A stretch of DNA of 64,000 nucleotides, taken from an uncultured Oscillospiraceae bacterium. Its GTDB lineage: Bacteria; Bacillota; Clostridia; Acetivibrionales; DTU013. The stretch covers positions 104,263-168,262 of the forward strand of contig CAZEIH010000002.1 in assembly GCA_964512095.1 (NCBI GenBank). Direction: 5' to 3'. Position numbers and translations under genes: made by a program. How positions within the stretch are numbered: position 1 is the first letter of the stretch; each line of letters starts with the position of its first letter. Under the pieces are notes generated by a model. The model was given only the letters and a program-made list of their open reading frames with translations, was not told the DNA's origin and searched no databases. Positions 1 through 64,000 of this stretch are shown here, one piece after another.

Positions 1-156
1 AGCGTCAACTGGACAGACATTTGCGCAAGATCCGCAATCGATACATGCTCCCTCGTCTATCTCATATTTACTATCACCAGCTGTTATGCATGAAACTGGA
101 CATTCTGGTTCACATGCACCGCAACTGATACAATCATCGTTGATACGATATGCCAT
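1..156 (-). CDS. 2[4Fe-4S] clostridial-type ferredoxin (3' end runs off the window)
   Basis: Reverse-strand ATG at 154-156 is preceded by GAGGAGG. Hand translation MAYRINDDCISCGACEPECPVSCITAGDSKYEIDEGACIDCGSCANVCPVDA shows two CxxCxxCxxxCP motifs. It is absent from the ORF track because the window edge truncates it. Confidence 0.85.
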   Translation of the reverse strand, partial: MAYRINDDCISCGACEPECPVSCITAGDSKYEIDEGACIDCGSCANVCPVDA

Positions 157-277
157 TAGGGTACACCTCCTCAAATACATTTTGTTTACTTAATCTTAGA
201 TGAACCGCTACTATTTTAACATTATTGTCAGATAAATAGAATACCCTAGCATAAATTTGCAGCCATAATTTTATCTT

Positions 278-373
278 TGTCTTCAGAAGACGCCGACCTT
301 TACGAATTAGTCATCTTCCCTGGTCAGTTGGAGTTCAGTCTCCACCCGACTCCATGAGCAAAGCGAATTTACC
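278..373 (+). repeat. dispersed intergenic repeat, copy A (short variant, hairpin with 2 mismatches)
   Basis: GTCTTCAGAAGAC palindrome, then GGTCAGTTGGAG-TTCAG-TCTCCACCCGAC, then TCCATGAGCAAAGCGAATTTAC. Confidence 0.85.
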
Positions 374-1243
374 TTAGTCCTCCAGGGCCTTCAATTCATC
401 AATTATTGCCTCCCCTTCATCATGTACCGCTACGTCTTTTATTAGCTTGACCTCGTTGAACTTATATGCTCTCAAATCGGTGTCATTCCCCTTGTCAAGC
501 CTTACCTTTACAGTTTCCTTTATCAGGTATGTCTCTATAACCACACCCTGCCCGTCAGGCGTATCCACGACAGCACCAGTTTTCGGAGCCGTTTTAATGA
601 TATGTTCATATGCTTCCTGCTCGTATTTTAAGCAACACATCAGCCTTCCACAGGTGCCGGAAATCTTTGTTGGATTTAGAGAAAGCCCCTGTTCCTTAGC
701 CATTTTTATAGATACCGGCTGGAATTCACCAAGATATGAGCTACAACAAAGAACACGACCACAAATGCCAATACCGCCCATCATCTTCGACTCATCTCTA
801 ACGCCTATCTGCCTAAGCTCTATACGCGTTTTAAAAACTGATGCCAAATCCTTTACCAATTCCCTAAAATCAACTCTTCCATCTGCTGTAAAATAGAAAA
901 GAATTTTATTATTGTCAAAAGTGTACTCCACATCTATCAGTTTCATTTCCAATTCGTGGTCTTTTATTTTCTGAAGGCAAGTAGCAAATGCCTCCTTCTC
1001 TTTTTTACTATTCTCGGCAGCATGCTTGATATCTTCCTCATTGGCTATCCTCATCACCCTTTTTAGCGGTGCAACTATTTCGTCTTCATTGACCTCACGA
1101 ACAGGAATAACAACCTCTCCGAATTCTACACCCCTTGCTGTTTCTACAATTACACTAGAGCTACCATCTACCTCCAGCTGATCAGGGTCAAAGTAATATA
1201 CCTTTCCAGCCTTCTTGAATCTGACTCCAACCACCTTTACCAT
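374..1243 (-). CDS. ricT: PSP1-domain protein RicT/YaaT (stage 0 sporulation / RNase Y-maturation complex family)
   Basis: 289 aa with Cys-rich PSP1 motifs (GICGRVLCC, GTCGRLMCCLKYE). Lies in the conserved Firmicute synteny tmk-darA-yaaR-holB-yaaT. Confidence 0.88.
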   Translation of the reverse strand: MVKVVGVRFKKAGKVYYFDPDQLEVDGSSSVIVETARGVEFGEVVIPVREVNEDEIVAPLKRVMRIANEEDIKHAAENSKKEKEAFATCLQKIKDHELEMKLIDVEYTFDNNKILFYFTADGRVDFRELVKDLASVFKTRIELRQIGVRDESKMMGGIGICGRVLCCSSYLGEFQPVSIKMAKEQGLSLNPTKISGTCGRLMCCLKYEQEAYEHIIKTAPKTGAVVDTPDGQGVVIETYLIKETVKVRLDKGNDTDLRAYKFNEVKLIKDVAVHDEGEAIIDELKALED

Positions 1244-2230
1244 CTATTGAACCTCCCGTAGCTTTATCAACAAATTATCTATGACAAGCTGATAACTCGC
1301 ATTTTGTTTTAGGGCCCTTTGTGCCGCTTCTATGGCTTCAATACTGCTTATGAGCCTGCCGTTGCGGTATTTGCGGGCATTATCTAATATAATATCCTTT
1401 TTGTCCGAATTAATCAACATGTTTTCATTTCCCGTCTCACTAATTACCAACAAATCTCTGTAGTACAACAGCATAATATGCATAATAATTTCTACACTTT
1501 CCTTATTGCTGTCCATAAATGACGAAAAATCTAAAATGCTTGTAGTTCTACCCTCAGCCGCTGCCGGGAGCAATTCCAGTATCTCGTCTCTGAGCTTTGA
1601 AAATTCTCCTGAGTTTGCCAAGTCCAGTGCTATCCCTATGTTGCCATCGGAAAAGTCGGCTGCAAGCCCAAAGCTCCCGTCATCACTACCATACCTAGCC
1701 TCAAGAGCCTGTAAAACCTGCTCCCTGGAATAATTCTTGAGCTTTAGGTGCTGTGCTCGCGAACGCACTGTTTCCAACATTTTTTCATAATTTGTAGTCA
1801 ACAAAATAACCACTACATAGCCTGGAGGCTCCTCAAATATCTTTAGTAGGCAGTTTTGAGCCGCCTCCGTCATCTTTGCTGCTTCCTGCACAATATAGAC
1901 CTTCCGATCTGAATACATGGGTTTAAGAATCGTATCACTCTGGAGTTCTCTAATCAAATCCACGCCAATACTCAATTCCTCGACTCTTATACTATGATAA
2001 TCGGGATTGCTGTCATTCTTTGTCAACTGGCAGGGCCTGCAATTGCCACAAGGAGCGCCCTCGTGAGGATCGTCGCACAGCAAAAGACCGGCAAATATGT
2101 GTGCAATCGTTTTTTTACCGATGCCTGCCGGCCCCGAGAATATATATGCATGTCCAACCCGGTCTTGGGAAATTAATTGCTTAAGGCTATCGACCACTTC
2201 TTTCTGGCCGATTATATTTTTAAAGTCCAT
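1244..2230 (-). CDS. holB: DNA polymerase III delta-prime subunit
   Basis: 328 aa with P-loop-like GPAGIGKKT, zinc module CGNCRPC and sensor TVRSRAQ. Its stop abuts the ricT start. Confidence 0.9.
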   Translation of the reverse strand: MDFKNIIGQKEVVDSLKQLISQDRVGHAYIFSGPAGIGKKTIAHIFAGLLLCDDPHEGAPCGNCRPCQLTKNDSNPDYHSIRVEELSIGVDLIRELQSDTILKPMYSDRKVYIVQEAAKMTEAAQNCLLKIFEEPPGYVVVILLTTNYEKMLETVRSRAQHLKLKNYSREQVLQALEARYGSDDGSFGLAADFSDGNIGIALDLANSGEFSKLRDEILELLPAAAEGRTTSILDFSSFMDSNKESVEIIMHIMLLYYRDLLVISETGNENMLINSDKKDIILDNARKYRNGRLISSIEAIEAAQRALKQNASYQLVIDNLLIKLREVQ

Positions 2231-2289
2231 TGTGTACTCCTTTAATGGGTCTATGGGCCATCTGCCTCGTCGTTCCGGTCATCAAGTGC

Positions 2290-2742
2290 TTACATCATCA
2301 AATCCAATATGAGTCCTCTAATATCGACCAAACGCTGAAGAAGAGAAATATTATCCCATTCCCCATTCAATACATCCTGTGTAAGCAAATCTAGCTCACT
2401 ATTTATACTCTTGATGATAGCATAGACCTTATGCCTGCCCCTTCTGTCAACAAGGCTTTTCTTGGAAAACTTTTTCGAATTACCCAGTGCCGCATCCAAG
2501 AACTCAGAAATCAACCTTTTATATGCCTTTAATTCACGTATATCAATCCTCTTAGCAAGAATGTCCCCTTGCTTAATAATATCCTGAACAAGCCTATCAA
2601 TATGCTGCTCATAATTTCTATCCCCAGCCTTTACCAGCTGGCTTCTAAACTCTCCGCCAGTACCAGTTTTTACTTTTACTTCATCCTTTACCGGCAGACC
2701 TACCATGCCTGTTGTATTACCGAGAGTGTCGCTTACCTTCAA
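2290..2742 (-). CDS. yaaR: YaaR/DUF327 family protein
   Basis: 150 aa. The position between darA and holB matches the Bacillus yaaQ-yaaR-holB order. Family assignment is from memory of DUF327 sequences. Confidence 0.7.
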   Translation of the reverse strand: MKVSDTLGNTTGMVGLPVKDEVKVKTGTGGEFRSQLVKAGDRNYEQHIDRLVQDIIKQGDILAKRIDIRELKAYKRLISEFLDAALGNSKKFSKKSLVDRRGRHKVYAIIKSINSELDLLTQDVLNGEWDNISLLQRLVDIRGLILDLMM

Positions 2743-2777
2743 GATGCACCTCCCGGCGCTTAGCCAATGACTGCGCC

Positions 2778-3107
2778 TTATACCTTTTCAAAGCGTTCAA
2801 CGTCCAGTACAAATATAGTAGCTCCCCCCACTACAACCTCCACAGGATAGGGAATAAACATACCCGCCATGCCGTTAGGTGTCATGCTGGAATTGATTAC
2901 TTGTTTTCTGCTTTTGGATTTTGTCTTGATAATTCCGATAACGCTATCCAGCTTTTCTTCGTCAACACCCACAAGCAATGTGGTGTTGCCCGCCTTCAGG
3001 AAACCTCCCGTTGAGCAAAGCTTTGTCACTCCAAACCCACTCCTGTTCAATTCCTCCATTACCTTTGAACCATCCTCATCATGAACTACAGCGAATACAA
3101 GTTTCAT
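2778..3107 (-). CDS. darA: cyclic-di-AMP receptor, PII-like protein DarA (YaaQ)
   Basis: 109 aa from ATG 3107, with GAGGAGGGG upstream. MKLVFAVVHDEDG...TKLCSTGGFLKAGNTTLL...YPVEVVVGGATIFVL closely parallels B. subtilis DarA. The ORF-track start at 3125 is a 6-codon over-extension. Confidence 0.9.
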   Translation of the reverse strand: MKLVFAVVHDEDGSKVMEELNRSGFGVTKLCSTGGFLKAGNTTLLVGVDEEKLDSVIGIIKTKSKSRKQVINSSMTPNGMAGMFIPYPVEVVVGGATIFVLDVERFEKV

Positions 3108-3140
3108 TTCTACCCCTCCTCGCAAATGATGTGAATCTTA

Positions 3141-3785
3141 TTAAACTGATCTAATAAAACCAAGAAGCATCTCCAATTGGCGTTTGACATCATTCCAGAC
3201 TTCTTCGACAGGCTTAGAAGCGTCAATTGTTTTTATTCTTTCGGGATATCTTGCAGCCAATTCCTTATACCCATTATAAACCCTTCTGTGAAATTCCATC
3301 ACTTCATTTTCTATCCTATCGCAGGCATTAACTGTCATTCTTCTCTTAAGACCTATTTCCGGATCAAGATCAAAGAAGAATGTAATGTCAGGCATCGTCC
3401 CACTAATAGCAATGTCAGTTATTTTTTTGAGCAAATCTGTGTCCAGGCCTCTTCCATAGCCTTGATATGCAAAGAACGAGTCAATATACCGATCACATAT
3501 AACACTCCGGCAATCTTCAATAGAAGGTCTGATTACCTGCTCCACCAGCTGCGCCCTTGCAGCTGAGTAAAGAAGAAGCTCTGTAGTATTGTACATTTCA
3601 GTAAATGCCGGATCCAGTATGATGGAGCGTACATTCTCACCAATACGCGTGCCTCCGGGTTCTCTTGTAAGGATAACCTGGCAGCCCATATTCGTTAGGT
3701 GCTCCATCATGTTCCTTATCTGAGTCGTTTTCCCGCTTCCATCGGTACCTTCAATTGTAATAAAAAGACCTCGCTTCATATTCAA
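3141..3785 (-). CDS. tmk: thymidylate kinase
   Basis: 214 aa with P-loop EGTDGSGKTT and a DRY-type motif (CDRYIDS). Synteny with holB. Confidence 0.93.
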   Translation of the reverse strand: MNMKRGLFITIEGTDGSGKTTQIRNMMEHLTNMGCQVILTREPGGTRIGENVRSIILDPAFTEMYNTTELLLYSAARAQLVEQVIRPSIEDCRSVICDRYIDSFFAYQGYGRGLDTDLLKKITDIAISGTMPDITFFFDLDPEIGLKRRMTVNACDRIENEVMEFHRRVYNGYKELAARYPERIKTIDASKPVEEVWNDVKRQLEMLLGFIRSV

Positions 3786-3850
3786 CCTCGTTTACTGTAA
3801 TGTGACTTCTGCGCGTACCCACTAATAACATTATACATTATTCTCACGTC

Positions 3851-5383
3851 CTATGCATCCTTTTTCCCTTCATCGGCTATGATGCAAACAGTTCCATCGC
3901 TGTTAATGCCGTGGACCCTGCCACCCGCTCCAATTACAACCTTCAAAAGGTCTACTGCTTCATGGGTAATAATTTCACCTGGGCAAACTAAGGCAATACC
4001 CGGAGGATAGGGCGCAATTTTCCCCTTACTAACCCTTCCTACCGCATCCCCCAAACTTATCCTTTCAGTTTTTGCGTTCAATATATCTAAAGGCTTTAGA
4101 TCCCAAGTATTATTCTCCAACAACCTGTTGTTTCCCGAAAACCCGTATACAGCTTTCATACGGCTGCAAATATCGGCATTCTTACCAGTTAAAGGGTTGC
4201 CCTGTTTACGCTCCATTTCGCCAATTCCTTCTGATGCGGCCTCAAAATCCTTCCAAAATTGTTCCAATGCTGAAAAAAGTATTTCAATCTCTGTCGGCCC
4301 ATCAGCTACAGTAGATATAAATACTACATTAGCAGTGTCTGACATTTCAGACTGCACATTATATCTTTCCCTCATAAGCCTCTCGGCATCATACCCTGTT
4401 ATTCCAAGCCGAGATACATTAACAACAAGCCTGGTGGGATCATGATCAAACCCCGGAGTGCTTGCGCTGTCAAGCATCACAGGTCCTCTCTCATAGCTGC
4501 GTAGGCTACTACTACAGGCTCCTATTGAGTCTAGAAGCCTATCCAGTAGCTGGGTGCCGTGCCTTTGCATAACCGCTCTGCCTATGTCAAGAAAAGCCAT
4601 AATTACATAGGAAGGGCTAGTTGTCTGGAACATATCCAAAAAATATTCCAGTCTTTCAATGTCAACCCTGTGTGTGCCTATATGCAGATACGCGCCTTGG
4701 GTAAAAGCCGGCAAGGTTTTATGTGCGCTTTGTATGCAAATATCAGCACCCGCTTCCAAAGCAGACACCGGCAGACGTTTGTTGAATATTAAATGGGGTC
4801 CGTGAGCCTCATCAACTATCAATATTTTGTCATGTGAATGCACAATTTCAGCAATTTCCTCGATATCACAGCATACTCCATAGTAATTAGGTCTAGTTAT
4901 AAGAATGCCCACTGCTTCAGGCATTTGTCTAAGGGCCCTCTTAATCTCCGCTGGCGTAATTCCGGTGCATATACTAAATGCTTCTGAATATTCGGGCAAT
5001 ACGTAATATGGTCTTACTCCAGCTAAAAGCATGCCATTTATAACAGAGCTATGACTATCCCTGCCTACTATCAGACGCTGTCCAGGTCTGCACACAGCAG
5101 CAATCGCCGCATGTAGACCGACAGTGCTACCATTTACAAGAAGGTAGCTCCTATTGGCTCCAAACGCCTGAGCGGCAAGTTCCTGGGCCTCATTTAGAAT
5201 ACCGGAGGGGTTATGGAGATCATCCATACCCGGTATTTCGGTAATATCTAGTTTTTCTATTTCGGAAAGAAATTCTTCAGGTATACCGCGGCCAAGCTTG
5301 TGGCCCGGCATATGAAAGGGAATTACATTAGAGTCCGTAAAAGCCTTTATTGCGTTGTAAACAGGTGTGTTCCATGCGCTGAT
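3851..5383 (-). CDS. PLP-dependent Orn/Lys/Arg decarboxylase family protein (YaaO/SpeA-like)
   Basis: The ATG ORF spans 3851-5311 and carries the SAHKT PLP-lysine motif. Family-typical N-terminal sequence (NTPVYNAIKAF..IPFHMPGHK) continues 24 codons upstream of that ATG with no canonical start. The best candidate is ATC at 5381-5383 behind AAAGGAAG. The 5' end is therefore uncertain. Confidence 0.8.
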   Translation of the reverse strand: MSAWNTPVYNAIKAFTDSNVIPFHMPGHKLGRGIPEEFLSEIEKLDITEIPGMDDLHNPSGILNEAQELAAQAFGANRSYLLVNGSTVGLHAAIAAVCRPGQRLIVGRDSHSSVINGMLLAGVRPYYVLPEYSEAFSICTGITPAEIKRALRQMPEAVGILITRPNYYGVCCDIEEIAEIVHSHDKILIVDEAHGPHLIFNKRLPVSALEAGADICIQSAHKTLPAFTQGAYLHIGTHRVDIERLEYFLDMFQTTSPSYVIMAFLDIGRAVMQRHGTQLLDRLLDSIGACSSSLRSYERGPVMLDSASTPGFDHDPTRLVVNVSRLGITGYDAERLMRERYNVQSEMSDTANVVFISTVADGPTEIEILFSALEQFWKDFEAASEGIGEMERKQGNPLTGKNADICSRMKAVYGFSGNNRLLENNTWDLKPLDILNAKTERISLGDAVGRVSKGKIAPYPPGIALVCPGEIITHEAVDLLKVVIGAGGRVHGINSDGTVCIIADEGKKDA

Positions 5384-5397
5384 ATTTAATCTTCCTT

Positions 5398-6210
5398 TCA
5401 GGCTTCAGCCCTGTTTTTTTCATATATAATCCTAAGACCTTCATTCACAAGACGTCCATTCACCTCGTCTATGGATTCTGTCTCCGGTGCAATAAACTTT
5501 GCCAATCCGCCAGTTGCAATGACCTTGGCATTTTCCTCGCCCATCTCCTGCTTGATCTTTTTGACAATATGGTTAATCTGTCCAACGTATCCATGGAATA
5601 CGCCCGACTGCATACTTACAGAGGTGTTGCGACCTATGACCACATCATGCTTTGCCAGATCTATTCTTGGTAGCTTTGCAGTCCTCTGATACAAAGCCTC
5701 GGCTGATATAAGTATTCCAGGGCATATAGCTCCGCCAAGAAACTCTCCCTTTGAGGATATGGCGTTAAATGTGGTTGCGGTGCCAAAGTCAACTACTATC
5801 ACAGGCCCGCCATATAGCTCATAGGCAGCAACTGCATTAACTATCCTGTCTGCTCCAAGCTCCCGGGGATTCTCGTATTTAATATTAATGCCAGTTTTTA
5901 TCCCCGGTCCAATTAACATTGGGTCCTTTTTTATATATCTGCGTATGGCATGCTCAAATGAAAACATAATCGGGGGCACTACGGAAGATATTATTACCGC
6001 CTCAATATCGTCAATGGCGAGCCCTTCATAGTTAAAAAAATTCACGAAGTACATACCAAACTCATCTGCTGTCCAACCTCTGTTAGTTGCCAGCTTCCAA
6101 TGTGCTATAAGTTCCTTTTCTTTATACACGCCAAAACGTATATTGGTATTTCCAACATTTATCGCAAGAAGCAATTGCCATTCCTCCAAATCGAGTCTAT
6201 AACCCATCAT
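5398..6210 (-). CDS. coaX: type III pantothenate kinase
   Basis: Motifs LLLAINVGNTN, LGADRIVNAV and VVDFGTATTF. The likely true start is TTG at 6174 (GGAGG 8 nt upstream, giving M-LLAINVGNTN). The ORF-track ATG is at 6210. Confidence 0.9.
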   Translation of the reverse strand: MMGYRLDLEEWQLLLAINVGNTNIRFGVYKEKELIAHWKLATNRGWTADEFGMYFVNFFNYEGLAIDDIEAVIISSVVPPIMFSFEHAIRRYIKKDPMLIGPGIKTGINIKYENPRELGADRIVNAVAAYELYGGPVIVVDFGTATTFNAISSKGEFLGGAICPGILISAEALYQRTAKLPRIDLAKHDVVIGRNTSVSMQSGVFHGYVGQINHIVKKIKQEMGEENAKVIATGGLAKFIAPETESIDEVNGRLVNEGLRIIYEKNRAEA

Positions 6211-6249
6211 CCCAAGACATCTGAAGCCTCAGTAGGGTTTCACAGCTAA

Positions 6250-6759
6250 CTATAAAAACTTTAGGCTTCTGATTTCTCTTATTTCAAGCTCAATTTCCTT
6301 TTCAAGCCTTAAAATATCATGCTTAATATCATCAATGGTCTCTTCAGCCCTATTCCTTTTCATGTTTGAATGCTTGCCACAGGAGGACGAGGAATGCCTT
6401 CTTGACTGTGTATCCCTGTCTTCTCTGTTTCTGTCCCGGTAATATCCTTTTGACTGATTGCTCTCTTTGTTGTACCCATCGTGGCTTCTGGAGCCATGGT
6501 TATTGTTCCTCGGTCCGGATTGATGCCCCTGATTTTGGCTTCCATTGGATGAATCCTTATTATTAGCTTGTCCACCTCTATTATGGGCATTCTGCGTATC
6601 AGAATTCCTAGGATTGTTCTGCTTACGGGACTGATAGCCTTTTGTGTTATTGTTTCGATTGCGTTGCTGTTGCTCGGATTTCAGTGGTTTGCTATTTGTC
6701 TTCCCAGTGTTTGTAACGCCATCGGTGACGGTCTGATTACCACTACTCTTTCTGACCAT
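6250..6759 (-). CDS. hypothetical N/Q/R/S/G/H-rich, predicted disordered basic protein with a C-terminal amphipathic helix
   Basis: 169 aa with GGAGG 7 nt upstream of the ATG. Extreme compositional bias, then IDDIKHDILRLEKEIELEIREIRSLKFL at the C-terminus. No family recognised. Confidence 0.6.
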   Translation of the reverse strand: MVRKSSGNQTVTDGVTNTGKTNSKPLKSEQQQRNRNNNTKGYQSRKQNNPRNSDTQNAHNRGGQANNKDSSNGSQNQGHQSGPRNNNHGSRSHDGYNKESNQSKGYYRDRNREDRDTQSRRHSSSSCGKHSNMKRNRAEETIDDIKHDILRLEKEIELEIREIRSLKFL

Positions 6760-6808
6760 TCTAAACCTCCATATAATAAAGCAATATAACTATTGTATTT
6801 TAAAAGCT

Positions 6809-7603
6809 TCAACAAGTCAACCCCAGTAACCTCGCGGCATTTCCGCCCATTATTGCGCTTCTCGCCTCGGCTGTCAGCTCCATACTCTGTATCCTTTCCA
6901 CCTCGGTAGACTGATCTCCCCAGGGCGAGTCAGACGCAAAAAGCAGCTTTTCATAACCGTGCTCCAGGTATATTCGATTAAACTGCTCCGGGCTCATTTC
7001 ATGTAGACTAAAAGAGGTGTCAAAATAAATATCCTCCCCAACAAGGTATCGTTCCACGTCATCCCAATACTCAAACCCTCCCATGTGAGCAGCAACCATC
7101 TTGGCACCAGGTATTCCCCTCAGTACCCGCTTCATCCTGTCAGGAGTGCAATGGTAAGGCTCCGGCATACCCAAATCTCCACCTGCATGAAAGATAATCA
7201 CCAGCCCTAAATCTGCTGCTTTTTCATAGATAGGATACATTTTAGGATCATCTACATAAAAGCTCTGGTATTCGGGATGAAACTTAATGCCCCTTAAACC
7301 CGCCTCCCTCATCGCTACCAGCTGCTCCACCCAATCTGAAGTGTCCGGGTGTATAGAGCCGAATGCAATTATTTCATCATCCTGAATGGTAGATGACCAT
7401 TGTATAATACTGGGGATCTGGCTTGGTTTGGTTGCTATATTAAGTATCAAGGATTTGTCGATTCCCGCTTTTTTCATCGATGCCTTTATGCCGCGTACCG
7501 TCCCATCGGACATCAGTGGAAGAGAGGCCGCTTTGGCCAGCGACTCTGTGGCCCTTTGTGCAATTTTATCAGGAAAGCAATGAACATGAAAATCAATAAC
7601 CAT
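6809..7603 (-). CDS. metal-dependent TIM-barrel amidohydrolase (amidohydrolase-2-like)
   Basis: 264 aa with an N-terminal IDFHVH metal-ligand motif and later HAGG / AAHMGG / SDSPW motifs. Confidence 0.75.
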   Translation of the reverse strand: MVIDFHVHCFPDKIAQRATESLAKAASLPLMSDGTVRGIKASMKKAGIDKSLILNIATKPSQIPSIIQWSSTIQDDEIIAFGSIHPDTSDWVEQLVAMREAGLRGIKFHPEYQSFYVDDPKMYPIYEKAADLGLVIIFHAGGDLGMPEPYHCTPDRMKRVLRGIPGAKMVAAHMGGFEYWDDVERYLVGEDIYFDTSFSLHEMSPEQFNRIYLEHGYEKLLFASDSPWGDQSTEVERIQSMELTAEARSAIMGGNAARLLGLTC

Positions 7604-7623
7604 AAATTACTCCAATCCTTTAT

Positions 7624-7670
7624 CTATGTCTTCAGAGGACGCTGAACTCTATAGTCCGGCGATGAATGAA
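7624..7670 (+). repeat. dispersed intergenic repeat, copy B (left half only)
   Basis: CTATGTCTTCAGAGGACGCTGAACTCTATAGTCCGGCGATGAATGAA aligns with the left part of copy D. Confidence 0.75.
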
Positions 7671-7696
7671 ATCAAGCTCCTACAAGTGTGGCTTTC

Positions 7697-8770
7697 TTAT
7701 AAATATCCATATAAGCCCCTTACAGATACCTCTCCGGAGATAAGCTCCCGTCTAACGCCATCATTACAATCCACAACCAGTCTGCCATCCGAGGTAATAT
7801 CCACAGCAATCCCTGTATACTCCACATCTTTTAGTGTAAACCGGACCTCCTTGCCAAGAGTAGCCGAGTATTCTCTCCACATGTCAATTATTTTGGAGTT
7901 CTTTCCATCAAGGATATGCCTCAATAAGGTATCTAACTCTCTGAGTACAGCCCGAATCAATTCCAGTCTCCCATCGCCGCCACCTTTTAAACCCCCAACC
8001 TTTGACAATTTCTCATCCCGTAGGGCTTCCTTGGACATACCAGCCTCTGTCCTGTCTTCTAAATTACTATTAGCCATAAGTATCGAGGATGCCCTATTCT
8101 GTAACTCTTCTGAGAAATCTGCAGCTGATTGGGAATAATTTATCCCCATCCCTAAGACTATGTGGTTTACCCTATCCACCTCAGAATTCATCTCTAGCAA
8201 TATTCCACATATCTTTTTCCCTTCGGCCACTATATCATTAGGCCACTTTATACCTGTTTTTAGACCTGTCACAGTATATATAGCCCTAACTGCTGCCACA
8301 GCTGCCGCCAGTGTAAATATTGGTGTTTCAACAGGAGCCATTGGAGGTCTCAGTACCACCGACAAATATATCCCCTTATCCTGAGGGGATTCCCAGCTCC
8401 TGCCCAACCTGCCCTTTCCTTGTGTCTGCTGAAAGGCAACTACCGCCAGACCATCACTACACCCTTTTGATGCCATGGCTCCTGCATGGGTGTTTGTAGA
8501 GGGCAACACAGCATAACAAAGGACCTCACGCCCCACAATCTGTGTACCCAAGTTATTCTCTATTTCAAAGGAGTTCAGCAGCCCCTCAGTAGGTATTAGC
8601 CTATAGCCCTTTTTAGAAGCAGCCTCTATTGTATAGCCATCAAGCCTTAGCTCCTCTATATACTTCCATATGGCCGTCCTCGATACACCTAAGCGTTCTC
8701 CCATTTCAGCGCCGGTGACACAGCCGGGCACTGCCTCCTTCAAAAACTTCAGAACAACATATTTCATCAT
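7697..8770 (-). CDS. birA: bifunctional biotin-[acetyl-CoA-carboxylase] ligase / biotin operon repressor
   Basis: 357 aa with an N-terminal wHTH, the ligase motif QGKGRLGRSW, KWPNDI, and a C-terminal SH3-like tail. Carries roughly 30 extra residues (ANSNLEDRTEAGMSKEALRDEKLSKVGGLKGGGDG) between the catalytic and C-terminal domains. Confidence 0.9.
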   Translation of the reverse strand: MMKYVVLKFLKEAVPGCVTGAEMGERLGVSRTAIWKYIEELRLDGYTIEAASKKGYRLIPTEGLLNSFEIENNLGTQIVGREVLCYAVLPSTNTHAGAMASKGCSDGLAVVAFQQTQGKGRLGRSWESPQDKGIYLSVVLRPPMAPVETPIFTLAAAVAAVRAIYTVTGLKTGIKWPNDIVAEGKKICGILLEMNSEVDRVNHIVLGMGINYSQSAADFSEELQNRASSILMANSNLEDRTEAGMSKEALRDEKLSKVGGLKGGGDGRLELIRAVLRELDTLLRHILDGKNSKIIDMWREYSATLGKEVRFTLKDVEYTGIAVDITSDGRLVVDCNDGVRRELISGEVSVRGLYGYL

Positions 8771-9387
8771 ACCCTCCCCGGTGCTCTAAATGTATATACC
8801 CGTTGCTCTCCTTTTACCCTGAAAACAGCATAGGCGCCGTCGCACTGCGCCGTACATTCTGCCTTTCCTAGCTCACAGAGCCAATTAAAGTATAGATAAA
8901 GCAAAGTATCATCTAGATAATTGCTTTTCTCCTTTAGTTGTCCCATTAGATTGTTAAAGTACAGCTCCTGTGAATTCTCATAAAGAACAGGTGAGTCAAG
9001 CATTTTACCTATTACGGTAATGTGTTCCCCTAAAACAGTAGTAGTGATTAGTACCTCCGGAAAGCGGTAATCACCAAAGATATATTTCTTTATGGGAACT
9101 ATTGATGATTTGTATAGCTCCATGACCTGGGGATATGATTGACCTGTCTCATACAATGTCCTATCTGCAACATAACAGAATTTCGAATCCAACTCCAGTT
9201 TCAGGCACCTATAGTCGCTAGACGTGTATCTATCATATTCATCCCGTGGATTAAGCAATGCTGTGAAGCATTTTCTGCTATTGCCCCCAATAACAGTTTC
9301 ACGGCTAAACCACTGTGAAAGCTTTATCCCGCAATCAACAGCATATCCAACCTTCTCACAAGGCATATAAAAATAGACATCTACCAA
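8767..9387 (-). CDS. hypothetical protein, translationally coupled to birA
   Basis: 206 aa. Its stop overlaps the birA start by 4 nt (ATGA). No recognisable motif. Confidence 0.55.
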   Translation of the reverse strand: MVDVYFYMPCEKVGYAVDCGIKLSQWFSRETVIGGNSRKCFTALLNPRDEYDRYTSSDYRCLKLELDSKFCYVADRTLYETGQSYPQVMELYKSSIVPIKKYIFGDYRFPEVLITTTVLGEHITVIGKMLDSPVLYENSQELYFNNLMGQLKEKSNYLDDTLLYLYFNWLCELGKAECTAQCDGAYAVFRVKGEQRVYTFRAPGRV

Positions 9388-9453
9388 CCCTTCACCCCCA
9401 GTTCATCGCCACCCGAAGTAGCTGCTATACTGTCCATATAAGTCTTGATTTTT

Positions 9454-10554
9454 TCACTCTTGAACTTTTCTAAATATCTCTTCTATGTCGGTAGCCTGAA
9501 CAGCCCTTACATTAAACGAAGTGCTTCGCTGGCTAATTGTTATGGCTGCATATTGCTCTATCTCCTCATCTGTAAGGAAAGGCCCTTTTCCTATTAGCGA
9601 TGCAATAAAGGTATCAAATTCATCTATATCGGTCAAGCTCAGCATAGTCAGAATATTATCTATTTTATCAGGCACATGGCTGTAATTGTATCTCAGATAT
9701 TCGGCCATTAGATAGCCGTTAGCCTTCCCATGAGGGATACCCTTGAAGTATGTATAGTTGTAGCCTGCACCATGTACTATTGTAGTACCTGTTTGTGCGA
9801 TAACCATACCTCCCAGCATTGATGCGTACAAAAGCACTCCACGGTCTTCACGGCTAACCTGCCCCTTTGCAAGACCCTCCATACATCTCCCGAAAAGTCC
9901 GATTCCTTTCTCTGCGAGAACATCACTTGCAGGTGCGCTTCTGTTGCTCAAATAACCTTCAACGCAGTGAGACAGAGCATCTATGGCAGTATTTACTGTC
10001 ACCGACTGTGGCTGACTTTCTGTATAAAGGGGGTCGAGAAACGCCACTGCCGGAAACGTGTCAGGTGTTCCGAAGCTTCTCTTTGTTTGCAAATCAGCTC
10101 TTGTCAATATGGAGTAGGGTGTAACTTCGCTTCCGGTGCCAGCTGTAGTGGGAATTGCAACAATCGGTAAAGGCTTGTTGGCAAATTTGTTCTCGAACAG
10201 CTGCTCAGGCTCAATATCATTTACCGCAAGTACAGCCACAGCCTTTGCAGCATCCAGTGGTGATCCGCCACCTATACCGATCACAAAGCATGTTCCATAC
10301 TGTCTGGCGCTAACTCCTGCCTCCTTAACATTGTCGGTGGATGGATTGTTTTTAACCTTGTCATATATTACAAAGTCAATCCCAAGCCCATTTAGGATAT
10401 CACATACATCCTTCAGTGCCCCACTGGCCAATGCTGACCTGGCTCCTGTTATTATGAACGCTTTTTTGCCAAGGTCGGCCAGCTCGATTCCGTATTGCTT
10501 TACACAAGCTTCTCCAAAATAGACCTTAACAGGCATATGAAATTTAAACTGCAT
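9454..10554 (-). CDS. iron-containing (group III) alcohol dehydrogenase
   Basis: Motif GGGSPLDAAKA and His-rich metal-site regions. Start ATG at 10554 has AGGAGG 6 nt upstream. The ORF-track start at 10578 is probably an extension. Confidence 0.88.
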   Translation of the reverse strand: MQFKFHMPVKVYFGEACVKQYGIELADLGKKAFIITGARSALASGALKDVCDILNGLGIDFVIYDKVKNNPSTDNVKEAGVSARQYGTCFVIGIGGGSPLDAAKAVAVLAVNDIEPEQLFENKFANKPLPIVAIPTTAGTGSEVTPYSILTRADLQTKRSFGTPDTFPAVAFLDPLYTESQPQSVTVNTAIDALSHCVEGYLSNRSAPASDVLAEKGIGLFGRCMEGLAKGQVSREDRGVLLYASMLGGMVIAQTGTTIVHGAGYNYTYFKGIPHGKANGYLMAEYLRYNYSHVPDKIDNILTMLSLTDIDEFDTFIASLIGKGPFLTDEEIEQYAAITISQRSTSFNVRAVQATDIEEIFRKVQE

Positions 10555-10725
10555 ATTGAGCCTCCTAAACCCCGTCATCTAAAAACAAAATCAGTCTATA
10601 GACCTAAGGAATGTCTAACGCCTCACTCTATTATACTACTTATTATCTGTTAGCAGATATTAATTATTTACCAATCCTTCACAGGCAAGATTTACAGCAT
10701 AGGAAATGATACGGGAAATCATCTA

Positions 10726-10754
10726 TTGAATATCTTCCGAATATTACTTATAAT
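10726..10754 (+). promoter_or_regulatory. sigma-A-type promoter (TTGAAT-N17-TATAAT) for the zinc-ribbon gene
   Basis: -35 TTGAAT at 10726-10731 and -10 TATAAT at 10749-10754, with a 17-nt spacer, about 58 nt upstream of ATG 10812. Confidence 0.5.
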
Positions 10755-10811
10755 AGTTATGTAAATGTATACTTGGACTTATACGTTATTATGAATGGAG
10801 GTATTACAAAC

Positions 10812-11288
10812 ATGGCATTTTTCGAAAACCTTGGGAAGAAGATTGGTGAAACTGCACAGGCTGCCGCAAAGAAGTCAAGTGAAATAGTTGAAACCACTAA
10901 GCTCAATGCTAATATCAGCTCAGAAGAAGACAAAATACACAAGCTATATTCACTTATCGGAAAAACTGTTTATGAAAAATTCAAAGAAACAGGCAGCACT
11001 GAAGAATATTTACAGGAATCCTGTGAACAGATTGTAGCTCACGAACAAAATATAAGTGGGCTGAAAGAGAAAATAGCCGAAGTAAAGGGTATTAAATCAT
11101 GCGTAGGCTGCGGTTCTGAAATGGAAAGAGCTCAGGTGTTCTGTTCAAAATGTGGTGCTAAGAATGAAGTTGTTCAAGCTCCTGTGGAAGATGTTGCAGC
11201 TGAAGAGCCTACAGCAACATGTCCCTCATGCAATTCACCACTGGCAGCCGGTTCAGCATTCTGTACAAACTGTGGTTCAAAGCTTTAA
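10812..11288 (+). CDS. double zinc-ribbon domain protein
   Basis: N-terminal helical half, then two CxxC..CxxC pairs (CVGCGSEM..CSKCG; CPSCNSPL..CTNCG). ATG at 10812 follows GGAGG. Confidence 0.7.
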   Translation: MAFFENLGKKIGETAQAAAKKSSEIVETTKLNANISSEEDKIHKLYSLIGKTVYEKFKETGSTEEYLQESCEQIVAHEQNISGLKEKIAEVKGIKSCVGCGSEMERAQVFCSKCGAKNEVVQAPVEDVAAEEPTATCPSCNSPLAAGSAFCTNCGSKL

Positions 11289-11312
11289 TGTTGGAGGAGT
11301 AAATATATTAAT

Positions 11313-11340
11313 GGCGGGGTGTATACACCCCGCCATTTTA
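11313..11340. terminator. bidirectional rho-independent terminator between the zinc-ribbon gene and cphA
   Basis: Perfect 22-nt palindrome GGCGGGGTGTATACACCCCGCC (11313-11334) flanked by A/T-rich runs, sitting between convergent stop codons. Confidence 0.8.
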
Positions 11341-11350
11341 ATTGGATCGG

Positions 11351-14023
11351 CTAACCTACCGCAGAGTTTTCCAACTCAGTCTCCGTCTTCCGATCATGAT
11401 TATTTCCCGAACCTTTTTCAGCTAATGCTCTACGACACTTTTCAATCACATCTAGAGCAGCCTCAAATTCCTCATAAAACATAATAATCATTTCACCAGG
11501 CACAGCGTTCATAATGGCTACCTCCAGGGCCTTTTCCTCGTTATGAATAATAGCTGTCATAGCCTTGTCTATACCTGAACCTACCGCAGCACTATACAGC
11601 AGGTCAGCTACTTCCCCTACATTTCTGCCCCTGAGGTCCCTGTCCTCCTTAATATAAAGCTTAGAAAACCATCGTCCACAAAGCTTACCTACGTCACTAA
11701 TGCTCTCATCTCTTCTATCTCCCGGCATACCGATTACGCCGGTATAGATTGAAGCATCAAACCTCTTTGCCATTTCAATAGCAGCGCTGTAACCGGCTAT
11801 ATTGTGACCATAATCAAGCATAACAGAGAATTCGCCCATTTCAAAAATATTAAGTCTGCCTGGATTGTTTGAGGTATCAGGTTTAAATCCCGATATTCCT
11901 TCCCTTATCCTCACTGGGGAGATCCCCATAGCAAATAGCGACGAAACTGCAGCTAGGGTATTTTCTATGTTGCAGATAGCCTTTCCGCCATATGTCACAG
12001 GAATATCCTCTATGGCTCCAATAAGTATTTCATCATACCCTGACGAAATATAAACTGCACCTGCTCTAACATACACTGCCTTGTTTCGATTCTTAATCGC
12101 TTTTTGAACCAACAGGTTGTCATAATTAGTAGCAAATAATATAGACCCACAACTAATTCTCTTCAATATTGCAGGTGTCATTTTGTCGTCAGCATTCAGA
12201 ACCACAGTTCCGTCAGGTTTGACTGCCTCTGCTACAAGGGACTTAACCTTTGTAAGATCATCAATTGTGTTTATTCCATCTATGCCTAGATGGTCATCGC
12301 TTATGTTGACAATCACCCCTACATCAGCAAGGTCATAGCCTAGGCCACACTTTATGATACCACCTCTTGCAGTTTCAAGAACAGCAGCTTCGACTCTTGT
12401 ATCCTTCAATACCGTCGCAGCGCTTAACACACCCGTATTGTCACCTTTTAGTATACATTCTCCTCCGATATAAATACCACTTGTACTAGTCATTCCTACA
12501 ACAGTCCCCTCCAGGCCTAGGGTATGTGCTATCATTCTTGTGACTGTAGTTTTTCCGTTTGTACCGGTAACTGATACAATAGGAATGCTTGAGGGCTGAC
12601 CCTGAGGGTACATACAATCAAGTATGTTACCTGCAACATTTCTTGATATGCCCTCGGTGGGGTATATGTGCATTCTCAGCCCCGGCGCCGCATTAACTTC
12701 AATAACTGCACCATTATCTTCTTCCAATGGCTTTGAAATATCTCTACAGGTTATGTCTACACCTGCAATATCAAGCTCCATCAATTTTGCAGCCTTTATC
12801 GCCATCTCCGCATTGTGCGGATGAACCACGTCTGTACAATCACTTGCAGTACCACCAGTGCTTAGATTTCCATTGAAACGCAGTATAACCTTTTTATTAG
12901 GGGCAGGTATGCTATCTTCATTATATCCGCTTTTAGCCAACACCTGCCTTGACATATCGTCAATCCTTATTATGGTCAGGGGCTTTTCGTGGTCAGCACC
13001 TCTTAAGGGATTGCGATTCTCAATGTCCACCAGCTGTCTGATGGTATTGATACCGTTGCCTATCACAAATGGCGCTTTCCGCTCTGCCGCAGCCACCACT
13101 TTCCCACCTACAACAAGGAGTCTGTAATCATTTCCCGGAATATGCTTTTCCACAAGTACAGCCTGACTGTATCTAGTAGCTGTCTCAAATGCTTCTGCCA
13201 GCTCCTTCTTACTAGAAATGTTAGTAAATACCCCCTTACCTTGATTTGCGTCAAAGGGCTTTACTACAACAGGCCAACCAATAGTTGCAGCAGCCACCAT
13301 GACTGATCTGAGGGTATAGGCTATATCTCCCCTTGGCACAGTTATTCCGGCCTCGAATAGTATCTGCTTTGTCAGATGCTTGTTGCATGCTATATCTACT
13401 GCCACACAGCCACACCTGTCCGTCAAGGATGCTTCAATATACCTTGTGTATTTTCCATTCCCCAACCGTAGTACACTGGAATGCTCTAGGCAGGCTACAG
13501 GAATTTTCCTCCTACGGGCTTCTTCGAAAATCGATCCCGTACTGGTTCCCAGATCTGATTCAGCAGCAATCTGCCTCAGATGATCAGAAATGACATCTAT
13601 ATCTGGCATTTCACCAGCTATGAGCATGTTTATGATTTCTACAGATACCAGCAGACACTCAATTGCCAGCTTCTCATTTTTATACTCGAAGGCCAAATAG
13701 TAAACTGAAGGCTTGTCGGTGGCTCTGCTTTTTCCATAGTTAAGCTCATACCCCATGATGCTTTGCAGTTCGAGAACCATATGCTCTGTTACATGTGTAA
13801 GATATGTTCCCTCCTCAAGTCTTTCAACAAATCCTCCTTCATAGCCTCTGGAACAAACATGGCTTTTTAAACCAGGCAGAATTCTTAATAGCTGTTCATT
13901 GAATCCATCTATTTGCTTTGTCGCTGTATCATACAAATTTCCCAAATCTACTACAGCCTTGATAACAGGTTTATGACTATGAATATTCCTGCCTTTATAA
14001 GGCTGTATACTTATAATATCCAC
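11351..14023 (-). CDS. cphA: cyanophycin synthetase
   Basis: 890 aa with a CphA-type N-domain (MDIISIQPYKGRNIHSHKPVIK...), a central ATP-grasp and a C-terminal Mur-ligase-like domain (VTGTNGKTT). Confidence 0.93.
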   Translation of the reverse strand: MDIISIQPYKGRNIHSHKPVIKAVVDLGNLYDTATKQIDGFNEQLLRILPGLKSHVCSRGYEGGFVERLEEGTYLTHVTEHMVLELQSIMGYELNYGKSRATDKPSVYYLAFEYKNEKLAIECLLVSVEIINMLIAGEMPDIDVISDHLRQIAAESDLGTSTGSIFEEARRRKIPVACLEHSSVLRLGNGKYTRYIEASLTDRCGCVAVDIACNKHLTKQILFEAGITVPRGDIAYTLRSVMVAAATIGWPVVVKPFDANQGKGVFTNISSKKELAEAFETATRYSQAVLVEKHIPGNDYRLLVVGGKVVAAAERKAPFVIGNGINTIRQLVDIENRNPLRGADHEKPLTIIRIDDMSRQVLAKSGYNEDSIPAPNKKVILRFNGNLSTGGTASDCTDVVHPHNAEMAIKAAKLMELDIAGVDITCRDISKPLEEDNGAVIEVNAAPGLRMHIYPTEGISRNVAGNILDCMYPQGQPSSIPIVSVTGTNGKTTVTRMIAHTLGLEGTVVGMTSTSGIYIGGECILKGDNTGVLSAATVLKDTRVEAAVLETARGGIIKCGLGYDLADVGVIVNISDDHLGIDGINTIDDLTKVKSLVAEAVKPDGTVVLNADDKMTPAILKRISCGSILFATNYDNLLVQKAIKNRNKAVYVRAGAVYISSGYDEILIGAIEDIPVTYGGKAICNIENTLAAVSSLFAMGISPVRIREGISGFKPDTSNNPGRLNIFEMGEFSVMLDYGHNIAGYSAAIEMAKRFDASIYTGVIGMPGDRRDESISDVGKLCGRWFSKLYIKEDRDLRGRNVGEVADLLYSAAVGSGIDKAMTAIIHNEEKALEVAIMNAVPGEMIIMFYEEFEAALDVIEKCRRALAEKGSGNNHDRKTETELENSAVG

Positions 14024-14088
14024 AAATTTTTCCTCCTATTTTATCAAAGACGAAAATCTCTCAGCCCTCAGAATCTCAGAGGCCTTCC

Positions 14089-14931
14089 TCAACCGACAGA
14101 ACCATTCTGTCTGTCAAGAAGCGACATCTTGTCCTTTACCCGTAGCACACTCCTGTCTGTCAGGTCATAACCATAGCCCGCAGGGAGCACATGTAATACA
14201 ATATTGGCAATGGCAAGATTTTCGTCAGGCATTAGTTCAGAAACATTAGAGCTCTTGATAGTCCTTCCGTCTACAACAGTAACCGAATTGCTTCCAATTA
14301 CCTCAAAATGGTCGTCGGGAAACACCCTAATTGCGGTATCCTCATCAATCCCGATGCCAAGAATCGAAGGATTCTCTGCAACACCGCACAGCAGCCTGCC
14401 TATTCTGCCTCTTTGATGAAAATGCTGATCAATGAGTGCCCTTTCCAAAAGTCCCAATCCCGGAGCCATCTTAAGGGTGCACTTCCTTGCGGGATCATTA
14501 TTATTTCCATCTACAATCATCGTTCTGCTCATAGCGGAAGCTCCCGCACTGGTTCCTGCAATGATTGCACCGGATTTATAAGCATTGTGCAGTGCTTCAT
14601 ATACCCTGGTACCGCCCAAGATACTTGTTATTCTGAGTTGATCTCCTCCAGTGAAAAAAACGCCTGACGAACTAGCTATGAGCCTTGCATTCACCTCTTG
14701 ATCTGCATCATCACGGGAGTTAATGTTTAAAAAGCTCGTTTCCCGGGCTCCCATATCCACAAAAAGCGCTTTATACTGATTTCCTGCCTCAACAGGATTT
14801 TCTGTTGCAGTGGTGATTATTGTAACTTTTGCTCCAGATGCGCCAGCCAGGTCTACAAATGACTTCAGAATAAGACATTCTCCTGCCTTATCTTCAGCCC
14901 CGCCTATTATAATTAAATTACCTAAATTCAT
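14089..14931 (-). CDS. cphB: cyanophycinase (peptidase S51)
   Basis: Motifs IIIGGAEDK, FFTGGDQ and the nucleophile motif GTSAGAS. Start chosen at ATG 14931; the ORF-track start is 14967. Confidence 0.9.
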   Translation of the reverse strand: MNLGNLIIIGGAEDKAGECLILKSFVDLAGASGAKVTIITTATENPVEAGNQYKALFVDMGARETSFLNINSRDDADQEVNARLIASSSGVFFTGGDQLRITSILGGTRVYEALHNAYKSGAIIAGTSAGASAMSRTMIVDGNNNDPARKCTLKMAPGLGLLERALIDQHFHQRGRIGRLLCGVAENPSILGIGIDEDTAIRVFPDDHFEVIGSNSVTVVDGRTIKSSNVSELMPDENLAIANIVLHVLPAGYGYDLTDRSVLRVKDKMSLLDRQNGSVG

Positions 14932-15019
14932 TCTGCTCACCGTCTTCCCCGTGTTCACACGGAACATCCTAAAGCGTCCCAGGCGCCCATTATTTCAATG
15001 CATCAGACGGGCGCAAATA

Positions 15020-15295
15020 CTAAACGCCCATGGCATTTTTCAGATAATCATAGATTGTATTGTTAAACATCAGACCAATTGCCATCAGCATAATACTTGC
15101 AGCAACTAAGGGCATACCCGCCCTGCTTCCACCTTTACTAATTCGTATGCCCAGAATTATTGCCACCAAGCCAAAGATAAATGGGTATTTCACTAATGAA
15201 GCTACCGCTGCCAACCATCCCCCTACGCAACACAGTATGATGCCTACACTCGAAAAGGTTCTGCGTAATTCACAGCTTTGGTCCACTTTGTCCAT
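15020..15295 (-). CDS. small membrane protein (2-3 TM) inside the cyanophycin cluster
   Basis: 91 aa with hydrophobic segments GIILCCVGGWLAAVASL, FIFGLVAIILGI and LVAASIMLMAIGLMF. Confidence 0.5.
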   Translation of the reverse strand: MDKVDQSCELRRTFSSVGIILCCVGGWLAAVASLVKYPFIFGLVAIILGIRISKGGSRAGMPLVAASIMLMAIGLMFNNTIYDYLKNAMGV

Positions 15296-15367
15296 TCAAT
15301 CACCTCAGTATTTATTCTTTTAAAGTAAAGTATCGTATATGCATACCAATGTGTGTAAATTTGTGTG

Positions 15368-16501
15368 CTAATTAACAGCAAGCCTGTTTTTATAATCAAG
15401 GAGTACATTCCCTTTTGATATTAAAATTTCCGGCATAAAGGAAGCCTTACCCACCAATAAAATATCTGCATCGCTTCCGGCTGCTATTCTGCCCTTTGCA
15501 GGATAGAGCTTCAGCACCTGGGCGACATTTTGCGTTACTGTTCTTAATATCTGAGGCAAGGGCAGGCCATAATCCTTGACAGATGACATAAAATCGTTAT
15601 ATAAATCCATTACACTCCCGATCTCAGTATGGGACTCTCCGGCACCGCTGCCATTCCCGTCAGAGGATACTGTAACATTCTCAAGGCCTGTTCCTGTATT
15701 TAGTAGCCTTTTCAAGCAATCCGGTACACCAACACCTACATCAGTATTTTCTCCGGCAGTCAGGTCAATAATTCCTCCATTGTTGTGATATAGTATAGCC
15801 TGCTCCAATAGCACCTTACTCCTATTCATGTGGGTTGGAACAAACATTGAAACTGGAAAATCCGTGGCTTCCAGCAGCTCCAAAAGTGGCTTCAGACCTG
15901 ACTTACCATCCCCCACATGCAAGTGAACAATACCAGCCTTCCCACCTAGCATTCCACCGGTAATAGCCTCATGAGCCAGCTTTGCAAGCTCATCGCAGGT
16001 AGGATATGAGGATCTGAAATCTGAAATAGCTATTTCCCCTGCCCCGATGACTTTGTCGATTATAGCGATATCAGTCAAAACCCTTCCTGTAATCGTAACT
16101 GGCGGTACCCCATAGTTCCCTGTGTACGTATAAGCAGTCAGTCCCTCCGCATCAAGTGAGCGTGCTTTCATTAGCAGTCCTTCCATGCTTTTTCCAACTC
16201 CATCATCACCTAGTACACCCACCACTGTTGTTATTCCCGCCCTAATTAGCTCCGATGCAGCTAAAGGCCCTATAATGCTTTTAGGCCCCCGCTCACCGCC
16301 ACCACCGGTAATATGTACATGTTGGTCAATAAGCCCCGGAAACGCCATCATATCGCCACAGTCCACGGCTTGTATCTGTAGAGCCTTTACCCCTTCAATC
16401 CTTTGAGCTATCTGAGCTATTTTATCAAATGCTATGAGAATGTCTTGCTTCCCAATATATTCAGGTGTGTATATTTCAGTATTCTTTAACAGCTTGAACA
16501 T
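15368..16501 (-). CDS. iadA: isoaspartyl (beta-aspartyl) dipeptidase
   Basis: 377 aa. DQHVHITGGGGERGP matches the IadA metal-site signature. Context with cphA/cphB supports the call. Confidence 0.88.
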   Translation of the reverse strand: MFKLLKNTEIYTPEYIGKQDILIAFDKIAQIAQRIEGVKALQIQAVDCGDMMAFPGLIDQHVHITGGGGERGPKSIIGPLAASELIRAGITTVVGVLGDDGVGKSMEGLLMKARSLDAEGLTAYTYTGNYGVPPVTITGRVLTDIAIIDKVIGAGEIAISDFRSSYPTCDELAKLAHEAITGGMLGGKAGIVHLHVGDGKSGLKPLLELLEATDFPVSMFVPTHMNRSKVLLEQAILYHNNGGIIDLTAGENTDVGVGVPDCLKRLLNTGTGLENVTVSSDGNGSGAGESHTEIGSVMDLYNDFMSSVKDYGLPLPQILRTVTQNVAQVLKLYPAKGRIAAGSDADILLVGKASFMPEILISKGNVLLDYKNRLAVN

Positions 16502-16712
16502 TCGTATGTCTCTCCCCAGTCTATTCCTTTACCTAGCATATTCTTCTTGTTTCAGAACTTTAGCTACTACAATATAATATTTTTCACCGTTATAACCGTT
16601 GATATTCATTTACATTTTTCGACATATAAATTACAAATACATTAAATTTTTTATATTTTCATAATGTTAAGAGATTATGATATATTTATTAACAATACTG
16701 GCATTATTTGAT

Positions 16713-16741
16713 TTGATAAACTAATTTACATCTGTTAAAAT
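16713..16741 (+). promoter_or_regulatory. sigma-A-type promoter with extended -10 (TTGATA-N17-TGtTAAAAT) for the lexA-like gene
   Basis: TTGATA at 16713-16718 and TAAAAT at 16736-16741, preceded by TGT. Confidence 0.5.
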
Positions 16742-16742
16742 G

Positions 16743-16771
16743 TTTTGTATTATGTAAAGTAAAATACAAAA
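16743..16771. promoter_or_regulatory. candidate operator: 9-bp perfect inverted repeat TTTTGTATT-N11-AATACAAAA
   Basis: Arms at 16743-16751 and 16763-16771. It sits immediately after the -10 and ends 5 nt before the lexA-like ATG at 16777 (2 nt before the alternative GTG at 16774). Confidence 0.4.
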
Positions 16772-16776
16772 GGGTG

Positions 16777-17418
16777 ATGAAATTGGTATCTAATTATAGC
16801 AGTTTAACCGCTAAGCAAAAAAAGGTTTATGCGGTTATCGAAAACTATCTTGCTGTCAATGGTATTCCTCCGACAGTCCGCGAAATTGGTGAATTAGTTG
16901 GTGAAAAAACTCCTGGAGCAGTTCAGGGAATACTTAACAGGCTTGAGCAAAAAGGCGTCATAAAAAGGCAACTGGGTGCCGCAAGATCTATTCAACTAGT
17001 CTCAGAAAATGATCAAATGTATAGTAAGCCGGTGTTTATTCCGAAAATAAAAAGAATCACAAAGAGAAACCTGGATAATCTCACAAGTATTTATAATATT
17101 GAGAGATATATACCTTTTGCTCCGGAGGTGCTTACAGAAAATACCAACATTTTTCTGTATGAAGCCCCCAATGATGGACTTGAAGAAAGCGGATTTACAT
17201 CAGACGCTACAATTCTGGTCAATCAATCAGCAGAGCCTATCGAAGGTGATATAGTCTTGGTATTTTTCGAAACACGGGCAATTTTGAGAAGGTATTATGG
17301 CAAAGAGGACGGTATGCTTGTTCTCAAGGCAGATTCAAGTATTGTTGATAAAGAAAATTTCCAGCCTGATGAAATTATAGTAATCGGTAAGGTCGAAGGC
17401 AGATATACGAGATTCTAA
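16777..17418 (+). CDS. LexA-like repressor with a degenerate (non-catalytic) S24 domain
   Basis: LexA wHTH (PPTVREIGELVG..GAVQGILNRLEQKGVIKR). In the S24-like C-domain the GDSM serine position reads NDGL and the TVKR lysine position reads ILRR. No Ala-Gly site is visible in the linker. Confidence 0.7.
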   Translation: MKLVSNYSSLTAKQKKVYAVIENYLAVNGIPPTVREIGELVGEKTPGAVQGILNRLEQKGVIKRQLGAARSIQLVSENDQMYSKPVFIPKIKRITKRNLDNLTSIYNIERYIPFAPEVLTENTNIFLYEAPNDGLEESGFTSDATILVNQSAEPIEGDIVLVFFETRAILRRYYGKEDGMLVLKADSSIVDKENFQPDEIIVIGKVEGRYTRF

Positions 17419-17426
17419 AAAACCAA

Positions 17427-17462
17427 AAAAGGTCCGGCTCATTGAGTCGGACCTTTTCTTTA
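17427..17462. terminator. bidirectional rho-independent terminator (lexA-like / oppA convergent)
   Basis: AAAAGGTCCGGCTCATTGAGTCGGACCTTTT with T-runs on both strands. Confidence 0.75.
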
Positions 17463-17468
17463 TCATTT

Positions 17469-19067
17469 TTATGCTGTAGGAACTGTTGCGTACATGAAGT
17501 ATTTGTAACCCAGAGGTGAGGAATAAAAGCCCTCGATCTTCTGGTTCAGAAGGAACAGGTCTACATAGTAGTATATGGGGCTGAGCATGCTCTCTTCAAA
17601 AATGATGTCTTCTGCATCATGCATCAGCTTGTAGCGTTCTGTGGCGTCAGTTGATGCCTTTACCTTCCTAATAATTTCATCATACTGTGTATTACTCCAC
17701 TGAGCATCATTATTTCCGCCACCTGTTATCCACATATCCAGGAAGGATATTGGATCGTTATAGTCACCGAGCCATCCGTTACGCGCGATGAAATATTCGC
17801 CGTTCTTACGGGTATTGAGGAATGTGTTCCACTCCTGGGAAACAAGCGTTACGTTTACGCCAATCTGCTTCCACATATCCTGCAGAGCTTCGCCTATCTG
17901 CTGATGCGCTGTGGTATCATTGTACAGGTATTCCATTGTGGGAAGGCCTTGGCCATCGGGATATCCTGCATCAGCAAGGAGCTTCTTTGCTTCAGTAAGG
18001 TTCGCTTCATTTGCCGCCTTAGTAGGATCGTAATAATTTCCACCTACACTACGGAATTCCTTTGTAGTATCTGAATCCGACAGACCTGTAGGTACAAATG
18101 CACCTGCAGGCTCCTGACCGGACTGGCCTATGTTGATACATATGAAATCACGGTCGATTGCAAGGGTCAAAGCCTTACGGACCCTAGGATCATTAAGAGG
18201 AGCCTTCTGTGTATTAAAAGAAACATAATATGTTCCCAGCTGTCCTTCGAGGTTGAATTCCGGTTTGCTCCTCCATGCTTCTATCTCATCATTGGGCATA
18301 GAATCGGCAAATAGTATCTCTTCCTGTTTGAATGCATTCAATATCGCATTATCATCTTCCATAAGAACAAACTTGATTTTCTCAGTTCCCAGGTTTTTAT
18401 AATCCCAATAGTTCTTGTTCTTTTCATAGATCATGTGTGATCCGGGAACCCATTCAGTCATCTTATATGGACCATTGCCAACATACGTCTTAGGGTCTAC
18501 TGCCCAAGCCTCGCCGTTTGCATCTATAAGATCCTGGCGTACCGGCGCATATGTCGGGAACGCACAAAGCTCAAGGAAGTATGGAACTGCATTACTCAGC
18601 TTAACAATAAATGTTTTGTCATCGGGAGCAGTAATGTTCAGTTTACCATCCTCATAGCCATCAATAACCTCAAACATGTATTCGTAGTCTGCTGCCGTCT
18701 CCGCTGAGATAGCACGGTTCCATGAATAAACAAAATCACTTGCAGTCAGAGGCTCTCCATCGCTCCATTTGAGACCGTCACGGAGGTGGAATGTATAAGT
18801 TGATCCATCTTCACTGACATCATATTCCTTAGCCTGACCAGGCACAGGAACGCCGTCCTTGTCAAGAGTCATAAGGCCTTCAAATCCGTGGATGATTAGT
18901 GTGGCTCCATCAACAGATGAGTTTAGTGCCGGGTCGATAGTGTCTGGATCAGGTCCGACACATACCGTAAGCACATTAGCCTTCCCTGCGTTGCCACCGG
19001 CACATGCAGCGAAAATCAGACTGCTAATCAGAACTAATGAAATCAGTAGTACTACTTTGCGTTTCAT
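17469..19067 (-). CDS. oppA: peptide ABC transporter substrate-binding lipoprotein (SBP family 5)
   Basis: Start ATG at 19067 after AGGAGG. Lipobox signal MKRKVVLLISLVLISSLIFAAC and a family-5 SBP body. Confidence 0.88.
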   Translation of the reverse strand: MKRKVVLLISLVLISSLIFAACAGGNAGKANVLTVCVGPDPDTIDPALNSSVDGATLIIHGFEGLMTLDKDGVPVPGQAKEYDVSEDGSTYTFHLRDGLKWSDGEPLTASDFVYSWNRAISAETAADYEYMFEVIDGYEDGKLNITAPDDKTFIVKLSNAVPYFLELCAFPTYAPVRQDLIDANGEAWAVDPKTYVGNGPYKMTEWVPGSHMIYEKNKNYWDYKNLGTEKIKFVLMEDDNAILNAFKQEEILFADSMPNDEIEAWRSKPEFNLEGQLGTYYVSFNTQKAPLNDPRVRKALTLAIDRDFICINIGQSGQEPAGAFVPTGLSDSDTTKEFRSVGGNYYDPTKAANEANLTEAKKLLADAGYPDGQGLPTMEYLYNDTTAHQQIGEALQDMWKQIGVNVTLVSQEWNTFLNTRKNGEYFIARNGWLGDYNDPISFLDMWITGGGNNDAQWSNTQYDEIIRKVKASTDATERYKLMHDAEDIIFEESMLSPIYYYVDLFLLNQKIEGFYSSPLGYKYFMYATVPTA

Positions 19068-19209
19068 ATAATATCCTCCTTTAATTTTTTCAGTACATAT
19101 GTACCGTATTCTATTAAAATGCAATATTCAGGGGTAAAACACCAAACCGAATTCCTATTTGTTATAATCCCCCTGAATTACAGTATTTAATACAGTGAAA
19201 ATTTGTATT

Positions 19210-20178
19210 CTAATTCACCTTGTCAATGTGATGACAGGCTACATAATGTCCATGTGATACTTCCTTGAATTCCGGCTCCTGCTGCGCACATAACTCTGTG
19301 GCATAGGGACATCTTGTCCTGAACCGGCAGCCTGACGGCGGGTTCAACGGGCTTGGTACATCACCCTCTAGTACTATCCTCTTCTTCTTGCGGCTTTCCT
19401 CAGGATCCGCAATAGGTATAGCTGATATAAGTGATTTGGTATACGGATGTAAATTGTGGAAAGTCAGCTCATAGCTGTCAGCCAACTCTACCAGCTTGCC
19501 TAGATACATAACCCCAATCCTGTTACTTATATGCTTAACTACATTAAGATCATGGGCTATGAGTAGATATGTCAGTCCCAGCTCCTGTTGTAGTTCCTCA
19601 AACATATTTACCACCTGCGCCTGAATTGATACATCCAATGCTGAAATCGGTTCATCACATACAATGAATTCCGGATCCACAGCAAGAGCCCTGGCTATTC
19701 CTATACGCTGGCGCTGTCCACCAGAAAACTCGTGAGGATAACGGTTTGCATGCTCACTATTGAGCCCTACCCTCTTCAGCATTGTATATATTTTTTCTTT
19801 ACGTTCTTTCTTACTTGACGTTAGCTTATGGATATCTATAGCCTCGCCTACTATATCCCCTACAGTCATCCTAGGATTGAGGCTGGCATAGGGGTCCTGG
19901 AACACGATCTGCATTTTACGCCTGTAAGGCATCATATCAGCCTTTGTTATATTACTACCATTGTAAAAAATTTGCCCTCCAGTAGGCTCATAAAGTCTAA
20001 GGAGCGTTCGGCCGGTGGTTGTCTTTCCGCATCCGCTCTCTCCCACAAGGCCAAGGGTTTCACCTTTATCTATATGAAAGCTTACATCATCAACTGCTTT
20101 AACATACATTGGATGAAAAACACTTCCACCTGCTCGAAAATATTGTTTTAGGTTTTTTACCTCTACCAGTGTGCTCAT
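19210..20178 (-). CDS. oppF: oligopeptide ABC transporter ATP-binding protein
   Basis: Walker A GESGCGKTT, signature FSGGQRQR and the C-terminal oligopeptide-type Cys motif. Confidence 0.9.
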   Translation of the reverse strand: MSTLVEVKNLKQYFRAGGSVFHPMYVKAVDDVSFHIDKGETLGLVGESGCGKTTTGRTLLRLYEPTGGQIFYNGSNITKADMMPYRRKMQIVFQDPYASLNPRMTVGDIVGEAIDIHKLTSSKKERKEKIYTMLKRVGLNSEHANRYPHEFSGGQRQRIGIARALAVDPEFIVCDEPISALDVSIQAQVVNMFEELQQELGLTYLLIAHDLNVVKHISNRIGVMYLGKLVELADSYELTFHNLHPYTKSLISAIPIADPEESRKKKRIVLEGDVPSPLNPPSGCRFRTRCPYATELCAQQEPEFKEVSHGHYVACHHIDKVN

Positions 20179-21185
20179 GCCTTATCCCTCCCTTCTTCAG
20201 CCTCTTTCTTCTGCAGGAGCCAACACGCACTATAATGGTCCTCCGAAATATTTGTGTATTCCGGCATAGCCTTAATGCATATCTTCATACAACTGCCACA
20301 GCGAGGTGCAAATGGACACCCGGAAGGCGGATTGAGCATATCCACTGGCGTTCCTTCTATTGGGACCAGCTTTTTGTGTTCCTTGTTGCTAAGCTTTGGT
20401 ATACTGCGAAGCAATCCCTTTGTATACTCATGCTTAGGATTGTAGAATATTTCATCAATGGTTCCATATTCAACGATTTTCCCCGCATACATGACAGCAA
20501 TCTTCTTACACATATTTGCTACTATGCCCAGATCATGAGTAATCATAATTATAGACATACCAATTTTGCTTTTAAGCTCCATCATTAGCTCCAGTATTTG
20601 TGCCTGAATGGTTACATCTAACGCCGTTGTTGGCTCATCAGCTATAAGTAGCTTTGGTTCACAAGCAAGAGCGATTGCTATCATCACTCTTTGACGCATA
20701 CCGCCTGAAAGCTCATGAGGATATTGCTTCAAGCGCTTTTCCGGTTCATTAATTCCCACCAGTGTCAAAAGTTCAATAGCTCGTGCATAGGCTTGCTTTT
20801 TATCCTTATCAGTATGAAGCAGAATAACCTCTTTTATCTGATTGCCTATAGTATATACAGGATTCAGGCTTGTCATGGGGTCCTGAAAAATTATGCTCAC
20901 TTCATTTCCCCTCATTTTGCGCATTTCGCTTTCGGTCATGTCATTAACCCTGCGCCCATTAAAATCTATAGTCCCTCCAACAATACGACCAGGGTAAGCA
21001 GTAAGCCCCATGAGTGAATAGGCTGTGACACTCTTGCCGCTTCCGCTCTCGCCCACAATGCCAAGGACATCGCCCTCCTTCATTTGTATCGATACATCAT
21101 TTAATGCCTTCACCTCTCCAACCGGTGTAAAGAATGAGAGGCGCAGATTCTTTATGTCAAGTAATGTTTTTTCCATATTATTCAC
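20175..21185 (-). CDS. oppD: oligopeptide ABC transporter ATP-binding protein
   Basis: Walker A GESGSGKS and signature LSGGMRQR. Overlaps oppF by 4 nt. Confidence 0.9.
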   Translation of the reverse strand: MNNMEKTLLDIKNLRLSFFTPVGEVKALNDVSIQMKEGDVLGIVGESGSGKSVTAYSLMGLTAYPGRIVGGTIDFNGRRVNDMTESEMRKMRGNEVSIIFQDPMTSLNPVYTIGNQIKEVILLHTDKDKKQAYARAIELLTLVGINEPEKRLKQYPHELSGGMRQRVMIAIALACEPKLLIADEPTTALDVTIQAQILELMMELKSKIGMSIIMITHDLGIVANMCKKIAVMYAGKIVEYGTIDEIFYNPKHEYTKGLLRSIPKLSNKEHKKLVPIEGTPVDMLNPPSGCPFAPRCGSCMKICIKAMPEYTNISEDHYSACWLLQKKEAEEGRDKA

Positions 21186-21186
21186 C

Positions 21187-22251
21187 TCAGTTCTTCAGTT
21201 TCGGATCAAACGCATCTCTCAATCCATCTCCAATGAGATTAAATGACAGTATTATCAAACTAATCATTATTGCAGGTGCCAGCAGCCTGTATGGATAAGA
21301 GGTGATGCCACCTATAGCCTGTGAAGCCATGGAACCGAGACTGGGCATGGGAGCTGCAACTCCTATTCCTATAAAGCTCAGGAAGCTCTCTGTAAAAATG
21401 GAGGCCGGTATCTGCAGGGTTGTTGTAACTATCAGCGTACCAAGACAGTTAGTAAGCAGGTGCTTCCTTATTATCCTGCCATGACTTGCACCCAGGGCCT
21501 TTGCAGCAGTTATGAACTCCTGCTCCTTGAGTGTAAGTATCTGACTTCTTACTATCCTTGCCATACCTACCCAGTACAGAAGGGAAAACACAATAAAAAT
21601 ACATATTAACCCTACACCAACAGTATTTATCCAACCAAATCCCGGTACAGTGTCTGCCAGAGTCTGTAGCGGGTATTTCAGCGTGACCATCAACAATATT
21701 ATGATGAGGATATCCGGTACTGTGTAAATTATGTCAACCAGTCTCATCATTATCATGTCTGTCTTACCGCCGAAGTATCCTGCAACTGATCCATAGATCG
21801 ATCCTATCAATAGCACCAACACACTGGCTACAATACCAACCAGCAACGATACTCTGCTCCCCATCATCAGACGTATCATTGTGTCACGTCCAAGAGAATC
21901 AGTTCCAAGCAAATGCGGAAAGACTTCCTCGCCCTGAGTCTTCAGTACCAGCTCCTGATCGGAGTACTGCATCGGTGCCAGATTCTCACTACCCCTTATC
22001 TGCTGTTCATATGAATAGGGGTAAAAGTTCGGTATTATAAAGGCAAATATCATTACTATAATAATTATTACAAGGCTTACCATAGCAATTTTATTTCTTT
22101 TAAACCGACGAAGGCCGTCCCGCCAGAAGCTGACACTCTTTCGCATAACCACCAGGCTCTGCTTTTCCTCATTATCAGCTGGTAAAAAGTCTGAAACATT
22201 GAGCTGTAAGCTCAATGGATTTTTCTTATCTATTTTCATCGCCATTCTCAT
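21187..22251 (-). CDS. oppC: oligopeptide ABC transporter permease
   Basis: 354 aa polytopic protein of the BPD_transp_1 type with an OppC-like N-terminal extension. Confidence 0.88.
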   Translation of the reverse strand: MRMAMKIDKKNPLSLQLNVSDFLPADNEEKQSLVVMRKSVSFWRDGLRRFKRNKIAMVSLVIIIIVMIFAFIIPNFYPYSYEQQIRGSENLAPMQYSDQELVLKTQGEEVFPHLLGTDSLGRDTMIRLMMGSRVSLLVGIVASVLVLLIGSIYGSVAGYFGGKTDMIMMRLVDIIYTVPDILIIILLMVTLKYPLQTLADTVPGFGWINTVGVGLICIFIVFSLLYWVGMARIVRSQILTLKEQEFITAAKALGASHGRIIRKHLLTNCLGTLIVTTTLQIPASIFTESFLSFIGIGVAAPMPSLGSMASQAIGGITSYPYRLLAPAIMISLIILSFNLIGDGLRDAFDPKLKN

Positions 22252-22260
22252 CCTCGCTCT

Positions 22261-23178
22261 CTATTTCAGTTTTATCCGTGGGTCTATCAGCTTGTATGCA
22301 ATGTCGACCATCAGATTCATAGTGATGATTAAAGCCGCAAGAAAGATAGTTGTACCCATTATCAATGTATAATCCCTATTTATAATCGAGCTGATAAAGT
22401 CACTGCCCAATCCTGGGATTGTGAATATTTTCTCAACAACAAAGCTTCCTGTCAGTGTATAAGCAAGTAGCGGTCCCAGGTATGTGACAACAGGGAGTAT
22501 AGCGTTTCGCAGCGCATGCTTAAAAAGCATCATAAACTGAGATAATCCCTTCGCCTTTGCTGTTCGCATATAATCCTGTCCCAGTATCTCCAGCATACTT
22601 GAACGCATCAGCCTTGTAATGTAGGATGCAGGATAGAATGCAAGTGCCGCTACTGGCATGATGTAATGTAACGGTGACGAAAGCCCGTATGTGGGCAGAA
22701 GATTAAGCTTTACACTGAGTATCATCATCAATACAGTGGATACAACAAAGCTTGGAACTGCAATACCACAAGTAGACATGACAATAATCACATTATCTAG
22801 CCATTTTCCCCTATTCAGGGCCGCTATACTGCCTAAAGGAATACCTATAAAGACAGCCAGCAAGATAGATATGCCTCCTACCCTGGCAGATACCTTGAAG
22901 CCATTGGAAATAATCTGGTTAACAGAACGTCCTCTTTGCTTCAGTGAAGGACCCATGTCACCATTAAGAAGCTTAACCATATAGTTTTTGTACTGAACTA
23001 TTTTAGGCTGATCAAGACCGTATTTTTCATTCAAAGCCTTCAATGTTGCTTCTGATGGCGTTTTTTCCGAAAGAAAAGGTCCGCCGGGAACCAGATTCAT
23101 CAGCGCAAAGGTTATAGTTGCAACCAACCACAGTGTAACCACTGCAAGTAGGACTCTTTTTATTACATAATTTCCCAT
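22261..23178 (-). CDS. oppB: oligopeptide ABC transporter permease
   Basis: 305 aa with the permease EAA-loop region (MRTAKAKGL). Confidence 0.88.
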   Translation of the reverse strand: MGNYVIKRVLLAVVTLWLVATITFALMNLVPGGPFLSEKTPSEATLKALNEKYGLDQPKIVQYKNYMVKLLNGDMGPSLKQRGRSVNQIISNGFKVSARVGGISILLAVFIGIPLGSIAALNRGKWLDNVIIVMSTCGIAVPSFVVSTVLMMILSVKLNLLPTYGLSSPLHYIMPVAALAFYPASYITRLMRSSMLEILGQDYMRTAKAKGLSQFMMLFKHALRNAILPVVTYLGPLLAYTLTGSFVVEKIFTIPGLGSDFISSIINRDYTLIMGTTIFLAALIITMNLMVDIAYKLIDPRIKLK

Positions 23179-23450
23179 TAGGACACCCCTCTATTATTTA
23201 AAATGCAAACATCTATCTGTCTTTTCCGATAGTTAACATAATACAATATTGTCCTTTGAAAATCAACAAAATCACATTCTCGATTCAATAGTATTATTTA
23301 CCACCATTCCGTCGTAAGCTAACCATTGTTTTTTAATTCCAAATAGATAAGCAAATCCATAGAACATGATTGTTCTCGAGAATAGCCTATTGTGTTGAAT
23401 CTAGCAATATCGCAACCATATACTATCAGCATTTATTTGATTAATGATAG

Positions 23451-23490
23451 GTTAGATAAGGTTAGATAAGGTTACATAAGTTTACATAAA
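23451..23490. repeat. tandem 10-bp repeat (GTTAGATAAG x4, degenerating)
   Basis: gttagataag gttagataag gttacataag tttacataaa, with a possible fifth degenerate unit at 23441-23450. Confidence 0.85.
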
Positions 23491-23500
23491 TGTGTTTTTT

Positions 23501-23590
23501 GCCTTCAGATGACGCTGATCTCTATAGGCCGTAGGTGAATGAAGACGAATTAATTCCCACCTGACTCCCTGAGCAAAGCGAATTGACTCA
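23501..23590 (+). repeat. dispersed intergenic repeat, copy C (left hairpin arm deleted)
   Basis: GCCTTCAGATGACGC..CTCTATAGGCCGTAGGTGAATGAAGACGAATTAATT-CCCACCTGACTCCCTGAGCAAAGCGAATTGACT. Confidence 0.85.
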
Positions 23591-23622
23591 CGTACAAAAT
23601 AACCCATGGTAGGTGAATAAGT

Positions 23623-23643
23623 TGCTGATTGCTGATTGCTGAT
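23623..23643. repeat. tandem 7-bp repeat (TGCTGAT x3)
   Basis: tgctgat tgctgat tgctgat, followed by the degenerate tgttgtcgtt. Confidence 0.85.
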
Positions 23644-23689
23644 TGTTGTCGTTATATACTAAATAAACCATTAAGAAATACATTGAATA

Positions 23690-23713
23690 GAGGGTATACA
23701 ATAGTATACCCTC
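23690..23713 (-). terminator. probable terminator hairpin after leuB
   Basis: GAGGGTATAC-AATA-GTATACCCTC (10-bp stem), 53 nt downstream of the leuB stop. The downstream tract is T-rich but not a clean U-run. Confidence 0.5.
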
Positions 23714-23765
23714 CTACTTAACAATGGCTATTCCATGTTTCACACAGGTTCTAAATCCAACAGGC

Positions 23766-24845
23766 TCACCCTTGGATCTCTTCAACAATAAGTCTTCCAA
23801 TTTCAGCAGTACCGGCAATAACTCCACCAACCGATGCTATGTCAGCTGTGCGGTATCCTTTGCCCAAAACCTGCTTTACAGCGTTCTCAATTGCATTTGC
23901 TCCTGCATACTGCTTAAATGAATAGCGTAGCATCATAGCTACTGACAAAATCGTCGCTATAGGATTTGCCTTATCTTGGCCTGCAATATCAGGTGCAGAC
24001 CCATGGATAGGCTCATAAAGCCCGAGCCTTCCGCTTCCAAGGCTTGCCGAAGGAAGCATACCGATTGATCCGGTTATCATCGACGCCTCATCTGACAGTA
24101 TGTCACCAAATAAATTAGACGTCACGATGACATCAAACTGTCGAGGGTTCCTGACAAGCTGCATTGCGGCATTGTCAACATACATATGATTCAGCGTTAT
24201 ATTCGGGTATTCCTGGGCCTTTTTGACGACTACCTCTCGCCATAGTCTTGAGCTCTCCAGCACATTTGCCTTATCAATGGAGGTGACCACCCCACTACGC
24301 TTAGAAGCCGCTTCAAAGGCAATAGATGCTATTCGCTCTACTTCTCCTACCGAGTATCTTTCAGTATCAAAGGCCGATTCATTTTCTGTGCCGACATCAG
24401 ACCTACCACGCTCTCCAAAGTAGATACCTCCGGTAAGCTCTCGGACAACCAATATATCGACCTTATCTCCAATAATCTCAGACTTTAGAGGAGAAGCTTC
24501 TCTTAATGTCTCATAAATCACCGCTGGTCTTAAATTTGCGTAAAGGCCAAGGCCCGCCCTGATTCCCAGGAGCCCTGCCTCTGGCGTCCTGCTGCGAGGC
24601 AAACCCTCCCATTTAGATCCACCAACTGCTCCTAACAGTACTGCATCGCTTTCTCTGCAGGCCTTCAGTGTCACATCCGGCAGCGGTACGCCATACTTAT
24701 CTATAGCACAGCCTCCCATCAATTCCTCTTGCAGTTCAAAACCCATGTCATACTTATCCCCGACTGCTTTGAGTACTGTCAATGCCTGGTCCACAATCTC
24801 GGGTCCAATACCATCGCCCTTTAAAACTGTTATTTTATAGTTCAC
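23766..24845 (-). CDS. leuB: 3-isopropylmalate dehydrogenase
   Basis: 359 aa with GTG start after GGAGG. Contains the [12 protein letters not shown] signature. Confidence 0.93.
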
Positions 24846-24901
24846 AAAAATTCCTCCTCATAAAGCATCCCTGCATAGACAAATTTAGGCCCGCCTCTTC
24901 A

Positions 24902-25390
24902 CTACAGACCCTTTTTAATTTGACTAATAAGACCATCTGCCGCTATTATACTCTGCATAAATTCAGGGAACGGCTCTCCTTTGTAGGTCGCATTTTTAGT
25001 CAGGTTACTAATAATTCCCGTATCAAAATCTATTTCCAGATCATCGCCTTCTTGGATATCCTTTGCTGCTTCAACACTTTCGATTATAGGTAGTCCGATA
25101 TTTATAGCGTTTCTGTAAAAAATTCTAGCGAAGGTTTCAGCAATAATGCAGGAAATACCTGAAGCCTTAATAGCAATGGGAGCATGCTCTCTCGACGAGC
25201 CGCAGCCAAAATTTTTGCCGGCGGTCATTATATCTCCCTGTTTTACTCTTTTTACAAAGTCTGCATCCAAATCCTCCATACAGTGGGCCGCCAACTCCGA
25301 CGGTTCACTGGTGGTAAGATATCTTGCCGGTATGATAACATCCGTGTCCACATTATCTCCATATTTGATTACATTTCCCTTAACCTTCAT
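24902..25390 (-). CDS. leuD: 3-isopropylmalate dehydratase small subunit
   Basis: Start ATG at 25390 after AGGAGG. Contains [13 protein letters not shown]. Confidence 0.92.
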
Positions 25391-25442
25391 TAAATTACCT
25401 CCTGTCATTCATCCGTCCTGTTCTTCCGGTCACAAACCTACT

Positions 25443-26726
25443 TCAAAGCTCCTCCGGTGAAGCTATCCTACCGGCTACCGCTGATGCAGCTGCTATTGCC
25501 GGGCTTGCCAGATACACTTCGCTTTCCGGATGTCCCATTCTGCCCACAAAATTTCGATTTGTTGTAGAAACTGCTCTCTCGCCCTTTGCCAGTATCCCCA
25601 TATGCCCACCAAGGCACGGTCCACAGGTAGGTGTGCTCACCGCAGCACCAGCTTCAATAAATATATCAAAGAGACCTTCATTCATGGACTGCTTCCATAT
25701 CTTCTGGGTAGCGGGAATTATGATACATCGAATACCAGGATGCACCCTCCGGCCTTTTAATATCTGGGCAGCAACTCGCATATCCTCTATCCTACCGTTT
25801 GTACAGGAGCCTATCACCACCTGGTCAATTTTTACATCTCCTACTTTATCGATGGTTCTTGCCCTGTCCGGCAATGGAGGAAATGCTACCGTCGGCTTGA
25901 CTAAGCTTAGGTCTATAGTATATTCACTGCTGTAAACCGCATTGGCGTCGGCCTTGTAAGCTTTATAGGGCTTTGTGGAATGCTCTTTTACATATTCAAT
26001 GGTCTTTTGGTCCACATCAAATATTCCATTCTTTGCCCCGGCTTCAATAGCCATGTTCGCCATGGAGAACCTGTCGTCCATAGAGAGCTCGGCAACCCCG
26101 TCACCTGTGAACTCCATGGATTTGTACAGCGCTCCGTCTACCCCTATCATTCCTATGATATGCAAAATTACATCCTTGCCGCTTACCCATTTACCGGGTT
26201 TCCCTGTCAATATGAAACGTATTGCCTCAGGCACCTTGAACCAGCCCTCCCCGGTTGCCATACCAGCGGCCATATCAGTGCTGCCTACACCTGTTGAAAA
26301 TGCACCTAAAGCACCATATGTGCAGGTATGAGAATCCGCTCCGATTACCAGATCCCCTGACACTACTAGACCTTTTTCAGGTAGCAGTGCATGCTCTACA
26401 CCCATCTGTCCCACTTCAAAAAAGTTTTCAATTTCCATCTCCCTAGCAAATTCCCTGATGAACTTTACCTGTTCTGCTGATTTAATATCCTTGTTGGGAG
26501 TAAAGTGGTCGGGCACTATTGCAATTTTGCTTTTATCAAATACATGATCCAGTCCTATTCTTCTAAATTCCTTCACAGCTACAGGAGTTGTAATATCATT
26601 TCCCAGCACCATGTCAAGCTTTGCCTTAATCAGCTGGCCCGCCTCTACTGTGTCGAGTCCTGCATGATTGGCAAGAATTTTTTGCGTCATTGTCATGCCT
26701 TTATTTCCCCGATTATCCTTGCTCAT
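25443..26726 (-). CDS. leuC: 3-isopropylmalate dehydratase large subunit
   Basis: 427 aa aconitase-family protein with Fe-S ligands ([16 protein letters not shown]). GGGAGGG lies 6 nt before the ATG. Confidence 0.93.
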
Positions 26727-26770
26727 ATATATCCCTCCCTTTCAGATTTTTCAACTTAGCCTACTAACTC

Positions 26771-26890
26771 AATCAATTCACTTCGCTCAGGGAGTCAGGT
26801 GGAGACTGAACTCCACCTGACCAAGGAAGTTAATTAATTCGTCTTCATTCATCGCCGACTTATAGAGGTCTATGTCTTCTGAAGACATAG
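26771..26890 (-). repeat. dispersed intergenic repeat, copy D (longest, opposite orientation)
   Basis: Contains all modules. The 21-nt palindrome CTATGTCTTCTGAAGACATAG is at 26870-26890 and the hairpin GTCAGGTGGAG-ACTGAA-CTCCACCTGAC is at 26794-26821. Confidence 0.9.
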
Positions 26891-27199
26891 ATAAATTCAT
26901 TACCCCCACCCCCCACCTAAGAGGAGGGGGACTATGACATAGTTCAGTCATTATGTCTAAAAAACTTAGTGGTGTGTAGCGATTCGATATAAATCATAAT
27001 AACGCACACTACAGCTTTATTCTTCCTGTAACTTACTATTATTGAATACTATAATGAATGTTTTTTGTCATTAGCACCCGAAATTGCATTATTCACTAAT
27101 GGTAAGGTATATGCGTCTATGATACAGCATAAAATACCCTCTGTCTGAATACATAAGCAGATAATGCAGCGTTATTAGCGCATTACAATAGTGTAAGTC

Positions 27200-28087
27200 T
27201 CATCTGGAATGCTGCTTTCTATATTGAAGAGGAGTAATTTTGGCATACTTTTTAAACATTTCATTGAAGCGCTGCTGATTGGAAAACCCTACATTAAGGG
27301 CAATATCACTAATCTTGGTACTAGTGCCAGCAAGAAGCTCCTTTGCTCTTTCAATACGTACCTTAAGCAGGTAGTTAATAGGACTCATGCCTGTTTCGTC
27401 CTTGAATGCCCTTGTAAAATAGCTGGGACTGAGAAACACAAATTTTGCTATATTCCCAAGAGATATATCTCGCTCAAAATTGGTCTGAATATAATTTACT
27501 GATATACCTATGAGCTCCTTAAGCTTAGGGCTCTTGGACTTAATGCTGTTTTCCCACTCCATCTTCAGAGCACGTGAAAGCAGTACGAATAACTCCAGTA
27601 TTAAGAGATAATTTAAGAATTCACTACCAAGCTCTGAGCTCTCCCGCTCCTTCAGTATCCTATTCATTAGCACAACAATCTCATTTCTGGGACTAACCTT
27701 CAATGTAATATATGGGCCTGTCTCCCTGCTGCTAACAAAATTCAAAAAATCCTCCATTGGTTTCTGCGAGAACTCGCCATCAATCCTATTCTCAAAAGTA
27801 AAGTTAAGTACAATGAATTCACAGCCATTCTCAGATTTGACAATGAACTTGTGGTATTGCATAGGCTTAATAATCACAATGTCGTTAGGTCCCAGCTCAA
27901 CATTCTGTCCTGATATTTCAAAAACGGCATAGCCCTTTTTCATGTATACCATCTCATAGTTCTCATGTCTGTTAGGTTCCATAGACCATGTTATATCCTG
28001 GATCCTTTCAAGTGTCTTTACGATAACAGGCAAGAAATCCGAGGAATTGAGCAATCCTTCCCACGCCTTAGGCAAAAGCTTATCCAT
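27200..28087 (-). CDS. AraC-family transcriptional regulator (cupin sensor plus HTH)
   Basis: 295 aa with a C-terminal double HTH (SLGNIAKFVFLSPSYFTRAFK...ISDIALNVGFSNQQRFNEMFKK). Confidence 0.88.
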   Translation of the reverse strand: MDKLLPKAWEGLLNSSDFLPVIVKTLERIQDITWSMEPNRHENYEMVYMKKGYAVFEISGQNVELGPNDIVIIKPMQYHKFIVKSENGCEFIVLNFTFENRIDGEFSQKPMEDFLNFVSSRETGPYITLKVSPRNEIVVLMNRILKERESSELGSEFLNYLLILELFVLLSRALKMEWENSIKSKSPKLKELIGISVNYIQTNFERDISLGNIAKFVFLSPSYFTRAFKDETGMSPINYLLKVRIERAKELLAGTSTKISDIALNVGFSNQQRFNEMFKKYAKITPLQYRKQHSR

Positions 28088-28316
28088 TTAGCCACCTCTA
28101 CTTTCATATATATAATTATATCTCAATCCCTAATACTGAATCAAGTGAAACGCAGGTGGCCGTTGGCTAATTTGATGTGAAATGTTAATTGGTAATAATC
28201 GCTGCAGGGCATCAGAGCAATAGAAACTCCGAAAATGGACAAAAATCCAGCTTAGCTGCAATTGGCGGCTATGCCGGATTTCCTCATGGACAGCAAGTCC
28301 CTATGGGAGAACAGCT

Positions 28317-28553
28317 TTAGACCTCCATTTCTTCTAAGTCAAACTCTGCAAGGAGCCTTTTTAGCTGTTCCACCTCACCCTTGTTCAGTGTTACTCCCTT
28401 GCCCATCTTTTCATGGTTCTCATCCCAGTCTCTGATATCAATCTTGGGTTTACGATCGTTCCAGCTAACAAGATTGACCTCCTTATTCCACCCCTTTGTT
28501 CCCTCTCCAATAACTCCTATTGACTTTTTAATTTCATATTTCAATTCAGCCAT
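28317..28553 (-). CDS. PC4/YdbC-like small ssDNA-binding-fold protein
   Basis: 78 aa from ATG 28553 (AGGAGG upstream): MAELKYEIKKSIGVI...VNLVSWNDRKPKIDIRDW. Family assignment is from memory. The ORF-track start at 28655 is an extension. Confidence 0.6.
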   Translation of the reverse strand: MAELKYEIKKSIGVIGEGTKGWNKEVNLVSWNDRKPKIDIRDWDENHEKMGKGVTLNKGEVEQLKRLLAEFDLEEMEV

Positions 28554-28696
28554 TCTCCATCCTCCTAACTTACTTAATAAATTTTGAATTGTCTTACATT
28601 CTTCTGTGGCTTTAACAAGGCCGGAGCTACGTACACTGACCATAAGCAAAATCAAGCATGGTACCAGATTACGGGGTCTCTTTCGGTTCTAACTCA

Positions 28697-29374
28697 TTAT
28701 TTTTCAGGTATACTTGTAAGCTCAAGTCTACCATTGCCCTTTGCATAGGCAAGGAACACAGCCTGCTCTTCAGTTACCTCAAACAGTATATATTGGGGCA
28801 GCTTACTTGTCTCATCACCATCTAACAATTTCCCGTCCTCGGCAACTAATCCAGCAATCCTAATACCCTTCAGCAGCTTGACTCCGTTAGACAGCGGCGG
28901 CACTCCAACCACTCCCCCAGCCTCCGGAGGAGTGTTATTCTCTTCACCATAGTTGGGAATATAAATCACATCAACATACTGATCCTTTGTCAGCTGCCAG
29001 GCATTTGCCTGATCACATTTTGGTTCCAGGCAAAACAGCCTGCTAGACCTATTCAGCACTTCAATCCCCTGGATAGGTTCATCCGCCAACCTGCCCTTAA
29101 GTAGCAGCTCGCCCCGGTGTATGAAATCTGCCGCTACCATATTAGCAGCTTCATCAATACTCCTAACTGCATCCTTATGTACTGCACTACTTCCTATTTC
29201 TTTTATTTCCAGCATTTCTCCGGTTATAACAGTATTCTCGTCAATATCTCTGGCTGCAAAAACTACACTCTCCCTGACCTCATAGCCTGACGCATTTGAA
29301 ATAATCATCATCTCTATTACAACAAGCAGGATGACTATCACAAGGGCGCCACCAACCCAACCATATTTTCTCAT
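28697..29374 (-). CDS. SAF-domain protein, CpaB/RcpC-like pilus assembly protein
   Basis: N-terminal TM segment, then a SAF-like region (VVFAARDIDENTVITGEMLEIKEI). Last gene of the Tad-like cluster. Start ATG at 29374 after TAGGTG. Confidence 0.65.
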   Translation of the reverse strand: MRKYGWVGGALVIVILLVVIEMMIISNASGYEVRESVVFAARDIDENTVITGEMLEIKEIGSSAVHKDAVRSIDEAANMVAADFIHRGELLLKGRLADEPIQGIEVLNRSSRLFCLEPKCDQANAWQLTKDQYVDVIYIPNYGEENNTPPEAGGVVGVPPLSNGVKLLKGIRIAGLVAEDGKLLDGDETSKLPQYILFEVTEEQAVFLAYAKGNGRLELTSIPEK

Positions 29375-29404
29375 ATAAAGCACCTACATATCAATATTTT
29401 TTAT

Positions 29405-29503
29405 CAATGTCTTCAGAAGACACTATCATCAAATGAATTAGATTCCTTGGTCAGGTGGAGTTTAGTCTCCACCTGACTCCCTGAACAAAGCAAACTGACT
29501 ACC
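29405..29503 (+). repeat. dispersed intergenic repeat, copy E (short variant, intact hairpin)
   Basis: TGTCTTCAGAAGACA, then GGTCAGGTGGAG-TTTAG-TCTCCACCTGAC (29449-29476), then TCCCTGAACAAAGCAAACTGACT. Confidence 0.88.
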
Positions 29504-29516
29504 AAACTATCAAAGA

Positions 29517-30056
29517 TTAATTGTTCAAAGGTATCTCCGAATCAACATGAACCACAATATCTATGTGCTCCTTCCCCAGCATATTCAATATAATGCCTCT
29601 GTAAAGCGAAGGCTTAACCGGTACATTAATACTGCTGTGTACTGCTGGCTTTGTAATGACAGCCCCATCGGGACAAGTCACAGGAAAGCCAACGCTATAG
29701 ACCACCAAGGACAACACCTCTACTCGTCCCTCCACGATAGAGTCGGGCTTTGAATTCAAATCCGTTCCCAGCTTAAGATTGCGTATAAGCATTTCCTTGT
29801 ATATGTCCAATGCCTCACTATAAGACAAATCTACGGTGAGCTTCCCTAAATCCTTTGCAGCCAAAGCATTATAGGCAGATATATTGGTCATGTCAATCGC
29901 ATCTCTAATAACTCTTGCTTTCTCCATCAGCACGTACTTTTCCATGACTGTTGAAAAAATAGGTAAAATAACAAATACTAACATCGCTGCCATAAGAACA
30001 ATTTCAGTGACAATACTTCCTTTATTACATTTAAATTTGTTCATACCTTGGAACAC
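29517..30056 (-). CDS. TadE-like pseudopilin / membrane protein
   Basis: 179 aa with a TadE-type N-terminus (KGSIVTEIVLMAAMLVFVILPIF). The start is ambiguous between GTG 30056 and ATG 30044. Confidence 0.6.
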   Translation of the reverse strand: MFQGMNKFKCNKGSIVTEIVLMAAMLVFVILPIFSTVMEKYVLMEKARVIRDAIDMTNISAYNALAAKDLGKLTVDLSYSEALDIYKEMLIRNLKLGTDLNSKPDSIVEGRVEVLSLVVYSVGFPVTCPDGAVITKPAVHSSINVPVKPSLYRGIILNMLGKEHIDIVVHVDSEIPLNN

Positions 30057-30057
30057 A

Positions 30058-30441
30058 TCAGTTCACTACCTTCCTTGACATCGTCGACTTGTCATATGCT
30101 ATCCTAAGAGTCACAATGCCTCTTTCCAAAAACCCAGTAATTCCATTGTAGGTATAATCACCCTCAACCCGCAGCGTTAACATACCGCCCTGTCTAGCAT
30201 TTTCAGTGGCAGTTATCGTCACATTTGTCAGTCCCATACTCTCCAGTTCCGCTTTCAGAGCCATCTTCTCAGAGCTGGACAAGCCGCCTGCATTTTCCAT
30301 CTGAAGCAAGGCGCCTCTGCAAAGTATGTCAATATCACCTTTTGCTGAAAGAGGTACAAAAAATTCTACCATATAGACCAGAATTAAAACCACAAGTATA
30401 AGCATTATTCCAGTCACCAAGGGTTTCACAGGCATGTCCAT
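30058..30441 (-). CDS. small membrane-anchored protein of Firmicute Tad loci (DUF4320-like, from memory)
   Basis: 127 aa with a single N-terminal TM segment then a beta-rich domain. Lies between the pilin and the TadE-like gene. Confidence 0.5.
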   Translation of the reverse strand: MDMPVKPLVTGIMLILVVLILVYMVEFFVPLSAKGDIDILCRGALLQMENAGGLSSSEKMALKAELESMGLTNVTITATENARQGGMLTLRVEGDYTYNGITGFLERGIVTLRIAYDKSTMSRKVVN

Positions 30442-30453
30442 CGTCCTCTCTAA

Positions 30454-30693
30454 TCATGCAGTAGGAAATATCCTGTTTGCAATGACATTGTCCCACCAGT
30501 CTCCTAGCCCGTTCATTATGTCTTGGGCAAATGTGCGCATACTGGGAATGACAATAAAAGCCGCAATGATAATCGCTGCAGCTATCCCTAGCAGCTCATT
30601 CAAGCCAAACCCATCCTCTTTGGAGATAAAGCGTTTTTTGAAGAGACCATTTCTAAGATGCTGCATTCGCCTAACTAAATTTACAAATTCCAT
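30454..30693 (-). CDS. Flp/type-IV-like prepilin
   Basis: 79 aa from ATG 30693 (GGAGGG 6 nt upstream). Basic leader, then KEDG|FGLNELLGIAAAIIIAAFIVI, which places Gly at -1, Phe at +1 and Glu at +5, followed by a hydrophobic helix. Confidence 0.65.
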   Translation of the reverse strand: MEFVNLVRRMQHLRNGLFKKRFISKEDGFGLNELLGIAAAIIIAAFIVIPSMRTFAQDIMNGLGDWWDNVIANRIFPTA

Positions 30694-30718
30694 CTTCAAC
30701 CCTCCACCTACATAATAA

Positions 30719-31624
30719 TTAATTTATGAATATCTTTCCTACTGCCTGACCTACTTCATCAAGCATAGGAATGATTATCATCGCAACCACGATAGCAACA
30801 TAAACGCCAGCAGCAGCAACACTTCTGGTCCTGCAACTATCTGTCTCCGCCTGGATATAATTAAAGTATTTTTTGAACATTATATCCTCCTGCCTGGCAA
30901 GTAGCTCCTTGTTATCCCCTGTATCTATGCCCTGCTTAAGCGCGACACACAGGGTCTCAGCTTCATGGGTGTCAAAATTGGACCTGAACTCCTCAATTGC
31001 AATATCAATATCAAGGGTCAACTCATATCTTGCAGCCAATTTGACAAGTATACCCCTGAGCTCATTATCATCAGTCACCTCATAAACCGTCCTTATAGCA
31101 TCCGTCGGTTTCACGCCTGAAGATATCTGATTGTGAAGGTATTTATATATCTTGTATATATGCTTTTGAAACCGAAGATTCACCCTTCGTTTGTTTGACG
31201 CTACCGCATTCTCCAGGATTGAGTTAATAAGTATGACTAACATAAGTGGTCTTATCAAATCAGGAAAATTAGTACAGAAAGCTATAATAAAAACAATCCC
31301 TGAGAGAGCATATTTTACAAGCATGTAAACCACAGGTGCATATTCACCTCTGTAGCCGGCTCGTTTCAGCTTTATGCAGGCCCTTCGGTATAATTTGCCC
31401 TTATCCAACCTTTTATCCCAAGCCTCCATCCCCTGTTGGACAAACATAGAACATCGTTTATATACCGATAAGCCGGGGTTTCTAGCTCCCAGGGCTTCAG
31501 CAACACGTTTAGAGCCCACTATAGTCAATCGCTTCGATAGGAAAATCCCCAAAATCACATTTACAGCACCTAGAAGAAGAAACATTATGCTGTTGTCTTT
31601 GTACAACAATAAAATATTCTCCAA
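30719..31624 (-). CDS. tadC: TadC-like inner-membrane platform protein (T2SSF domain)
   Basis: 301 aa with TM-soluble-TM topology and a GspF-like helical domain. Confidence 0.7.
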   Translation of the reverse strand: MENILLLYKDNSIMFLLLGAVNVILGIFLSKRLTIVGSKRVAEALGARNPGLSVYKRCSMFVQQGMEAWDKRLDKGKLYRRACIKLKRAGYRGEYAPVVYMLVKYALSGIVFIIAFCTNFPDLIRPLMLVILINSILENAVASNKRRVNLRFQKHIYKIYKYLHNQISSGVKPTDAIRTVYEVTDDNELRGILVKLAARYELTLDIDIAIEEFRSNFDTHEAETLCVALKQGIDTGDNKELLARQEDIMFKKYFNYIQAETDSCRTRSVAAAGVYVAIVVAMIIIPMLDEVGQAVGKIFIN

Positions 31625-31630
31625 AATATA

Positions 31631-32605
31631 TCACCCCTGATTTCTAAACCTGGTTATACCAGCAGTTAGATAAAAGCCAAAAGCATACATACCGCTAAAC
31701 ACCATCAACAGTAGCTTACCCGTGATAGTGTCCAGATAGAAGCCACTAACCTGGGGAGATAGCTTTATGAAAAAGTATCCAATACCCAGTACGGCAAACA
31801 TGATAAAATATATCAGCAGTCTGTCCTTATATGTGGAAATCTTTCGTCTGTTATACTCTTCGTCTATCTTGTAAAACTGGTTTTCAAGATTCGACAGTAG
31901 CTTTATAATGTCCCCCCTATGGCGGATACTGAGCTTGACGTTAACGATGAAGTCCCTAAACTGCAAGTCATCCACCTTCATTTGCAATATATCAAGAGCC
32001 TCCCATGGATCCATGCCGCGATTCACTTGAATAACCATATCTCTTATAAATGTCTGTAACGGCTCCCCAATATTTGATGAAAGAGATTTTTCAAAGGCAT
32101 ATACGATATCCTCCTTGACAGCACACCATCTACTAAGAACAGAAATGTATTCTGCCAACCTTCTCCTAATAGTCTCTGCGTTATACCTAGAAAGCAACTC
32201 TAACACAAATAATGGTGCAATTGAGAGTATAGCGCTTATAACAGCTGATGAAGGGAAAAATCTCAGGAGGCTGTATACGGGTCGGTATACAGCGACGAAT
32301 ATCAATATGATCATAAGAATCAATATGTAAACATTCATAAAGGGTAGGTAATGCCTGATATTCGATTTCTCAATATACAATAATTCTATTCGTTCCAGTA
32401 GATTCATACCTCCATAATAGCTTGTCCCTCCTTCGCCGTACCCCTCCCTAGCCTGTATTCTGCTGGCGTGTTTGATGGGCTCCTTTATCTTTTTCATGAG
32501 CCAATCCTTAAGTCGAACAAATAAAACCGATAGATTAAAATTCTTAGCAACAACCACTGCTAACAAAATATTGGCGCATAGAAGCAACCCTGAAATTATT
32601 TTCAA
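31631..32605 (-). CDS. tadB: TadB-like inner-membrane platform protein (T2SSF domain)
   Basis: Likely TTG start at 32605 (GAGGGG 7 nt upstream), immediately after the tadA stop. The ORF-track start at 32683 overlaps tadA. Confidence 0.7.
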   Translation of the reverse strand: MKIISGLLLCANILLAVVVAKNFNLSVLFVRLKDWLMKKIKEPIKHASRIQAREGYGEGGTSYYGGMNLLERIELLYIEKSNIRHYLPFMNVYILILMIILIFVAVYRPVYSLLRFFPSSAVISAILSIAPLFVLELLSRYNAETIRRRLAEYISVLSRWCAVKEDIVYAFEKSLSSNIGEPLQTFIRDMVIQVNRGMDPWEALDILQMKVDDLQFRDFIVNVKLSIRHRGDIIKLLSNLENQFYKIDEEYNRRKISTYKDRLLIYFIMFAVLGIGYFFIKLSPQVSGFYLDTITGKLLLMVFSGMYAFGFYLTAGITRFRNQG

Positions 32606-32609
32606 ATTT

Positions 32610-33800
32610 TCACCCCTCACTGGCACAATATAGCCTATTGTAAACAAAGGCATCCTCAGCGTTGTTGTATTCACATACCTCAAGAATCTCCACCACTCGG
32701 AATTCTTTAAGATAAATGATGATATTTATACTTCTGCCCAGCATATCCTTTATTGTCTTTTCACTTTCGCTAATTTTTGCGCCCTTACTAAGGGTAAGCA
32801 GTCTAGCAAGTGCGTCACCTGCGCTTTCGGAATGGGTAGTAGCAATCCCCCTGTGTCCTGAAAAAGCTGCTTTTATAAACTCCCAGGCTTCATCACCCGT
32901 TATCTCTCCTACACAATATGTGTCAAGGGACATAGTAAGGCCGTCTCGAACTAAGTCCTTCAATGTAACAGGCCTTCCACCATCATTCTGTTTCTTTACA
33001 CGCTGCTCGATACAATAAGGCTTATCCGGGTAGATCTCTGCATCAGATTCAACTATTAGTACTCTCTCCATCTCTGGCAGAGTATTTAAGAAGGCACGCA
33101 ACAGTGTTGTTTTGCCTGCCGCCCCTTTCCCGCAGAATAATACTGATGCATCACTACTTGCAAGCCTTTCAAGCATCTCGATAAGCTTACTATTAAGCAT
33201 TCCAAGCTTCTGTAAATCCCTTAGCGTATAGCTGTCCTTTCGGTGCTTTCTAATACTGATGGCAGGGCTTGATATGTTTCTAGGTTTTATAGAAACATTA
33301 ATCCTTAACCTATTTTTTTCGTCCGTTACCCTACAATGGCTGTCATTTTCATTCAATATCCCCCCGTTACGGACAGCAACAAGCTTACAATATGTATCAA
33401 ATATTTTCTCGCTACCAAAATTCACGGGTATTTTACTACGGACTCCATGCCGTTTTATCACAAACTGATTATAAAATGTTCCGTCGATATCAGTAATATC
33501 CTCTTCATCAATATAAGGCTGCAATTCACCATATCCGAACATAAAGTCAAATACCTTTCTTATCAGTTCATCTCTGTTAAATCCAAAATGATACCTGTGC
33601 ATATCAATATCCTTAATTATTTCCGTCTCAAGAACACTCCTTGAAATACGCCCAGCAGACACATCTGCCACTAAAGCCGGACATTCTCTAAGAATATCAT
33701 TTGTGATGCTGGATATGATTGTATTCATATCTCCTATGTTTTTAGAATTAATGTTATGGCTTTCATAAAACAATTTGTTGTGGGACTTTACTATTGGCAT
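32610..33800 (-). CDS. tadA: TadA/CpaF-family secretion ATPase (divergent)
   Basis: Start ATG at 33800 (GGAGGG upstream). Walker A GKGAAGKTT, Asp box VESDAE, Walker B YCVGEITGDEA, His box GHRGIATTHSES. Confidence 0.8.
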   Translation of the reverse strand: MPIVKSHNKLFYESHNINSKNIGDMNTIISSITNDILRECPALVADVSAGRISRSVLETEIIKDIDMHRYHFGFNRDELIRKVFDFMFGYGELQPYIDEEDITDIDGTFYNQFVIKRHGVRSKIPVNFGSEKIFDTYCKLVAVRNGGILNENDSHCRVTDEKNRLRINVSIKPRNISSPAISIRKHRKDSYTLRDLQKLGMLNSKLIEMLERLASSDASVLFCGKGAAGKTTLLRAFLNTLPEMERVLIVESDAEIYPDKPYCIEQRVKKQNDGGRPVTLKDLVRDGLTMSLDTYCVGEITGDEAWEFIKAAFSGHRGIATTHSESAGDALARLLTLSKGAKISESEKTIKDMLGRSINIIIYLKEFRVVEILEVCEYNNAEDAFVYNRLYCASEG

Positions 33801-33804
33801 ACTA

Positions 33805-35760
33805 TTAACCCTCCTGAGTGATATCCTTTTTGCTTTTAGAAGCGGTAAAAATATCTGTAAACAGCTGTATTGCCTTCTGTAGCGGGCCAATCGCAGGTAC
33901 CAGCCCGAGTTTTTCATGTATGCTGTAATATTCATTTAATATTTCCTTTTCCATATGGAAGGAATACGCTCCATTCAGATTCCTGTACATTGCTCGTTTT
34001 CCGCTGGGGGAGATTCTTCCAATGAGATTATCTTGTGTCGCCTGTCTAACCTCAGCCTCACTCATATCAGATCCTTTATCATGTTCAAAGAGAACAAACC
34101 TGGTATTCTCCAGTGGCAGGTGCTGCTTATCGTTTAAAAAAGCTATATATGAGTTGAATTCACGTAGGCATGTAACATTTCCCCTGACAGCTGCAATATT
34201 GATATCTGATTTCAACAAAGCAGATAATGTGAAAGCATCATATATAGAGCGATTTACTAGCAAAACTGTGATATCAAAGCTACGGTAGCATTTTTCTATT
34301 AGCTGGGGTAAACTATCCTCGCTATAGTACTCATAATTCTCCAACCTAAAATTTCCTGTGATGATATACAGGTTCTTCATTTCCTTCTTAACTATGGCAG
34401 CCTGCTTAAGCAAAGCTGAAGATAGAATGCCTCTGTTGATGGCATCCATTACCATGTCAAGCCCAGAGTGACCTAATATTTCTGATTCATTTCCCTTGAC
34501 TGGATACCTTCCTGTATTGAGGATAATATCTGATTTGGGTGCCAGCAGATCAATATCTGCCAGAAGTACTTCGCTGCCCGTGTATTTGGCGGCAGTATAA
34601 GCAAGCTCACATCCAAACTCAGCATTGTCCCATACAGCTATAACTAGTCTCTTGAAGCTTCTCTTTGGATTCGCCCCTTGTTCAAAAGCCCTTTTAGTAT
34701 TGTTAGAATTTGTATTGTTAGAATTTGCAACGTTGCATCTTCGCGTTTTAACTTTCTTCTTTCCTATAGCTGATTTCATGCGACCGTCGACACCATTTCC
34801 TTCATTAGTCAGGCCACTAACTCCTGCTATCTCTCTATTACCGGTGCATATATCACTTTTGCCATCACAACCATAACCAACCTGCCCAGTGTCATCTCCC
34901 ATCCGCTCCTCTCCAACGCGCCTATTGACAAATGTATCCCTGCTGTACTCACCCCAATTATTACCCCTTCCTACCAGACAATGGCCCTGAAATTCTATTA
35001 GCTCTGCCATCAGCTCAGATACACTCTGATAACGTTCTGTCATTGTTTCACAGGTACATTTGTCTATTATCGCCTCTAAATCTGCTGAAAGCTGCTGATT
35101 ATAGTATCTAATAGGCCTAAGCTTATATGGAGCCACCACAGGGCTTTTCCCAGTCAACAGATGATGTAGTGTAACACCAAAACTGTAAATATCAGATACT
35201 GCACTAGTCTGACCAGTCCCGAACTGCTCGGGAGCAGCATACCCTCTCGTTCCTATATAAACTGTGTCTGCATCGGATTGGGGCTTATACTCACGAGCAG
35301 TACCAAAATCAATCAGCATAAGCTTTCCTTTTTCAGTCAGTATTATATTTGAGGGCTTGATATCTCTGTAAATAATTGGGTTGGGTTTAATTGAGTGCAG
35401 ATAATCCAAGGCCTTGCACAGTTGAATTGCCCAATCGACAACAATTTCCTCTTCAAACCTTCCCTCCTCAGCAAGCTTTTTATCAAGGGAAACACCTTCT
35501 ATGAAATCCGATATCATATAAAGATAACCATCCTCTTCTATGATGTCAAAAAGCCTAGGCAATGCCGGGTGGCGCAGCTTTTTAAGCAAATTAGGCTCTG
35601 CTGCCAGGTTGATTTGCATATCAGCCATCATATTGATTTCCTTAATAGCCCAGTAAGTGTCTGTATTGATGTTTCTGGCCAAATAAACAGTACCCATACC
35701 GCCCTTGCCTAATATCCCCTCTACAATATATCGTTCATCAAAAAAATCTCCTACCTGCAT
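33805..35760 (-). CDS. Hanks-type Ser/Thr protein kinase fused to a degenerate ParA/MinD/TadZ-like domain
   Basis: Start ATG at 35760 (GGAGGG 5 nt upstream). Kinase motifs: GKGGMGTVYLA, WAIKE, YRDIKPSNIIL, DFGTA, YAAPEQ. The C-terminal ~280 aa aligns by eye to MinD/TadZ (LVIAVW-DNAEFGCE-LAYTAAKYTGSEVLLADIDL), with Walker A lost. Confidence 0.8.
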   Translation of the reverse strand: MQVGDFFDERYIVEGILGKGGMGTVYLARNINTDTYWAIKEINMMADMQINLAAEPNLLKKLRHPALPRLFDIIEEDGYLYMISDFIEGVSLDKKLAEEGRFEEEIVVDWAIQLCKALDYLHSIKPNPIIYRDIKPSNIILTEKGKLMLIDFGTAREYKPQSDADTVYIGTRGYAAPEQFGTGQTSAVSDIYSFGVTLHHLLTGKSPVVAPYKLRPIRYYNQQLSADLEAIIDKCTCETMTERYQSVSELMAELIEFQGHCLVGRGNNWGEYSRDTFVNRRVGEERMGDDTGQVGYGCDGKSDICTGNREIAGVSGLTNEGNGVDGRMKSAIGKKKVKTRRCNVANSNNTNSNNTKRAFEQGANPKRSFKRLVIAVWDNAEFGCELAYTAAKYTGSEVLLADIDLLAPKSDIILNTGRYPVKGNESEILGHSGLDMVMDAINRGILSSALLKQAAIVKKEMKNLYIITGNFRLENYEYYSEDSLPQLIEKCYRSFDITVLLVNRSIYDAFTLSALLKSDINIAAVRGNVTCLREFNSYIAFLNDKQHLPLENTRFVLFEHDKGSDMSEAEVRQATQDNLIGRISPSGKRAMYRNLNGAYSFHMEKEILNEYYSIHEKLGLVPAIGPLQKAIQLFTDIFTASKSKKDITQEG

Positions 35761-35992
35761 GCCGTCCCTCCACAAATCAAGCGATATTATTCCTATCATT
35801 TTGAATGTCTTACATTTTATTGCATTTGTAAGATGTGACTGATTCTATCATAATTTTAATTCTTTTTCCATACTTTTTTGTTAAATTTTTCTTATTTAAT
35901 GTATAAAAGTTCGGCAGATACAGCAATTATGCAGTAAACAAGACATGAACTAATTTGTTAGCCGTTGGGAAATAATGTTAATTTGAAATGTG

Positions 35993-36865
35993 TTAAAAAT
36001 CTATATTGAAATCTGGAATAAACTCTTCAGACGCAGATTCGCGCTCCTGCACAAAACCATTCAATCCAAGCTTCACAAATCTGCTGACGACCTTATCATA
36101 CTCATGTCGAGTTATTCGCCTACCGATTTTACTATGACCCAAGGCCAGATTACAGGGTACATACTGGCTCATCAGACTTACATACACATCTTCAGGCAGA
36201 TTGGCAGCAATCCAGTCAAGAATTCTTAGCGTTTCTGTTGTATGACCAGGAAGCACCAGATGCCTTATTATGACACCTTTTTTCATCACACCCTCAGTAT
36301 CAAATTGAGGTGCCCCTTTTTGTCTATACATTTCCAGTATCGCAACTGATGCACATGTAAAATAGTCATAAGCCCCTGAATACTCTTTAGAAAGTTCAGG
36401 GCAAATATACTTCATATCGGGCAGATAAATATCCACCATATCTTCAAGCAGTCGGAGCTGCTCTAAACAATCATACCCATTTGTATTATATACTACCGGA
36501 ATGTCAAGCGATCCCTTTGTCAAGCTGAGGGCTTCTTTAATCGCTAGAGTAAAATGAGTCGGCGTCACAAGATTGATATTGTGGGCGCCACTATCCCTTA
36601 GGGACATAAAAATATCAGCCAACTCCCTAACAGTCACTTCTCGTCCTTTTCCCATATGGCTAATTTCATGATTCTGGCAATAGATGCATTTCAAGTTGCA
36701 TCCCGAAAAAAACACTGCGCCTGAGCCCCTTTTACCGCTAATACAGGGCTCCTCCCACATATGTAGAAAAGCTTGTGCAATGACAGGAGCTTCAGCCATT
36801 CCGCAAAATCCCTTTTCATTTGCTCTGTCAACATTACATTTTCTTGGGCAAATATTACACAGCAT
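35993..36865 (-). CDS. radical SAM protein, PflX-like putative activating enzyme
   Basis: 290 aa with an N-terminal CxxxC cluster (CNICPRKC) and the radical-SAM motif CNLKCIYCQN. Confidence 0.8.
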   Translation of the reverse strand: MLCNICPRKCNVDRANEKGFCGMAEAPVIAQAFLHMWEEPCISGKRGSGAVFFSGCNLKCIYCQNHEISHMGKGREVTVRELADIFMSLRDSGAHNINLVTPTHFTLAIKEALSLTKGSLDIPVVYNTNGYDCLEQLRLLEDMVDIYLPDMKYICPELSKEYSGAYDYFTCASVAILEMYRQKGAPQFDTEGVMKKGVIIRHLVLPGHTTETLRILDWIAANLPEDVYVSLMSQYVPCNLALGHSKIGRRITRHEYDKVVSRFVKLGLNGFVQERESASEEFIPDFNIDF

Positions 36866-37021
36866 ATTTAATCCACACTTTATCGTAGTTCCTGTTCCTC
36901 TAGTATTTGTCTTCCATTACCACTTTCTAGCTTGCAATTAACCTTTACAACACATACAATAAAAAATATAATAATGATAAATGTTACATATGTCAATATT
37001 ACGGTTGAAAGGATTGGGTAT

Positions 37022-38011
37022 ATGAAACGAGTGAGGATCACCGGGGTAACATACGCAGTTAAAAAAGTGAGGCGAACCAAGTTGATTGTGTTGTCTTTCC
37101 TACTGCTGATAATTATCTCCCTTATAGCTGTGGTCTCACTATCAGGCTACAAAAGCTGGGGCCTCCTCCACCCTGACAAAAAACCCGTTGACGCATTTTC
37201 ATCCAACATAGTTCCCGAATATAGGGACATCACCTTTAGGGGTGTCGACAGCACAATCTTGTTAAAGGGTTGGCTATTTGAGAAAAAAAACAGCGACCGA
37301 ACAATAATTCTTGTCCATTCATATGGTAGTAACCGGCTTGAGTTTGGAGTTGAAACCGTCGATATGATTAAAGACTTCATGAACAACGGCTATAATGTAC
37401 TAACCTTCGACTTAAGAAACTCTGGGGAATCCGGTGGCAATAACTGTACCTTCGGGTATAGTGAAAAGGATGACATTAAAGCTGCCATTAAATACATGAG
37501 GAATCAGGGGTCAAAGCACATCACACTTATTGGGTTTTCAACAGGCGCATCCGCTTCGATTCTTGCTGCTGCCGAAAGTACATCTTCAAAGGGCACTCCC
37601 TTGGTGGATGCAGTTATTGCTGACAGTCCCTACTCCGACCTAAGAACCTATTTCCACCGGAGTCTTGACAAATGGACTGGTCTACCTTCATTCCCGTTTA
37701 ACAGAACAACAGCTCTTGGAATAGATTTTACCGGAGGCATTAAAGCAAAGGAAGCAAGTCCGTTAAATGCTATAACAGCTGAAAACACTCCTCACCTAAT
37801 GCTTATACACAGTCGAAATGACGATTTGTTTCCTGTCATCAATTCAATTGAGCTTTACCAAAAATATTCGGGTCTGAACCCTTCAGGAGCAGAATTCTGG
37901 CAAACCGAGTACGAGGGCCATGCCAAAGGATATATAGTTGATAGAGAAGAATACATGAAGAGGGTGTTTTCATTTCTGGACAGAGTTTATTCCGCACCTC
38001 ATTTCTTCTGA
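37022..38011 (+). CDS. membrane-anchored alpha/beta hydrolase
   Basis: Start ATG at 37022. N-terminal TM segment (LIVLSFLLLIIISLIAVV) and nucleophile elbow GFSTGAS. Confidence 0.8.
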   Translation: MKRVRITGVTYAVKKVRRTKLIVLSFLLLIIISLIAVVSLSGYKSWGLLHPDKKPVDAFSSNIVPEYRDITFRGVDSTILLKGWLFEKKNSDRTIILVHSYGSNRLEFGVETVDMIKDFMNNGYNVLTFDLRNSGESGGNNCTFGYSEKDDIKAAIKYMRNQGSKHITLIGFSTGASASILAAAESTSSKGTPLVDAVIADSPYSDLRTYFHRSLDKWTGLPSFPFNRTTALGIDFTGGIKAKEASPLNAITAENTPHLMLIHSRNDDLFPVINSIELYQKYSGLNPSGAEFWQTEYEGHAKGYIVDREEYMKRVFSFLDRVYSAPHFF

Positions 38012-38487
38012 TCCATAAAAAAAGATGCAGTGTCTGCAGAAGTAGGGTTATTGTATGCATTATTGATTTTTTTTCCCTGGTTTACCTTTTTGATCTGTAA
38101 ACCCAGCTCTTCCAGCAGCTTTTTACTTTTACTGCTGTTGACCTTCTCAATATCGCCTATTTTACCAATAAGCTCAACAACCTCTGACGTCACCTGCTTT
38201 AGCTGCTTCGCCTGAGGATGAGCCGTCAAATTTAGCTCATTAAGTTTTTTTATGTTGAAGCTTATTTTCAGGCTTTCAAAATACACACTGAAATCAGCAT
38301 CTAGTTTATCAATCTCAATTATCCTTTTCTGTTTTTCATCAATCAGCATCTGTATCTCATCAAGAGATCCTTCATCAATAGCTTTAGACTGAGCTTTAGT
38401 CAACTCCAGCATTTCACCAAGAAACTGCTTTTTTTTGTTCAAAAGCTCAATCATCCTGTCAAATTGTATTCCTCTGTTTGTATCCAT
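37999..38487 (-). CDS. FlgN-like flagellar export chaperone
   Basis: 162 aa, all-helical (LLNKKKQFLGEMLELTKAQSKAI...), located downstream of fliS. Its 3' end overlaps the convergent hydrolase gene by 13 nt. Confidence 0.55.
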   Translation of the reverse strand: MDTNRGIQFDRMIELLNKKKQFLGEMLELTKAQSKAIDEGSLDEIQMLIDEKQKRIIEIDKLDADFSVYFESLKISFNIKKLNELNLTAHPQAKQLKQVTSEVVELIGKIGDIEKVNSSKSKKLLEELGLQIKKVNQGKKINNAYNNPTSADTASFFMDQKK

Positions 38488-38605
38488 AATTCTCCTGTCC
38501 CGCTTACACTGCCTGCTTATCCACTTTCCCCCTATTGCAGCAAAACTGTCCGTCGATTATCGGACTTTTTACTTGCACTCTGCGAGCCTAGCATTGCCTG
38601 CCTCT

Positions 38606-39013
38606 TCACTCCGACACCGCTGTTGGAGGATTTTTGACCTGCTGCTTTGCAAGCTTCATTGCCTGTGCCCAGGTATCCCGGAGATCCTTCGCAAAATGCA
38701 GAACTTCCGCAAGTATTCCAGTGTCCTTTTTTATATTAGCTTCAAAAAGCCTGTCCAGCATGTAATCATATAAAAGGGACAGACCTTGGGAAAGCTCATA
38801 CTGCATATCCAGCGTAACCTTGAATTCTGTCAGTATGTCTTGAGCTCTCATAATGCTCTCGTGTGCCTTCTGAATATCCTTGTCCTCAATAGCCCTCTGA
38901 GACAACATGATGAATTTGATAAGCCCATTATATAGTATCAGAGTCAAGTCCTCAGGACTAGCGGTAAAAATAGAATTTTGCTTATAAATATCATATGCAT
39001 TTGAAGTAACCAT
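38606..39013 (-). CDS. fliS: flagellin-specific chaperone FliS
   Basis: 135 aa. AYDIYKQNSIFTASPEDLTLILYNG...LYDYM matches the FliS pattern. Synteny with fliD-fliS. Confidence 0.9.
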   Translation of the reverse strand: MVTSNAYDIYKQNSIFTASPEDLTLILYNGLIKFIMLSQRAIEDKDIQKAHESIMRAQDILTEFKVTLDMQYELSQGLSLLYDYMLDRLFEANIKKDTGILAEVLHFAKDLRDTWAQAMKLAKQQVKNPPTAVSE

Positions 39014-39051
39014 ACTAGCTCCTTTAATAATAATTCATAACAACATTACCA

Positions 39052-41259
39052 CTAATACATAAATTGCTGAGATAGCCATGAACTTTGGGTGTTCATATTG
39101 TTTATAAGTGCTTCCAATTTTGAAAACTGATTATAATAGCTGTTTTCCTTTAAAATTAATTCATCCGTCAATTTAGATATTCTGTCATCGTAATCAGATA
39201 TCTGACTATAAAGCATATTGCTGAATGCTGATCTATCGCCAGCCATACCTGCCTTTTCAAGCAATGCGCCCCTGTGCCCGCCAAGCGTATTAGTGCGGAT
39301 ACTGTCCTGAATCACATCTGAAATCCTAAATATCAGTCCCGATTCCTTGAATCTTTCGGATTTGGATGACGCACTGGTGACTGCAGTACTATAAAGAACA
39401 TCAGATTGCTTAGAAAACAAGCTAAATACTTCGTTGGGATTTTCACTGAGGGCATTTTTTAATTTTTCCTCATCAATATACAATTTGCCTTTGTCCACCC
39501 AGCTGTTGGACTTTATCCCGATAGATGAAAGCGATAAGCCAGACCCGGAAACGCTTTCCACTACTGCGTTACGAAGGTTTGTAGCAATCGAACGGAGAAT
39601 GCTGTCGTTTACAAGCAGTCCTGATTTTGCCTTTTCCTCCCACTGCTTAATATCCTCCTCTGTCATAGCCTCCTTTTGGTCACTAGTCAACGGAGCATAA
39701 GCATACTCTCTTTTTTCCGAAAGCTTTGAATTTATCTTATCCAATACTTCATTGTACTTATCAACAAAACCTTTGATCAGCTCCACGGCCTTTGTAGTAT
39801 CTGAGGTAACAGAAAGCTCGACAGGTCCCGCATTGTCCTTCATCAAATTAAAGGTTATTCCATTGATACTAAAGTTGTTTGTAGAACGCTCTATCGTCTG
39901 TGGACCATTGACACCATCATCAAAGGTAATGCTGGCATCTTCCCCCGCTACATCAGTAGCAATCAATGACAACGAACCCAAAAGCCCTCCAGCAGAATCG
40001 CTTGAGGAAATAGTAGCAGTTACCCCTGTTTTCCTGGTCTCAAGCATAAACTCGTTATTAAGGCTATCATAGCTCATCTTCACGCCTGTAGCTGAATTAG
40101 TGTTAACGGCATTGACTATATCATTCATCGAAGTTGTACGTGAATTGAAACTAAAGCTCTGACCATTTATGTCAAAACTTATATCATCTCCTTCTCCACT
40201 AACAATAAGTGGTATTGCAAAGCTGTCTTTAATATCAAAAATTTTGGCATCCATATTTATCTTATTTGAGTTGTTACCCCCGTTCATGCCTATTGCCGCA
40301 AGGCCTCCATTCTCGGCCATCGATGCTGACACCACCACATTCGTATCTACACTCTCAAGCACCACCTTATTATCAACGTTTTTAACCGTTATCTTCCCTT
40401 CTCCAAAGCCCTCGTCGTCGACCATGGATTGGAGTGCTGCAACCACAGCATCAGTGTCAGCGTAAGTGCCTGTATTGAGAGCAAATTCCTTCGTATCATC
40501 ACCAAGAGTAATCGTAAATCTGTTATTGGACTCAGTAAGAGTTATTCCCGTGCTCAAATCGGTATTAAAAATCGCACCATATCCGGCATTATTTGTGTTT
40601 GCGAATTTCAGAGTGTTGGTACCGTTTGTCTCGAAAGATATCTTGTCACCATCTTTTATGCTCACTGCAACTTTATCAGCTCCGAAAGCAGAATTCAATT
40701 TGCTTTGTAATTCCGCAGCCAATTCATCTATATTTGTTAGTCCATCTGATAAGACTATATCTTTACTGGTACCATTAAATTCGACCCTAAATACGTTATT
40801 ACCCGCCGCACTGCTAATTTCTCTTATCCCATCAGAAGTCAGCGGACTGCTCTCAAGGTTCCCAGCTGCAGCTGAACCATATTTCTTTGCAGTTGTAGCC
40901 GTAATAATGTTTGATATTGTATAGTTACCAGCTTTAGCCCCTGATCCCGCCGAAGCTGTAAAATATAAATTTGTGTCCACCCCGTTATACTTCATACCAA
41001 ATGCATTATAAATGGAAGAATTCCTCATATCGGTAGCCGGCTTCAAAGCATTGAAATACTCATTAGTAAAGCTTTGCAGCGAACTTGTTATCTCTCTGTA
41101 CTGCTCTTGTTTCCACACCAACGTTTGTCTGCTCTGAGAAACTGAATTCACCTTTAGCTTTTCCACCTGCATTAGTTGGAAAACGAGGCTATCCACATCG
41201 AGACCTGATAGACCGGACATTCTAGTAACACTATTATATGTATTATTAATGTAACTCAT
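39052..41259 (-). CDS. fliD: flagellar filament cap protein FliD
   Basis: 735 aa with an N-terminal FliD region (GLDVDSLVFQLMQVEKLKV) and a C-terminal heptad region. Synteny flaG-fliD-fliS. Confidence 0.9.
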   Translation of the reverse strand: MSYINNTYNSVTRMSGLSGLDVDSLVFQLMQVEKLKVNSVSQSRQTLVWKQEQYREITSSLQSFTNEYFNALKPATDMRNSSIYNAFGMKYNGVDTNLYFTASAGSGAKAGNYTISNIITATTAKKYGSAAAGNLESSPLTSDGIREISSAAGNNVFRVEFNGTSKDIVLSDGLTNIDELAAELQSKLNSAFGADKVAVSIKDGDKISFETNGTNTLKFANTNNAGYGAIFNTDLSTGITLTESNNRFTITLGDDTKEFALNTGTYADTDAVVAALQSMVDDEGFGEGKITVKNVDNKVVLESVDTNVVVSASMAENGGLAAIGMNGGNNSNKINMDAKIFDIKDSFAIPLIVSGEGDDISFDINGQSFSFNSRTTSMNDIVNAVNTNSATGVKMSYDSLNNEFMLETRKTGVTATISSSDSAGGLLGSLSLIATDVAGEDASITFDDGVNGPQTIERSTNNFSINGITFNLMKDNAGPVELSVTSDTTKAVELIKGFVDKYNEVLDKINSKLSEKREYAYAPLTSDQKEAMTEEDIKQWEEKAKSGLLVNDSILRSIATNLRNAVVESVSGSGLSLSSIGIKSNSWVDKGKLYIDEEKLKNALSENPNEVFSLFSKQSDVLYSTAVTSASSKSERFKESGLIFRISDVIQDSIRTNTLGGHRGALLEKAGMAGDRSAFSNMLYSQISDYDDRISKLTDELILKENSYYNQFSKLEALINNMNTQSSWLSQQFMY

Positions 41260-41266
41260 AAATTAC

Positions 41267-41641
41267 TCACCTTCTTTCATCTACTAACAATCCTGCCATT
41301 TCCAGCATATTTGCGACCATATCTAATATTTTTTTCGGTGGTATTTCCCTTATTACTTCTTTTGTAGTTTCATCAATGACTTTTATCATTATCTCATTTG
41401 TTTTATCATGTACAGAATATACGAATCTTCTGCTACTTCCTTCAATGGCTTTATTTATTCTCCCGACTGCATCTGCAACTACCTTCTCTGTGATGGGGTA
41501 TTCTGAAGTATCAGAATGAGTTCCGTTCCCATTAGGTGCTAACTTCGGTGAAATAGGTGCAGGCTCTACTACAGGCTTACCCTGTATGTCTACTGTGTTC
41601 TGTCTACTATTGATTGCGGCTTCCGTGCCTAATACTCTCAT
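41267..41641 (-). CDS. flaG: FlaG family protein
   Basis: 124 aa. The C-terminal motif FVYSVHDKTNEIMIKVIDETTKEVIREIPPKKILDM is typical of FlaG. Confidence 0.85.
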   Translation of the reverse strand: MRVLGTEAAINSRQNTVDIQGKPVVEPAPISPKLAPNGNGTHSDTSEYPITEKVVADAVGRINKAIEGSSRRFVYSVHDKTNEIMIKVIDETTKEVIREIPPKKILDMVANMLEMAGLLVDERR

Positions 41642-41700
41642 ATTAATCCCTCCATGAATTACCTACCATGAATTACTTAGAAAATACATCTTCTCAATAT

Positions 41701-41730
41701 ATTTATCGGATTATAAGCAGTTTATGTTAA
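41701..41730 (-). promoter_or_regulatory. sigma-28/SigD-type promoter upstream of flaG-fliD-fliS
   Basis: On the minus strand, -10 TCCGATAAAT (reverse complement of 41701-41710). The -35 is only TAAC at a 16-nt spacing. The 10-mer is identical to the one at the flagellin promoter. Confidence 0.5.
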
Positions 41731-41786
41731 TACAAAATATTAATCCTATACATCAATCCGACAATTCTCAAGACACACCACTTATA

Positions 41787-43094
41787 CTACAGAGTCTCAA
41801 TCTTCGACCTGTCAACAATATCCTTCATTGCATTTTTAGTATCAAATATTAACCTGCTATGTTCATTTATAAAATTATAGTCATACACACTATGCATAGT
41901 TGTAATAATTATCAAATCTGCCGCATCAAGAGTTTCGGCTTCTAATTCAGTAGATTTTAATGTCAGGCCTTTGAAGCTGAACTCCGGCACATAAGGGTCA
42001 TTATACCTAAGATTCGCGCCATTACTAACCAACAAATCAATAACCTCCAAGGCAGGAGACTCTCTTACGTCATCAATATCTTGCTTATATGCCGTACCAA
42101 GCACAAAAATTTTTGACCCATTAAGAGGCTTCCCAAAGCGATTAAGTATTTTCATAGTTCTTTCCAGTACAAACTCAGGCATAGAGTTGTTGATTTCTCC
42201 GGCAGTCTCTATCAATCTTGTATGATATCCGAATTCCCGTGCTTTCCATGTTAGATAGAATGGGTCAACTGCGATACAATGACCTCCAACGCCGGGTCCT
42301 GGATAGAAAGGCATGAAGCCGTAGGGCTTGGTTTTGGCAGCCTCGATGACCTCCCATATATCTATTCCCATCTTATCGCATATTAAAGCCATCTCATTAG
42401 CCAGGGCGATATTAACGTTTCTAAATGTATTTTCAAGGATTTTTTCCATCTCTGCAATTTTGGGCGAGGAAGCTTTGAATACTTCACTGTCAAGTACATT
42501 GTTATATAGCGCAGATGCTACGTCTGTACAATCCGGCGTAACTCCACCGACTACCTTTGGTGTGTTCTTAGTTTTGTATATTTTGTTGCCTGGATCCACA
42601 CGTTCAGGGGAGAAAGCTAGATAAAAATCCACCCCACATTTCAAGCCGGTTGACTCAAGAATCGGCAACACAACTTCCTCAGTAGTCCCAGGATAAGTAG
42701 TGCTCTCCAGCACAACCAGCATACCCTTGTACAGGTACTTTGCTATTTCCCTTACAGAGCTTACTACATACGAAATGTCCGGCTGAAAGTACTGATCCAG
42801 CGGCGTAGGTACACAGATAGCGATACAGTCAATATCCGAAATAAACCTATAATCGTTAGTTGCCTTCAGCTTGTCCGATTTGACAATACTTTTAAGATCA
42901 CCGGGGATTATATCACCAATATAATTAATGCCCTCATTGACCATTTTAACCTTCTGCTCCTGTATGTCAAAGCCAATCACCCTGTACCCCGCCTTAGCCT
43001 TCTCGACAGCAAGGGGAAGCCCAACATAGCCCAGACCCACCACACCGACTACTGCTGTTTTATTATTGATTTTGTCAAGCAATGCTTTTTTCAT
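41787..43094 (-). CDS. UDP-N-acetyl-D-glucosamine/mannosamine 6-dehydrogenase (WbpA/WecC family)
   Basis: 435 aa with NAD fold GLGYVGLP and a catalytic Cys region (GPGVGGHCI). Confidence 0.85.
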   Translation of the reverse strand: MKKALLDKINNKTAVVGVVGLGYVGLPLAVEKAKAGYRVIGFDIQEQKVKMVNEGINYIGDIIPGDLKSIVKSDKLKATNDYRFISDIDCIAICVPTPLDQYFQPDISYVVSSVREIAKYLYKGMLVVLESTTYPGTTEEVVLPILESTGLKCGVDFYLAFSPERVDPGNKIYKTKNTPKVVGGVTPDCTDVASALYNNVLDSEVFKASSPKIAEMEKILENTFRNVNIALANEMALICDKMGIDIWEVIEAAKTKPYGFMPFYPGPGVGGHCIAVDPFYLTWKAREFGYHTRLIETAGEINNSMPEFVLERTMKILNRFGKPLNGSKIFVLGTAYKQDIDDVRESPALEVIDLLVSNGANLRYNDPYVPEFSFKGLTLKSTELEAETLDAADLIIITTMHSVYDYNFINEHSRLIFDTKNAMKDIVDRSKIETL

Positions 43095-43172
43095 TTAACC
43101 GCCGCCTTCTTGTATAAAAGTATCAGCCAAATATATTAATTAACACTTATTTAAAATATCGTCTTTTTCCTG

Positions 43173-43201
43173 TCAAAGCATAAGCCAATAATGCCGATAA
43201 T
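43173..43201 (+). promoter_or_regulatory. sigma-28/SigD-type promoter upstream of the wbpB/D/E-like operon
   Basis: tCAAA (43173-43177), 15-nt spacer, GCCGATAA (43193-43200), compared with consensus TAAA-N15-GCCGATAT. Lies 41 nt upstream of ATG 43242. Confidence 0.6.
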
Positions 43202-43241
43202 AAAGATGTTACTATTGTATTAAACAAAAGAGGTGACCCAA

Positions 43242-44279
43242 ATGAAGGATATCATTAATTTCGGTCTGGTGGGTTGTGGCAGGATATCAAAAAACCACAT
43301 AGATGCCCTGTCCAAGCTGCAAAAGGATGCAAGACTGGTCGCTGTATGTGATATAGATGAATCTAAAGCCCGTAGAACAGGTGAAGAAAACTCCATCGAT
43401 TACTACACCAGCCTTGAAAACATGCTGGCAAGAGGAGATTTGGATGCAATATCCATATGTACTCCAAGTGGCCTTCACCCCACACACGGAATTGCTGCCG
43501 CCAAAAGAAAGCTCCACGTGATAACAGAAAAACCAATGGCAACTAGCCTAAAAAAAGCTGACGAGCTTATATCTGCATGTGATGAAAATGGTGTCCAGCT
43601 ATTCGTTATAAAACAAAACCGTCTCAACTCCACTTTACAGCTTGCTAAAAGAGCTATAGACAAGGGGCGTTTCGGTCGGATATATATGGTTATAGTAAAT
43701 GTATTGTGGTCGAGGCCCCAGTCATACTATGATGACGCAAAATGGCGTGGGACCTGGGAATTTGATGGAGGAGCCTTTATGAATCAGGCAAGCCATTATG
43801 TTGATATGATAGAATGGCTCGTTGGCCCCGTCGAGAGCGTCAACGCTTATACAGGAACTCTTGCTCGTAAAATTGAAACCGAAGACTCGGGTGTAGCTGG
43901 TATCAAGTTCAGAAATGGAGCATTTGGTTCAATTAATGTGACCATGCTGACATACCCCAAGAATCTTGAAGGCTCTCTTACCATTATCGGCGAACGTGGT
44001 ACTATAAGAGTGGGCGGAGTCGCCGTCAACAAAATCGAGCATTGGGAATTTAGTGACTATGACGATGACGACAAGCTAGTAGAAACCAGCGCATACAATC
44101 CCCCGGATGTATATGGTTTCGGCCACACCGGATACTATAAAAATGTTATAGACACGCTAAAGGGCTTGGCAGAGCCCAACACCAACGGCCGGGAGGGCCG
44201 TAAATCGTTGGAGTTGATTCTGGGCATATACAAATCCTCCCGCGAAGGCCGTAGCATCTCCCTCCCTCTGGAATATTAA
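43242..44279 (+). CDS. Gfo/Idh/MocA oxidoreductase, WbpB-like (UDP-GlcNAcA 3-dehydrogenase)
   Basis: Start ATG at 43242 after AGAGGTG. N-terminal GLVGCGRISKNH Rossmann fold. Context with the DegT aminotransferase and the acetyltransferase supports the call. Confidence 0.75.
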   Translation: MKDIINFGLVGCGRISKNHIDALSKLQKDARLVAVCDIDESKARRTGEENSIDYYTSLENMLARGDLDAISICTPSGLHPTHGIAAAKRKLHVITEKPMATSLKKADELISACDENGVQLFVIKQNRLNSTLQLAKRAIDKGRFGRIYMVIVNVLWSRPQSYYDDAKWRGTWEFDGGAFMNQASHYVDMIEWLVGPVESVNAYTGTLARKIETEDSGVAGIKFRNGAFGSINVTMLTYPKNLEGSLTIIGERGTIRVGGVAVNKIEHWEFSDYDDDDKLVETSAYNPPDVYGFGHTGYYKNVIDTLKGLAEPNTNGREGRKSLELILGIYKSSREGRSISLPLEY

Positions 44280-44388
44280 ACAGGGGGACGGTTCTACCAG
44301 GGAAACATGAAGGATAAAACATGGGGACGGTTCTACTATTTAGCTTCTTTAGTGAGGAGTGTCACCATACCAATTACCGAGGTGTGAA

Positions 44389-44964
44389 ATGAAAGAATAC
44401 TTTGTACATGAATCAAGTTACATCGACGAACCATGTGAAATAGGCGCCGGAACAAAAATTTGGCACTTCTCGCATATAATGAGCGGCTGCAGGATAGGCC
44501 TTAACTGTAATATCGGGCAGAATGTGGTCATATCGCCAGAGGTAGTTATCGGGGACAATGTTAGAATTCAAAACAATGTGTCCGTCTATACAGGCGTAAT
44601 ATGCGAGGATGACGTTTTCATCGGGCCCTCTGTTGTTTTTACAAATGTCATCAACCCAAGAAGCCACATTAACAGAAAACATGAATATAGAAACACAACA
44701 GTGAAGAAGGGCGCAAGCATAGGTGCCAACGCAACCATCGTGTGCGGGCATAATATCGGCAGATATACTTTTATCGGCGCTGGTGCTGTTGTCACCAAAG
44801 ATGTGCCCGACTTTACACTGGTGGTAGGCAACCCGGCAAGGCAGGTGGGTTGGGTCTGCAAATGCGGTGCAAAGCTGCAATTTAATGATGGGAAGGGCAA
44901 CACAGTTTGTAGTGAATGTGGCTGTAAGTATGTAATAGATAATAACATGGTCAAAGAGGCATAA
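44389..44964 (+). CDS. left-handed beta-helix (hexapeptide) N-acetyltransferase, WbpD-like
   Basis: Start ATG at 44389. Hexapeptide repeats run throughout, with a C-terminal CxxC..CxxC tail. Confidence 0.75.
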   Translation: MKEYFVHESSYIDEPCEIGAGTKIWHFSHIMSGCRIGLNCNIGQNVVISPEVVIGDNVRIQNNVSVYTGVICEDDVFIGPSVVFTNVINPRSHINRKHEYRNTTVKKGASIGANATIVCGHNIGRYTFIGAGAVVTKDVPDFTLVVGNPARQVGWVCKCGAKLQFNDGKGNTVCSECGCKYVIDNNMVKEA

Positions 44965-44991
44965 ATAATACTAAATCACAGGAGGCTAAGG

Positions 44992-46137
44992 ATGAAAATC
45001 CCGTTAATAGACTTAAAAGCCCAGTATTCAACAATAAAAGGCGAGATAAAGCAAACCATTGATGAGGTGCTGGAATCTCAGCATTTTATACTAGGCTCAA
45101 AGGTAGCTGAACTGGAGCGGGAAATCGCTACCTATAGTCAATGCAAATACGCACTAGGCGTATCGTCGGGAACAGATGCCTTACTGTTGGCTTTGATGGC
45201 GTTAGATATAGGACACGATGATCTGGTTATTACGACAACCTTCACTTTTTTTGCTACAGCCGGATGTATCGCAAGGCTAGGCGCGAAGCCGCTTTTTGTG
45301 GATATCGACCCTGAAACCTTCAACATATGTCCTGAAAAACTAGAAAATCGACTGAAAACCCTGACGAAAGAAGAGCTGTCACATGTAAAGGCTATTATCC
45401 CGGTTCATCTATTCGGACAAATGGCCGATATGGAAAGAATCTTACCCCTCTGCCGCAAATACGACTTGAAAATCATCGAAGATGCAGCACAGGCAATTGG
45501 TTCCGAGTGCCCTTACGCAGGCAAGCTTCGCCGTGCCGGAAGCATTGGCGATATAGGCTGCTTCTCATTCTTCCCATCCAAAAATCTTGGTGGAATAGGC
45601 GATGGAGGAATGGTCGTCACAAATAATGAAGCCCTCTATAGCAAAATGAAAATTCTTAGAACTCATGGCTCCAGCCCGAAATATTATCACAAATTCGTCG
45701 GAGGCAACTTTAGACTCGACGAGATCCAGGCAGCTGTGCTATTAGTTAAGCTGAGTTATCTGGATAGTTGGACTGAAAAAAGGCAAATAAACGCCGGAAT
45801 ATATGACAGCATACTTGGTGGCACCTGTAGCAAAGCCATTATTACACCAAAGCTATTGCCAGAGTACAGGCACATATATAATCAGTATTGTATTAAAACA
45901 GAAAAACGTGATGAACTAAAGTCATGCCTTTCCGATAATGGCGTTACTACAGAAATCTATTATCCTCTTCCTATGCATCAGCAGGAGTGTTTTTCTTACC
46001 TTGGTAATAGAATGGGTGATTTCCCGGCAGCAGAAGAGGCTGCAGCCAGTGTGCTGGCTTTACCAGTATACCCAGAGATGAGCCATGAGGCCTTGGAATA
46101 CACCGCCGGACTTATCAGAGACTTTGCAGCAAAATAA
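44992..46137 (+). CDS. DegT/DnrJ/EryC1 PLP-dependent sugar aminotransferase, WbpE-like
   Basis: 381 aa with AGGAGG upstream. PLP-Lys motif FSFFPSKNLG. Confidence 0.85.
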   Translation: MKIPLIDLKAQYSTIKGEIKQTIDEVLESQHFILGSKVAELEREIATYSQCKYALGVSSGTDALLLALMALDIGHDDLVITTTFTFFATAGCIARLGAKPLFVDIDPETFNICPEKLENRLKTLTKEELSHVKAIIPVHLFGQMADMERILPLCRKYDLKIIEDAAQAIGSECPYAGKLRRAGSIGDIGCFSFFPSKNLGGIGDGGMVVTNNEALYSKMKILRTHGSSPKYYHKFVGGNFRLDEIQAAVLLVKLSYLDSWTEKRQINAGIYDSILGGTCSKAIITPKLLPEYRHIYNQYCIKTEKRDELKSCLSDNGVTTEIYYPLPMHQQECFSYLGNRMGDFPAAEEAAASVLALPVYPEMSHEALEYTAGLIRDFAAK

Positions 46138-46151
46138 GCTAGCAGGCATCG

Positions 46152-46469
46152 TTACTTGCGTCCAGCCTCGATTACTTTCAATCTCACCTCATGCCTATCG
46201 CTTTTTTCAATAACCAAATCAAGACTTTCTTCAGCTCTGTCAAGCCTTTTCTCATGCTGGATATATCCATCAAATAGTGTTTTTGTATAGTTGTCAAGTT
46301 TGTTCTTAATTATGACTACACTATTTGACAGTTTTTTAATGTCCGATCTCATTTCATGCTGGTCCTCTGTCAGTTCCTTCTGGCCTTTTTCCAACAAATC
46401 CAGTCTTCCTGTGACCTCCGAATACATTTTCTCTAGCAACTGGTATGTCTTATCCTCCATATCCCCCAC
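46152..46469 (-). CDS. hypothetical coiled-coil protein
   Basis: 105 aa, charged and heptad-rich. Last ORF of the minus-strand sugar operon, with a possible own extended -10 (TGATATAAT) upstream. Confidence 0.45.
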   Translation of the reverse strand: MGDMEDKTYQLLEKMYSEVTGRLDLLEKGQKELTEDQHEMRSDIKKLSNSVVIIKNKLDNYTKTLFDGYIQHEKRLDRAEESLDLVIEKSDRHEVRLKVIEAGRK

Positions 46470-46595
46470 CTCCGTACCGGAAAATTATATCACAGGCAAG
46501 TCAAAATAGAAAGAACAAAAAACCCATTATATGTCTATCGATAGTCTATCCTTTACGTGTCTTCGCCCCATATATCAGCCTTTCTCCCCTATAAC

Positions 46596-47690
46596 CTAAC
46601 TATCTTCATATTCTTCTATTTGCTTTAGTGTAAGGTCATACATATCCTCATCGTCTAGATATGCTTTTACCCAACATGCCGTGAATTCCAGCGTCCTGTC
46701 TATATCAAGCCTGGGGCGGAATCCAAGGCCCTGCATTGCCTTAAAGGAATCAAGCTTCAGACAGTCAGTCTCGTGGGGGTTCTTGCTCCCATCCAACTCA
46801 AAACCTCCATCTTTCCCGAAGTGATAAAGAAGCCTTTTGGTAAGCCATTCAACAGGTTTAATGCTTTCGGTATCAGGCCCAAAATTCCATGGTCCCGAAT
46901 ATTTCAACGCTCCTTCACTGTAAAGCCTCTCAGCGAGAGTCATATACCCATACAATGGCTCCATAACGTGTTGCCATGGCCTAACAGCTTTTGGATTCCT
47001 GATAGAAAGCTTTTCATTTAAAATAATGCTTTTTATGATATCCGGCACCAGGCGATCCTGTGCAAAGTCACCTCCGCCAACCACATTACCCGCCCGAGCT
47101 GTTGCTATGGCAACACCATGCTTCTCATAAGCTGCCACATTAAAAAAAGAATTAATATAAGCTGAAGCTACTAGCTCCTGACACGCCTTACTATTGGAGT
47201 ATGGGTCATAGCCACCCAATCTGTCAGTTTCCCTGTATCCCCAAAAACCTTCGCTATTCTCATAGCATTTATCTGATGTAACTACCACGACAGCCCTAAC
47301 AGAAGGACATCGCCTTATTGAATCCAAAAGATTGACTGTCCCCATTACATTGGTTTCATAGGTTTCTACCGGTCTGTCATAGGAAGTCCTGACAATTGGC
47401 TGGGCTGCCAGATGAAATACTATTTCAGGGCTAGCTGCTTTCATTCCGCGCTCTAGCGCCTCTAAATCCCTTATATCACCAATAACTGAATTTATCCTGT
47501 TACCAACACCACAAATCTCAAACATGGACGGATTTGTAGGCGGCTCCAAAGCATACCCGGTTACATCAGCGCCAAGCTTATTCAGCCATATTGACAGCCA
47601 TGTTCCCTTAAAGCCTGTATGGCCGGCGATGAACACCTTCTTGTCTTTGTAAAAGCTGTTGGTCATTTTGCCACACCCCTCAGACATCAC
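46596..47690 (-). CDS. rfbG: CDP-glucose 4,6-dehydratase
   Basis: 364 aa extended SDR with GHTGFKG and YSNSK motifs. Adjacent pathway genes support the call. Confidence 0.85.
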   Translation of the reverse strand: MMSEGCGKMTNSFYKDKKVFIAGHTGFKGTWLSIWLNKLGADVTGYALEPPTNPSMFEICGVGNRINSVIGDIRDLEALERGMKAASPEIVFHLAAQPIVRTSYDRPVETYETNVMGTVNLLDSIRRCPSVRAVVVVTSDKCYENSEGFWGYRETDRLGGYDPYSNSKACQELVASAYINSFFNVAAYEKHGVAIATARAGNVVGGGDFAQDRLVPDIIKSIILNEKLSIRNPKAVRPWQHVMEPLYGYMTLAERLYSEGALKYSGPWNFGPDTESIKPVEWLTKRLLYHFGKDGGFELDGSKNPHETDCLKLDSFKAMQGLGFRPRLDIDRTLEFTACWVKAYLDDEDMYDLTLKQIEEYEDS

Positions 47691-48598
47691 TTCTCTTCAA
47701 TATTCCGCACCATCTTAATGCCGTCGAATAAACTTATAAGCCTCTGCCCGCTAATTATATTAGGTTCATTCAAATCAATACTTAGTATTTCTCTTCTCCT
47801 GTAATCCCTTTTACCCCAATCTATGTTTAGCTTATTACCATAAACCTCTTCAAAAACGGCGACAACATCTCTTAATTTGCAGTACTCACCAGGCGCAATT
47901 ATAAAAGACTTATGCATGTGAGGCTCTAATTCTTCTACCGCTTTTATCGCTAATAAATATCCTTTCACCACATCATCTATATAAACAAATCCTACGTCCT
48001 GATCACCCGGAGACATTTCTAGCTTTGCTCCACTCTGTACTGCTTTTTTCAGTAGTGTCATAACCTTTGGGCGCGGGTCATATGGACCATATGTATCAAC
48101 AAGTTTGATTGTTACGGACCTGAGTTTTGAAACCTCTCGGTAATATTTCATAATACACTCAAACGCTTGTTTTGTAGCAGCATACAGGTTAACCGGATTA
48201 TAAGCGTCTCCATTATAATTCTGCCAGTATGATCCGGTGTTAATAAAGTAATTGACACCACATGAAATTGCTGCATTTAGAACCTCAGTTCCAAAAAGTA
48301 TATTACTGTTAACTAGTGAACCTATATCCTTTGCTTGATGCTCTGCAACATAAATAGAGGCAAGATGAATTAATATATCTGGGTGTATTTCTTTAAAAAT
48401 ATCATTGAGTTTTTCGGGTTCACTATTGTATATATGTATCTTAACATTGTTCTTTATGTCAGCTAGCAAATCAAATCCAGAAAACGGACGTGCAATTATA
48501 TGAACCTCATAGCCTTCACAAAGCAATGTCCTGGCAATATTTGAGCCAATGTATCCGGTTGCGCCGGTCAATAATACATTCTTCATACTATCCCTCAC
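47687..48598 (-). CDS. NAD(P)-dependent SDR, CDP-4-keto-6-deoxyhexose reductase-like (RfbS/RfbJ-like)
   Basis: Motifs GATGYIGS and YAATK. 4-nt overlap with the rfbG start. Confidence 0.7.
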   Translation of the reverse strand: MRDSMKNVLLTGATGYIGSNIARTLLCEGYEVHIIARPFSGFDLLADIKNNVKIHIYNSEPEKLNDIFKEIHPDILIHLASIYVAEHQAKDIGSLVNSNILFGTEVLNAAISCGVNYFINTGSYWQNYNGDAYNPVNLYAATKQAFECIMKYYREVSKLRSVTIKLVDTYGPYDPRPKVMTLLKKAVQSGAKLEMSPGDQDVGFVYIDDVVKGYLLAIKAVEELEPHMHKSFIIAPGEYCKLRDVVAVFEEVYGNKLNIDWGKRDYRRREILSIDLNEPNIISGQRLISLFDGIKMVRNIEEK

Positions 48599-48633
48599 TC
48601 ACCACCTTATTGGCACCTTTCAATAATGGGTTT

Positions 48634-49368
48634 TCATTTTATGCACTTCAAATATCCATCTGGTGCAACTGTGACTAAAAGCTTATTTTCATAATTATAG
48701 TCTATCTCAAATCTATCAGTCTCTTTTAAAAACTCCCATACAGCGGTTTTTGGATTATCGCCCTTTCCCCATGGCCTGTCTGGGAAGGAAGCCTCTGGCA
48801 TATCCTCTACGATTGTATCGAAAACAACCAAATAGCTGTCTTTAGACACAAGCGGCGAGTATAGTCGTAGTTCCTGCAGAACATGATCATGAGTATGAAG
48901 TGAATCCAAAATGACTAGGATATTTTTTTTGTTTTTCGCAAAAGAGTATACTTTATCTATAACACTTTGTTCAACAGACGAACCCTCTATTAATGTAATT
49001 CTCTTGAACATTTTATGCTTTTCAATTTCTGCCCTGTTATGTTCTCTAATATCTATGTCAATTCCTAATACCTCTCCATCCCCTCCTATGATTTCAAGCA
49101 TTGACGCATGAAAAATCAGTGATCCCCCATGGGCTATACCTGTTTCAATAATTAAATCAGGCTTAACCTCCCAGATTATTTCCTGTAAAGCAATGATATC
49201 CTGAGGATATTGTATTATGGGTCTGCCAAGCCAGGTAAAATTATATGAATACTTGTGCTTAAATCCCTCCGTGAACCAATCTGCTGATAATTTTTTCAAT
49301 TTCTCATTTTCGTTCATCGCCTTGATGCTACGCTGCTTTTCCAATATGAATTCTACATTTCTATTCAT
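48634..49368 (-). CDS. CmcI/cephalosporin-hydroxylase-family SAM-dependent methyltransferase (sugar O-methyltransferase candidate)
   Basis: 244 aa. PDLIIETGIAHGGSLIF and the overall pattern resemble the CmcI family (from memory). Confidence 0.65.
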   Translation of the reverse strand: MNRNVEFILEKQRSIKAMNENEKLKKLSADWFTEGFKHKYSYNFTWLGRPIIQYPQDIIALQEIIWEVKPDLIIETGIAHGGSLIFHASMLEIIGGDGEVLGIDIDIREHNRAEIEKHKMFKRITLIEGSSVEQSVIDKVYSFAKNKKNILVILDSLHTHDHVLQELRLYSPLVSKDSYLVVFDTIVEDMPEASFPDRPWGKGDNPKTAVWEFLKETDRFEIDYNYENKLLVTVAPDGYLKCIK

Positions 49369-49913
49369 ATATCAATTTCTCCCTCTACAATAATTTTGTT
49401 GTAGGACTTATCTCTATCGGAGATGATAGAACAGGGTAATGGCCACTTAATTCCAAAAGCCGGATCATTCCATCTGTAACCCCTGGAGCACTCCGGAAAG
49501 AAAAATTCAGACATCTGGTAAAAAACATCGGTATTATCCTCCAGTGTTTGAAAACCATGCGCATATCCTCCGGGAATATATATCATATTATATTCTGAAC
49601 TGCTGAGTACAACAGATATCCACTTGCAAAAGGTAGGAGAATCAGGCCTAATATCAACAACAACATCGAACAATTCTCCCTTTGTACAGCTAACTAGCTT
49701 AGATTCCTCAAAGGGACTGCTTTGGTAATGCAATCCTCGAATAGTGCCTTTTTTCGAATTATGCGATATATTACTTTGTACAAGCTTTGAATCCAAATTT
49801 CTTTCTGTGAATTCAGAAGCACACCAAGATCTGGCAAAGAATCCCCGTTCATCCTGCTTCTTTTCAATATTAATAAGAAAAACTCCCTGTAATTCAGTCT
49901 CTTGGAATATCAT
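49365..49913 (-). CDS. NDP-4-keto-6-deoxyhexose 3,5-epimerase (RfbC/RmlC cupin family)
   Basis: 182 aa with motifs DERGFF, RGLHYQ and GYAHGF. Confidence 0.85.
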   Translation of the reverse strand: MIFQETELQGVFLINIEKKQDERGFFARSWCASEFTERNLDSKLVQSNISHNSKKGTIRGLHYQSSPFEESKLVSCTKGELFDVVVDIRPDSPTFCKWISVVLSSSEYNMIYIPGGYAHGFQTLEDNTDVFYQMSEFFFPECSRGYRWNDPAFGIKWPLPCSIISDRDKSYNKIIVEGEIDI

Positions 49914-51146
49914 TTAGATTACCTCTATTTCCGGAATAGGTATGATGAATTTTCCTCCCCACTCCCTAATAAATTCTAATTGCTGAATTATTTCATCCTT
50001 GATATTCCATGGCATTACAAATACATACTCCGGTTTTGTCTCCTTAATTTTATCAGGATCCAAAATCGGTATATGTGTGCCAGGTAAATATTTCCCCTGC
50101 TTATACGGATTTCTATCGACTGTAAAGGATATGAAATCAGTTCTTATACCACAATAATTCAAAAGAGTATTCCCTTTCGCCGGTGCTCCATAACCAACAA
50201 TAACCTTTCCATCTTGCTTTAAACTTATTAGCAATTCCAAGATAGAATATTTTATTCTTTTTACATTCTCAGCAAAAAGTTTATATACATTTATACTGTT
50301 TAAGCCTCTGTTTATCTCATCACTCAAGACTTTATCAACAGCAGAGCTGACCTTTTTGTATGTATCTGAAAAGTGCCCCACGTAGATTCGTAGTGAGCCT
50401 CCATGGGTAGGGATTTCTTCAACATCATAAATGCATAAGTCATGTGCCTTGAATATTTTTATTGCTGCTAATAAAGATATATAGGAGAAATGTTCATGAT
50501 ATATCGTGTCAAATTGGTTGCCTTCAATTAGCTTCAATAAATGGGGGAATTCCAAGGTAATTGTTCCACCGGGTGCTAAAATTCTCCTCATACCTTCAAC
50601 AAAATCATTTATGTCAGGCACATGGGCTAAAACATTATTTCCTATGATCAGATCTGCGAATTGCCCACCCTTAGCTAGTTTATTGGCCAGTCCTACACCA
50701 AAAAAGTCAACTATTGTGGGAACTCCCTTCTTTGCAGCACAAGCTGCAACGTTTGCCGCCGGCTCTATCCCAAGAACCAGTATGTCATATTCATTAAAAT
50801 ATTGAAGTAAATAGCCATCGTTGCTAGCGATTTCTATTACATTAGAATCTCTACCAAGCATAAGCTTGCTAATTATCATTTGAGCATATTCTTTAGCATG
50901 GTTAAGCCAACTATCAGAATATGAGCTAAAATATGCATATTCACTAAATATTTCTTTCGGTGTTTGAACATCAATCACCTGAACGAGAAGGCACTCTTCA
51001 CATACCATGGCATGAAGAGGATAGAAAACTTCACTCCTATATAGATTCTTTAAGCTTATATAAGAATTAGATAATGGAGTTATGCCAAGATCCGTGAAGG
51101 TAACCGTTAGTTTTTTTCCGCAAAAACGGCATTTTGCAAAATGCAT
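49914..51146 (-). CDS. NDP-hexose C-methyltransferase (TylCIII-like; Zn-ribbon plus class I MTase plus C-terminal domain)
   Basis: Start ATG at 51146. N-terminal CRFCGKK..(C)EEC zinc module, followed by a SAM-binding fold (VIEIASNDGYLL). Confidence 0.75.
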   Translation of the reverse strand: MHFAKCRFCGKKLTVTFTDLGITPLSNSYISLKNLYRSEVFYPLHAMVCEECLLVQVIDVQTPKEIFSEYAYFSSYSDSWLNHAKEYAQMIISKLMLGRDSNVIEIASNDGYLLQYFNEYDILVLGIEPAANVAACAAKKGVPTIVDFFGVGLANKLAKGGQFADLIIGNNVLAHVPDINDFVEGMRRILAPGGTITLEFPHLLKLIEGNQFDTIYHEHFSYISLLAAIKIFKAHDLCIYDVEEIPTHGGSLRIYVGHFSDTYKKVSSAVDKVLSDEINRGLNSINVYKLFAENVKRIKYSILELLISLKQDGKVIVGYGAPAKGNTLLNYCGIRTDFISFTVDRNPYKQGKYLPGTHIPILDPDKIKETKPEYVFVMPWNIKDEIIQQLEFIREWGGKFIIPIPEIEVI

Positions 51147-51168
51147 TTTATCATCCTTTCCGTGAGAA

Positions 51169-51936
51169 TCACCACACCTTCCATGGAGCTTTTCCGCTGT
51201 CCCACCAATCCTCAAGCTTGATTTTATCCCTTAGCGTATCCATAGGATGCCAAAAACCTGTATGCTTGAATGCTGACAATTGATTATCAGAAGCCAAGTC
51301 CTCCAATGGCTTTCTCTCCCATACTGTATTATCGTCTTCTATAAGACTGAATACTTCCTTCTCCAGTACAAAATAACCGCCATTTATCCAGCTGCCATCC
51401 CCTTGGGGTTTCTCATTGAAGCTGGTTATAAGATTTTTTGTCATATCAAGAGCTCCAAATCTTCCAGGAGGCTGGACAGCTGTTAAGGTAGCTTTTGTTT
51501 TTTGCCTTTTATGGAATGAAACTAGCTTATGGATGTTTACATTACTTACTCCATCACCATATGTAAAACAAAATGTCTCATCTCCTATAAAGTCATTAAC
51601 TCTTTTCAATCTACCGCCGGTCATGGCATCATCCCCGGTATCTACCAATGTAACAGTCCAAGGCTCACAGTGATTACTGTGCACCTTCATTTCGTTATTC
51701 TTCATATTAAAGGTAATATCAGACTGGTGCAGGAAATAGTTGGCGAAATACTCCTTTATCATATAGCCCTTATACCCTAGACATATAATAAATTCATTGA
51801 TATCATAGTAAGAATAAAGCTTCATAATATGCCAAAGTATTGGTTTCCCACCGATTTCCACCATTGGCTTGGGCTTTACAGCCGTCTCCTCACTGATCCT
51901 GGTACCTAAACCACCGGCAAGAATTACCGCTTTCAT
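51169..51936 (-). CDS. rfbF: glucose-1-phosphate cytidylyltransferase
   Basis: Start ATG at 51936 after GAGGAGAGGAG. MKAVILAGGLGTRISEET...KPKPMVEIGGKPILWH is characteristic. Confidence 0.88.
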   Translation of the reverse strand: MKAVILAGGLGTRISEETAVKPKPMVEIGGKPILWHIMKLYSYYDINEFIICLGYKGYMIKEYFANYFLHQSDITFNMKNNEMKVHSNHCEPWTVTLVDTGDDAMTGGRLKRVNDFIGDETFCFTYGDGVSNVNIHKLVSFHKRQKTKATLTAVQPPGRFGALDMTKNLITSFNEKPQGDGSWINGGYFVLEKEVFSLIEDDNTVWERKPLEDLASDNQLSAFKHTGFWHPMDTLRDKIKLEDWWDSGKAPWKVW

Positions 51937-51940
51937 CAAG

Positions 51941-54900
51941 TCAACTCCTCTCCTCAAGTACAATTTCCCCAAACCTGTTTTGAGCAACATCCATCAAAGT
52001 ATCCAGTAGTAATGGATACTCATGCTTCAAATAATTAAGGAGTAGCATTGCTTCCTGTTTTGTTCTAACAGTTTCATTAAGCCTCCAATACATGTACCTA
52101 AATACCCTAAAAATAAACCATTTATCTAATTCCTCACGAGAAAATTTACCCATGCCATGGGCTATATCCCCTATTTTTTCCATCTCCTCTATATCCGCCT
52201 TTGCTGTAAGAAGAGCCTTTTCATTGTAATTATCACCTTTGCTTTTAATAGTTGTCCCTGAATTAAGACTAATAGAATCCTTGTGCAATGTGTAAGTCAA
52301 AACAATGTCATCTATAAAGCCCGCATCCCCTTTTAACAATAATCGCAATAATATTGTTAAATCTGCGGCAAGGCAATCAGGATCACATTTTAGTATTTCA
52401 ATTTTATGAGCAATATCTTTTCTAAATAATGTTGTACAAAGGTTAGGCATGTATGGATATTTCTCCATTAAATAATTAATGAAGAATTCTTCTCCGTTTA
52501 TTATCGATTGATAATTTGGCTTTACACGATAGACCTTATTCTTCCCTTCATGGTTATAATAATAGCCTGCAAAAACAAATGCCAATCTACTATTCTCATT
52601 TAACATTTTTACGGCCTTTGAAATGTATGTAGAATCAATGAGATAATCATCGTCGCTTTGGGTCATACAGTAATCGCCCTTAGCAATTTCATAAAATGCT
52701 TTTTTGTAATTCAATGTAGGGCCAATATTTTTTTCATTCCTATTGTAAATCAGCCTTTTCTCATTTTTATAATTATTTGTCACCATTTCATAAGTTCCAT
52801 CATTTGAACAATTATCGGTAACTATTACTTCAATATTAGGGTAATCCTGTTTTAAAGCATTATCAATAGCACGTTTAAGCATATCCTTCCTATTGAAAGT
52901 AGGAATAATTATACTAACCAACACAGGCTTCTCTTGTTCCTTGAATGAGTACATAGTTTTAGGTTTATTGCAAAAAATACTTCGCATTTTTCTTAGTTCT
53001 GGAGCGAGTTTGTCAAGGTTATTACTAATCCCTAATCCTTGCAGCTTTAAAAAATGCACAAATACCTCTTCACTTATCTCTCCAGTCAGATATGCCATAA
53101 GCTCAGTTTCAAAGCTTTCACCATAACCGTATAGCTTTTGGATAAGTGCTGCCCGATTATTCATCCACTCAAGCGCTTCATCTTTTGATGCGATGCCCAA
53201 CTGCAAACAGTGATAACATGCAACACACTGGGCTATTAATCCCAGCGCCAGCTTGTGTGATGATAGTGTCTTACTTAGCGAATCATCTGATGTTCTTCTA
53301 ATATGGACAAGGGATTGTGTCGTACCGAGTTTCATTTCTGGATTGGCAGACAACAACCGCGAAAGCATGACAAAGTCTTCTGCTACTCTGAATTCTTTAG
53401 CAGAAGAATGAACTTTGAGGATATCGGTACATCCAATTGAGCCTCCTGCAAGCATAGCCCTTATTTCGCTATTCGATGCTATATTCTTCAAAACCTCTGC
53501 TGCGCTTCTGTCTTTATAACAGTTTCTGTCGTAACCAAGCTCAATTACACCATTACTAAAATTTAGCAGGTACCGTGGAATCATAAGAATATACTCGTTA
53601 TTTAGCTTCTCAATGTCGATTAATGCTTGTTCTCCATCAATACATAAAAGCATATCATCATCGTCAACAAAGGCAGTAAAGCGTGTCCTTATCTTCTGCA
53701 GACCTGTCCGCCTACTTTCCGCTAAACCCTCATTCAACTGTTTCCATATAATATCAGCATTGTATATCTCTTTGTTATTATTTATGAAGTCCAACTGTTC
53801 CGTCTCTTCAGTAGAGCAGTCATCTACTATCATTTTAGATTGATTTCCTAATTTGAGGCCTTTATCCATATCCTCCTTAAGCATTCTCCCACGGTTATAA
53901 TTTGGTATCAGAACCGTGAGGTTCTTATGCAATAGCTCTGCAGGCTGCTCTTTACTTTCAAGTATATCCTTTACTCTATCAATAATCCTTCGAAATGAAA
54001 GCAGCTCAGATATCTGGCCTGTTATTTTGCCAAGCTCACTCTCCAGTGAGTAGTTTGCTATCACAAACCTTCTATACTCACCAGTCTCATACACCCCACT
54101 GATTACCGCCTCTGCAGCTTCGTCGATTGTATTCCAGATATACTGGTCCGGATATATTTCTCTCGCCCCTACAAAATTATGTATCACAGGCTTAATACCT
54201 TTACACATAGCTTGCATTATACTCAGGTTTTGTGATTCCAGTAAACTGGTACAAAGTATGTAGTTTTTATCTTCCAGCCACTGATTTATATCCTCCTGCC
54301 AACCTTCAAAAATAATGTTCTCTGCAATACCTAATTCTTCCGCCATCTGCCAAAAATATAGCTCATAACGAGGATCCTGGTACTTGCCTGCTATATAAAG
54401 CTTATACCTTTTATCTCTCTTATGTATTGCATAAAAGGTGTGCAAAAGCAGCATCGGTCCCTTTTTATAGTTTATGTAACCCACATATGCTATGTTGAAG
54501 CCATTATTCCTCTTTCTAAAGGGATATCGGCCAACGTCGATTCCGTTTGGAATAACTACAGTTTTCTCAGATGCTAAACTCCTGCATCCTGTTAAAACAT
54601 ACTCCCTGATATGCTCAGCGATAAAAACTACTTTGTCCACATTTGTCCATGTAACCTTCTGTGTATAATCAGTAAAGGCTTCATAGCTATGGAGCCTGCA
54701 TATAATCTTCCTTTGCTGGGCCAAAGGCAGCCTGCTCCCATAAGCCACCAGTTCATCGCACCATTCAAACCAACAAATATCGGCCCATTCCATGCCTTCA
54801 TCTATTTGCTTGAAATCACCTACTATTATCTTTCTAACCCAGTAATCATCTAATAATCCTTTGATTATATCTCCAAGAAAGCTATCCATTCCGGCCTTGA

Positions 54901-55327
54901 CAAAAATAACAATCTTTGCACGATTTTCTACAGCGAGACTGTCATCCAGTTCTTTAAGCCTGTTGAGTGCAGCTTCCACATTCTGCTTTTGAGTATTGTC
55001 TCTAGCAACTGTACAAGCCTTGCTGTACATCATATTAGCTGTCTTATATTGGCCCCGCTGCTCATTGACATATGCAAGATTAAAAAGTAAATCAAAATGG
55101 AATGAGTCCCCCTTAAGCCCTTCTGTAAGAAGATCCTCAGCCCCATCAAAAGAACCCTCTAAAATATGTATGATCGCCATCATAGAGCAAACCTCAGGAT
55201 CTCCAGGAATCTTTTCTGCTATTTTGTCCAAGGCAGCTCTTGCTTCGATAAGGTGTCCGCCCTCTATCAGTTTTTCAATTTTTGACATTACAGCATTCAT
55301 CCTCTTCCCTTGCTCCTGGCTAATCAT
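51941..55327 (-). CDS. giant multidomain glycosyltransferase: TPR + GT4 + GT2 + GT2
   Basis: Start ATG at 55327 after GAGGTG. N-terminal TPR repeats. GT4 C-domain with an ExxxxxxE-type motif (SLLESQNLSIMQAM). Two GT2 modules (LTVLIPNYNR..FVDDDD; VSIIIPTFNR..QSDDD). Confidence 0.8.
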   Translation of the reverse strand: MISQEQGKRMNAVMSKIEKLIEGGHLIEARAALDKIAEKIPGDPEVCSMMAIIHILEGSFDGAEDLLTEGLKGDSFHFDLLFNLAYVNEQRGQYKTANMMYSKACTVARDNTQKQNVEAALNRLKELDDSLAVENRAKIVIFVKAGMDSFLGDIIKGLLDDYWVRKIIVGDFKQIDEGMEWADICWFEWCDELVAYGSRLPLAQQRKIICRLHSYEAFTDYTQKVTWTNVDKVVFIAEHIREYVLTGCRSLASEKTVVIPNGIDVGRYPFRKRNNGFNIAYVGYINYKKGPMLLLHTFYAIHKRDKRYKLYIAGKYQDPRYELYFWQMAEELGIAENIIFEGWQEDINQWLEDKNYILCTSLLESQNLSIMQAMCKGIKPVIHNFVGAREIYPDQYIWNTIDEAAEAVISGVYETGEYRRFVIANYSLESELGKITGQISELLSFRRIIDRVKDILESKEQPAELLHKNLTVLIPNYNRGRMLKEDMDKGLKLGNQSKMIVDDCSTEETEQLDFINNNKEIYNADIIWKQLNEGLAESRRTGLQKIRTRFTAFVDDDDMLLCIDGEQALIDIEKLNNEYILMIPRYLLNFSNGVIELGYDRNCYKDRSAAEVLKNIASNSEIRAMLAGGSIGCTDILKVHSSAKEFRVAEDFVMLSRLLSANPEMKLGTTQSLVHIRRTSDDSLSKTLSSHKLALGLIAQCVACYHCLQLGIASKDEALEWMNNRAALIQKLYGYGESFETELMAYLTGEISEEVFVHFLKLQGLGISNNLDKLAPELRKMRSIFCNKPKTMYSFKEQEKPVLVSIIIPTFNRKDMLKRAIDNALKQDYPNIEVIVTDNCSNDGTYEMVTNNYKNEKRLIYNRNEKNIGPTLNYKKAFYEIAKGDYCMTQSDDDYLIDSTYISKAVKMLNENSRLAFVFAGYYYNHEGKNKVYRVKPNYQSIINGEEFFINYLMEKYPYMPNLCTTLFRKDIAHKIEILKCDPDCLAADLTILLRLLLKGDAGFIDDIVLTYTLHKDSISLNSGTTIKSKGDNYNEKALLTAKADIEEMEKIGDIAHGMGKFSREELDKWFIFRVFRYMYWRLNETVRTKQEAMLLLNYLKHEYPLLLDTLMDVAQNRFGEIVLEERS

Positions 55328-55382
55328 TCCAATCACCTCTTGGCCCCTTTTTCATTGGTTAATGCTCCTTCTACTATATACT

Positions 55383-55415
55383 AAAAAGGGACTCTGGTAA
55401 ACAGAGTCCCTTTTT
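55383..55415. terminator. strong rho-independent terminator after fliC (symmetrical A5/T5 flanks)
   Basis: AAAAAGGGACTCTG-GTAAA-CAGAGTCCCTTTTT, located 16 nt after the fliC stop and 56 nt before the giant GT start. Confidence 0.85.
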
Positions 55416-55430
55416 AAGTAATTACCACTA

Positions 55431-56201
55431 TTATCTCAGTAATGACAATACATTCTGTGGTGATTGATTTGCCTGTGCCAACATTGCCGTACCAGCCTGT
55501 ACCAGTATGTTGTTCTTCGTGAATGTTGACATTTCTTCTGCCATATCAGTGTCTCTTATACGAGATTCTGCAGCCTGTAGGTTCTCTGCAGTGGCCTTAA
55601 GGTTCCTGACAGTAGACTCTAGTCTGTTCTGCAGTGATCCGTATGTAGCTCTTGCCTTGTTGACATTTGTAATAGCAGTATCAACAGCAGATAAACTGGA
55701 TGAGCTGGTCAAGCCCTTGATACCAGTAGGAGATGTTGCAGTGATTGCAAGTGTATCAGCGGCATCATTTATTGCTATACTTACCGAAGTGGTGAGGACG
55801 TTTTTGCCATTAAACTTTGTTTTGTCGAAAATGTTATCAATTTCCAATCCAAGCTGGGTCATTTCCAGTTTAAGGTTTGTAACGTCATCACTGGAGTATG
55901 TGCCATTAGCTTTCTGTACACTTAGCTCCTTAAGTCTTACGAGCATGTTACTGACTTCGTCCAGTGCGCCTTCAGCGGTTTGTATAAATGAGATACCATC
56001 CTGTGAATTCCTGGCTGCCTGTCCGAGACCCCTAATCTGTGCTCTCATCTTCTCGGAAATTGATAAGCCAGCAGCATCGTCTGCTGCACGATTGATTCTT
56101 TTACCAGATGATAACTTCTCCATTGACTTGCTAGAAGCTCCATTTGTGTTGAACAACTGGTTACGGGTGTTAATTGCAGAAATGTTGTTGTTAATAATCA
56201 T
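55431..56201 (-). CDS. fliC: flagellin (short form lacking a large variable domain)
   Basis: 256 aa with N-terminus MIINNNISAINTRNQL..SSGKRINRAADDAAGLSISEKM and C-terminus MLAQANQSPQNVLSLLR. The central segment is Ser/Thr-rich. Confidence 0.93.
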   Translation of the reverse strand: MIINNNISAINTRNQLFNTNGASSKSMEKLSSGKRINRAADDAAGLSISEKMRAQIRGLGQAARNSQDGISFIQTAEGALDEVSNMLVRLKELSVQKANGTYSSDDVTNLKLEMTQLGLEIDNIFDKTKFNGKNVLTTSVSIAINDAADTLAITATSPTGIKGLTSSSSLSAVDTAITNVNKARATYGSLQNRLESTVRNLKATAENLQAAESRIRDTDMAEEMSTFTKNNILVQAGTAMLAQANQSPQNVLSLLR

Positions 56202-56209
56202 AAGATCAT

Positions 56210-56244
56210 CCTCCTTGAATTTGTTAACCGGGAATCCTTTCCCG
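56210..56244 (-). promoter_or_regulatory. putative CsrA binding sites in the fliC leader (GGA-loop hairpin plus SD)
   Basis: On the minus strand, hairpin CGGGAA-AGGA-TTCCCG (56229-56244) and SD AAGGAGG (56210-56217). Same arrangement as the B. subtilis hag leader BS1/BS2. Confidence 0.6.
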
Positions 56245-56340
56245 ATTTTGCTTTTCGGATAGGCCGACTCCTATTTGAGAAAATCACTGTTACTTAGCTG
56301 AAGCGCGCTTTCAGTTTTGTAAATGTAACTCTCTTATTAT

Positions 56341-56370
56341 ATTTATCGGAGAGAATAAAATATACTTTAG
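56341..56370 (-). promoter_or_regulatory. sigma-28/SigD promoter of fliC
   Basis: On the minus strand, TAAA (reverse complement of 56366-56369), 16 nt, CCGATAAAT (reverse complement of 56341-56349). Predicts a leader of roughly 135 nt. Confidence 0.75.
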
Positions 56371-56447
56371 AGTTTTTTAATTTTTTCTTCAAGTTTTTTA
56401 ATCCGAAGGTCTTTAGTGTCTCCTTATGCTTTTCCTAATGCTTCAGA

Positions 56448-58388
56448 CTAATCATTTTTTTCAAACTCTTGGACACCTTCCCTATGAGGGAATAGGTCAT
56501 CCATGTGCTTTTTCATATAGCATGCCATATACTGGTTGTTTTTCGCTGCCTCGGAGTAATACCGAATAGCTGTTTTAATATTAGCCTCTTCAATAGAAGC
56601 CATTGCATAATTTAGTGTAACAAAAAATCTATCTTCAGACTCATCAAGGGTGCTATAATACAGCCTAAGTCTTTCCGCCTTATATAACAGATTAACATAG
56701 CTTATTCCTCTTTCAATGTACAATTTGAAAAGTGAGCTGTATTTTTCAGATACTTCTATTTTTGAATTCTTTGTTTCAGCAGCTTCTCTAAATAATAAAA
56801 CAAATAATATACATATTGAAACCCTCAGGCTGTTATAGTCATCCTCTCGTACATTTTCTCCAGCAACATAGTCTTCGAAAAATTCCTTCAGCTCGCCTTT
56901 CATATCTATCATTTTGTTTAAATACTGTTTTATTTTCGCCTTCCCCATTTTTTTAATGGCGGAAATAACAGGCCTGGGCCTTTTATCTACGTCCAGAAAA
57001 AACTCTGCATAGTAGTCAGGCAGCTCATTAAAATCAGTCTCTCTTATCAGTTTATCAATTTGCTGTGGTTTATCCGCATATAAACCAAGCCTGTGTTTGT
57101 TAAGGCTTGAATAAATATCTTTACCTTTTCTAAACTCAGACTCTACCCTTTTCTTATCTGTAGTGCTATAATTGACGATTTGACCTTCTATTGTGCTTAC
57201 TATTTTCCCCTTTAAATCATTATCTGTAGCCTTCTTCTCAATAAGATCAGCCAGGTCTGTAAACCTTTCTAACTTTAGCAGGGCTTTTGCAGCTATTAGC
57301 AAGCCCTTTTCTTTGTCACTTATCTGAATCGCAGTATCATATACCTCATCATATTTCTGACTGCTGTAATACTCATTGGCAATAAAGAATAATGCATTGT
57401 CTAAGAATGTCTGTCCTAAAAAAAACACTTCCACATGTGGGTTTGTGGATATTGACAAAGTATCATAACGACTTGCCAAGTCAATGTACTTTAAATAAGC
57501 CTCCATTGATTCCTGCTTTTTATCTAAATTACTCAAGGATACTGCCATTATATAATATAAGTCAATAAACTCGGGCTGAAGTAGCAGGCCCTCTTTACTT
57601 ACTTTAATTGCCTCGGTGTATTCATTGTTTTGCAAAGAGATCAGAGCATATGCGCCGTATATAAAGATTGCTTGCTTCATGATTTGAGGCTTACCAACAA
57701 TTAATCGATATGCTCTGCGTATTTCCTCCAAGGCCTCTGTCATATCTTCGTGGGTGCTATAAGTTTTGGCGAGCTGGAATCTGTAATAGGGATTATCCGG
57801 GTTCTTTTTAAGCTCTGCTTTCAAAATTCCGCCAGTCCGGATAAACTTTCTTTCTCTTATTTCCTTATTACCGAATAAATATCCATAATGATCAAAATAG
57901 ACATTAGTATTAACTATCGGTGCCTTATATACAGGTTGATTATGTACTGAACCATCATAACGAAAATCTCCATCATTTCGAAATACCCTCTCTTGCTGTA
58001 TAAGGGTAAAGCTTCTATTTGCAGTAAAGTTCTTAATTCTGCAGGTTAAGGTATTTGCATGTTTCCTGTTTTCTGCGATATCTTTATATAGCTGTAATGG
58101 GTCTTGAATGACTTCATCTGCATCAAGTATAAGAATAAACTCCCCTTTTGCATATGAAATTGTGATGTTTCTCATTTCCGAAAAGTGATTTGTCCACTCA
58201 TGAAAGAACAGCTTTTCTGTATATTGGCCAGCGATATTTACAGTATTGTCACTAGATCCTGTATCAACTATTATCAGTTCAACATCTCTTTTTTCTATTA
58301 GTTGGCCTAAAGAATCAAGACATCTTTTGAGGTTCTTTTCTTCATCCTTTACCATCATACAGATGCTTATCAAATATTCATATCCCAT
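56448..58388 (-). CDS. GT2-family glycosyltransferase with C-terminal TPR repeats
   Basis: 646 aa with an N-terminal GT2 module (ISICMMVKDEEKNL..IVDTGSSDNT..ILDADE) followed by TPR-like helical repeats. Confidence 0.8.
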   Translation of the reverse strand: MGYEYLISICMMVKDEEKNLKRCLDSLGQLIEKRDVELIIVDTGSSDNTVNIAGQYTEKLFFHEWTNHFSEMRNITISYAKGEFILILDADEVIQDPLQLYKDIAENRKHANTLTCRIKNFTANRSFTLIQQERVFRNDGDFRYDGSVHNQPVYKAPIVNTNVYFDHYGYLFGNKEIRERKFIRTGGILKAELKKNPDNPYYRFQLAKTYSTHEDMTEALEEIRRAYRLIVGKPQIMKQAIFIYGAYALISLQNNEYTEAIKVSKEGLLLQPEFIDLYYIMAVSLSNLDKKQESMEAYLKYIDLASRYDTLSISTNPHVEVFFLGQTFLDNALFFIANEYYSSQKYDEVYDTAIQISDKEKGLLIAAKALLKLERFTDLADLIEKKATDNDLKGKIVSTIEGQIVNYSTTDKKRVESEFRKGKDIYSSLNKHRLGLYADKPQQIDKLIRETDFNELPDYYAEFFLDVDKRPRPVISAIKKMGKAKIKQYLNKMIDMKGELKEFFEDYVAGENVREDDYNSLRVSICILFVLLFREAAETKNSKIEVSEKYSSLFKLYIERGISYVNLLYKAERLRLYYSTLDESEDRFFVTLNYAMASIEEANIKTAIRYYSEAAKNNQYMACYMKKHMDDLFPHREGVQEFEKND

Positions 58389-58400
58389 TTGGCTCTTCCC

Positions 58401-58733
58401 TTAATGATTATTTAGTAGACTTTCTTTCCAATATCCTAATAAGTCCTTAAGCTCATACTTCAACACATCGGTAAGCAGATGATCATCCGACATTCTCATG
58501 GATTCCTTGATTATTTCCAGCTTTTCCAACAACTCCACAAGGTCTATATTGCTATAAAAACCCTTTATTACATCTATCCCTTCAGAGAGGGCTAATATAT
58601 CATCCAGCAAATCAGTAATTCTAGTAAATTTGTCGCTATCTAACGTATTATCACAGATGGTATCAATCCTGCTAATAATATCTGTTATTAATTCAACAAT
58701 TGTATTCTTTATTTCTCTAAGCTGCTCATCCAT
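58401..58733 (-). CDS. hypothetical acidic helical protein
   Basis: 110 aa, Asp/Glu/Leu/Ile-rich. Lies 12 nt upstream of the GT2-TPR gene and downstream of csrA. Confidence 0.5.
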   Translation of the reverse strand: MDEQLREIKNTIVELITDIISRIDTICDNTLDSDKFTRITDLLDDILALSEGIDVIKGFYSNIDLVELLEKLEIIKESMRMSDDHLLTDVLKYELKDLLGYWKESLLNNH

Positions 58734-58807
58734 ATCAGTTCTCCCTGTTAATATCTATATCTTAATAGGCTTCAGTAAAGTAAAAGCCCTTTGTATCAAA
58801 TTCCGCT

Positions 58808-59032
58808 TTAACCCTTCTTAAGTATATCATTTAAATTAATTCCAGTATTAATAGAGGCTGCCTTTTTATTCTCCTCTGAAATCTGCAGGAATACTTCCTT
58901 CCTGTGTATGGAAATATCTCTCGGAGCGCTAATACCTATACGTACCTGATCCCCCTGCACCTCCAGGATGGTTATCTCAATATTCTCATTTACTATTATG
59001 GACTGATCCTTTTTTCTTGTCAGCACCAGCAT
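58808..59032 (-). CDS. csrA: carbon storage regulator CsrA (flagellar type)
   Basis: 74 aa from ATG 59032: MLVLTRKKDQSIIV..ITILEVQGDQVRIGISAPRDISIHRKEV. The ORF-track start at 59101 is an extension into fliW. Confidence 0.92.
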   Translation of the reverse strand: MLVLTRKKDQSIIVNENIEITILEVQGDQVRIGISAPRDISIHRKEVFLQISEENKKAASINTGINLNDILKKG

Positions 59033-59483
59033 TTTCCCTGTCCTCCCGTCCATGGAGTTCTTCCAGTATATAGTGTCGCACACCGTACATGTCTGTGTCA
59101 AGGACGACCTGTCTGCCCCTGTTTTCCCTAATATTAATGATTAGCGGTGCCTGTAGATTTACTGTCATATTGTTTATATCCTCTGGTACAACAACAATGC
59201 AGTAGATGACAACATCGCTTGGGTCCTTTATATCCAATTCCTTAAGAAGCTCGTCATTTAGTTTAATCTCATAATCTTTCCTGACTGCAAAAGGATCAAT
59301 GATTACAAAAGCGGGTTTGGGCCCATCTAGGCCTTGTAACCACTTAAATGGAGAGCCCTCCTCTTCATTGTCTATCAATATAAATCTATTAACATCTTCA
59401 AAGCCTAACAAGCCTCGTCTAAAACCATAAATATCACTATCCTCGACATTGAGCCGTCCAAAATACTTAGTCTGTAATAGCAT
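58986..59483 (-). CDS. fliW: flagellar assembly factor FliW
   Basis: 165 aa. GFEDVNRFILI....PFKWLQ and VNLQAPLIIN are typical FliW motifs. Overlaps the csrA start by 47 nt. Confidence 0.9.
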   Translation of the reverse strand: MLLQTKYFGRLNVEDSDIYGFRRGLLGFEDVNRFILIDNEEEGSPFKWLQGLDGPKPAFVIIDPFAVRKDYEIKLNDELLKELDIKDPSDVVIYCIVVVPEDINNMTVNLQAPLIINIRENRGRQVVLDTDMYGVRHYILEELHGREDRENAGADKKKGSVHNSK

Positions 59484-59506
59484 TTTCCCATTCCTCCAGT
59501 AAATTA

Positions 59507-60082
59507 TCAGACAAATGCATCAAATCTGCCCTTAGTATATCTAAAACTGATTGAGGGATACTGTGCCATGGAAATTCTGACCTGTGACGGTGAGTAATCC
59601 ATACTGACACCTCCTGGTGTAAATTCACCTTGAACCCCGTTACTTATCCCTTCAGCATTCCTTTGAGCACTAATCTGCACGTCCCCTTCAACAGTTATCC
59701 TAGGCCTTGCCTTAGGCATATAGTCCAGCCCGAATTCATGCTCCGGGTATGCATCTCTCTCCACAATAGACGGCAGCGGGCTGTTGGGATTCTCCAGTGC
59801 CGCCATACTATCTCCATCTCCTGCAACCTTGCTTGCATAGTTCAACGCCTGCTGTATCGCGCTCTGGGCCGCCTGCCTTGTCAAATCCAACGGACCCATA
59901 AGACCTGAGGTAGCAAAGCATTCATACTGATCAATAACCACACGCGGAAGCTCAGTCTGGACATCTACTTTCGCTTCCTTATGACTTAGCTCCAGCTTGG
60001 CCCTTTTTGTATGTATCGATAAATGCGAAGGCGATGTCTCAATATTGAGTCTTGCGGGCACTCTGCTAATTTCCAGTCCCAT
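59507..60082 (-). CDS. YviE-like protein (DUF6470, from memory)
   Basis: 191 aa. Its position between flgL and fliW matches the B. subtilis flgL-yviE-fliW-csrA order. Confidence 0.6.
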   Translation of the reverse strand: MGLEISRVPARLNIETSPSHLSIHTKRAKLELSHKEAKVDVQTELPRVVIDQYECFATSGLMGPLDLTRQAAQSAIQQALNYASKVAGDGDSMAALENPNSPLPSIVERDAYPEHEFGLDYMPKARPRITVEGDVQISAQRNAEGISNGVQGEFTPGGVSMDYSPSQVRISMAQYPSISFRYTKGRFDAFV

Positions 60083-60174
60083 ATAACCACCATCCTTGGT
60101 GAATTATTCAATCCATTACCTTTATGCCACCTACAGCGCTAAAGAAGTGGAATAACTCCATAGCCCATCGACTT

Positions 60175-61089
60175 TTACCTTAAAAAATCAATCAGTGAAG
60201 GCATAATTATCCTTGCACCTCCCGCAAGAGATGCCCTGTACACATTTTCTTCGTTCTTGAGGTTCATAATGGTTTCAGTCATATCTACATTCTCGTTTTC
60301 GCTCATTAACTTTGTAAAATTGGTGTTGTCATTCATCATTCTGTTAGCTGTCAGCTCAAGTCTATTTACACGAGCACCCACATCGGCTCTGACTCTAAGG
60401 ACATTATCCAGATTGTCAGAAAAATTGTGTGCCAAGCTTGTAATTGCACCATAATCAGCATTGGCCAAAGCAGTAATCAATGAGTCCATATCCTGAATAA
60501 ACTTACCTGCACCACCTACATCTCCAGCTCCAATATCGGCTCCGGCATTAAACAGGTCCCCACCTGTCACATTAATATTGATGCTGTCGCCCAGACCAAT
60601 TTCATAGTTTATTTCCTCATTATTACTCACTTCTAATAAGAAATTCCCGTCTGCGTCCAGTAGCTTTTCATCCGTCTTAAAGCCAGTAAAAATGTTCCTT
60701 CCGGCATAAGTTGTATTTCCCAAATTGATAATCTGTGTCTTAAGCTGCCTGATTTCCATCTCTGTTGCCTTCAAATCCTCAGGGCTCTCTATTGCATCGC
60801 TTCCTACCACCAGTTCTTTCACCCTCTGGAATACTTCACCCATATCGTTTAATGCTGATTCAGTGATTTCAAGCCATGACTGAGCGTCTTTCAGATTTCG
60901 TTGGTATTGCTTGATCTCCGCCACATCGGTACGAAGCTTCAATGCTCTTGCCGCCACAACAGGGTCGTCAGATGGGACCTGTATCTTTTTCCCAGAAGCG
61001 AGCTGCGCCTGATACTTGTCCATCCTTGTCAAATTATTACCTATATAATTGACCATATTATTGATAAGCATGTTATTAGTTATTCTCAT
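60175..61089 (-). CDS. flgL: flagellar hook-filament junction protein FlgL
   Basis: Start ATG at 61089 after AGGAGGG: MRITNNMLINNM...YQAQLASGKKI. The ORF-track start at 61173 reads into repeat copy F and is rejected. Confidence 0.9.
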   Translation of the reverse strand: MRITNNMLINNMVNYIGNNLTRMDKYQAQLASGKKIQVPSDDPVVAARALKLRTDVAEIKQYQRNLKDAQSWLEITESALNDMGEVFQRVKELVVGSDAIESPEDLKATEMEIRQLKTQIINLGNTTYAGRNIFTGFKTDEKLLDADGNFLLEVSNNEEINYEIGLGDSININVTGGDLFNAGADIGAGDVGGAGKFIQDMDSLITALANADYGAITSLAHNFSDNLDNVLRVRADVGARVNRLELTANRMMNDNTNFTKLMSENENVDMTETIMNLKNEENVYRASLAGGARIIMPSLIDFLR

Positions 61090-61121
61090 ATCCAAACCCT
61101 CCTGTACGAATAATAAACAGT

Positions 61122-61162
61122 GCTCCACCTGGCTCCCTGAGCGAAGCGAATTGACTGTGACC
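61122..61162 (+). repeat. dispersed intergenic repeat, copy F (right end only)
   Basis: CTCCACCTGGCTCCCTGAGCGAAGCGAATTGACT, located between flgK and flgL. Confidence 0.75.
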
Positions 61163-61208
61163 CTCAGCAGCAACCTTTATGTCTGCAATATCTTATGGTA
61201 CACTAGCG

Positions 61209-62843
61209 TCATACAAACAATCCATTTATAAGCTTGTCATATATCTCACCCATAGTCTGAATCATTTTTGCCGCTGCATTGTAAGCATGCTGGAATTTTA
61301 CCAGGTTGGTCATTTCCTCATCTATTGATACACCTGAGTCTGATAGCCTCCTGTTAATAATCTGATTGATGACGACCCCTTGATTATCAGCATAGTTTCC
61401 AGCCTGCTCCGAATCTATGCCCAATGTTGCAACAAGCGACTTCATAAAATCCTCGGGAGCACCCTCCGAAAACATATCCGCATTCCTTCTGAATCCAAGT
61501 AGCTTATTCAAGACCTCGATATTCCCCGCTTCACCGGATATATCAGAAGTAGCAATCAGGTTATAGTCATCAAGTATATCGGAACTGACGGAGAAATTTT
61601 TAGCTGTTATATTCTCATACAGATCATACACCTGAGCTGGATCATTAGGATCTGCTGCACCGGAGATAAAATCAACGCTAGATGCTGGTAGTTTACTCTC
61701 CCCAGTCATTGTAAAGAATCTTATACCGTCAACATAAGAATTGTAACCAAATCCAGCTGTATGGCCAGTTCCATTTTCGCCAACATCGAATGCCTTATCT
61801 CCGTCAGTGTCTATATATCCCTCATTAAATGCCCGTGCAAAGGTACGAACAAATTCATTCAGCTTCTTCTGATAAAATGGTATTCCTTTATAATTTGGCG
61901 AAACGGCGTTATTATCAGGATTCACAAAGCCCTCATTACCATCTCTCACATCCAAATATCCCCTAAGCTCTCCACCTTTTATGTTCAGTTTGTTGCCGTC
62001 AGCCCATTTTATCTCATACAGATTACCTATATCCTCTTTGTTCACCTTCTTAGCTGCCGGTCTTTGCTCCATAGCCAGCTTACTAACAGCAAAATGGTCA
62101 ACAAGGGCCTTACCGCTAATGGTTATTACGAAATGCCTATCCTCTCTTCCATCTGGTGTATGCCCTGTTACTACTTCATTGGCATCAATATTGATTATTC
62201 TTGACAGCTTATCCACAAGAAGAGTCCTTTGGTCCCTCATATCATTAGCTGTATTTCCATCCAGCTCCGTTATATATATTTGCCTGTTTAGCTGCTGGAT
62301 CTGTGTTGCGTAGGAGTTGACCTCCTCAACCTTCGTCTGTATCCTATAGTTCACGTCCTTCTGCATTTCTTCCAGATGGGAGGCCATACTGTTGAAATAC
62401 TTAGTTAGCGTCACGCCTCTCTGCTTTACAAGGGATCTGACTGCAGCACTGCTAGGATCCTTGGCAAGCTCCTGCATAGAATCAAAAAAGTCGCTCATTA
62501 TCGTAGTAAAGCCACTGTCTGAGGGCTCGTTGAAGGTTACCTCAATATCTGAGAGCACCTCCTTCTTTGCAATCCATTCGCCGTGGGACAGATTCTCGCT
62601 CCAGAACTTGAAATCTAGATACTCATCTCGAATTCTCTTAACACCTATAACATCAGAACCTGTACCCATCATTCCGGTTCCATCTGCCAGTGCCATTGGT
62701 CTGGAGGCAATCTGGACCGCCTGCTGCCTTGAGTAGCCCGGAGTATTTATATTGTTAAGGTTATGGTTTACTGTATCCAGACTGCGTTGAGCTGAAAAAA
62801 GGCCACGCACCGCTACATTTAAACCAAAAAATGATTCAGCCAT
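61209..62843 (-). CDS. flgK: flagellar hook-associated protein FlgK
   Basis: 544 aa with N-terminus FGLNVAVRGLFSAQRSLDTVNHNLNNINTPGYSRQ and C-terminus SGVSIDEEMTNLVKFQHAYNAAAKMI. Confidence 0.9.
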   Translation of the reverse strand: MAESFFGLNVAVRGLFSAQRSLDTVNHNLNNINTPGYSRQQAVQIASRPMALADGTGMMGTGSDVIGVKRIRDEYLDFKFWSENLSHGEWIAKKEVLSDIEVTFNEPSDSGFTTIMSDFFDSMQELAKDPSSAAVRSLVKQRGVTLTKYFNSMASHLEEMQKDVNYRIQTKVEEVNSYATQIQQLNRQIYITELDGNTANDMRDQRTLLVDKLSRIINIDANEVVTGHTPDGREDRHFVITISGKALVDHFAVSKLAMEQRPAAKKVNKEDIGNLYEIKWADGNKLNIKGGELRGYLDVRDGNEGFVNPDNNAVSPNYKGIPFYQKKLNEFVRTFARAFNEGYIDTDGDKAFDVGENGTGHTAGFGYNSYVDGIRFFTMTGESKLPASSVDFISGAADPNDPAQVYDLYENITAKNFSVSSDILDDYNLIATSDISGEAGNIEVLNKLLGFRRNADMFSEGAPEDFMKSLVATLGIDSEQAGNYADNQGVVINQIINRRLSDSGVSIDEEMTNLVKFQHAYNAAAKMIQTMGEIYDKLINGLFV

Positions 62844-62849
62844 TTATTC

Positions 62850-64000
62850 TCACCTACCCGCTATTCCAAGTCTATTAACAATTGTTTCCATCATTGTATC
62901 CATTATATTGAGTACTCTTGAAGCCGCATCGTATGCAAACTTAAATTTCATCATGTTTGACATTTCCTCATCCATAGAGACACCTGTTATTGAAGTCCTC
63001 TGCGCATCAGCCGACTCCACCAGCTTACTCTGGCTTTCTGCGATCCTTGACGAATCGGCGCCATTGTTCCCCATGTTCAGTATTATATCCTGATAATAGT
63101 CATCCACGCTTACAACCCCCGTACTATCCCTGATTATTAACTTATGCCTCAGGTTTGCTATCTCAAGAGCGTTTGAATTATCTCCACTCTCTCCCGTTTT
63201 GGATGCAGCCATATTTGATAGGTCTGACAGGTTGGAGTTTAGCCTTATATTCCCCATTTCCAGTGGTTTACTTGAACTTATCGCCACAAAGAAATCCTCT
63301 CCATAACTTGCCGGATCCTTAATATTCATTCCGCTTCTATGCAGATAATTCACCTCTCTGAGCATAGCATTAACCAAGGCGTTTAGCCTCTGCTTCAGTT
63401 GTGATACTACATTCAAAGACTCTCCAACCAATGAGTAGTTAGATACGACATCCATATTTGTATCAGATGCCATATTTGTTGTAATGGCCTCATATGAGCC
63501 TAAGTCAATGAAATCCGTCAGGCTATATGTACTACCATCTAAAGCACCGGCAAAGCTATCCCATGCAGCAGTATTATCAGTTATTACCGATGTATCCATT
63601 CCTACACTTTCCAATGCATTTCTCAACACATCCATGTCTGCCGGCACTCCATTAGTCAGGAGTATTGCATACTTGTTGGAATTAGCCCTGAAGCCTGTCG
63701 TTGAACCTATTTGATTGGCCAAATCATCAGCATTTGATGCATCTATGACTCTAACATTATAATCCAGACCTCTTTTGTCTAGTTCATTTGTATATGCAGC
63801 AATTTGATCTGCTATTTCATCTGAAGCTGTAGTACTTGTATCTACATAAAAAACCACATCGGCCTTTGTGTTAGGTGTACCGTTCTCATAGCTTCCTATT
63901 GCACCGGAAACATCTCCCCTTGACTCCATAAGTCCCCTTATGATACCGCTGCTTACGGGTACCTCAATACTAGTCCCTGCCAGCTTCGGAACAAAGAAAT
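62850..64000 (-). CDS. second FlgK-like hook-associated protein (5' end outside the window)
   Basis: The frame stays open to the window edge. The C-terminus TGVSMDEEMSNMMKFKFAYDAASRVL is the FlgK signature. Contains an alpha/beta-looking insert (VVFYVDTSTT...AILLTNGVP). Confidence 0.8.
   Translation of the reverse strand, partial: FFVPKLAGTSIEVPVSSGIIRGLMESRGDVSGAIGSYENGTPNTKADVVFYVDTSTTASDEIADQIAAYTNELDKRGLDYNVRVIDASNADDLANQIGSTTGFRANSNKYAILLTNGVPADMDVLRNALESVGMDTSVITDNTAAWDSFAGALDGSTYSLTDFIDLGSYEAITTNMASDTNMDVVSNYSLVGESLNVVSQLKQRLNALVNAMLREVNYLHRSGMNIKDPASYGEDFFVAISSSKPLEMGNIRLNSNLSDLSNMAASKTGESGDNSNALEIANLRHKLIIRDSTGVVSVDDYYQDIILNMGNNGADSSRIAESQSKLVESADAQRTSITGVSMDEEMSNMMKFKFAYDAASRVLNIMDTMMETIVNRLGIAGR

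Follow-up and report, generated by a model that had tools for sequence, protein, structure and literature searches.

A short non-coding repeat has reached on the order of 100 copies in a single uncultured lineage of Acetivibrionales-like Bacillota from anaerobic digesters, and it is very probably a mobile, non-autonomous element that targets the pentanucleotide TTTAT. The family appears to be undescribed with regard to Rfam, to phage, plasmid and IMG/VR DNA and to the literature searched by core sequence, and an insertion that is present in some strains and missing from a near-identical one shows that it has been active recently. The kind of element is already familiar, a small non-coding rider on a transposase encoded elsewhere, while the sequence family is new. 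Here, we describe the copies found in a stretch of 64,000 nucleotides (hereafter the window), the anatomy of the repeat unit, its distribution and insertion sites in metagenomic data, and the means by which it may move.

Copies in the window and anatomy of the unit

The earlier note on this DNA had listed six copies, and all of them are present, essentially at the coordinates given there. With a profile HMM trained on 21 full-length copies from metagenomes, the same six and no others were recovered in the window, with matches at 268-372, 7617-7671, 23497-23589, 26771-26897 (minus strand), 29398-29501 and 61123-61158, and a repeat finder and multiple alignment likewise recovered the repeat. For the tail pattern CCACCYGRCTCCMTGARCRAAG, the window holds five matches against 0.01 expected, and at least five were reached in none of 100 dinucleotide-preserving shuffles. 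The window has a G+C content of ~42% and a GC skew near -0.2, and its minus strand carries nearly all genes. The copies are the following.

Copy A, 270-373, plus strand: short, internally deleted form (HMM score 83 bits); TTTAT target motif at 270-274, element at 275-372, conserved +1 position at 373; directly adjoins a PSP1/yaaT-like gene at its stop codon (374-376), downstream of holB.
Copy B, 7619-7670, plus strand: left half only, broken within the left hairpin (44 bits, HMM positions 6-60); TTTAT at 7619-7623, element at 7624-7670; between a birA-like gene (7697-8770) and an amidohydrolase gene (6809-7603).
Copy C, 23497-23588, plus strand: left end degenerate and 5' arm of the right hairpin deleted (67 bits); in the spacer between genes for isopropylmalate dehydrogenase and an oppB-like oligopeptide permease.
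Copy D, 26771-26895, minus strand: full length and closest to the consensus, with 7 differences in 126 (145 bits); element at 26772-26890, TTTAT (as reverse complement) at 26891-26895, +1 position at 26771; in a spacer of 473 nt that separates leuC from an AraC-type regulator gene.
Copy E, 29400-29500, plus strand: short form (70 bits); TTTAT at 29400-29404, element at 29405-29499; within a cluster of tad-like pilus genes, flanked by an unannotated 179-aa ORF and a SAF/CpaB-like gene.
Copy F, 61123-61156, plus strand: right end only, comprising the 3' arm of the right hairpin and the tail (30 bits); in the flgK/flgL spacer, ~30 nt upstream of the likely flgL start and within a spurious ORF extension.

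The copies had been placed in spacers between co-directional genes, which is correct for copies B to F, all flanked by minus-strand genes, whereas for copy A only the upstream gene lies inside the window. Of the two spacers that had been named as apparently lying within operons, the one between flgK and flgL does contain copy F, and copy E does sit beside a SAF/CpaB-like gene, its other neighbour, called tadE-like in the note, being the 179-aa ORF, which has no Pfam match.

Over its full length the repeat unit has a consensus of 125 nt, TTTATCTATGTCTTCAGAAGACGCCGACCTCTATAGGTCGGCGATGAATGAAGACGAATTAATTAACTTCCTTGGTCAGGTGGAGTTCAGTCTCCACCTGACTCCCTGAGCGAAGCGAATTGACT, made up of an element of ~120 nt, the flanking TTTAT and a conserved T. 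Both boundaries are sharp: on the left, information content rises from ~0.1 to 1.5-1.9 bits at TTTATC, and on the right it is back to ~0.1 directly after ..TTGACT. The left hairpin consists of GTCTTCA, an internal loop, CGCCGACCT-CTAT-AGGTCGGCG, another internal loop and TGAAGAC, and the right hairpin is an 11-12-bp stem, GTCAGGTGGAG/CTCCACCTGAC, lengthened because the tail pairs with AATTAACTTCCTTGG, which lies 5' of it. The inner stem on the left begins at +17, and the right stem stops 22 nt short of the end of the element; the two hairpins are unrelated in sequence and both have perfect stems. The two-hairpin fold is predicted to be stable, with z = -7.2 as DNA and z = -8.1 and -7.0 as RNA, one value per strand. 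Terminal inverted repeats are absent, since TTTATCTATGTC at the left end and AGTCAATTCGC, the reverse complement of the right terminus ...GCGAATTGACT, do not match.

The modules into which the repeat had been divided are all real. The palindrome around GTCTTC-N-GAAGAC is a perfect 21-mer in copy D (CTATGTCTTCTGAAGACATAG), the 11-bp hairpin is there, and so is the conserved tail. They are not, however, separate units, but products of internal deletion and truncation of one unit of 120-125 nt. What had been called an optional block is indeed missing from a deletion subfamily, but it is in fact the 3' half of the larger left hairpin, which had gone unrecognised. This short-form subfamily lacks ~24 nt of the 3' half of the left hairpin and includes window copies A and E as well as copies on L017, L020, L032, L046, L047, L054, L055 and L059, L numbers denoting the sequences collected for this analysis. 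Further copies carry internal deletions or partial duplications, or are truncated at either end. In a closely related strain (L001/L002), the orthologue of copy C has a different internal deletion, and old copies thus decay independently in each lineage. It is this decay, by substitution, internal deletion and truncation, that gives the family its modular look.

A number of variants bear on the hairpins themselves. Through the change AGAAGAC>ATTCATC, the left stem becomes perfect over 20 bp; this change recurs on different backgrounds, in long and short forms and in both the GCCGACC and GCTGACC stem variants (L013, L023, L047, L049), with a version shorter by one base in L048. The recurrence of this variant suggests repeated hairpin-templated correction, and with it that the hairpins form in vivo. 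A perfect palindrome of the right end in L028, the only symmetric doublet among the copies, also looks like a product of such correction. Additionally, L044 has a doubly changed pair in the left stem.

Distribution, host and insertion sites

The earlier note had taken the repeat for a family in its own right, and this is borne out by the wider scan, which found ~90 further copies at unrelated loci in public metagenome contigs, none of them a fragment of a recognisable insertion sequence or prophage. Almost all come from LSQX01, a biogas-reactor metagenome assembly (PMC5985405); the scan of metagenome contigs returned 63 stretches, all but three of them from this assembly. Among species-representative genomes there were two true matches only, one full copy in a Bacillota metagenome-assembled genome (MAG; L005) and the right half of a copy in a Clostridiaceae MAG (L007). 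In the 501 kb of collected sequence, the HMM recognises 96 non-overlapping copies. At the gathering score, Rfam gave no match in the window, and with E values up to 10 only spurious matches of eukaryotic microRNA type, on copy D. Searching the literature by core sequence retrieved unrelated primers only. An origin from a phage or plasmid was considered and set aside, as phage, plasmid and IMG/VR collections contain no match to the element.

The organism of the window is itself in the LSQX01 assembly, since contigs L008 and L011 overlap the window. In ERZ2847836, the leuC and AraC regions of the window and the element-bearing L052 and L063 regions lie on four contigs with coverages of 12.2-, 11.6-, 12.0- and 11.2-fold, and at least part of the LSQX copies therefore share one genome with those of the window. 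Among named relatives, the nearest by LeuC are "Acetivibrionales bacterium", Acetivibrio and Ruminiclostridium, with 85-88% identity.

The absence of copies from the same sites in related genomes, together with an empty site in a near-identical strain, backs the mobility that had been proposed. No copies were found in three sister lineages over ~58 kb, of which 21 kb are syntenic with the window. Two of these lineages, with LeuC identities of 88-89%, are syntenic with the window at positions ~15-38 kb and are devoid of copies, and the spacer that holds copy E measures 23-33 nt in sister lineages vs 133 nt in the window. The third sister stretch (L103, 21 kb) likewise has no copy, and the sister species with P0242 shows no synteny at the L063 sites.

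The most direct evidence comes from a young copy of 120 nt in the L052 region, which is present in L083 and L084 and absent from L082, a contig from a different sample within the same project. Over 11.4 kb, the flanks of L082 match those of L083 and L084 with 99.5-99.9% identity and contain no further indel. In the filled allele, the sequence is ...ACATTTTAT, then the element CTATGTC...GAATTGAC, then CTGTTTAC, whereas the empty allele of L082 reads ...ACATTTTAT|TTGTTTAC; nothing is duplicated, and the right junctions of the two alleles differ by a mismatch of one nucleotide, T in the empty allele vs C after ..TTGAC in the filled one, by which the pair departs from a clean insertion or excision and which weighs somewhat against the reading favoured below. 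The L052 copy is thus a segregating insertion, and the family is recently active. An older, degenerate copy on the contigs of the same region is fixed in all strains. Further empty sites were absent from the strain sets for copies B, D, E and F and for two L063 copies, where the site is either filled or the contig ends in the repeat; copy D is filled in all strain contigs that reach its site.

Since TTTAT is kept in the empty allele, it pre-exists in the target and is not part of the element, a conclusion drawn from this one empty site. Across the family, each position of the motif is conserved in 55-59 of 60 copies. The T after GAC (56/60 copies) could be either the last base of the element or a preferred +1 base of the target, a preference described for IS608 (TTAC|C) and for ISDra2 (TTGAT|G) (PMC5934647). 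Target-site duplication was searched for as junction direct repeats of at least 4 nt in any register, with none in 60 copies, and local alignment of one flank to the other scored 5.0 vs 4.9 for mismatched pairs of flanks. The site of copy E had hinted at a long or imperfect duplication, which found no support across 58 copies.

Orientation and decay of inserted copies

Almost all copies are intergenic (94/96), and the other two lie within spurious ORF extensions. Between co-directional genes, 25 copies are antisense and 23 sense, and copies also occur between divergent (14) and convergent (5) genes. On contigs with a clear GC skew, the top strand of the element falls 27 times on the G-rich and 29 times on the C-rich strand. 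There is thus no replication-strand bias by either measure, skew and gene strand on short contigs being only proxies for the direction of replication, and the 5:1 orientation in the window is, in the light of these family-wide ratios, not a property of the family.

Copies differ from the consensus by 1-25% (median 5.6%), and this spread of ages points to continued proliferation through time. RNAalifold returned no structure for the alignment of 60 copies, and pairs were instead counted on the named two-hairpin structure: 93.3% of the cells are paired vs 93.4% in column shuffles, and 2 double changes at stem pairs were observed vs 3.0 expected, with the caveat that the 3' arm of the right hairpin had served to find the loci and its conservation is biased. 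As orientation is balanced (25:23) and substitutions in the stems are uncompensated, copies evidently decay neutrally, and once inserted they are not kept folded by selection. On the same grounds, the suggestion that the repeat might be a module for RNA processing or stability, or a protein-binding site, is unsupported.

Signals for transcription were also considered. The earlier note was right that the copies are not simple terminators, and a terminator role was rejected, as copies C, D and E have no U-tract and none of them is overlapped by a terminator-like site. A terminator-like hairpin abuts the left end of 5/65 copies, against 2-4 of 65-66 at shifted positions, a difference that is not significant. 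The terminal TTGACT resembles a -35 element and might have formed an outward hybrid promoter, but 82 right flanks contain no excess of -10-like hexamers at a spacing of 16-18 nt, and a simple promoter scan gave no excess at the copies either.

Mode of movement and related repeats

Members of the IS200/IS605 group insert 3' of a motif of 4-5 nt without duplication, leave a scarless donor joint and have stem-loops at their left and right ends (PMC10055086; PMC5934647; PMC6006769). One of them, ISGst2 of Geobacillus stearothermophilus, has the target motif 5'-TTTAT-3' and is accompanied in that genome by protein-less, PATE-like relatives (PMC10055086). Because the present family keeps the target motif on its left, causes no duplication, lacks inverted repeats and has hairpins near both ends, we favour, as the probable reading, a PATE-like non-autonomous element that inserts 3' of TTTAT without duplication by 'peel-and-paste' of the IS200/IS605 type. 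The element would move as folded single-stranded DNA, and an IS200/IS605-type Y1 HUH transposase, the product of a gene at another place in the genome and acting in trans, would recognise the two subterminal hairpins and insert the element 3' of TTTAT. The element would then derive from an insertion sequence of this family, and any effect on host operons, for example through hairpins in the tad-like and flgK-flgL transcripts, would be incidental.

The pairing between guide and target offers a further comparison. The rule for IS608 was derived from its A+16:T-3 and A+17:T-4 pairs (PMC5934647) and checked on the GAAT/TCAA right end of IS608. Applied to the present unit, the left AAGA (+13 to +16, immediately preceding the inner left hairpin on its 5' side) is able to pair with TTAT at 3/3 canonical positions, and the CTTG in front of the right hairpin fits TGAC at 2/3 positions, these being short A/T-rich words in a hairpin register chosen by the analyst; the rough probability of such a fit by chance is 0.03-0.1.

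Three observations weigh against membership in IS200/IS605, namely that no transposase was found, that there is no strand bias and that the hairpins are dissimilar with perfect stems. No transposase gene lies in the window or beside the ~90 further copies; a Pfam scan of 30 window proteins gave none, the window genes being housekeeping genes, and no protein recurs next to copies. The ORFs upstream of right-end-only copies are, as judged by eye, ordinary genes, and no pairing of a left-end-only copy with a subsequent right-end-only copy was seen. Further, the lagging-strand template is the described insertion target of IS200/IS605 elements (PMC6006769), whereas the ratios here are 27:29 and 25:23, and TnpA of IS608 binds similar imperfect palindromes at both ends, whereas here the end hairpins are unrelated. 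If the link to IS200/IS605 is true, the family would represent a strong amplification of PATEs in Clostridia without strand bias, and would also show visible traces of hairpin-templated sequence correction.

The same lack of strand bias and the atypically dissimilar end hairpins, along with the missing inverted repeats and target duplications, would also be in keeping with movement by another duplication-free system, be it an IS607-type serine recombinase, an IS110-type DEDD enzyme with a bridge RNA, an IS91- or Helitron-like rolling-circle enzyme or an undescribed enzyme, which we consider unlikely. IS607-family elements, too, are without inverted repeats or duplications, but they exchange at a GG dinucleotide in the element termini and the target and have subterminal direct repeats, not hairpins (PMC6188088), and neither the GG exchange nor such repeats are seen here. 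More generally, a target of 5 nt on the left only, kept in the empty site, is the signature of IS200/IS605. An IS110-type insertion would leave ~11-14 nt of conserved target on both sides, whereas conservation in this family is limited to TTTAT on the left and perhaps a single T on the right, and the GTTC/CTTG target of IS91 is not seen at the copies. The balanced strands, the two unrelated perfect-stem hairpins and the tail of the right arm pairing back 5' of its hairpin have also led us to an improbable reading, in which either the mover would be an undescribed enzyme specific for single strands or hairpins, or the right half and its flank would be transcribed into a compact guide RNA that serves a TnpB-like nuclease acting in trans; in the latter case, the ~100 dispersed copies would be a guide library that shields the family from loss.

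The repeat is also unlikely to be a host-kept one of the REP/BIME or BOX kind, whether as an mRNA-stabilising hairpin, as a site for a nucleoid or topoisomerase protein or through a domesticated RAYT: the strong predicted hairpins, the strictly intergenic placement, operons included, and mosaic variants that recall BIME or BOX would suit such a role, but there is no orientation preference relative to transcription, pairing in the stems equals that of shuffled controls, copies are freely truncated and deleted, and sister lineages lack them at the same sites. Moreover, the unit is asymmetric with two hairpins and not an inverted REP doublet, it has no GTAG-type 5' tetranucleotide, and no RAYT gene was seen. 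A structured cis-regulatory or small RNA, such as a riboswitch-like leader, a processing site or an omega-RNA scaffold for a TnpB-type nuclease acting in trans, is very unlikely. The predicted fold is stable in either orientation and it has been reported that PATE elements frequently encode omega-RNAs (PMC10055086), but no Rfam family reached threshold in the window, orientation is unbiased and covariation absent, and the copies show neither promoter-like enrichment nor a terminator signal. Described TnpB guide scaffolds are longer than ~70 nt, the approximate length of the right-end portion here. As for the MITE/REP/BIME-like mobile element proposed in the earlier note, the mobile and non-coding part of this description stands, whereas a classical MITE derived from an insertion sequence with a DDE transposase, which the small size, high copy number, intergenic placement and deletion derivatives might have suggested, is effectively refuted: the termini TTTATCTATGTC and AGTCAATTCGC are not inverted repeats, none of the 60 copies has a duplication of at least 4 nt while shorter ones occur at chance level only, and the empty site contains no duplicated sequence.

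Among known repeats, the PATEs related to ISGst1-5 in Geobacillus stearothermophilus (PMC10055086) share most with the family. They, too, have no coding capacity, hairpins at both ends, neither terminal inverted repeats nor target duplication, and insertion directly 3' of a conserved pentanucleotide that is kept in the empty site, the TTTAT found here being identical to the motif of ISGst2; they also reach tens of copies per genome in a Bacillota host and are presumably mobilised in trans. Unlike the PATEs, the family has no shown sequence similarity to an annotated element, no tnpA/tnpB partner was found, strand bias is lacking, the two perfect-stem hairpins, left and right, have unrelated sequences, and a full guide-RNA scaffold would probably not fit into the right-end part.

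With REP/BIME and REPIN-RAYT (TnpA-REP) systems, the family has in common abundant intergenic hairpin repeats, within operons too, and mosaic arrangements, and we liken it to them also in that a Y1 HUH enzyme presumably handles them in the form of single-stranded hairpins. REPs, however, are single palindromes of 20-40 nt with a conserved 5' tetranucleotide, typically in inverted doublets, and persist for long, whereas this family has an asymmetric unit of ~120 nt with two hairpins and a target motif, and is polymorphic and restricted to a lineage. Classical MITEs (Correia/NEMIS, RUP, Nezha) are likewise short, non-coding, intergenic, present in high copy number and mobilised in trans, but they carry terminal inverted repeats and target duplications, both of which were tested for and are absent here. 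BOX of Streptococcus pneumoniae and bcr1 of the Bacillus cereus group are intergenic Bacillota repeats of ~100-150 nt with stable predicted folds and modular or variable composition, for which no mobilising enzyme is known. BOX combines boxA and boxC with varying numbers of boxB modules, and bcr1 has a TTTAT motif that is reported to be duplicated on both sides. Both resemble the family in size, fold and variability; for bcr1, the difference is TTTAT on both sides vs TTTAT on the left only, with no duplication.

The copies also leave their mark on sequence data and on their host. Metagenome assemblies are broken by the element, and many contigs of the host organism end inside a copy, while predicted stable hairpins are placed inside the tad-like and flgK-flgL operons. 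Copies that are present in some strains and absent from others provide strain-level markers for an abundant uncultured bacterium of biogas reactors. False ORF extensions are created as well, as had been pointed out for flgL, where Flagellin_N begins at residue 31 of the 332-aa ORF and the gene calls of other contigs are 304 aa long. The listed ORF start of the CpaB-like gene is also wrong, which makes it a second false extension arising from a copy.

Element copies at assembly breaks and gene starts

Contigs end inside or directly beside a copy of the element in many independent assemblies of the organism (L096-L102, L085, L003), and in a single JGI scaffold (L081) a run of Ns lies inside a copy, so the element family fragments the assemblies of this genome. 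Neighbouring copies are likewise the reason why the mechanically called starts of two ORFs in the window, those of flgL and the CpaB-like gene, lie too far upstream.

ORFs and genes concerned in the window
28697-29383, CpaB-like ORF, start called too far upstream, element copy adjacent
60175-61173, flgL ORF, start called too far upstream, element copy adjacent
61209-62843, flgK-like gene of a tandem pair
62850-64000, flgK-like gene of the same pair

For flgL, the earlier note had attributed a spurious N-terminal extension to an element copy, and this is borne out: the Flagellin_N domain starts at residue 31 of the ORF and the protein has 304 aa in other gene calls, which together place the true start most likely at about 61092. 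Since the CpaB-like gene has 225-226 aa on other contigs, its real start is most likely the ATG at 29374 and not the GTG at 29383. The two flgK-like genes share approximately 33% identity; one codes for 544 aa, and the paralogue, which has 641 aa on other contigs, is cut short by the end of the window.

Rearranged copies and variable spacers

Some copies on other contigs are rearranged in unusual ways, and the spacer that holds copy C, downstream of the isopropylmalate dehydrogenase gene, differs among strains.

Rearranged copies and features of the copy C spacer
L028 1219-1294, perfect 34+34-nt palindrome of two right ends about the hairpin loop
L020 12102-12250, terminal 15 nt (CGAAGCGAATTGACT) repeated 25 nt downstream of the end of the copy
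L034 2270-2416, right half partially duplicated in tandem
Window 23449-23489, tandem array flanking copy C, 4.1 copies of the 10-nt unit AGGTTACATA
Window 23622-23645, tandem array flanking copy C, 3.4 copies of the 7-nt unit TTGCTGA
L001 ~5420-5500 and L002 ~3017-3100, additional G+C-rich stretch of ~75 nt, orthologous to window ~23700-23770

Both arrays are reduced or missing in the closely related strain (contigs L001 and L002) compared with the window, and repeat number in this spacer thus varies among strains. Directly 3' of the isopropylmalate dehydrogenase stop codon, the same strain carries the additional G+C-rich bases (...AGGCGTTTAGGCGTGGCGCACGGAGTGTAGCGTAGGGCGAATTCATTTCGCCC...GGGGGCCTGCCCCC), which are absent from the window and may represent another small inserted element.

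Other small repeats

A second small repeat, CCCCCACCTAAGAGGAGGGGGACT(A/T)TGACAT(A/T)GTTCA, which has a G/C-rich hairpin of its own, adjoins the left end of an element copy at two unrelated loci, with its orientation relative to the element reversed between them.

Positions of the second small repeat
Window 26896-26950, adjoining the left end of copy D
L051 3217-3260, adjoining the left end of a 5'-truncated element copy

In the feoB-feoA spacer of another contig (L087 2531-2710), the sequence matches itself at a 48-nt offset with ~95% identity over ~130 nt, which suggests a tandem repeat with units of ~48 nt.

Follow-up and report, generated by a model that had tools for sequence, protein, structure and literature searches.

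The question raised by this locus is what a protein with a Hanks-type Ser/Thr kinase at one end and a TadZ-like domain at the other is doing at the head of a Tad-type pilus operon. Canonical TadZ consists of an atypical receiver domain and a ParA-like domain, and it positions the Tad machine. To our knowledge, the regulation of Gram-positive Tad pili is poorly understood, and the roles of TadZ-type proteins beyond localisation are unclear. The preliminary description of the gene proposed that the receiver is here replaced by an active-looking kinase and knew of no described example; searches of the published literature for a kinase-TadZ fusion likewise gave no description of one.

We begin by considering the gene itself. 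In the window, by which we mean the whole stretch of 64,000 nucleotides that was analysed, the open reading frame (ORF) exists as first proposed, at positions 33805..35760; its orientation, left unmentioned in the preliminary description, is that of the minus strand. It encodes 651 amino acids (aa) followed by a stop. The longest reading frame extends to 35799 and would give 664 aa; an exact look-up of this longer form as a recorded product found no match, whereas the 651-aa form is on record. A GGAGGG ribosome-binding site lies 6-7 nt 5' of the ATG at 35760, the equivalent Met is the start in homologues (MKAGDFF or MQAGDFF), and the independent NCBI, Logan and ENA assemblies all have an identical 651-aa product called. 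The protein contains no transmembrane (TM) segment and is expected to be soluble. At its other end, the TAA stop (33807-33805) is followed by 4 nt (tagt) and then by the ATG, at 33800, of a T2SSE-family secretion ATPase, so that the distance of 4 nt given in the preliminary description is borne out. The AGGAGGG sequence that serves this downstream tadA gene falls within the last stretch of the kinase gene, and the two genes are translationally coupled.

The genes that follow, all on the minus strand, place the fusion gene at the head of a Tad-type operon, in agreement with the preliminary description. The TadA/CpaF-like secretion ATPase (32610..33800, 396 aa, called at the same length in locus L063) matches Pfam T2SSE with an E-value of 1.6e-26. 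It is followed by two platform proteins, one TadB-like (31631..32647; T2SSF 3.6e-5 at 24.1 bits, just under the cut-off of 25.2; found in 46 of 57 related loci and 338 aa long in L063) and one TadC-like (30719..31624; T2SSF 9.8e-7 at 29.2 bits, over the cut-off; 44 of 57 loci). The Flp-like prepilin at 30454..30699, whose start codon is uncertain, has no Pfam match and is recognised by a motif conserved in 37 loci, G/FG(L/M)NE(L)LGIAAA(I/L)IIAAF, in which a Glu would stand at +5 if cleavage takes place after the first Gly. Two pseudopilin-like genes come next: a DUF4320-like small membrane protein that is a candidate TadE-like component (30058..30441; weak Pfam match, E 0.0011; 40 loci), and a 179-aa protein (29517..30056; 39 loci) with a class-III-type signal putatively cleaved at G/SIVTE, reading NKG-SIVTE-IVLMAAMLVFVIL. 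The last gene, at 28697..29383, encodes a CpaB/RcpC-like protein with an N-terminal TM segment and a SAF domain (Pfam SAF 6.8e-8, 33.4 bits, over the cut-off; 36 loci), which reaches 1.4e-12 and 47 bits against NCBIfam TIGR03177 (pilus_cpaB), where the cut-off is 71. The ATPase lies downstream in 54 of the 57 related loci, and the order tadA-B-C-flp-pseudopilin-cpaB recurs in nearly all of them, the other genes being there wherever the contig is long enough, which bears out the linkage to tad genes. A tblastn search that used A24 proteins from sister loci as queries found no prepilin peptidase (TadV/CpaA, Peptidase_A24) in the window or among the kinase-clade loci; such a peptidase is present in the non-kinase loci L045, L059 and L061. 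A Pfam scan of the operon gave neither an FHA-domain reader nor a PP2C phosphatase.

The next question is where the kinase came to stand in such an operon. The same C-terminal domain is found in sister proteins of about 430-500 aa, whose N-terminal part takes the form of a (beta-alpha)5 CheY-like domain in the model (e.g., P0006). For one of these CheY-like sisters the best PDB match over both domains is the TadZ of E. rectale (3fkq), with an E-value of 3.9e-9. A CheY-like domain at the place of the kinase, together with this match, supports the exchange of a receiver for a kinase that the preliminary description had proposed. All the inspected non-kinase relatives with long flanks (P0006, P0010, P0013 and P0027) lie directly 3' of genes for VirB4-like, TraC-like, TrbL/PrgI and TcpC/TcpE proteins, coupling proteins and cell-wall hydrolases. 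The inspected sister operons thus sit in Gram-positive conjugation modules.

This context suggests a different reading of the machine as a whole, namely that it is a domesticated filament module of Gram-positive conjugative elements, gated by the kinase and serving contact between cells or the transfer or uptake of DNA, and not primarily an adhesive Tad pilus. Besides the position of the sister operons, VirB4 homologues occur upstream in non-kinase loci only, the best NCBIfam match of the ATPase, TIGR03819, carries the name "TadA family conjugal transfer-associated ATPase" (E 2.4e-37), a gene for a PC4/YdbC-like single-stranded-DNA-binding protein follows the operon in 22 loci, and natural transformation of Micrococcus luteus is reported to depend on Flp pili (PMC4322843). 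However, the ATPase match amounts to 129 bits, far under the cut-off of 373, and conjugation genes are missing from the window and from every kinase-bearing locus. The kinase-bearing loci instead keep a conserved chromosomal setting between flagellar genes and leu genes. We regard a conjugation-derived output as a possibility, an unlikely one on this evidence. It concerns what the machine does, and it is compatible with a mechanism in which an adaptor carries the kinase.

We turn to the kinase. The domain covers residues ~12-255 of 651 (34996..35727, minus strand) and matches Pfam Pkinase (PF00069) with 170 bits and an E-value of 8.5e-50 over profile positions 2-240 of 263, where the cut-off is 31.7 bits. 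Every core Hanks motif that the preliminary description placed in the N-terminal part is present: GKGGMGTVYLA, WAIKE, the alpha-C Glu in AEPNLL, YRDIKPSNIIL, DFGTA and GTRGYAAPEQ. In the window protein and in the 42 fusions from other species, K40, E55, D133, K135, N138, D151-F-G and APE (651-aa numbering) are invariant. These catalytic residues are kept in all 43 proteins despite an overall kinase identity that drops to ~50%, a pattern expected only under selection for catalysis. By its motifs, the N-terminal domain is a catalytically complete Hanks Ser/Thr kinase, and the description of it as active-looking stands on that footing.

It can still be asked whether the kinase fold is there for its catalysis. 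Its main task may be structural, or one of dimerisation or localisation, in place of the atypical TadZ receiver; the protein would then be a scaffold rather than a switch, and the pilus could do without phosphotransfer. In support of this, the kinase fills the exact place of a receiver-like domain that is itself non-phosphorylatable in the sister proteins. There is moreover a second, divergent class of fusions, with ~30 cluster representatives, that has HLDIKPxN (non-RD) and neither a glycine-rich loop nor an aligned alpha-C Glu; one of its members, P0067, also lies immediately 5' of a tadA orthologue. These class-2 domains may be pseudokinases, and their missing loop and Glu mean that catalysis may not be essential to the architecture everywhere. 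On the other side, the catalytic Asp, Lys and Asn persist even in class 2, with DFG and APE mostly retained, and in the window's own class the whole catalytic set is invariant as given above. For the window protein we therefore judge a mainly structural role to be improbable. A search for TadA Ser/Thr positions that are conserved in the kinase clade and absent from the non-kinase relatives found none, a comparison that fragments confound.

Between the two domains, residues ~262-365 (34666..34977, minus strand) form a flexible linker of variable length. In the alignment of the 43 fusion proteins its columns have an identity of about 0% and 67-87% gaps, and its length ranges from ~25 to 185 aa among homologues. 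The window protein has ~105 residues here, close to the ~110 first estimated, and they are unconserved.

The C-terminal domain occupies residues ~366-651 (33808..34665, minus strand). In the window protein it has no significant match to Pfam, NCBIfam or PDB sequences, and no AAA_31, CbiA or ParA match appears even at E <= 10. Direct identification, by Pfam and NCBIfam and by phmmer and profile searches of the PDB, returned only noise (Metallophos_2, ToxT_N, Cgi121, and MinD at E ~1.4). The domain is resolved only by structure prediction and by family-wide Pfam scanning. The AlphaFold2 (AF2) model is confident, with a pLDDT of 84.1 and a pTM of 0.84, and a Foldseek comparison with the PDB gives MinD (6riq_C) as the best match, with an E-value of 2.5e-12 (TM 0.66/0.76), followed by ParA, FleN, Soj and FlhG, with TadZ (3fkq) at 1.9e-7. 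Among 93 representatives of the family, each 380 aa long or more, Pfam AAA_31 is matched by 22, weakly (best 1.1e-7), ParA by 3 and CbiA by 2. The ParA/MinD fold that the preliminary description saw by eye is thus recovered in the model, and the searches with the window protein's own sequence remain blank. The last helix of the domain is amphipathic and basic.

What does this fold contain in place of its nucleotide site? The position of the deviant Walker A motif reads VWDNAEFGCE, in which both lysines and the Thr are missing. The WDNAEFGCE motif (residues 377-385; 34606..34632, minus strand) is conserved throughout the 43 fusions, with W, N, E, F, C and E invariant, D present in 40 and G in 35. 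Across ~150 cluster representatives, non-kinase members included, the family consensus is W-[DG]-N-x-E-F-[GA]-C-E, without Lys or Thr. The loss of the P-loop is older than the kinase fusion, or independent of it. The Walker B region reads LLVNRS; in the VNRS segment (34246..34257, minus strand) Asn503 takes the place of the Asp, as Asn does in 42 of the 43 fusion proteins. An hhalign comparison of the family profile with one canonical ParA aligned the Walker B region alone ('..LIDLPP'), with an E-value of 0.01 and a low probability. In the AF2 model, beta1 runs nearly straight into alpha1 (E17-22, H25-39), and 2 residues are left between them for a phosphate-binding loop. Both motif readings of the preliminary description are confirmed. 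Its term "catalytically degenerate" holds for the ATPase chemistry and fails as a statement of decay, since the replacing motif is strongly conserved family-wide; W-[DG]-N-x-E-F-[GA]-C-E is probably a derived functional surface. According to the model, then, the domain has a TadZ-type ParA/MinD fold, and it has lost both the P-loop and the Walker B Asp.

The same conservation can be read in another way. The domain may be a nucleotide-dependent switch after all, ParA/MinD/TadZ-like and no pseudo-ATPase, that takes ATP or another ligand at a non-canonical WDNxEFGCE site. The motif is indeed conserved rather than decayed, the switch I region keeps its D-x-D (LADIDLL) and is followed by another conserved Asp, and canonical TadZ binds ATP despite an atypical Walker A (PMC6668835). 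Against this, no part of the family has the two Walker A lysines or the Thr/Ser that coordinates Mg, Asn stands for the Walker B Asp, and the modelled beta1-alpha1 connection is as short as described. We consider such a switch very unlikely, and the reading of the domain as a P-loop-less pseudo-ATPase is the one that we carry forward.

How widely is the fusion kept? Kinase and C-terminal domain share one ORF in 42 loci, each of a different GTDB species and all in Clostridia, and 49 of 93 cluster representatives pair Pkinase with the C-terminal domain. The idea that two genes were joined artificially by an assembly error or a frameshift, which the preliminary description had raised and which could draw on two MAG loci (L002 and L042) where separate ORFs hold the kinase and the end of the C-terminal domain, is refuted by these one-ORF loci, by the frequent pairing among the representatives and by the identical product in independent assemblies. 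Identity to the window protein co-varies between the two domains (r = 0.91), and the flanks are syntenic in 25-37 species, as expected of a stable chromosomal locus. The C-terminal domain gives a star-like neighbour-joining tree, in which internal branches measure 0.002-0.02 against ~0.3 for the terminal ones and the kinase-bearing members do not form one resolved clade. A metagenome scan for class-2 fusions with a generic pattern for the kinase catalytic loop returned 80 unrelated kinases, none of them with the C-terminal domain. The neighbouring fliD-fliS-flgN genes made a flagellar regulator of the FlhG/MinD type a candidate, and it was rejected: the gene travels with tadA and is also found in loci without flagellar genes.

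Combining the information on the domains, the operon and the family, we propose that the protein is a soluble cytoplasmic adaptor of a Gram-positive Tad-type (type IVc) pilus machine, and that its tethered kinase switches the pilus by Ser/Thr phosphorylation. We hold this to be the probable explanation, with some reserve. By analogy with TadZ/CpaE, the C-terminal domain would dock on the TadA motor or on the TadB/C platform, and the amphipathic basic C-terminal helix may anchor the adaptor at the membrane. The adaptor and its tether of ~105 aa would put the kinase within reach of the machine, where it could phosphorylate itself and/or TadA, TadB/C and the adaptor domain. The assembly, activity or placement of the pilus would then be switched by Ser/Thr phosphorylation and not by an ATP-dependent cycle of the ParA type. 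The retention of the fusion in more than 40 Clostridia species suggests that phosphorylation controls pilus assembly directly.

A bolder version of this proposal adds an origin. The locus would be the first case of a Hanks kinase built into a pilus machine: an active Ser/Thr kinase would be held at the Tad motor by a pseudo-ATPase that derives from TadZ and lacks the P-loop, and direct phosphorylation of the components would gate assembly. An Acetivibrionales-type clade would have taken a Tad-like filament module of Gram-positive conjugative elements into its chromosome and domesticated it, and in the same step the module would have exchanged its receiver-like domain for the kinase and lost its own prepilin peptidase. 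We offer this fuller scenario tentatively and think it somewhat doubtful as a whole.

From a conserved natural fusion of this kind one would expect the active-looking kinase to act on the very machine that it is tethered to, with its likely substrates encoded next door. The family also shows that strong selection can continue on a ParA/MinD fold whose nucleotide site has gone altogether and which has gained a new conserved motif, and a P-loop-less family of this kind separates the scaffold role of ParA/MinD-fold proteins from their ATPase role. The sister operons in conjugation modules hint that Gram-positive mobile elements carry filaments of a possibly overlooked class. The fusion is borne by plant-biomass-degrading and anaerobic-digester Clostridia, for which surface attachment is ecologically important.

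Among the closest known systems is TadZ/CpaE. TadZ is described as a polar hub that recruits Tad components (PMC6668835, PMC11407121), and the first of these gives it an atypical Walker A, ATP binding and low ATPase activity. The window gene resembles it in lying immediately 5' of tadA in a tad-type operon and in its C-terminal ParA/MinD-fold domain, and the sister proteins are two-domain and TadZ-like, with 3fkq as best PDB match. It differs in having an active-looking Hanks kinase and a linker in place of the atypical receiver domain, in a P-loop that is wholly absent where that of TadZ is merely atypical, in the change of the Walker B Asp to Asn, and in matching none of the curated TadZ/CpaE/AAA_31 models. 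Since canonical TadZ binds ATP and the window domain could not do so canonically, functional equivalence with TadZ is not assured.

MinD, ParA and FleN-FlhG have the same fold, with Foldseek E-values between 2.5e-12 and 1e-8 and a TM on the target that reaches 0.82, and the switch-I-like D-x-D; moreover, the amphipathic C-terminal helix of the window protein recalls the membrane-targeting sequence of MinD. Unlike them, the window protein has neither the deviant Walker A KGGxxGK[ST] nor the Walker B Asp, which makes an ATP-driven dimerisation cycle unlikely. The R64 thin pilus, a type IV filament module on a conjugative plasmid as far as the reference list of PMC4027160 indicates, is a precedent for the non-kinase sister operons that adjoin VirB4-type genes; it belongs, however, to a Gram-negative IncI plasmid, is a type IVb pilus and lacks a kinase as well as any TadZ-like gene. 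Finally, kinases in the clusters of secretion machines, those of the PpkA-Fha1 pathway of the T6SS and of T7SS variants c/d, are thought to control assembly or activity via threonine phosphorylation (PMC11217815). They sit in the membrane, carry sensor or extracellular parts and work by way of FHA-domain readers, whereas the kinase of the window is soluble, belongs to a Tad machine whose operon lacks FHA and PP2C genes, and is covalently fused to a ParA-like adaptor. What the two arrangements have in common is a Hanks kinase encoded inside the gene cluster of the machine.

The gene that fuses a Hanks Ser/Thr kinase to a TadZ-like C-terminal domain is encoded on the minus strand, which the preliminary description did not give with its coordinates 33805-35760. 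Its longest ORF (33805-35799, minus strand) has 664 codons. A GGAGGG lies 6-7 nt 5' of the ATG at 35760, close homologues start with a Met equivalent to this ATG, and the 651-aa product that results has been called as a gene independently in assemblies from NCBI, Logan and ENA, so the ATG at 35760 is the real start and the coordinates are correct; exact look-up returns no record of the 664-aa form. As had been claimed, four bases separate the stop TAA (33807-33805) from the gene of a T2SSE-family ATPase, whose ATG is at 33800. An AGGAGGG within the 3' end of the fusion gene, ahead of this ATPase gene, indicates that tadA is translationally coupled to it.

We next consider the C-terminal domain (residues ~366-651). 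Searched by itself against Pfam (up to E 10), NCBIfam and the PDB sequences, it has no significant match. A homology search finds 28 relatives sharing a WDNxEFxCELAY block, in which W, D, N, E, F, C, E, L, A and Y are invariant. The AlphaFold2 model calculated from the alignment with these 28 is confident (pLDDT 84.1, pTM 0.84), with alternating beta-alpha elements. Foldseek against the PDB gives 210 matches at E <= 0.001, and the best 50 of them are almost all ParA/MinD-superfamily NTPases, including MinD (6riq_C, E 2.5e-12, TM 0.66 on the query and 0.76 on the target), ParA (3ea0, TM 0.82 on the target), FleN, Soj, FlhG and McdA. Also among these 50 is the solved TadZ of Eubacterium rectale (3fkq), at E 1.9e-7, and the ParA/MinD/TadZ-like nature first proposed by eye is thus borne out. 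When 1.84 billion cluster representatives are searched exhaustively with a profile, 387 family members emerge at E <= 1e-3 (278 at E <= 1e-10). Pfam matches among the 93 members of at least 380 aa (AAA_31 in 22, best 1.1e-7; ParA in 3; CbiA in 2) provide a sequence-level bridge to the ParA/MinD superfamily as well.

The N-terminal part contains the full set of Hanks motifs, as the preliminary description held, and Pfam Pkinase covers residues 25-268 of the 664-aa form (E 8.5e-50, 170 bits against a cut-off of 31.7); NCBIfam gives generic kinase-domain matches only, far under every family cut-off. When the protein is aligned with 42 fusion proteins from GTDB species-representative genomes (651-aa numbering), K40 (VAIK), E55 (alpha-C), Y-R-D133-x-K135-P-x-N138, D151-F-G, G-T171 and A-P-E are invariant, with the kinase identity to the window protein dropping to about 50%. 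No transmembrane-type hydrophobic segment is found in the fusion protein on the Kyte-Doolittle scale, where the highest 19-residue mean (1.22) is located in a core beta-strand. From the invariant catalytic residues and the missing membrane segment, the kinase is predicted to be soluble and catalytically complete; a sensor domain is absent from the protein. The linker that follows, earlier put at ~110 aa, spans residues ~262-365, with essentially no column conservation and with lengths of about 25 to 185 residues among homologues, and is a flexible tether.

The Pfam scan of members of at least 380 aa finds Pkinase in 49/93 representatives, and two kinase classes are seen in the family. Class 1, which includes the window's protein, has canonical kinase motifs; its kinase identity to the window's stays at 47-83% even in members with just 23-31% identity in the C-terminal domain. 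In class 2 (about 30 representatives, including the family proteins P0067, P0068, P0069 and P0086) the kinase-like domain has a non-RD catalytic loop (HLDIKPxN) and mostly keeps DFG and APE, without the glycine-rich loop or an aligned alpha-C Glu; the gene for P0067 (locus L064, 648-2312) immediately precedes a tadA orthologue, at a distance of 26 nt. The class 2 domain may be a degenerate kinase or pseudokinase, so the kinase fold could still serve as a kind of scaffold.

The family-wide sequence at the Walker A position is [T/C][V/I]-W-[D/G]-N-x-E-F-[G/A]-C-E-L-A, which has neither the two lysines nor the Thr/Ser of KGGxxGK[ST]. In the AlphaFold2 model, only two residues separate beta1 (domain residues 17-22) from alpha1 (25-39), which leaves too little room for a phosphate-binding loop. 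The sequence of the Walker B region is LLVNRS; its Asn occurs in 42/43 proteins, and a weak hhalign alignment places the region on the "LIDLPP" Walker B of one canonical ParA. A D-x-D (LADIDLL) that resembles switch I is kept. The pseudo-ATPase predicted from the window therefore extends to the family, in the canonical sense and as judged from its motifs. This could be taken as mere degeneration of the nucleotide site, but the replacing motif is strongly conserved (W, N, E, F, C and E of the WDNxEFGCE-type motif are invariant in the window's clade), and such strong purifying selection points to a derived functional surface. The last ~30 residues (33808-33900, minus strand) form an amphipathic helix and then a basic stretch (for example LLQKLLRLLSDIF...K.KK and ...KLKLRSFFKKLKLKRK), common to fusion and non-kinase members. 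This C-terminus recalls the membrane-targeting sequence of MinD and could be a similar membrane anchor.

Downstream of the fusion gene, on the same strand, the operon encodes TadA (T2SSE 1.6e-26; TIGR03819 TadA-family 2.4e-37, under its cut-off) and a pair of platform proteins of the T2SSF type. Four further proteins come next: one of ~80 aa, one with a weak DUF4320 match, one of 179 aa and one that is SAF/CpaB-like. The ~80-aa protein has a conserved G/FG(L/M)NE-LLGIAAALIIAAF motif, whose Glu is +5 if the cut falls after the first Gly, and the 179-aa protein has G/SIVTE and then a hydrophobic stretch; these appear to be class III signals, Flp-pilin-like and pseudopilin-like respectively. No Peptidase_A24 prepilin peptidase is found in the window (1-64000) or at any kinase-clade locus (L004-L055), so the Flp-like prepilin would either depend on a processing enzyme whose gene lies elsewhere or stay unprocessed. 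Neither an FHA or PP2C partner in the operon nor a clade-specific Ser/Thr in TadA of the kinase clade is found. A perfect sigma-70 consensus (TTGACA-17-TATAAT, 12/12; 29868-29896, minus strand) falls within the gene of the 179-aa pseudopilin-like protein, ahead of the cpaB-like gene; it could be an internal promoter or chance. After the cpaB-like gene, on the same strand, comes a PC4/YdbC-like ssDNA-binding gene (28317-28655, minus strand; Pfam PC4 4.1e-12), a pairing that 22 related loci share, with the two genes a median of ~84 nt apart; this gene may be part of the operon and hints at a DNA-related role.

A comparative scan with one genome per GTDB species finds 55 loci encoding the C-terminal domain, labelled Clostridia or unclassified Bacillota bar one weak partial match (a Paludibacteraceae contig) and one record titled Calditrichales. 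MAGs predominate among them (labels Bacillota, Clostridiaceae, Hungateiclostridiaceae, Acetivibrionales, "Oscillospiraceae" or Ruminiclostridium). Joined with three loci obtained earlier they form a 57-locus set, where the ATPase gene lies 3' of the TadZ-like gene in 54, confirming the linkage to Tad genes, and the remaining operon genes follow wherever the contig is long enough. Kinase and C-terminal domain share a single ORF in 42 loci, and their identities to the window co-vary (r = 0.91). The flanks, with fliD, fliS, flgN, an alpha/beta hydrolase and a radical-SAM gene on one side and the PC4-like gene, an AraC regulator and leuC/leuD on the other, are conserved in 25-37 loci. An assembly artefact is ruled out by the one-ORF fusions with their conserved operon and flanks, and a recent mobile insertion by the flanks; we read the fusion as real and conserved, at a vertically inherited chromosomal locus. 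In two MAGs (L002 541-2407, L042 8743-10503) the fusion gene is split where a frameshift or stop codon interrupts its C-terminal domain, the result of either sequencing error or pseudogenisation. Adjoining flaG-fliD-fliS-flgN are four sugar-modification genes (41787-46137: a UDP-glucose/GDP-mannose-type dehydrogenase, a GFO/IDH/MocA oxidoreductase, a hexapeptide acyltransferase and a DegT aminotransferase), a set that we take to resemble a WbpA/B/D/E-type diacetamido-sugar pathway and that plausibly serves flagellin or surface glycosylation.

Family members without the kinase have ~425-510 aa. The AlphaFold model of one, P0006 (mean pLDDT 69), has an N-terminal domain (pLDDT ~80-86) of five beta-alpha units, as in CheY-like receivers, and its top Foldseek match is TadZ 3fkq (E 3.9e-9, 401 columns over both domains). 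The non-kinase members are without the usual acidic pocket (P0006 has N at the phospho-acceptor Asp position), matching the atypical receiver of TadZ. This modeled TadZ-like architecture supports the earlier suggestion of a receiver swap, with kinase and linker at the receiver-like position in the window's lineage. The NJ tree of the C-terminal domain is star-like, and one swap is not separable from several on it. The four non-kinase relatives that were inspected with long flanks all have their Tad-like operons (L001 68-16423; L059 4162-17574; L061 1-17537; L062 1-12458) directly downstream of Gram-positive conjugation genes: VirB4-like AAA_10/TraG P-loop, TraC-like, TrbL/PrgI and TcpC/TcpE. 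The same neighbourhoods contain FtsK/TraG coupling proteins, M23, NlpC_P60 or VanY hydrolases, ArdC, topoisomerase and integrase; upstream VirB4 homologues occur in non-kinase loci only. A small A24 prepilin peptidase gene lies between the pseudopilin-like and cpaB-like genes in L045, L059 and L061, and an HD-domain gene follows in the L059 and L061 operons. The non-kinase operons appear to be a filament module carried by Firmicutes conjugative elements, of which we found no description in the literature, and the kinase-bearing chromosomal operon may be its domesticated derivative.

These components, a complete soluble kinase flexibly tethered to a TadZ-type ParA-fold domain without a nucleotide site, coupled to tadA in a conserved arrangement, suggest a mechanism. 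The C-terminal domain would dock on the TadA/TadB/TadC assembly, possibly held at the membrane by its terminal helix, and the kinase would phosphorylate itself or machine components, thereby switching the assembly or activity of the Tad machine. An ATP-dependent ParA-type cycle in the fusion protein is unlikely. As the preliminary description had supposed, the architecture is apparently undescribed so far: in the full-text literature searched, which covers only part of the subscription papers, we found no kinase-TadZ/CpaE fusion and no Hanks-kinase control of Tad pili.

The closest known family is TadZ/CpaE, which is at the pole early as a hub recruiting Tad components, and binds ATP with low hydrolysis (PMC6668835, PMC11407121). 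The fusion protein has its operon position, fold and sister architecture in common with this family, but the receiver domain and, by its motifs, the ATP-binding atypical Walker A are absent, and no curated TadZ/CpaE model matches. Since these three defining features are missing, we call it "TadZ-like" or "TadZ-derived" rather than TadZ. Among secretion machines, T6SS is known to be under kinase control, and the same is proposed for T7SS variants (PMC11217815). The kinases concerned are membrane proteins acting via FHA readers and are not fused to the adaptor of the machine, whereas the kinase described here is.

Follow-up and report, generated by a model that had tools for sequence, protein, structure and literature searches.

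A compact set of six genes within the flagellar island of an uncultured Oscillospiraceae bacterium very probably directs the synthesis of a CDP-activated, C-methylated and O-methylated 6-deoxy sugar for decoration of the flagellum. We consider it likely that the module converts glucose-1-phosphate into a CDP-linked, branched and methylated 6-deoxy-L-hexose that would be incorporated into the O-linked glycan of flagellin, a reading of the whole pathway that rests on homology and gene context. The six open reading frames lie at positions 46596-51936 of the window (the 64,000-nucleotide stretch of contig CAZEIH010000002.1 that was analysed), are all intact and on the minus strand, and encode proteins that are covered end to end by their profiles. 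Neighbouring genes overlap by 4 nt at 47687-47690 and 49365-49368, abut at 49913/49914 and are otherwise separated by gaps of 4-35 nt, hence the spacing follows a pattern typical of one operon; no promoter or terminator signal delimiting this operon was discernible. The gene order of the island is flgK-flgL-DUF6470-fliW-csrA-orf110-GT2/TPR-flagellin-1131-aa multi-GT-[six genes]-orf105-(wbpB/D/E-like, plus strand)-UDP-sugar dehydrogenase-flaG-fliD-fliS-flgN-like, so that the cassette has the flagellin gene and its glycosyltransferases on one side and flaG/fliD on the other. The first-pass annotation of this DNA had described six contiguous genes in a flagellar island, had assigned an enzyme to each and had regarded the set as enough for a CDP-6-deoxy-C-methyl-O-methyl-L-hexose; the genes and their flagellar neighbours were indeed found, curated profiles uphold each assignment, and the set is chemically sufficient from glucose-1-phosphate for the 3-C-methyl version of such a sugar. 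By profile and motif, the family membership of the enzymes is firm and their catalytic motifs are intact.

The first two steps would lead into CDP-sugar chemistry. The glucose-1-phosphate cytidylyltransferase of the RfbF/DdhA type (51169..51936, minus strand, 255 aa, starting with the ATG at 51936) is a TIGR02623 equivalog (460 bits against a cutoff of 300, profile 1-255/255), carries an N-terminal GGxGTR motif and is 63-86% identical to counterparts adjoining C-methyltransferase homologs in other phyla; it would form CDP-D-glucose from glucose-1-phosphate and CTP. The CDP-glucose 4,6-dehydratase of the RfbG/DdhB type (46596..47690, minus strand), which may in fact begin with Met9 (47666), is a TIGR02622 equivalog (483.5 bits against 278, profile 1-351/352) with the motifs GHTGFKG, D140-K141 and Y164xxxK168, and would yield CDP-4-keto-6-deoxy-D-glucose. 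In Salmonella and Yersinia, the CDP-3,6-dideoxyhexose (rfb/ddh) pathway starts with equivalogs of these two enzymes, RfbF/DdhA and RfbG/DdhB; the cassette lacks the E1/E3 (DdhC/DdhD) 3-deoxygenation of that pathway and has C-methylation and epimerisation in its place.

The branch would be introduced by a SAM-dependent NDP-hexose C-methyltransferase of the TylC3/TcaB9/MtmC family (49914..51146, minus strand, 410 aa; Pfam PF08421 Zn domain 6.6e-21, PF08484 1.9e-65). Its start was placed at the ATG at 51146, which is preceded by the ribosome-binding site GGAAAGGA, and a TTG at 51215 was rejected in favour of this start. The protein had been called a TylCIII-like enzyme with a Zn ribbon, which agrees with the PF08421 match and with the presence of C6/C9/C49/C52 of the N-terminal Cys4 ribbon. 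In comparisons that took in no NovU-type C5-methylating family members, its closest solved relatives are MtmC, KijD1 and TcaB9 (E 3e-87 to 2e-64), all of them sugar C3-methyltransferases, with full-length identities of 36% to MtmC and 32% to TcaB9. A 170-sequence alignment with TcaB9 and MtmC among its members shows no variation at Y70, Y72, Y216, E218 and H219, and the residues matching TcaB9 Y76/Y222/E224/H225 are likewise unvarying across the 170 homologs. The window enzyme is of the "H175-type". Each of the 52 loci that have an RfbF-type cytidylyltransferase is of this type, and such a cytidylyltransferase is missing from every one of the 63 Q-type loci. The methylated position of the 4-keto sugar is most likely C3, to which the SAM methyl group would be transferred after deprotonation beside the 4-keto group.

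Epimerisation would then fall to an RmlC-like cupin (49365..49913, minus strand, 182 aa; PF00908 1.7e-62, TIGR01221 177 bits against a cutoff of 156), which carries the motifs RGLH62YQ, K72, Y132 and D168, and matches the structures of genuine RmlC (1e-42) better than those of NovW (7e-25) and EvaD (1.5e-23). Of 61 genome loci with a C-methyltransferase homolog, 49 also have an RmlC-like gene beside it. The window cupin is predicted to epimerise the 4-keto sugar at C5 (or at C3 and C5); C3 would be quaternary after C-methylation, therefore epimerisation would be possible only at C5, and inversion there would bring the sugar into the L series. We infer both the C3 regiochemistry and the order of C-methylation and epimerisation.

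The 4-keto group would then be reduced by an extended SDR (47687..48598, minus strand, 303 aa; PF01370 3.6e-34) with the motifs TGATGYIGS, S123 and Y139xxxK143, for which the profile search matched no specific NCBIfam family and whose best solved-structure matches, at only E~1e-13, are 4-epimerases and dehydratases. NAD+-retaining epimerases have an acidic residue at the end of beta-2; the SDR has Arg37 at this point, which would fit the use of NADPH. In the close relatives L083 and L085, the SDR alone is exchanged for a DegT aminotransferase accompanied by an N-acyl or N-acetyl transferase, which places its role at the C4 keto group, and the protein is accordingly a putative NADPH-dependent C4 ketoreductase. 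It shares 22% identity or no match with the SDRs of other cassettes, and by this comparison the 4-ketoreductase is non-orthologous between cassettes. The proposed series of steps resembles the dTDP-L-mycarose and D-tetronitrose pathways (TylC3/TylK/TylC2; MtmC; TcaB9; KijD1), in which Zn-ribbon enzymes use SAM to methylate C3 of an NDP-4-keto-6-deoxyhexose, followed by RmlC-like 5-epimerisation and then C4 reduction, and the window C-methyltransferase is 32-36% identical to their enzymes with conserved catalytic residues. These pathways differ in the use of dTDP rather than CDP and of 2-deoxy or 3-amino substrates, and they belong to actinomycete antibiotic clusters without a CmcI-type O-methyltransferase.

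The remaining enzyme is a CmcI/rhamnosyl-O-methyltransferase family protein (48634..49368, minus strand, 244 aa; PF04989 1.1e-92, profile 2-204/206), the sole solved homolog of which is CmcI (E 6e-10); only two of the three residues taken to be CmcI metal ligands align. It would methylate a free hydroxyl, either on the CDP-sugar or after transfer; the analogous cases of Rv2959c, vinelose and kansosamine make O-2 the most likely site. An unlikely reading is that the enzyme methylates a different glycan residue or some other hydroxyl or amine acceptor, in which case the cassette itself would deliver an un-O-methylated 6-deoxy-3-C-methyl-hexose. The gene is present in only 6 of 61 loci and is absent from Paenibacillus zeisoli and most other cassettes, which makes it an optional accessory, the protein scores below the NCBIfam rhamnosyl O-methyltransferase equivalog cutoff (110 bits against 400), and characterised family members use non-nucleotide substrates, as CmcI acts on a cephalosporin and Rv2959c on glycolipid-bound rhamnose. 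However, in the loci examined that have it, the gene lies in or directly adjoins the cassette, with the RmlC-like gene a few kb upstream of it in some of them, and CDP-vinelose was isolated as an already O-methylated nucleotide sugar. The CmcI-family gene is also kept in the C4-amino variants L083, L085, L108 and L155.

O-methylation of the cassette's own sugar would bring the product close to vinelose (6-deoxy-3-C-methyl-2-O-methyl-L-talose), a nucleotide sugar of Azotobacter vinelandii known since the 1960s, when CDP-vinelose was reportedly described by Okuda et al. The cassette enzymes would suffice for all of the shared features, namely CDP activation, the 6-deoxy group, the 3-C-methyl branch, one O-methyl group and the L series, while the setting in the window, a Gram-positive flagellar island, is different. 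No genes assigned to vinelose were found in the literature search, and the cassette could be the missing gene set, with exactly CDP-vinelose as its product; for all these matches we hold this to be distinctly unlikely, since the C3/C4 configuration would be set by the methyltransferase and a ketoreductase that the cassettes do not share, and L-manno or other isomers fit equally well. "Vinelose-like" is the upper limit of what the sequence supports, because the C3/C4 stereochemistry (talo as in vinelose, manno or others) and the position of the O-methyl group cannot be read from it and the 4-ketoreductases are not orthologs. A second sugar of this kind is N-acyl-kansosamine, a 4,6-dideoxy-2-O-methyl-3-C-methyl-4-acylamino-L-manno-hexose. 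Vinelose had been named as the only classical CDP-linked precedent, and it stands as a precedent but probably not as the only relevant one, as the Mycobacterium kansasii LOS cluster for N-acyl-kansosamine likewise has a gene for a glucose-1-phosphate cytidylyltransferase, together with genes for an epimerase/dehydratase, a rhamnose epimerase and a methyltransferase, all of them unique to this species (PMC4403928). By gene table, the 4-amino/N-acyl version of the cassette in L083, L085, L108 and L155 is likened to this cluster, whereas the window cassette has a ketoreductase rather than an aminotransferase and would yield a 4-OH instead of a 4-NH-acyl group; a glycolipid carries the sugar in M. 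kansasii, a part that flagellin would play in the window.

The presumed acceptor, a flagellin of the Hag type (55431..56201, minus strand, 256 aa; Flagellin_N 2e-43, Flagellin_C 1.9e-31), is encoded 3.5 kb upstream of the module and is enriched in Ser/Thr in its central segment 130-175 (35%, against 20% in the whole protein). A multidomain glycosyltransferase of 1131 aa (51941..55336, minus strand) combines TPR (TPR_19), GT4 (Glycos_transf_1/Glyco_trans_1_4, 276-398) and two GT2 domains (Glycos_transf_2 in two stretches, best 808-943, with an additional GT2-like match at 465-560); its orthologs, 55-59% identical, lie directly upstream of the cassette in L082, L083, L085 and L089, and it is a candidate for assembling the flagellin glycan and, within it, for attaching the branched sugar. 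A GT2 and TPR protein (56448..58388, minus strand, 646 aa; Glycos_transf_2 1.2e-18) with weak similarity to the SunS peptide S-glycosyltransferase is a candidate for the flagellin-directed initiating glycosyltransferase, and both L083 and P. zeisoli (L088) have a counterpart of this architecture adjoining flagellin. Transfer of the sugar onto the Ser/Thr-linked glycan of the central flagellin segment would fall to either this protein or a domain of the multi-GT. A second sugar pathway (41787..46137) consists of a nucleotide-sugar dehydrogenase (41787-43094, minus strand) and, on the plus strand, a GFO/WbpB-like oxidoreductase (43233-44279), a hexapeptide N-acetyltransferase (44359-44964) and a DegT aminotransferase (44992-46137); its product is probably a donor of the UDP-2,3-diacetamido-2,3-dideoxy-hexuronic acid type, and its genes also stand beside the cassette in L082 and L085 (72-84% identity). 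On the downstream side, the island is bounded by flaG-fliD-fliS (38606..41641, minus strand), namely flaG (41267-41641, Pfam FlaG), fliD (39052-41259, Pfam FliD_N and FliD_C) and fliS (38606-39013, assigned by eye from the sequence).

This layout is like that of Firmicute flagellin O-glycosylation islands (C. difficile, Listeria GmaR, Paenibacillus alvei, C. botulinum), which have a GT2-TPR protein beside flagellin and sugar-nucleotide genes between fliC and fliD, and whose glycans contain methylated deoxyhexoses or di-N-acetyl-hexuronic acids. To our knowledge, none of the described Firmicute flagellin glycans has a C-branched sugar or a CDP-hexose donor; the first-pass annotation knew of no branched sugar on flagellin, and the literature searched likewise held no report of one on any flagellin. 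The cassette is near flagellar genes in just one of 61 genome loci, which leaves position as the sole argument for a flagellin target, and the CDP-sugar might instead serve another glycoconjugate (S-layer protein, cell-wall polysaccharide or capsule), its place in the island being incidental. Most homologous cassettes do lie in general polysaccharide clusters, as in Thermincola (L087), and 60 of the 61 loci are without flagellin within 10 kb. We nevertheless judge this quite improbable, as the window cassette is embedded in one transcriptional direction between flagellin with its glycosyltransferases and flaG/fliD, a like embedding occurs in at least seven more loci from at least three lineages (L082, L085, L088, L006, L108, and probably L083 and L089), and the genes scanned at 35993-63929 included none for Wzx/Wzy, for an ABC transporter or for a priming glycosyltransferase that acts on a lipid carrier.

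Very improbable is a noviose logic (NovW/NovU/NovS) with methylation at C5, the RmlC-like enzyme as a 3-epimerase and a CDP-5-C-methyl (gem-dimethyl) 6-deoxyhexose as product. NovU-type C5-methyltransferases do share the Pfam family of the window enzyme, the noviose set likewise comprises an epimerase, a C-methyltransferase, a 4-ketoreductase and an O-methyltransferase, and NovW is a detectable homolog of the window epimerase. Against this, every solved C-methyltransferase relative (in a set without NovU-type enzymes) acts at C3, the 3-C-methyl branch is what vinelose and kansosamine have, the two known natural sugars tied to CDP chemistry or such clusters, and the epimerase is far closer to genuine RmlC than to NovW.

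A branched sugar on flagellin would thus lack a published report that we could find, while the cassette itself is widespread. Branched sugars had been described as rare beyond antibiotic pathways, but this fails at the gene level, as the C-methyltransferase family numbers 4,724 clusters at 50% identity (E<=1e-30) and a core of cytidylyltransferase, dehydratase, C-methyltransferase and RmlC-like epimerase is found repeatedly across many phyla, with CmcI in a subset. Within the clade of the window cassette, the relatives L082 and L089 have kept all six genes in identical order. The cassette also lies inside flagellar loci of the cultured P. zeisoli, of a Gallionella MAG with a TPR-GT41 enzyme and of the taxonomically unassigned metagenome locus L108, and the nearest kin of their C-methyltransferases belong to non-flagellar cassettes, hence recruitment into these other flagellar loci appears to have been independent.

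The six consecutive minus-strand genes at 46596-51936 were assigned by Pfam and NCBIfam profile scans and match the first-pass annotation in every detail, namely in their ORFs and in the enzyme families ascribed to them. The cassette starts with a glucose-1-phosphate cytidylyltransferase (51169-51936; TIGR02623, 460 bits against a cutoff of 300, profile positions 1-255 of 255), followed by a sugar C-methyltransferase (C-MT; 49914-51146) with PF08421 (6.6e-21), the class I SAM domain PF13489 (1.1e-11) and PF08484 (1.9e-65), and by an RmlC-type epimerase (49365-49913; TIGR01221, 177 bits, cutoff 156). A CmcI-family methyltransferase (48634-49368; PF04989, 1.1e-92, profile positions 2-204 of 206), an extended SDR that matches no specific family (47687-48598; PF01370, 3.6e-34) and a CDP-glucose 4,6-dehydratase (46596-47690; TIGR02622, 483.5 bits, cutoff 278) complete the set. 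Every gene spans its profile end to end, hence the module is intact. The cytidylyltransferase start at 51936 is confirmed as originally annotated, and C-MT starts at an ATG at 51146 with a good ribosome-binding site ahead; both starts differ from the mechanical ORF list. Between neighbors there is a 4-nt overlap, direct abutment or a gap of 4-35 nt, and since a promoter and terminator scan gave counts not above those in shuffled sequence, operon boundaries are based on gene spacing alone. The island is slightly AT-richer (GC of 39.5% vs 42.1%), a difference too small to argue for horizontal transfer from base composition.

The locus is a typical Firmicute flagellin glycosylation island, with sugar-nucleotide and glycosyltransferase genes lying between the flagellin gene and flaG/fliD/fliS, and the flagellar setting noted earlier is upheld by the gene order from flgK to the FlgN-family gene. 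On the minus strand, flgK-like, flgK, flgL, DUF6470, fliW, csrA, a 110-aa ORF, a 646-aa GT2-TPR gene and flagellin (256 aa) are followed by a gene for a 1131-aa TPR/GT4/two-GT2 protein, the six cassette genes and a 105-aa coiled-coil ORF, after which come plus-strand WbpB-, WbpD- and WbpE-like genes and then, again on the minus strand, a nucleotide-sugar dehydrogenase gene, flaG, fliD, fliS and the FlgN-family gene. The same layout from flagellin to fliD is found in two metagenome relatives (L082 and L085) and in the cultured Paenibacillus zeisoli (GCA_003994465.1). The Ser/Thr residues of flagellin are putative glycan sites, for which the central segment (residues 130-175, 35% Ser/Thr) is the only sequence hint. 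Among the smaller ORFs, the 110-aa one (58401-58733) is acidic and overlaps the start of the GT2-TPR gene, while the 105-aa ORF downstream of the dehydratase (46152-46469), a predicted coiled coil, has no Pfam or NCBIfam match. The genes at 41787-46137, i.e., the nucleotide-sugar dehydrogenase (minus strand) and the WbpB-like oxidoreductase, hexapeptide N-acetyltransferase and DegT aminotransferase (plus strand), would form a second sugar pathway, being the enzyme set for UDP-2,3-diacetamido-2,3-dideoxy-hexuronic acid, and are 72-84% identical in L082 and L085.

Along its whole length, C-MT shares 36% identity with MtmC and 32% with TcaB9 (residues 5-408 align with MtmC 12-414, E 3e-87), and the solved relatives found by PDB search are all sugar C3-methyltransferases from antibiotic sugar pathways. 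The four cysteines of the Zn-domain are present, C6, C9, C49 and C52 falling on the Cys pairs seen in TcaB9 and MtmC. Y70, Y216, E218 and H219 are invariant across 170 aligned homologs, and we take them to correspond to TcaB9 Y76, Y222, E224 and H225 in the numbering of a mutant study, which is offset by 2 from the deposited chain; H175, corresponding to TcaB9 H181, is present as well. From these solved relatives, C-MT is predicted to methylate C3 of a 4-keto sugar nucleotide, and the main chemical rival to this assignment is noviose-type methylation at C5, as by the NovU-type members of the family. Nucleotide specificity may be marked by alignment position 175 (window ~50622-50624), where 107 of the 170 homologs have His and 63 have Gln. 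An RfbF-type cytidylyltransferase is present at 52 loci, each of which encodes a His-type C-MT, and at no Gln-type locus; 38 of the 63 Gln-type loci adjoin a different nucleotidyltransferase, 33-40% identical to RfbF. The window C-MT is of the His type, which agrees with a CDP-sugar substrate.

For the cassette enzymes as a whole, the sequences establish family membership and intact active sites. The epimerase carries the RmlC catalytic set (H62, K72, Y132, D168) and is predicted to act on a CDP-sugar, as a mono- or a di-epimerase, and the dehydratase has the motifs GHTGFKG, D140-K141 and Y164xxxK168. The CmcI-family protein matches CmcI at only E 6e-10, with two of the three acidic residues that presumably serve as CmcI metal ligands aligned, and scores 109.7 bits against a cutoff of 400 in the equivalog model for the mycobacterial rhamnosyl 2-O-methyltransferase (NF045824), which makes it a family member and not an ortholog of the characterized mycobacterial enzyme. 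The SDR contains TGATGYIGS, S123 and Y139xxxK143, and its strand beta-2 ends with Arg37, at a position that is acidic in NAD+-retaining epimerases. Judged by Rossmann folds in general, we take Arg37 to indicate NADPH use and, with it, a reductase role. A sugar epimerase, which was considered from the PDB matches, is less likely, as the 4-keto intermediate must be resolved, and is also disfavored by Arg37 and by those relatives that have a C4 aminotransferase in place of the SDR. As a presumed 4-ketoreductase, the window SDR is only 22% identical to that of a Thermincola sp. cassette (L087, 11764-12672) and has no detectable match to that of P. zeisoli (L088, 12255-13076), unlike the remaining cassette genes, which are 45-77% identical between cassettes. 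The reductase slot thus seems to have been filled independently in different cassettes, and with non-orthologous ketoreductases the C4 stereochemistry may vary between lineages.

The six functions listed at first pass for a vinelose-type sugar, i.e., CDP activation, 4,6-dehydration, C-methylation, L-epimerization, 4-reduction and O-methylation, are all present as family-level assignments. In the proposed pathway, glucose-1-phosphate and CTP would yield CDP-glucose, which would be dehydrated to CDP-4-keto-6-deoxy-D-glucose, methylated at C3 with SAM via an enediolate, epimerized at C5 by the RmlC-like enzyme, reduced at C4 in an NADPH-dependent step and O-methylated, before one of the four neighboring glycosyltransferase domains would move the sugar onto the flagellin glycan. 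C-methylation leaves C3 quaternary with its configuration reset, and since the epimerase is co-conserved with C-MT, it is most economically read as acting on C5, a point in favor of an L-sugar. Regiochemistry and stereochemistry, the order of C-methylation and epimerization, the stage at which O-methylation occurs and the identity of the acceptor are inferences. The stereochemistry would be set by C-MT together with the SDR, which has no characterized ortholog. The predicted product class matches CDP-vinelose (vinelose being 6-deoxy-3-C-methyl-2-O-methyl-L-talose), but identity with vinelose cannot be claimed. As the acceptor position of the CmcI-family enzyme, O-2 is favored by analogy with Rv2959c, vinelose and kansosamine, which are precedents for O-2 methylation.

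The closest homologs of C-MT are 66-69% identical, all metagenomic, and are the nearest neighbors of the window protein in the alignment. Among these relatives, L082 and L089 match the cassette of the window gene for gene and without rearrangement, with a big glycosyltransferase ahead, and in L082 the cassette is followed by Wbp-like genes, flaG and fliD. In L083 and L085, a DegT aminotransferase takes the place of the SDR, and the other five genes (cytidylyltransferase, C-MT, RmlC-like, CmcI and dehydratase) are retained. In addition, L085 (5917-8987) has a PglD-like acetyltransferase, and L083 (9585-18013) has an AMP-ligase, a small ORF, LuxE and LuxC, which would fit a long or unusual N-acyl group at C4. 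Together with a formyltransferase variant on the metagenome contig L108 (4596-7768) and a GNAT variant in a Gallionella MAG (L006, 7034-9467), L083 and L085 look like a family of pathways to kansosamine-like 4-acylamino-3-C-methyl sugars. This natural exchange of SDR and aminotransferase is the strongest evidence at hand for the C4 keto group as the site of SDR action, and it also shows that the pathway passes through a 4-keto-3-C-methyl intermediate open to reduction as well as to transamination. Since CmcI is kept in variants with a C4 acylamino group, only O-2 and the tertiary O-3 are left as its possible acceptors there.

In P. zeisoli, the gene order is flgK-flgL-DUF6470-fliW-csrA-flagellin-GT2/TPR-TPR/GT2-cytidylyltransferase-dehydratase-C-MT-RmlC-acetyltransferase-SDR-flaG-fliD-fliS-fliT, in the Gallionella MAG it is cassette-DegT-GNAT-unknown-TPR/GT41-flagellin-flaG, and in L108 it is TPR/GT41-cassette-formyltransferase-CmcI-DegT-fliD-unknown-flagellin-flaG-fliS. 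The C-MTs of these three loci are nearest to those of non-flagellar cassettes, and their order (cytidylyltransferase-dehydratase-C-MT-RmlC) differs from that of the window clade (cytidylyltransferase-C-MT-RmlC-CmcI-X-dehydratase), hence recruitment to flagellar loci happened several times. A single origin of all flagellar-locus cassettes is rejected on the same C-MT affinities and gene orders. Overall, flagellar association of the cassette concerns a minority of loci: among those with adequate flanks, it is seen at 1 of 61 in genomes and at 1 of 21 in metagenomes.

The premise of the first-pass annotation that branched-chain sugars are rare outside antibiotic pathways stands for documented structures and fails for genes, as the C-MT family is very large and the cassette recurrent. 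The family is strongly conserved and comprises at least 8000 clusters at 90% identity (E<=1e-20) and 4,724 at 50% identity (E<=1e-30), with at least 595 confirmed matches in species-representative genomes, and C-MT is ~60% identical across Cyanobacteria, Chloroflexi, Nitrospirae, Proteobacteria, Bacteroidota, Firmicutes and one archaeal MAG. At the 61 genome loci with at least 5 kb on either side of the C-MT homolog, the neighbors include an RmlC-like gene (49/61), an RfbF-type cytidylyltransferase of at least 50% identity (27/61), a CDP-glucose dehydratase ortholog (11/61) and a CmcI-family gene (6/61). All four occur together at five of the 61, in Nitrospiraceae, a Bordetella-like genome, Longimicrobiaceae, Paenibacillus sambharensis and a gammaproteobacterial MAG. 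The non-flagellar cassette of Thermincola sp. (GCA_029980365.1) has, between SDR and CmcI, a second, divergent Methyltransf_14 C-methyltransferase (L087, 12674-13855; 25% identical to the first), a possible sign of a sugar with two C-methyl groups or with some other further modification. Homologs of C-MT are also found on 158 plasmids, including Sinorhizobium and B. cereus-group megaplasmids; the B. cereus-group (e.g., NZ_CP129006.1, 162741-163955) and many rhizobial megaplasmid copies are 54-57% identical. In the vicinity of the B. cereus copy, a sparse gene table has a sulfotransferase and a GT2 gene, but no annotated cytidylyltransferase. For S. meliloti pSymB, ddhA-ddhB-'NDP-hexose 3-C-methyltransferase' is given in a comparative genomics study (PMC4053727).

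The first two steps of the proposed pathway equal those of the rfb/ddh CDP-dideoxyhexose pathway, and steps three to five share the logic of dTDP-mycarose biosynthesis (TylC3/TylK/TylC2). Antibiotic sugar pathways use dTDP-sugars. The biosynthesis of CDP-vinelose has been an orphan pathway since the 1960s, and to our knowledge Azotobacter vinelandii is the only producer of vinelose. Azotobacter was absent among the 80 closest C-MT homologs in species-representative genome contigs, and among the best 120 matches, mostly metagenomic proteins, of a protein search with a gammaproteobacterial CmcI. The 4-amino variants in the relatives, and not the window's own cassette, match N-acyl-kansosamine, a sugar of the M. 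kansasii LOS. The LOS cluster of M. kansasii (MKAN27440-27475) contains glucose-1-phosphate cytidylyltransferase, epimerase/dehydratase, rhamnose epimerase and methyltransferase genes that are absent from M. marinum (PMC4403928). In a full-text literature search that covered few subscription journals, neither genes assigned to vinelose nor a characterized CDP-dependent sugar C-methyltransferase was found, and the same search agrees with the earlier remark that C-branched sugars are not known from flagellin, as it returned no flagellin glycan with such a sugar.

Flagellin glycans affect filament assembly, motility, immune recognition and phage adsorption, and the sugars known from them are nonulosonic acids, HexNAc, and (methyl)rhamnose or viosamine derivatives. 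Enzyme families and tailoring logic are known, while CDP activation, C-branching and a flagellin acceptor form an undescribed combination. A joint reading, to which we give even chances, is that the cassette is the genetic basis of vinelose/kansosamine-type sugars, and that flagellin glycans of Clostridia, Paenibacillus and Proteobacteria recurrently contain C-branched sugars made by it, so far unrecognized, with C4 diversified as OH, NH-formyl, NH-acetyl or NH-acyl, perhaps to vary antigenicity or to evade phages. On flagella, such a CDP-derived, C-branched sugar would constitute a new chemical class, and since its residue mass of 174.09 Da is that of a di-O-methyl-deoxyhexose, it may already be mis-assigned in glycoproteomic data. 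The cassette could also close the CDP-vinelose orphan pathway and explain kansosamine biosynthesis, and it is common, yet its CDP-dependent type of sugar C3-methyltransferase is uncharacterized as far as we found. This is a worthwhile lead, given that the cassette recurs near flagellar genes in several lineages, is variable by design at C4 and has a cultured carrier in P. zeisoli, with the window and its relatives as a compact, testable gene set.

Two further features of the window lie outside the cassette. At the flgK end of the island, a 359-aa protein (62850-63929) precedes the canonical 544-aa FlgK (61209-62843); both have the flagellar rod/hook C-terminal domain and may represent a duplicated or split hook-associated protein. 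At 28697-35799, a Tad/type IV pilus-like block encodes a T2SSE ATPase, two T2SSF proteins and a SAF/FlgA-like protein. Immediately upstream, the ORF of a 664-aa Ser/Thr protein kinase overlaps that of the ATPase by ~130 nt.
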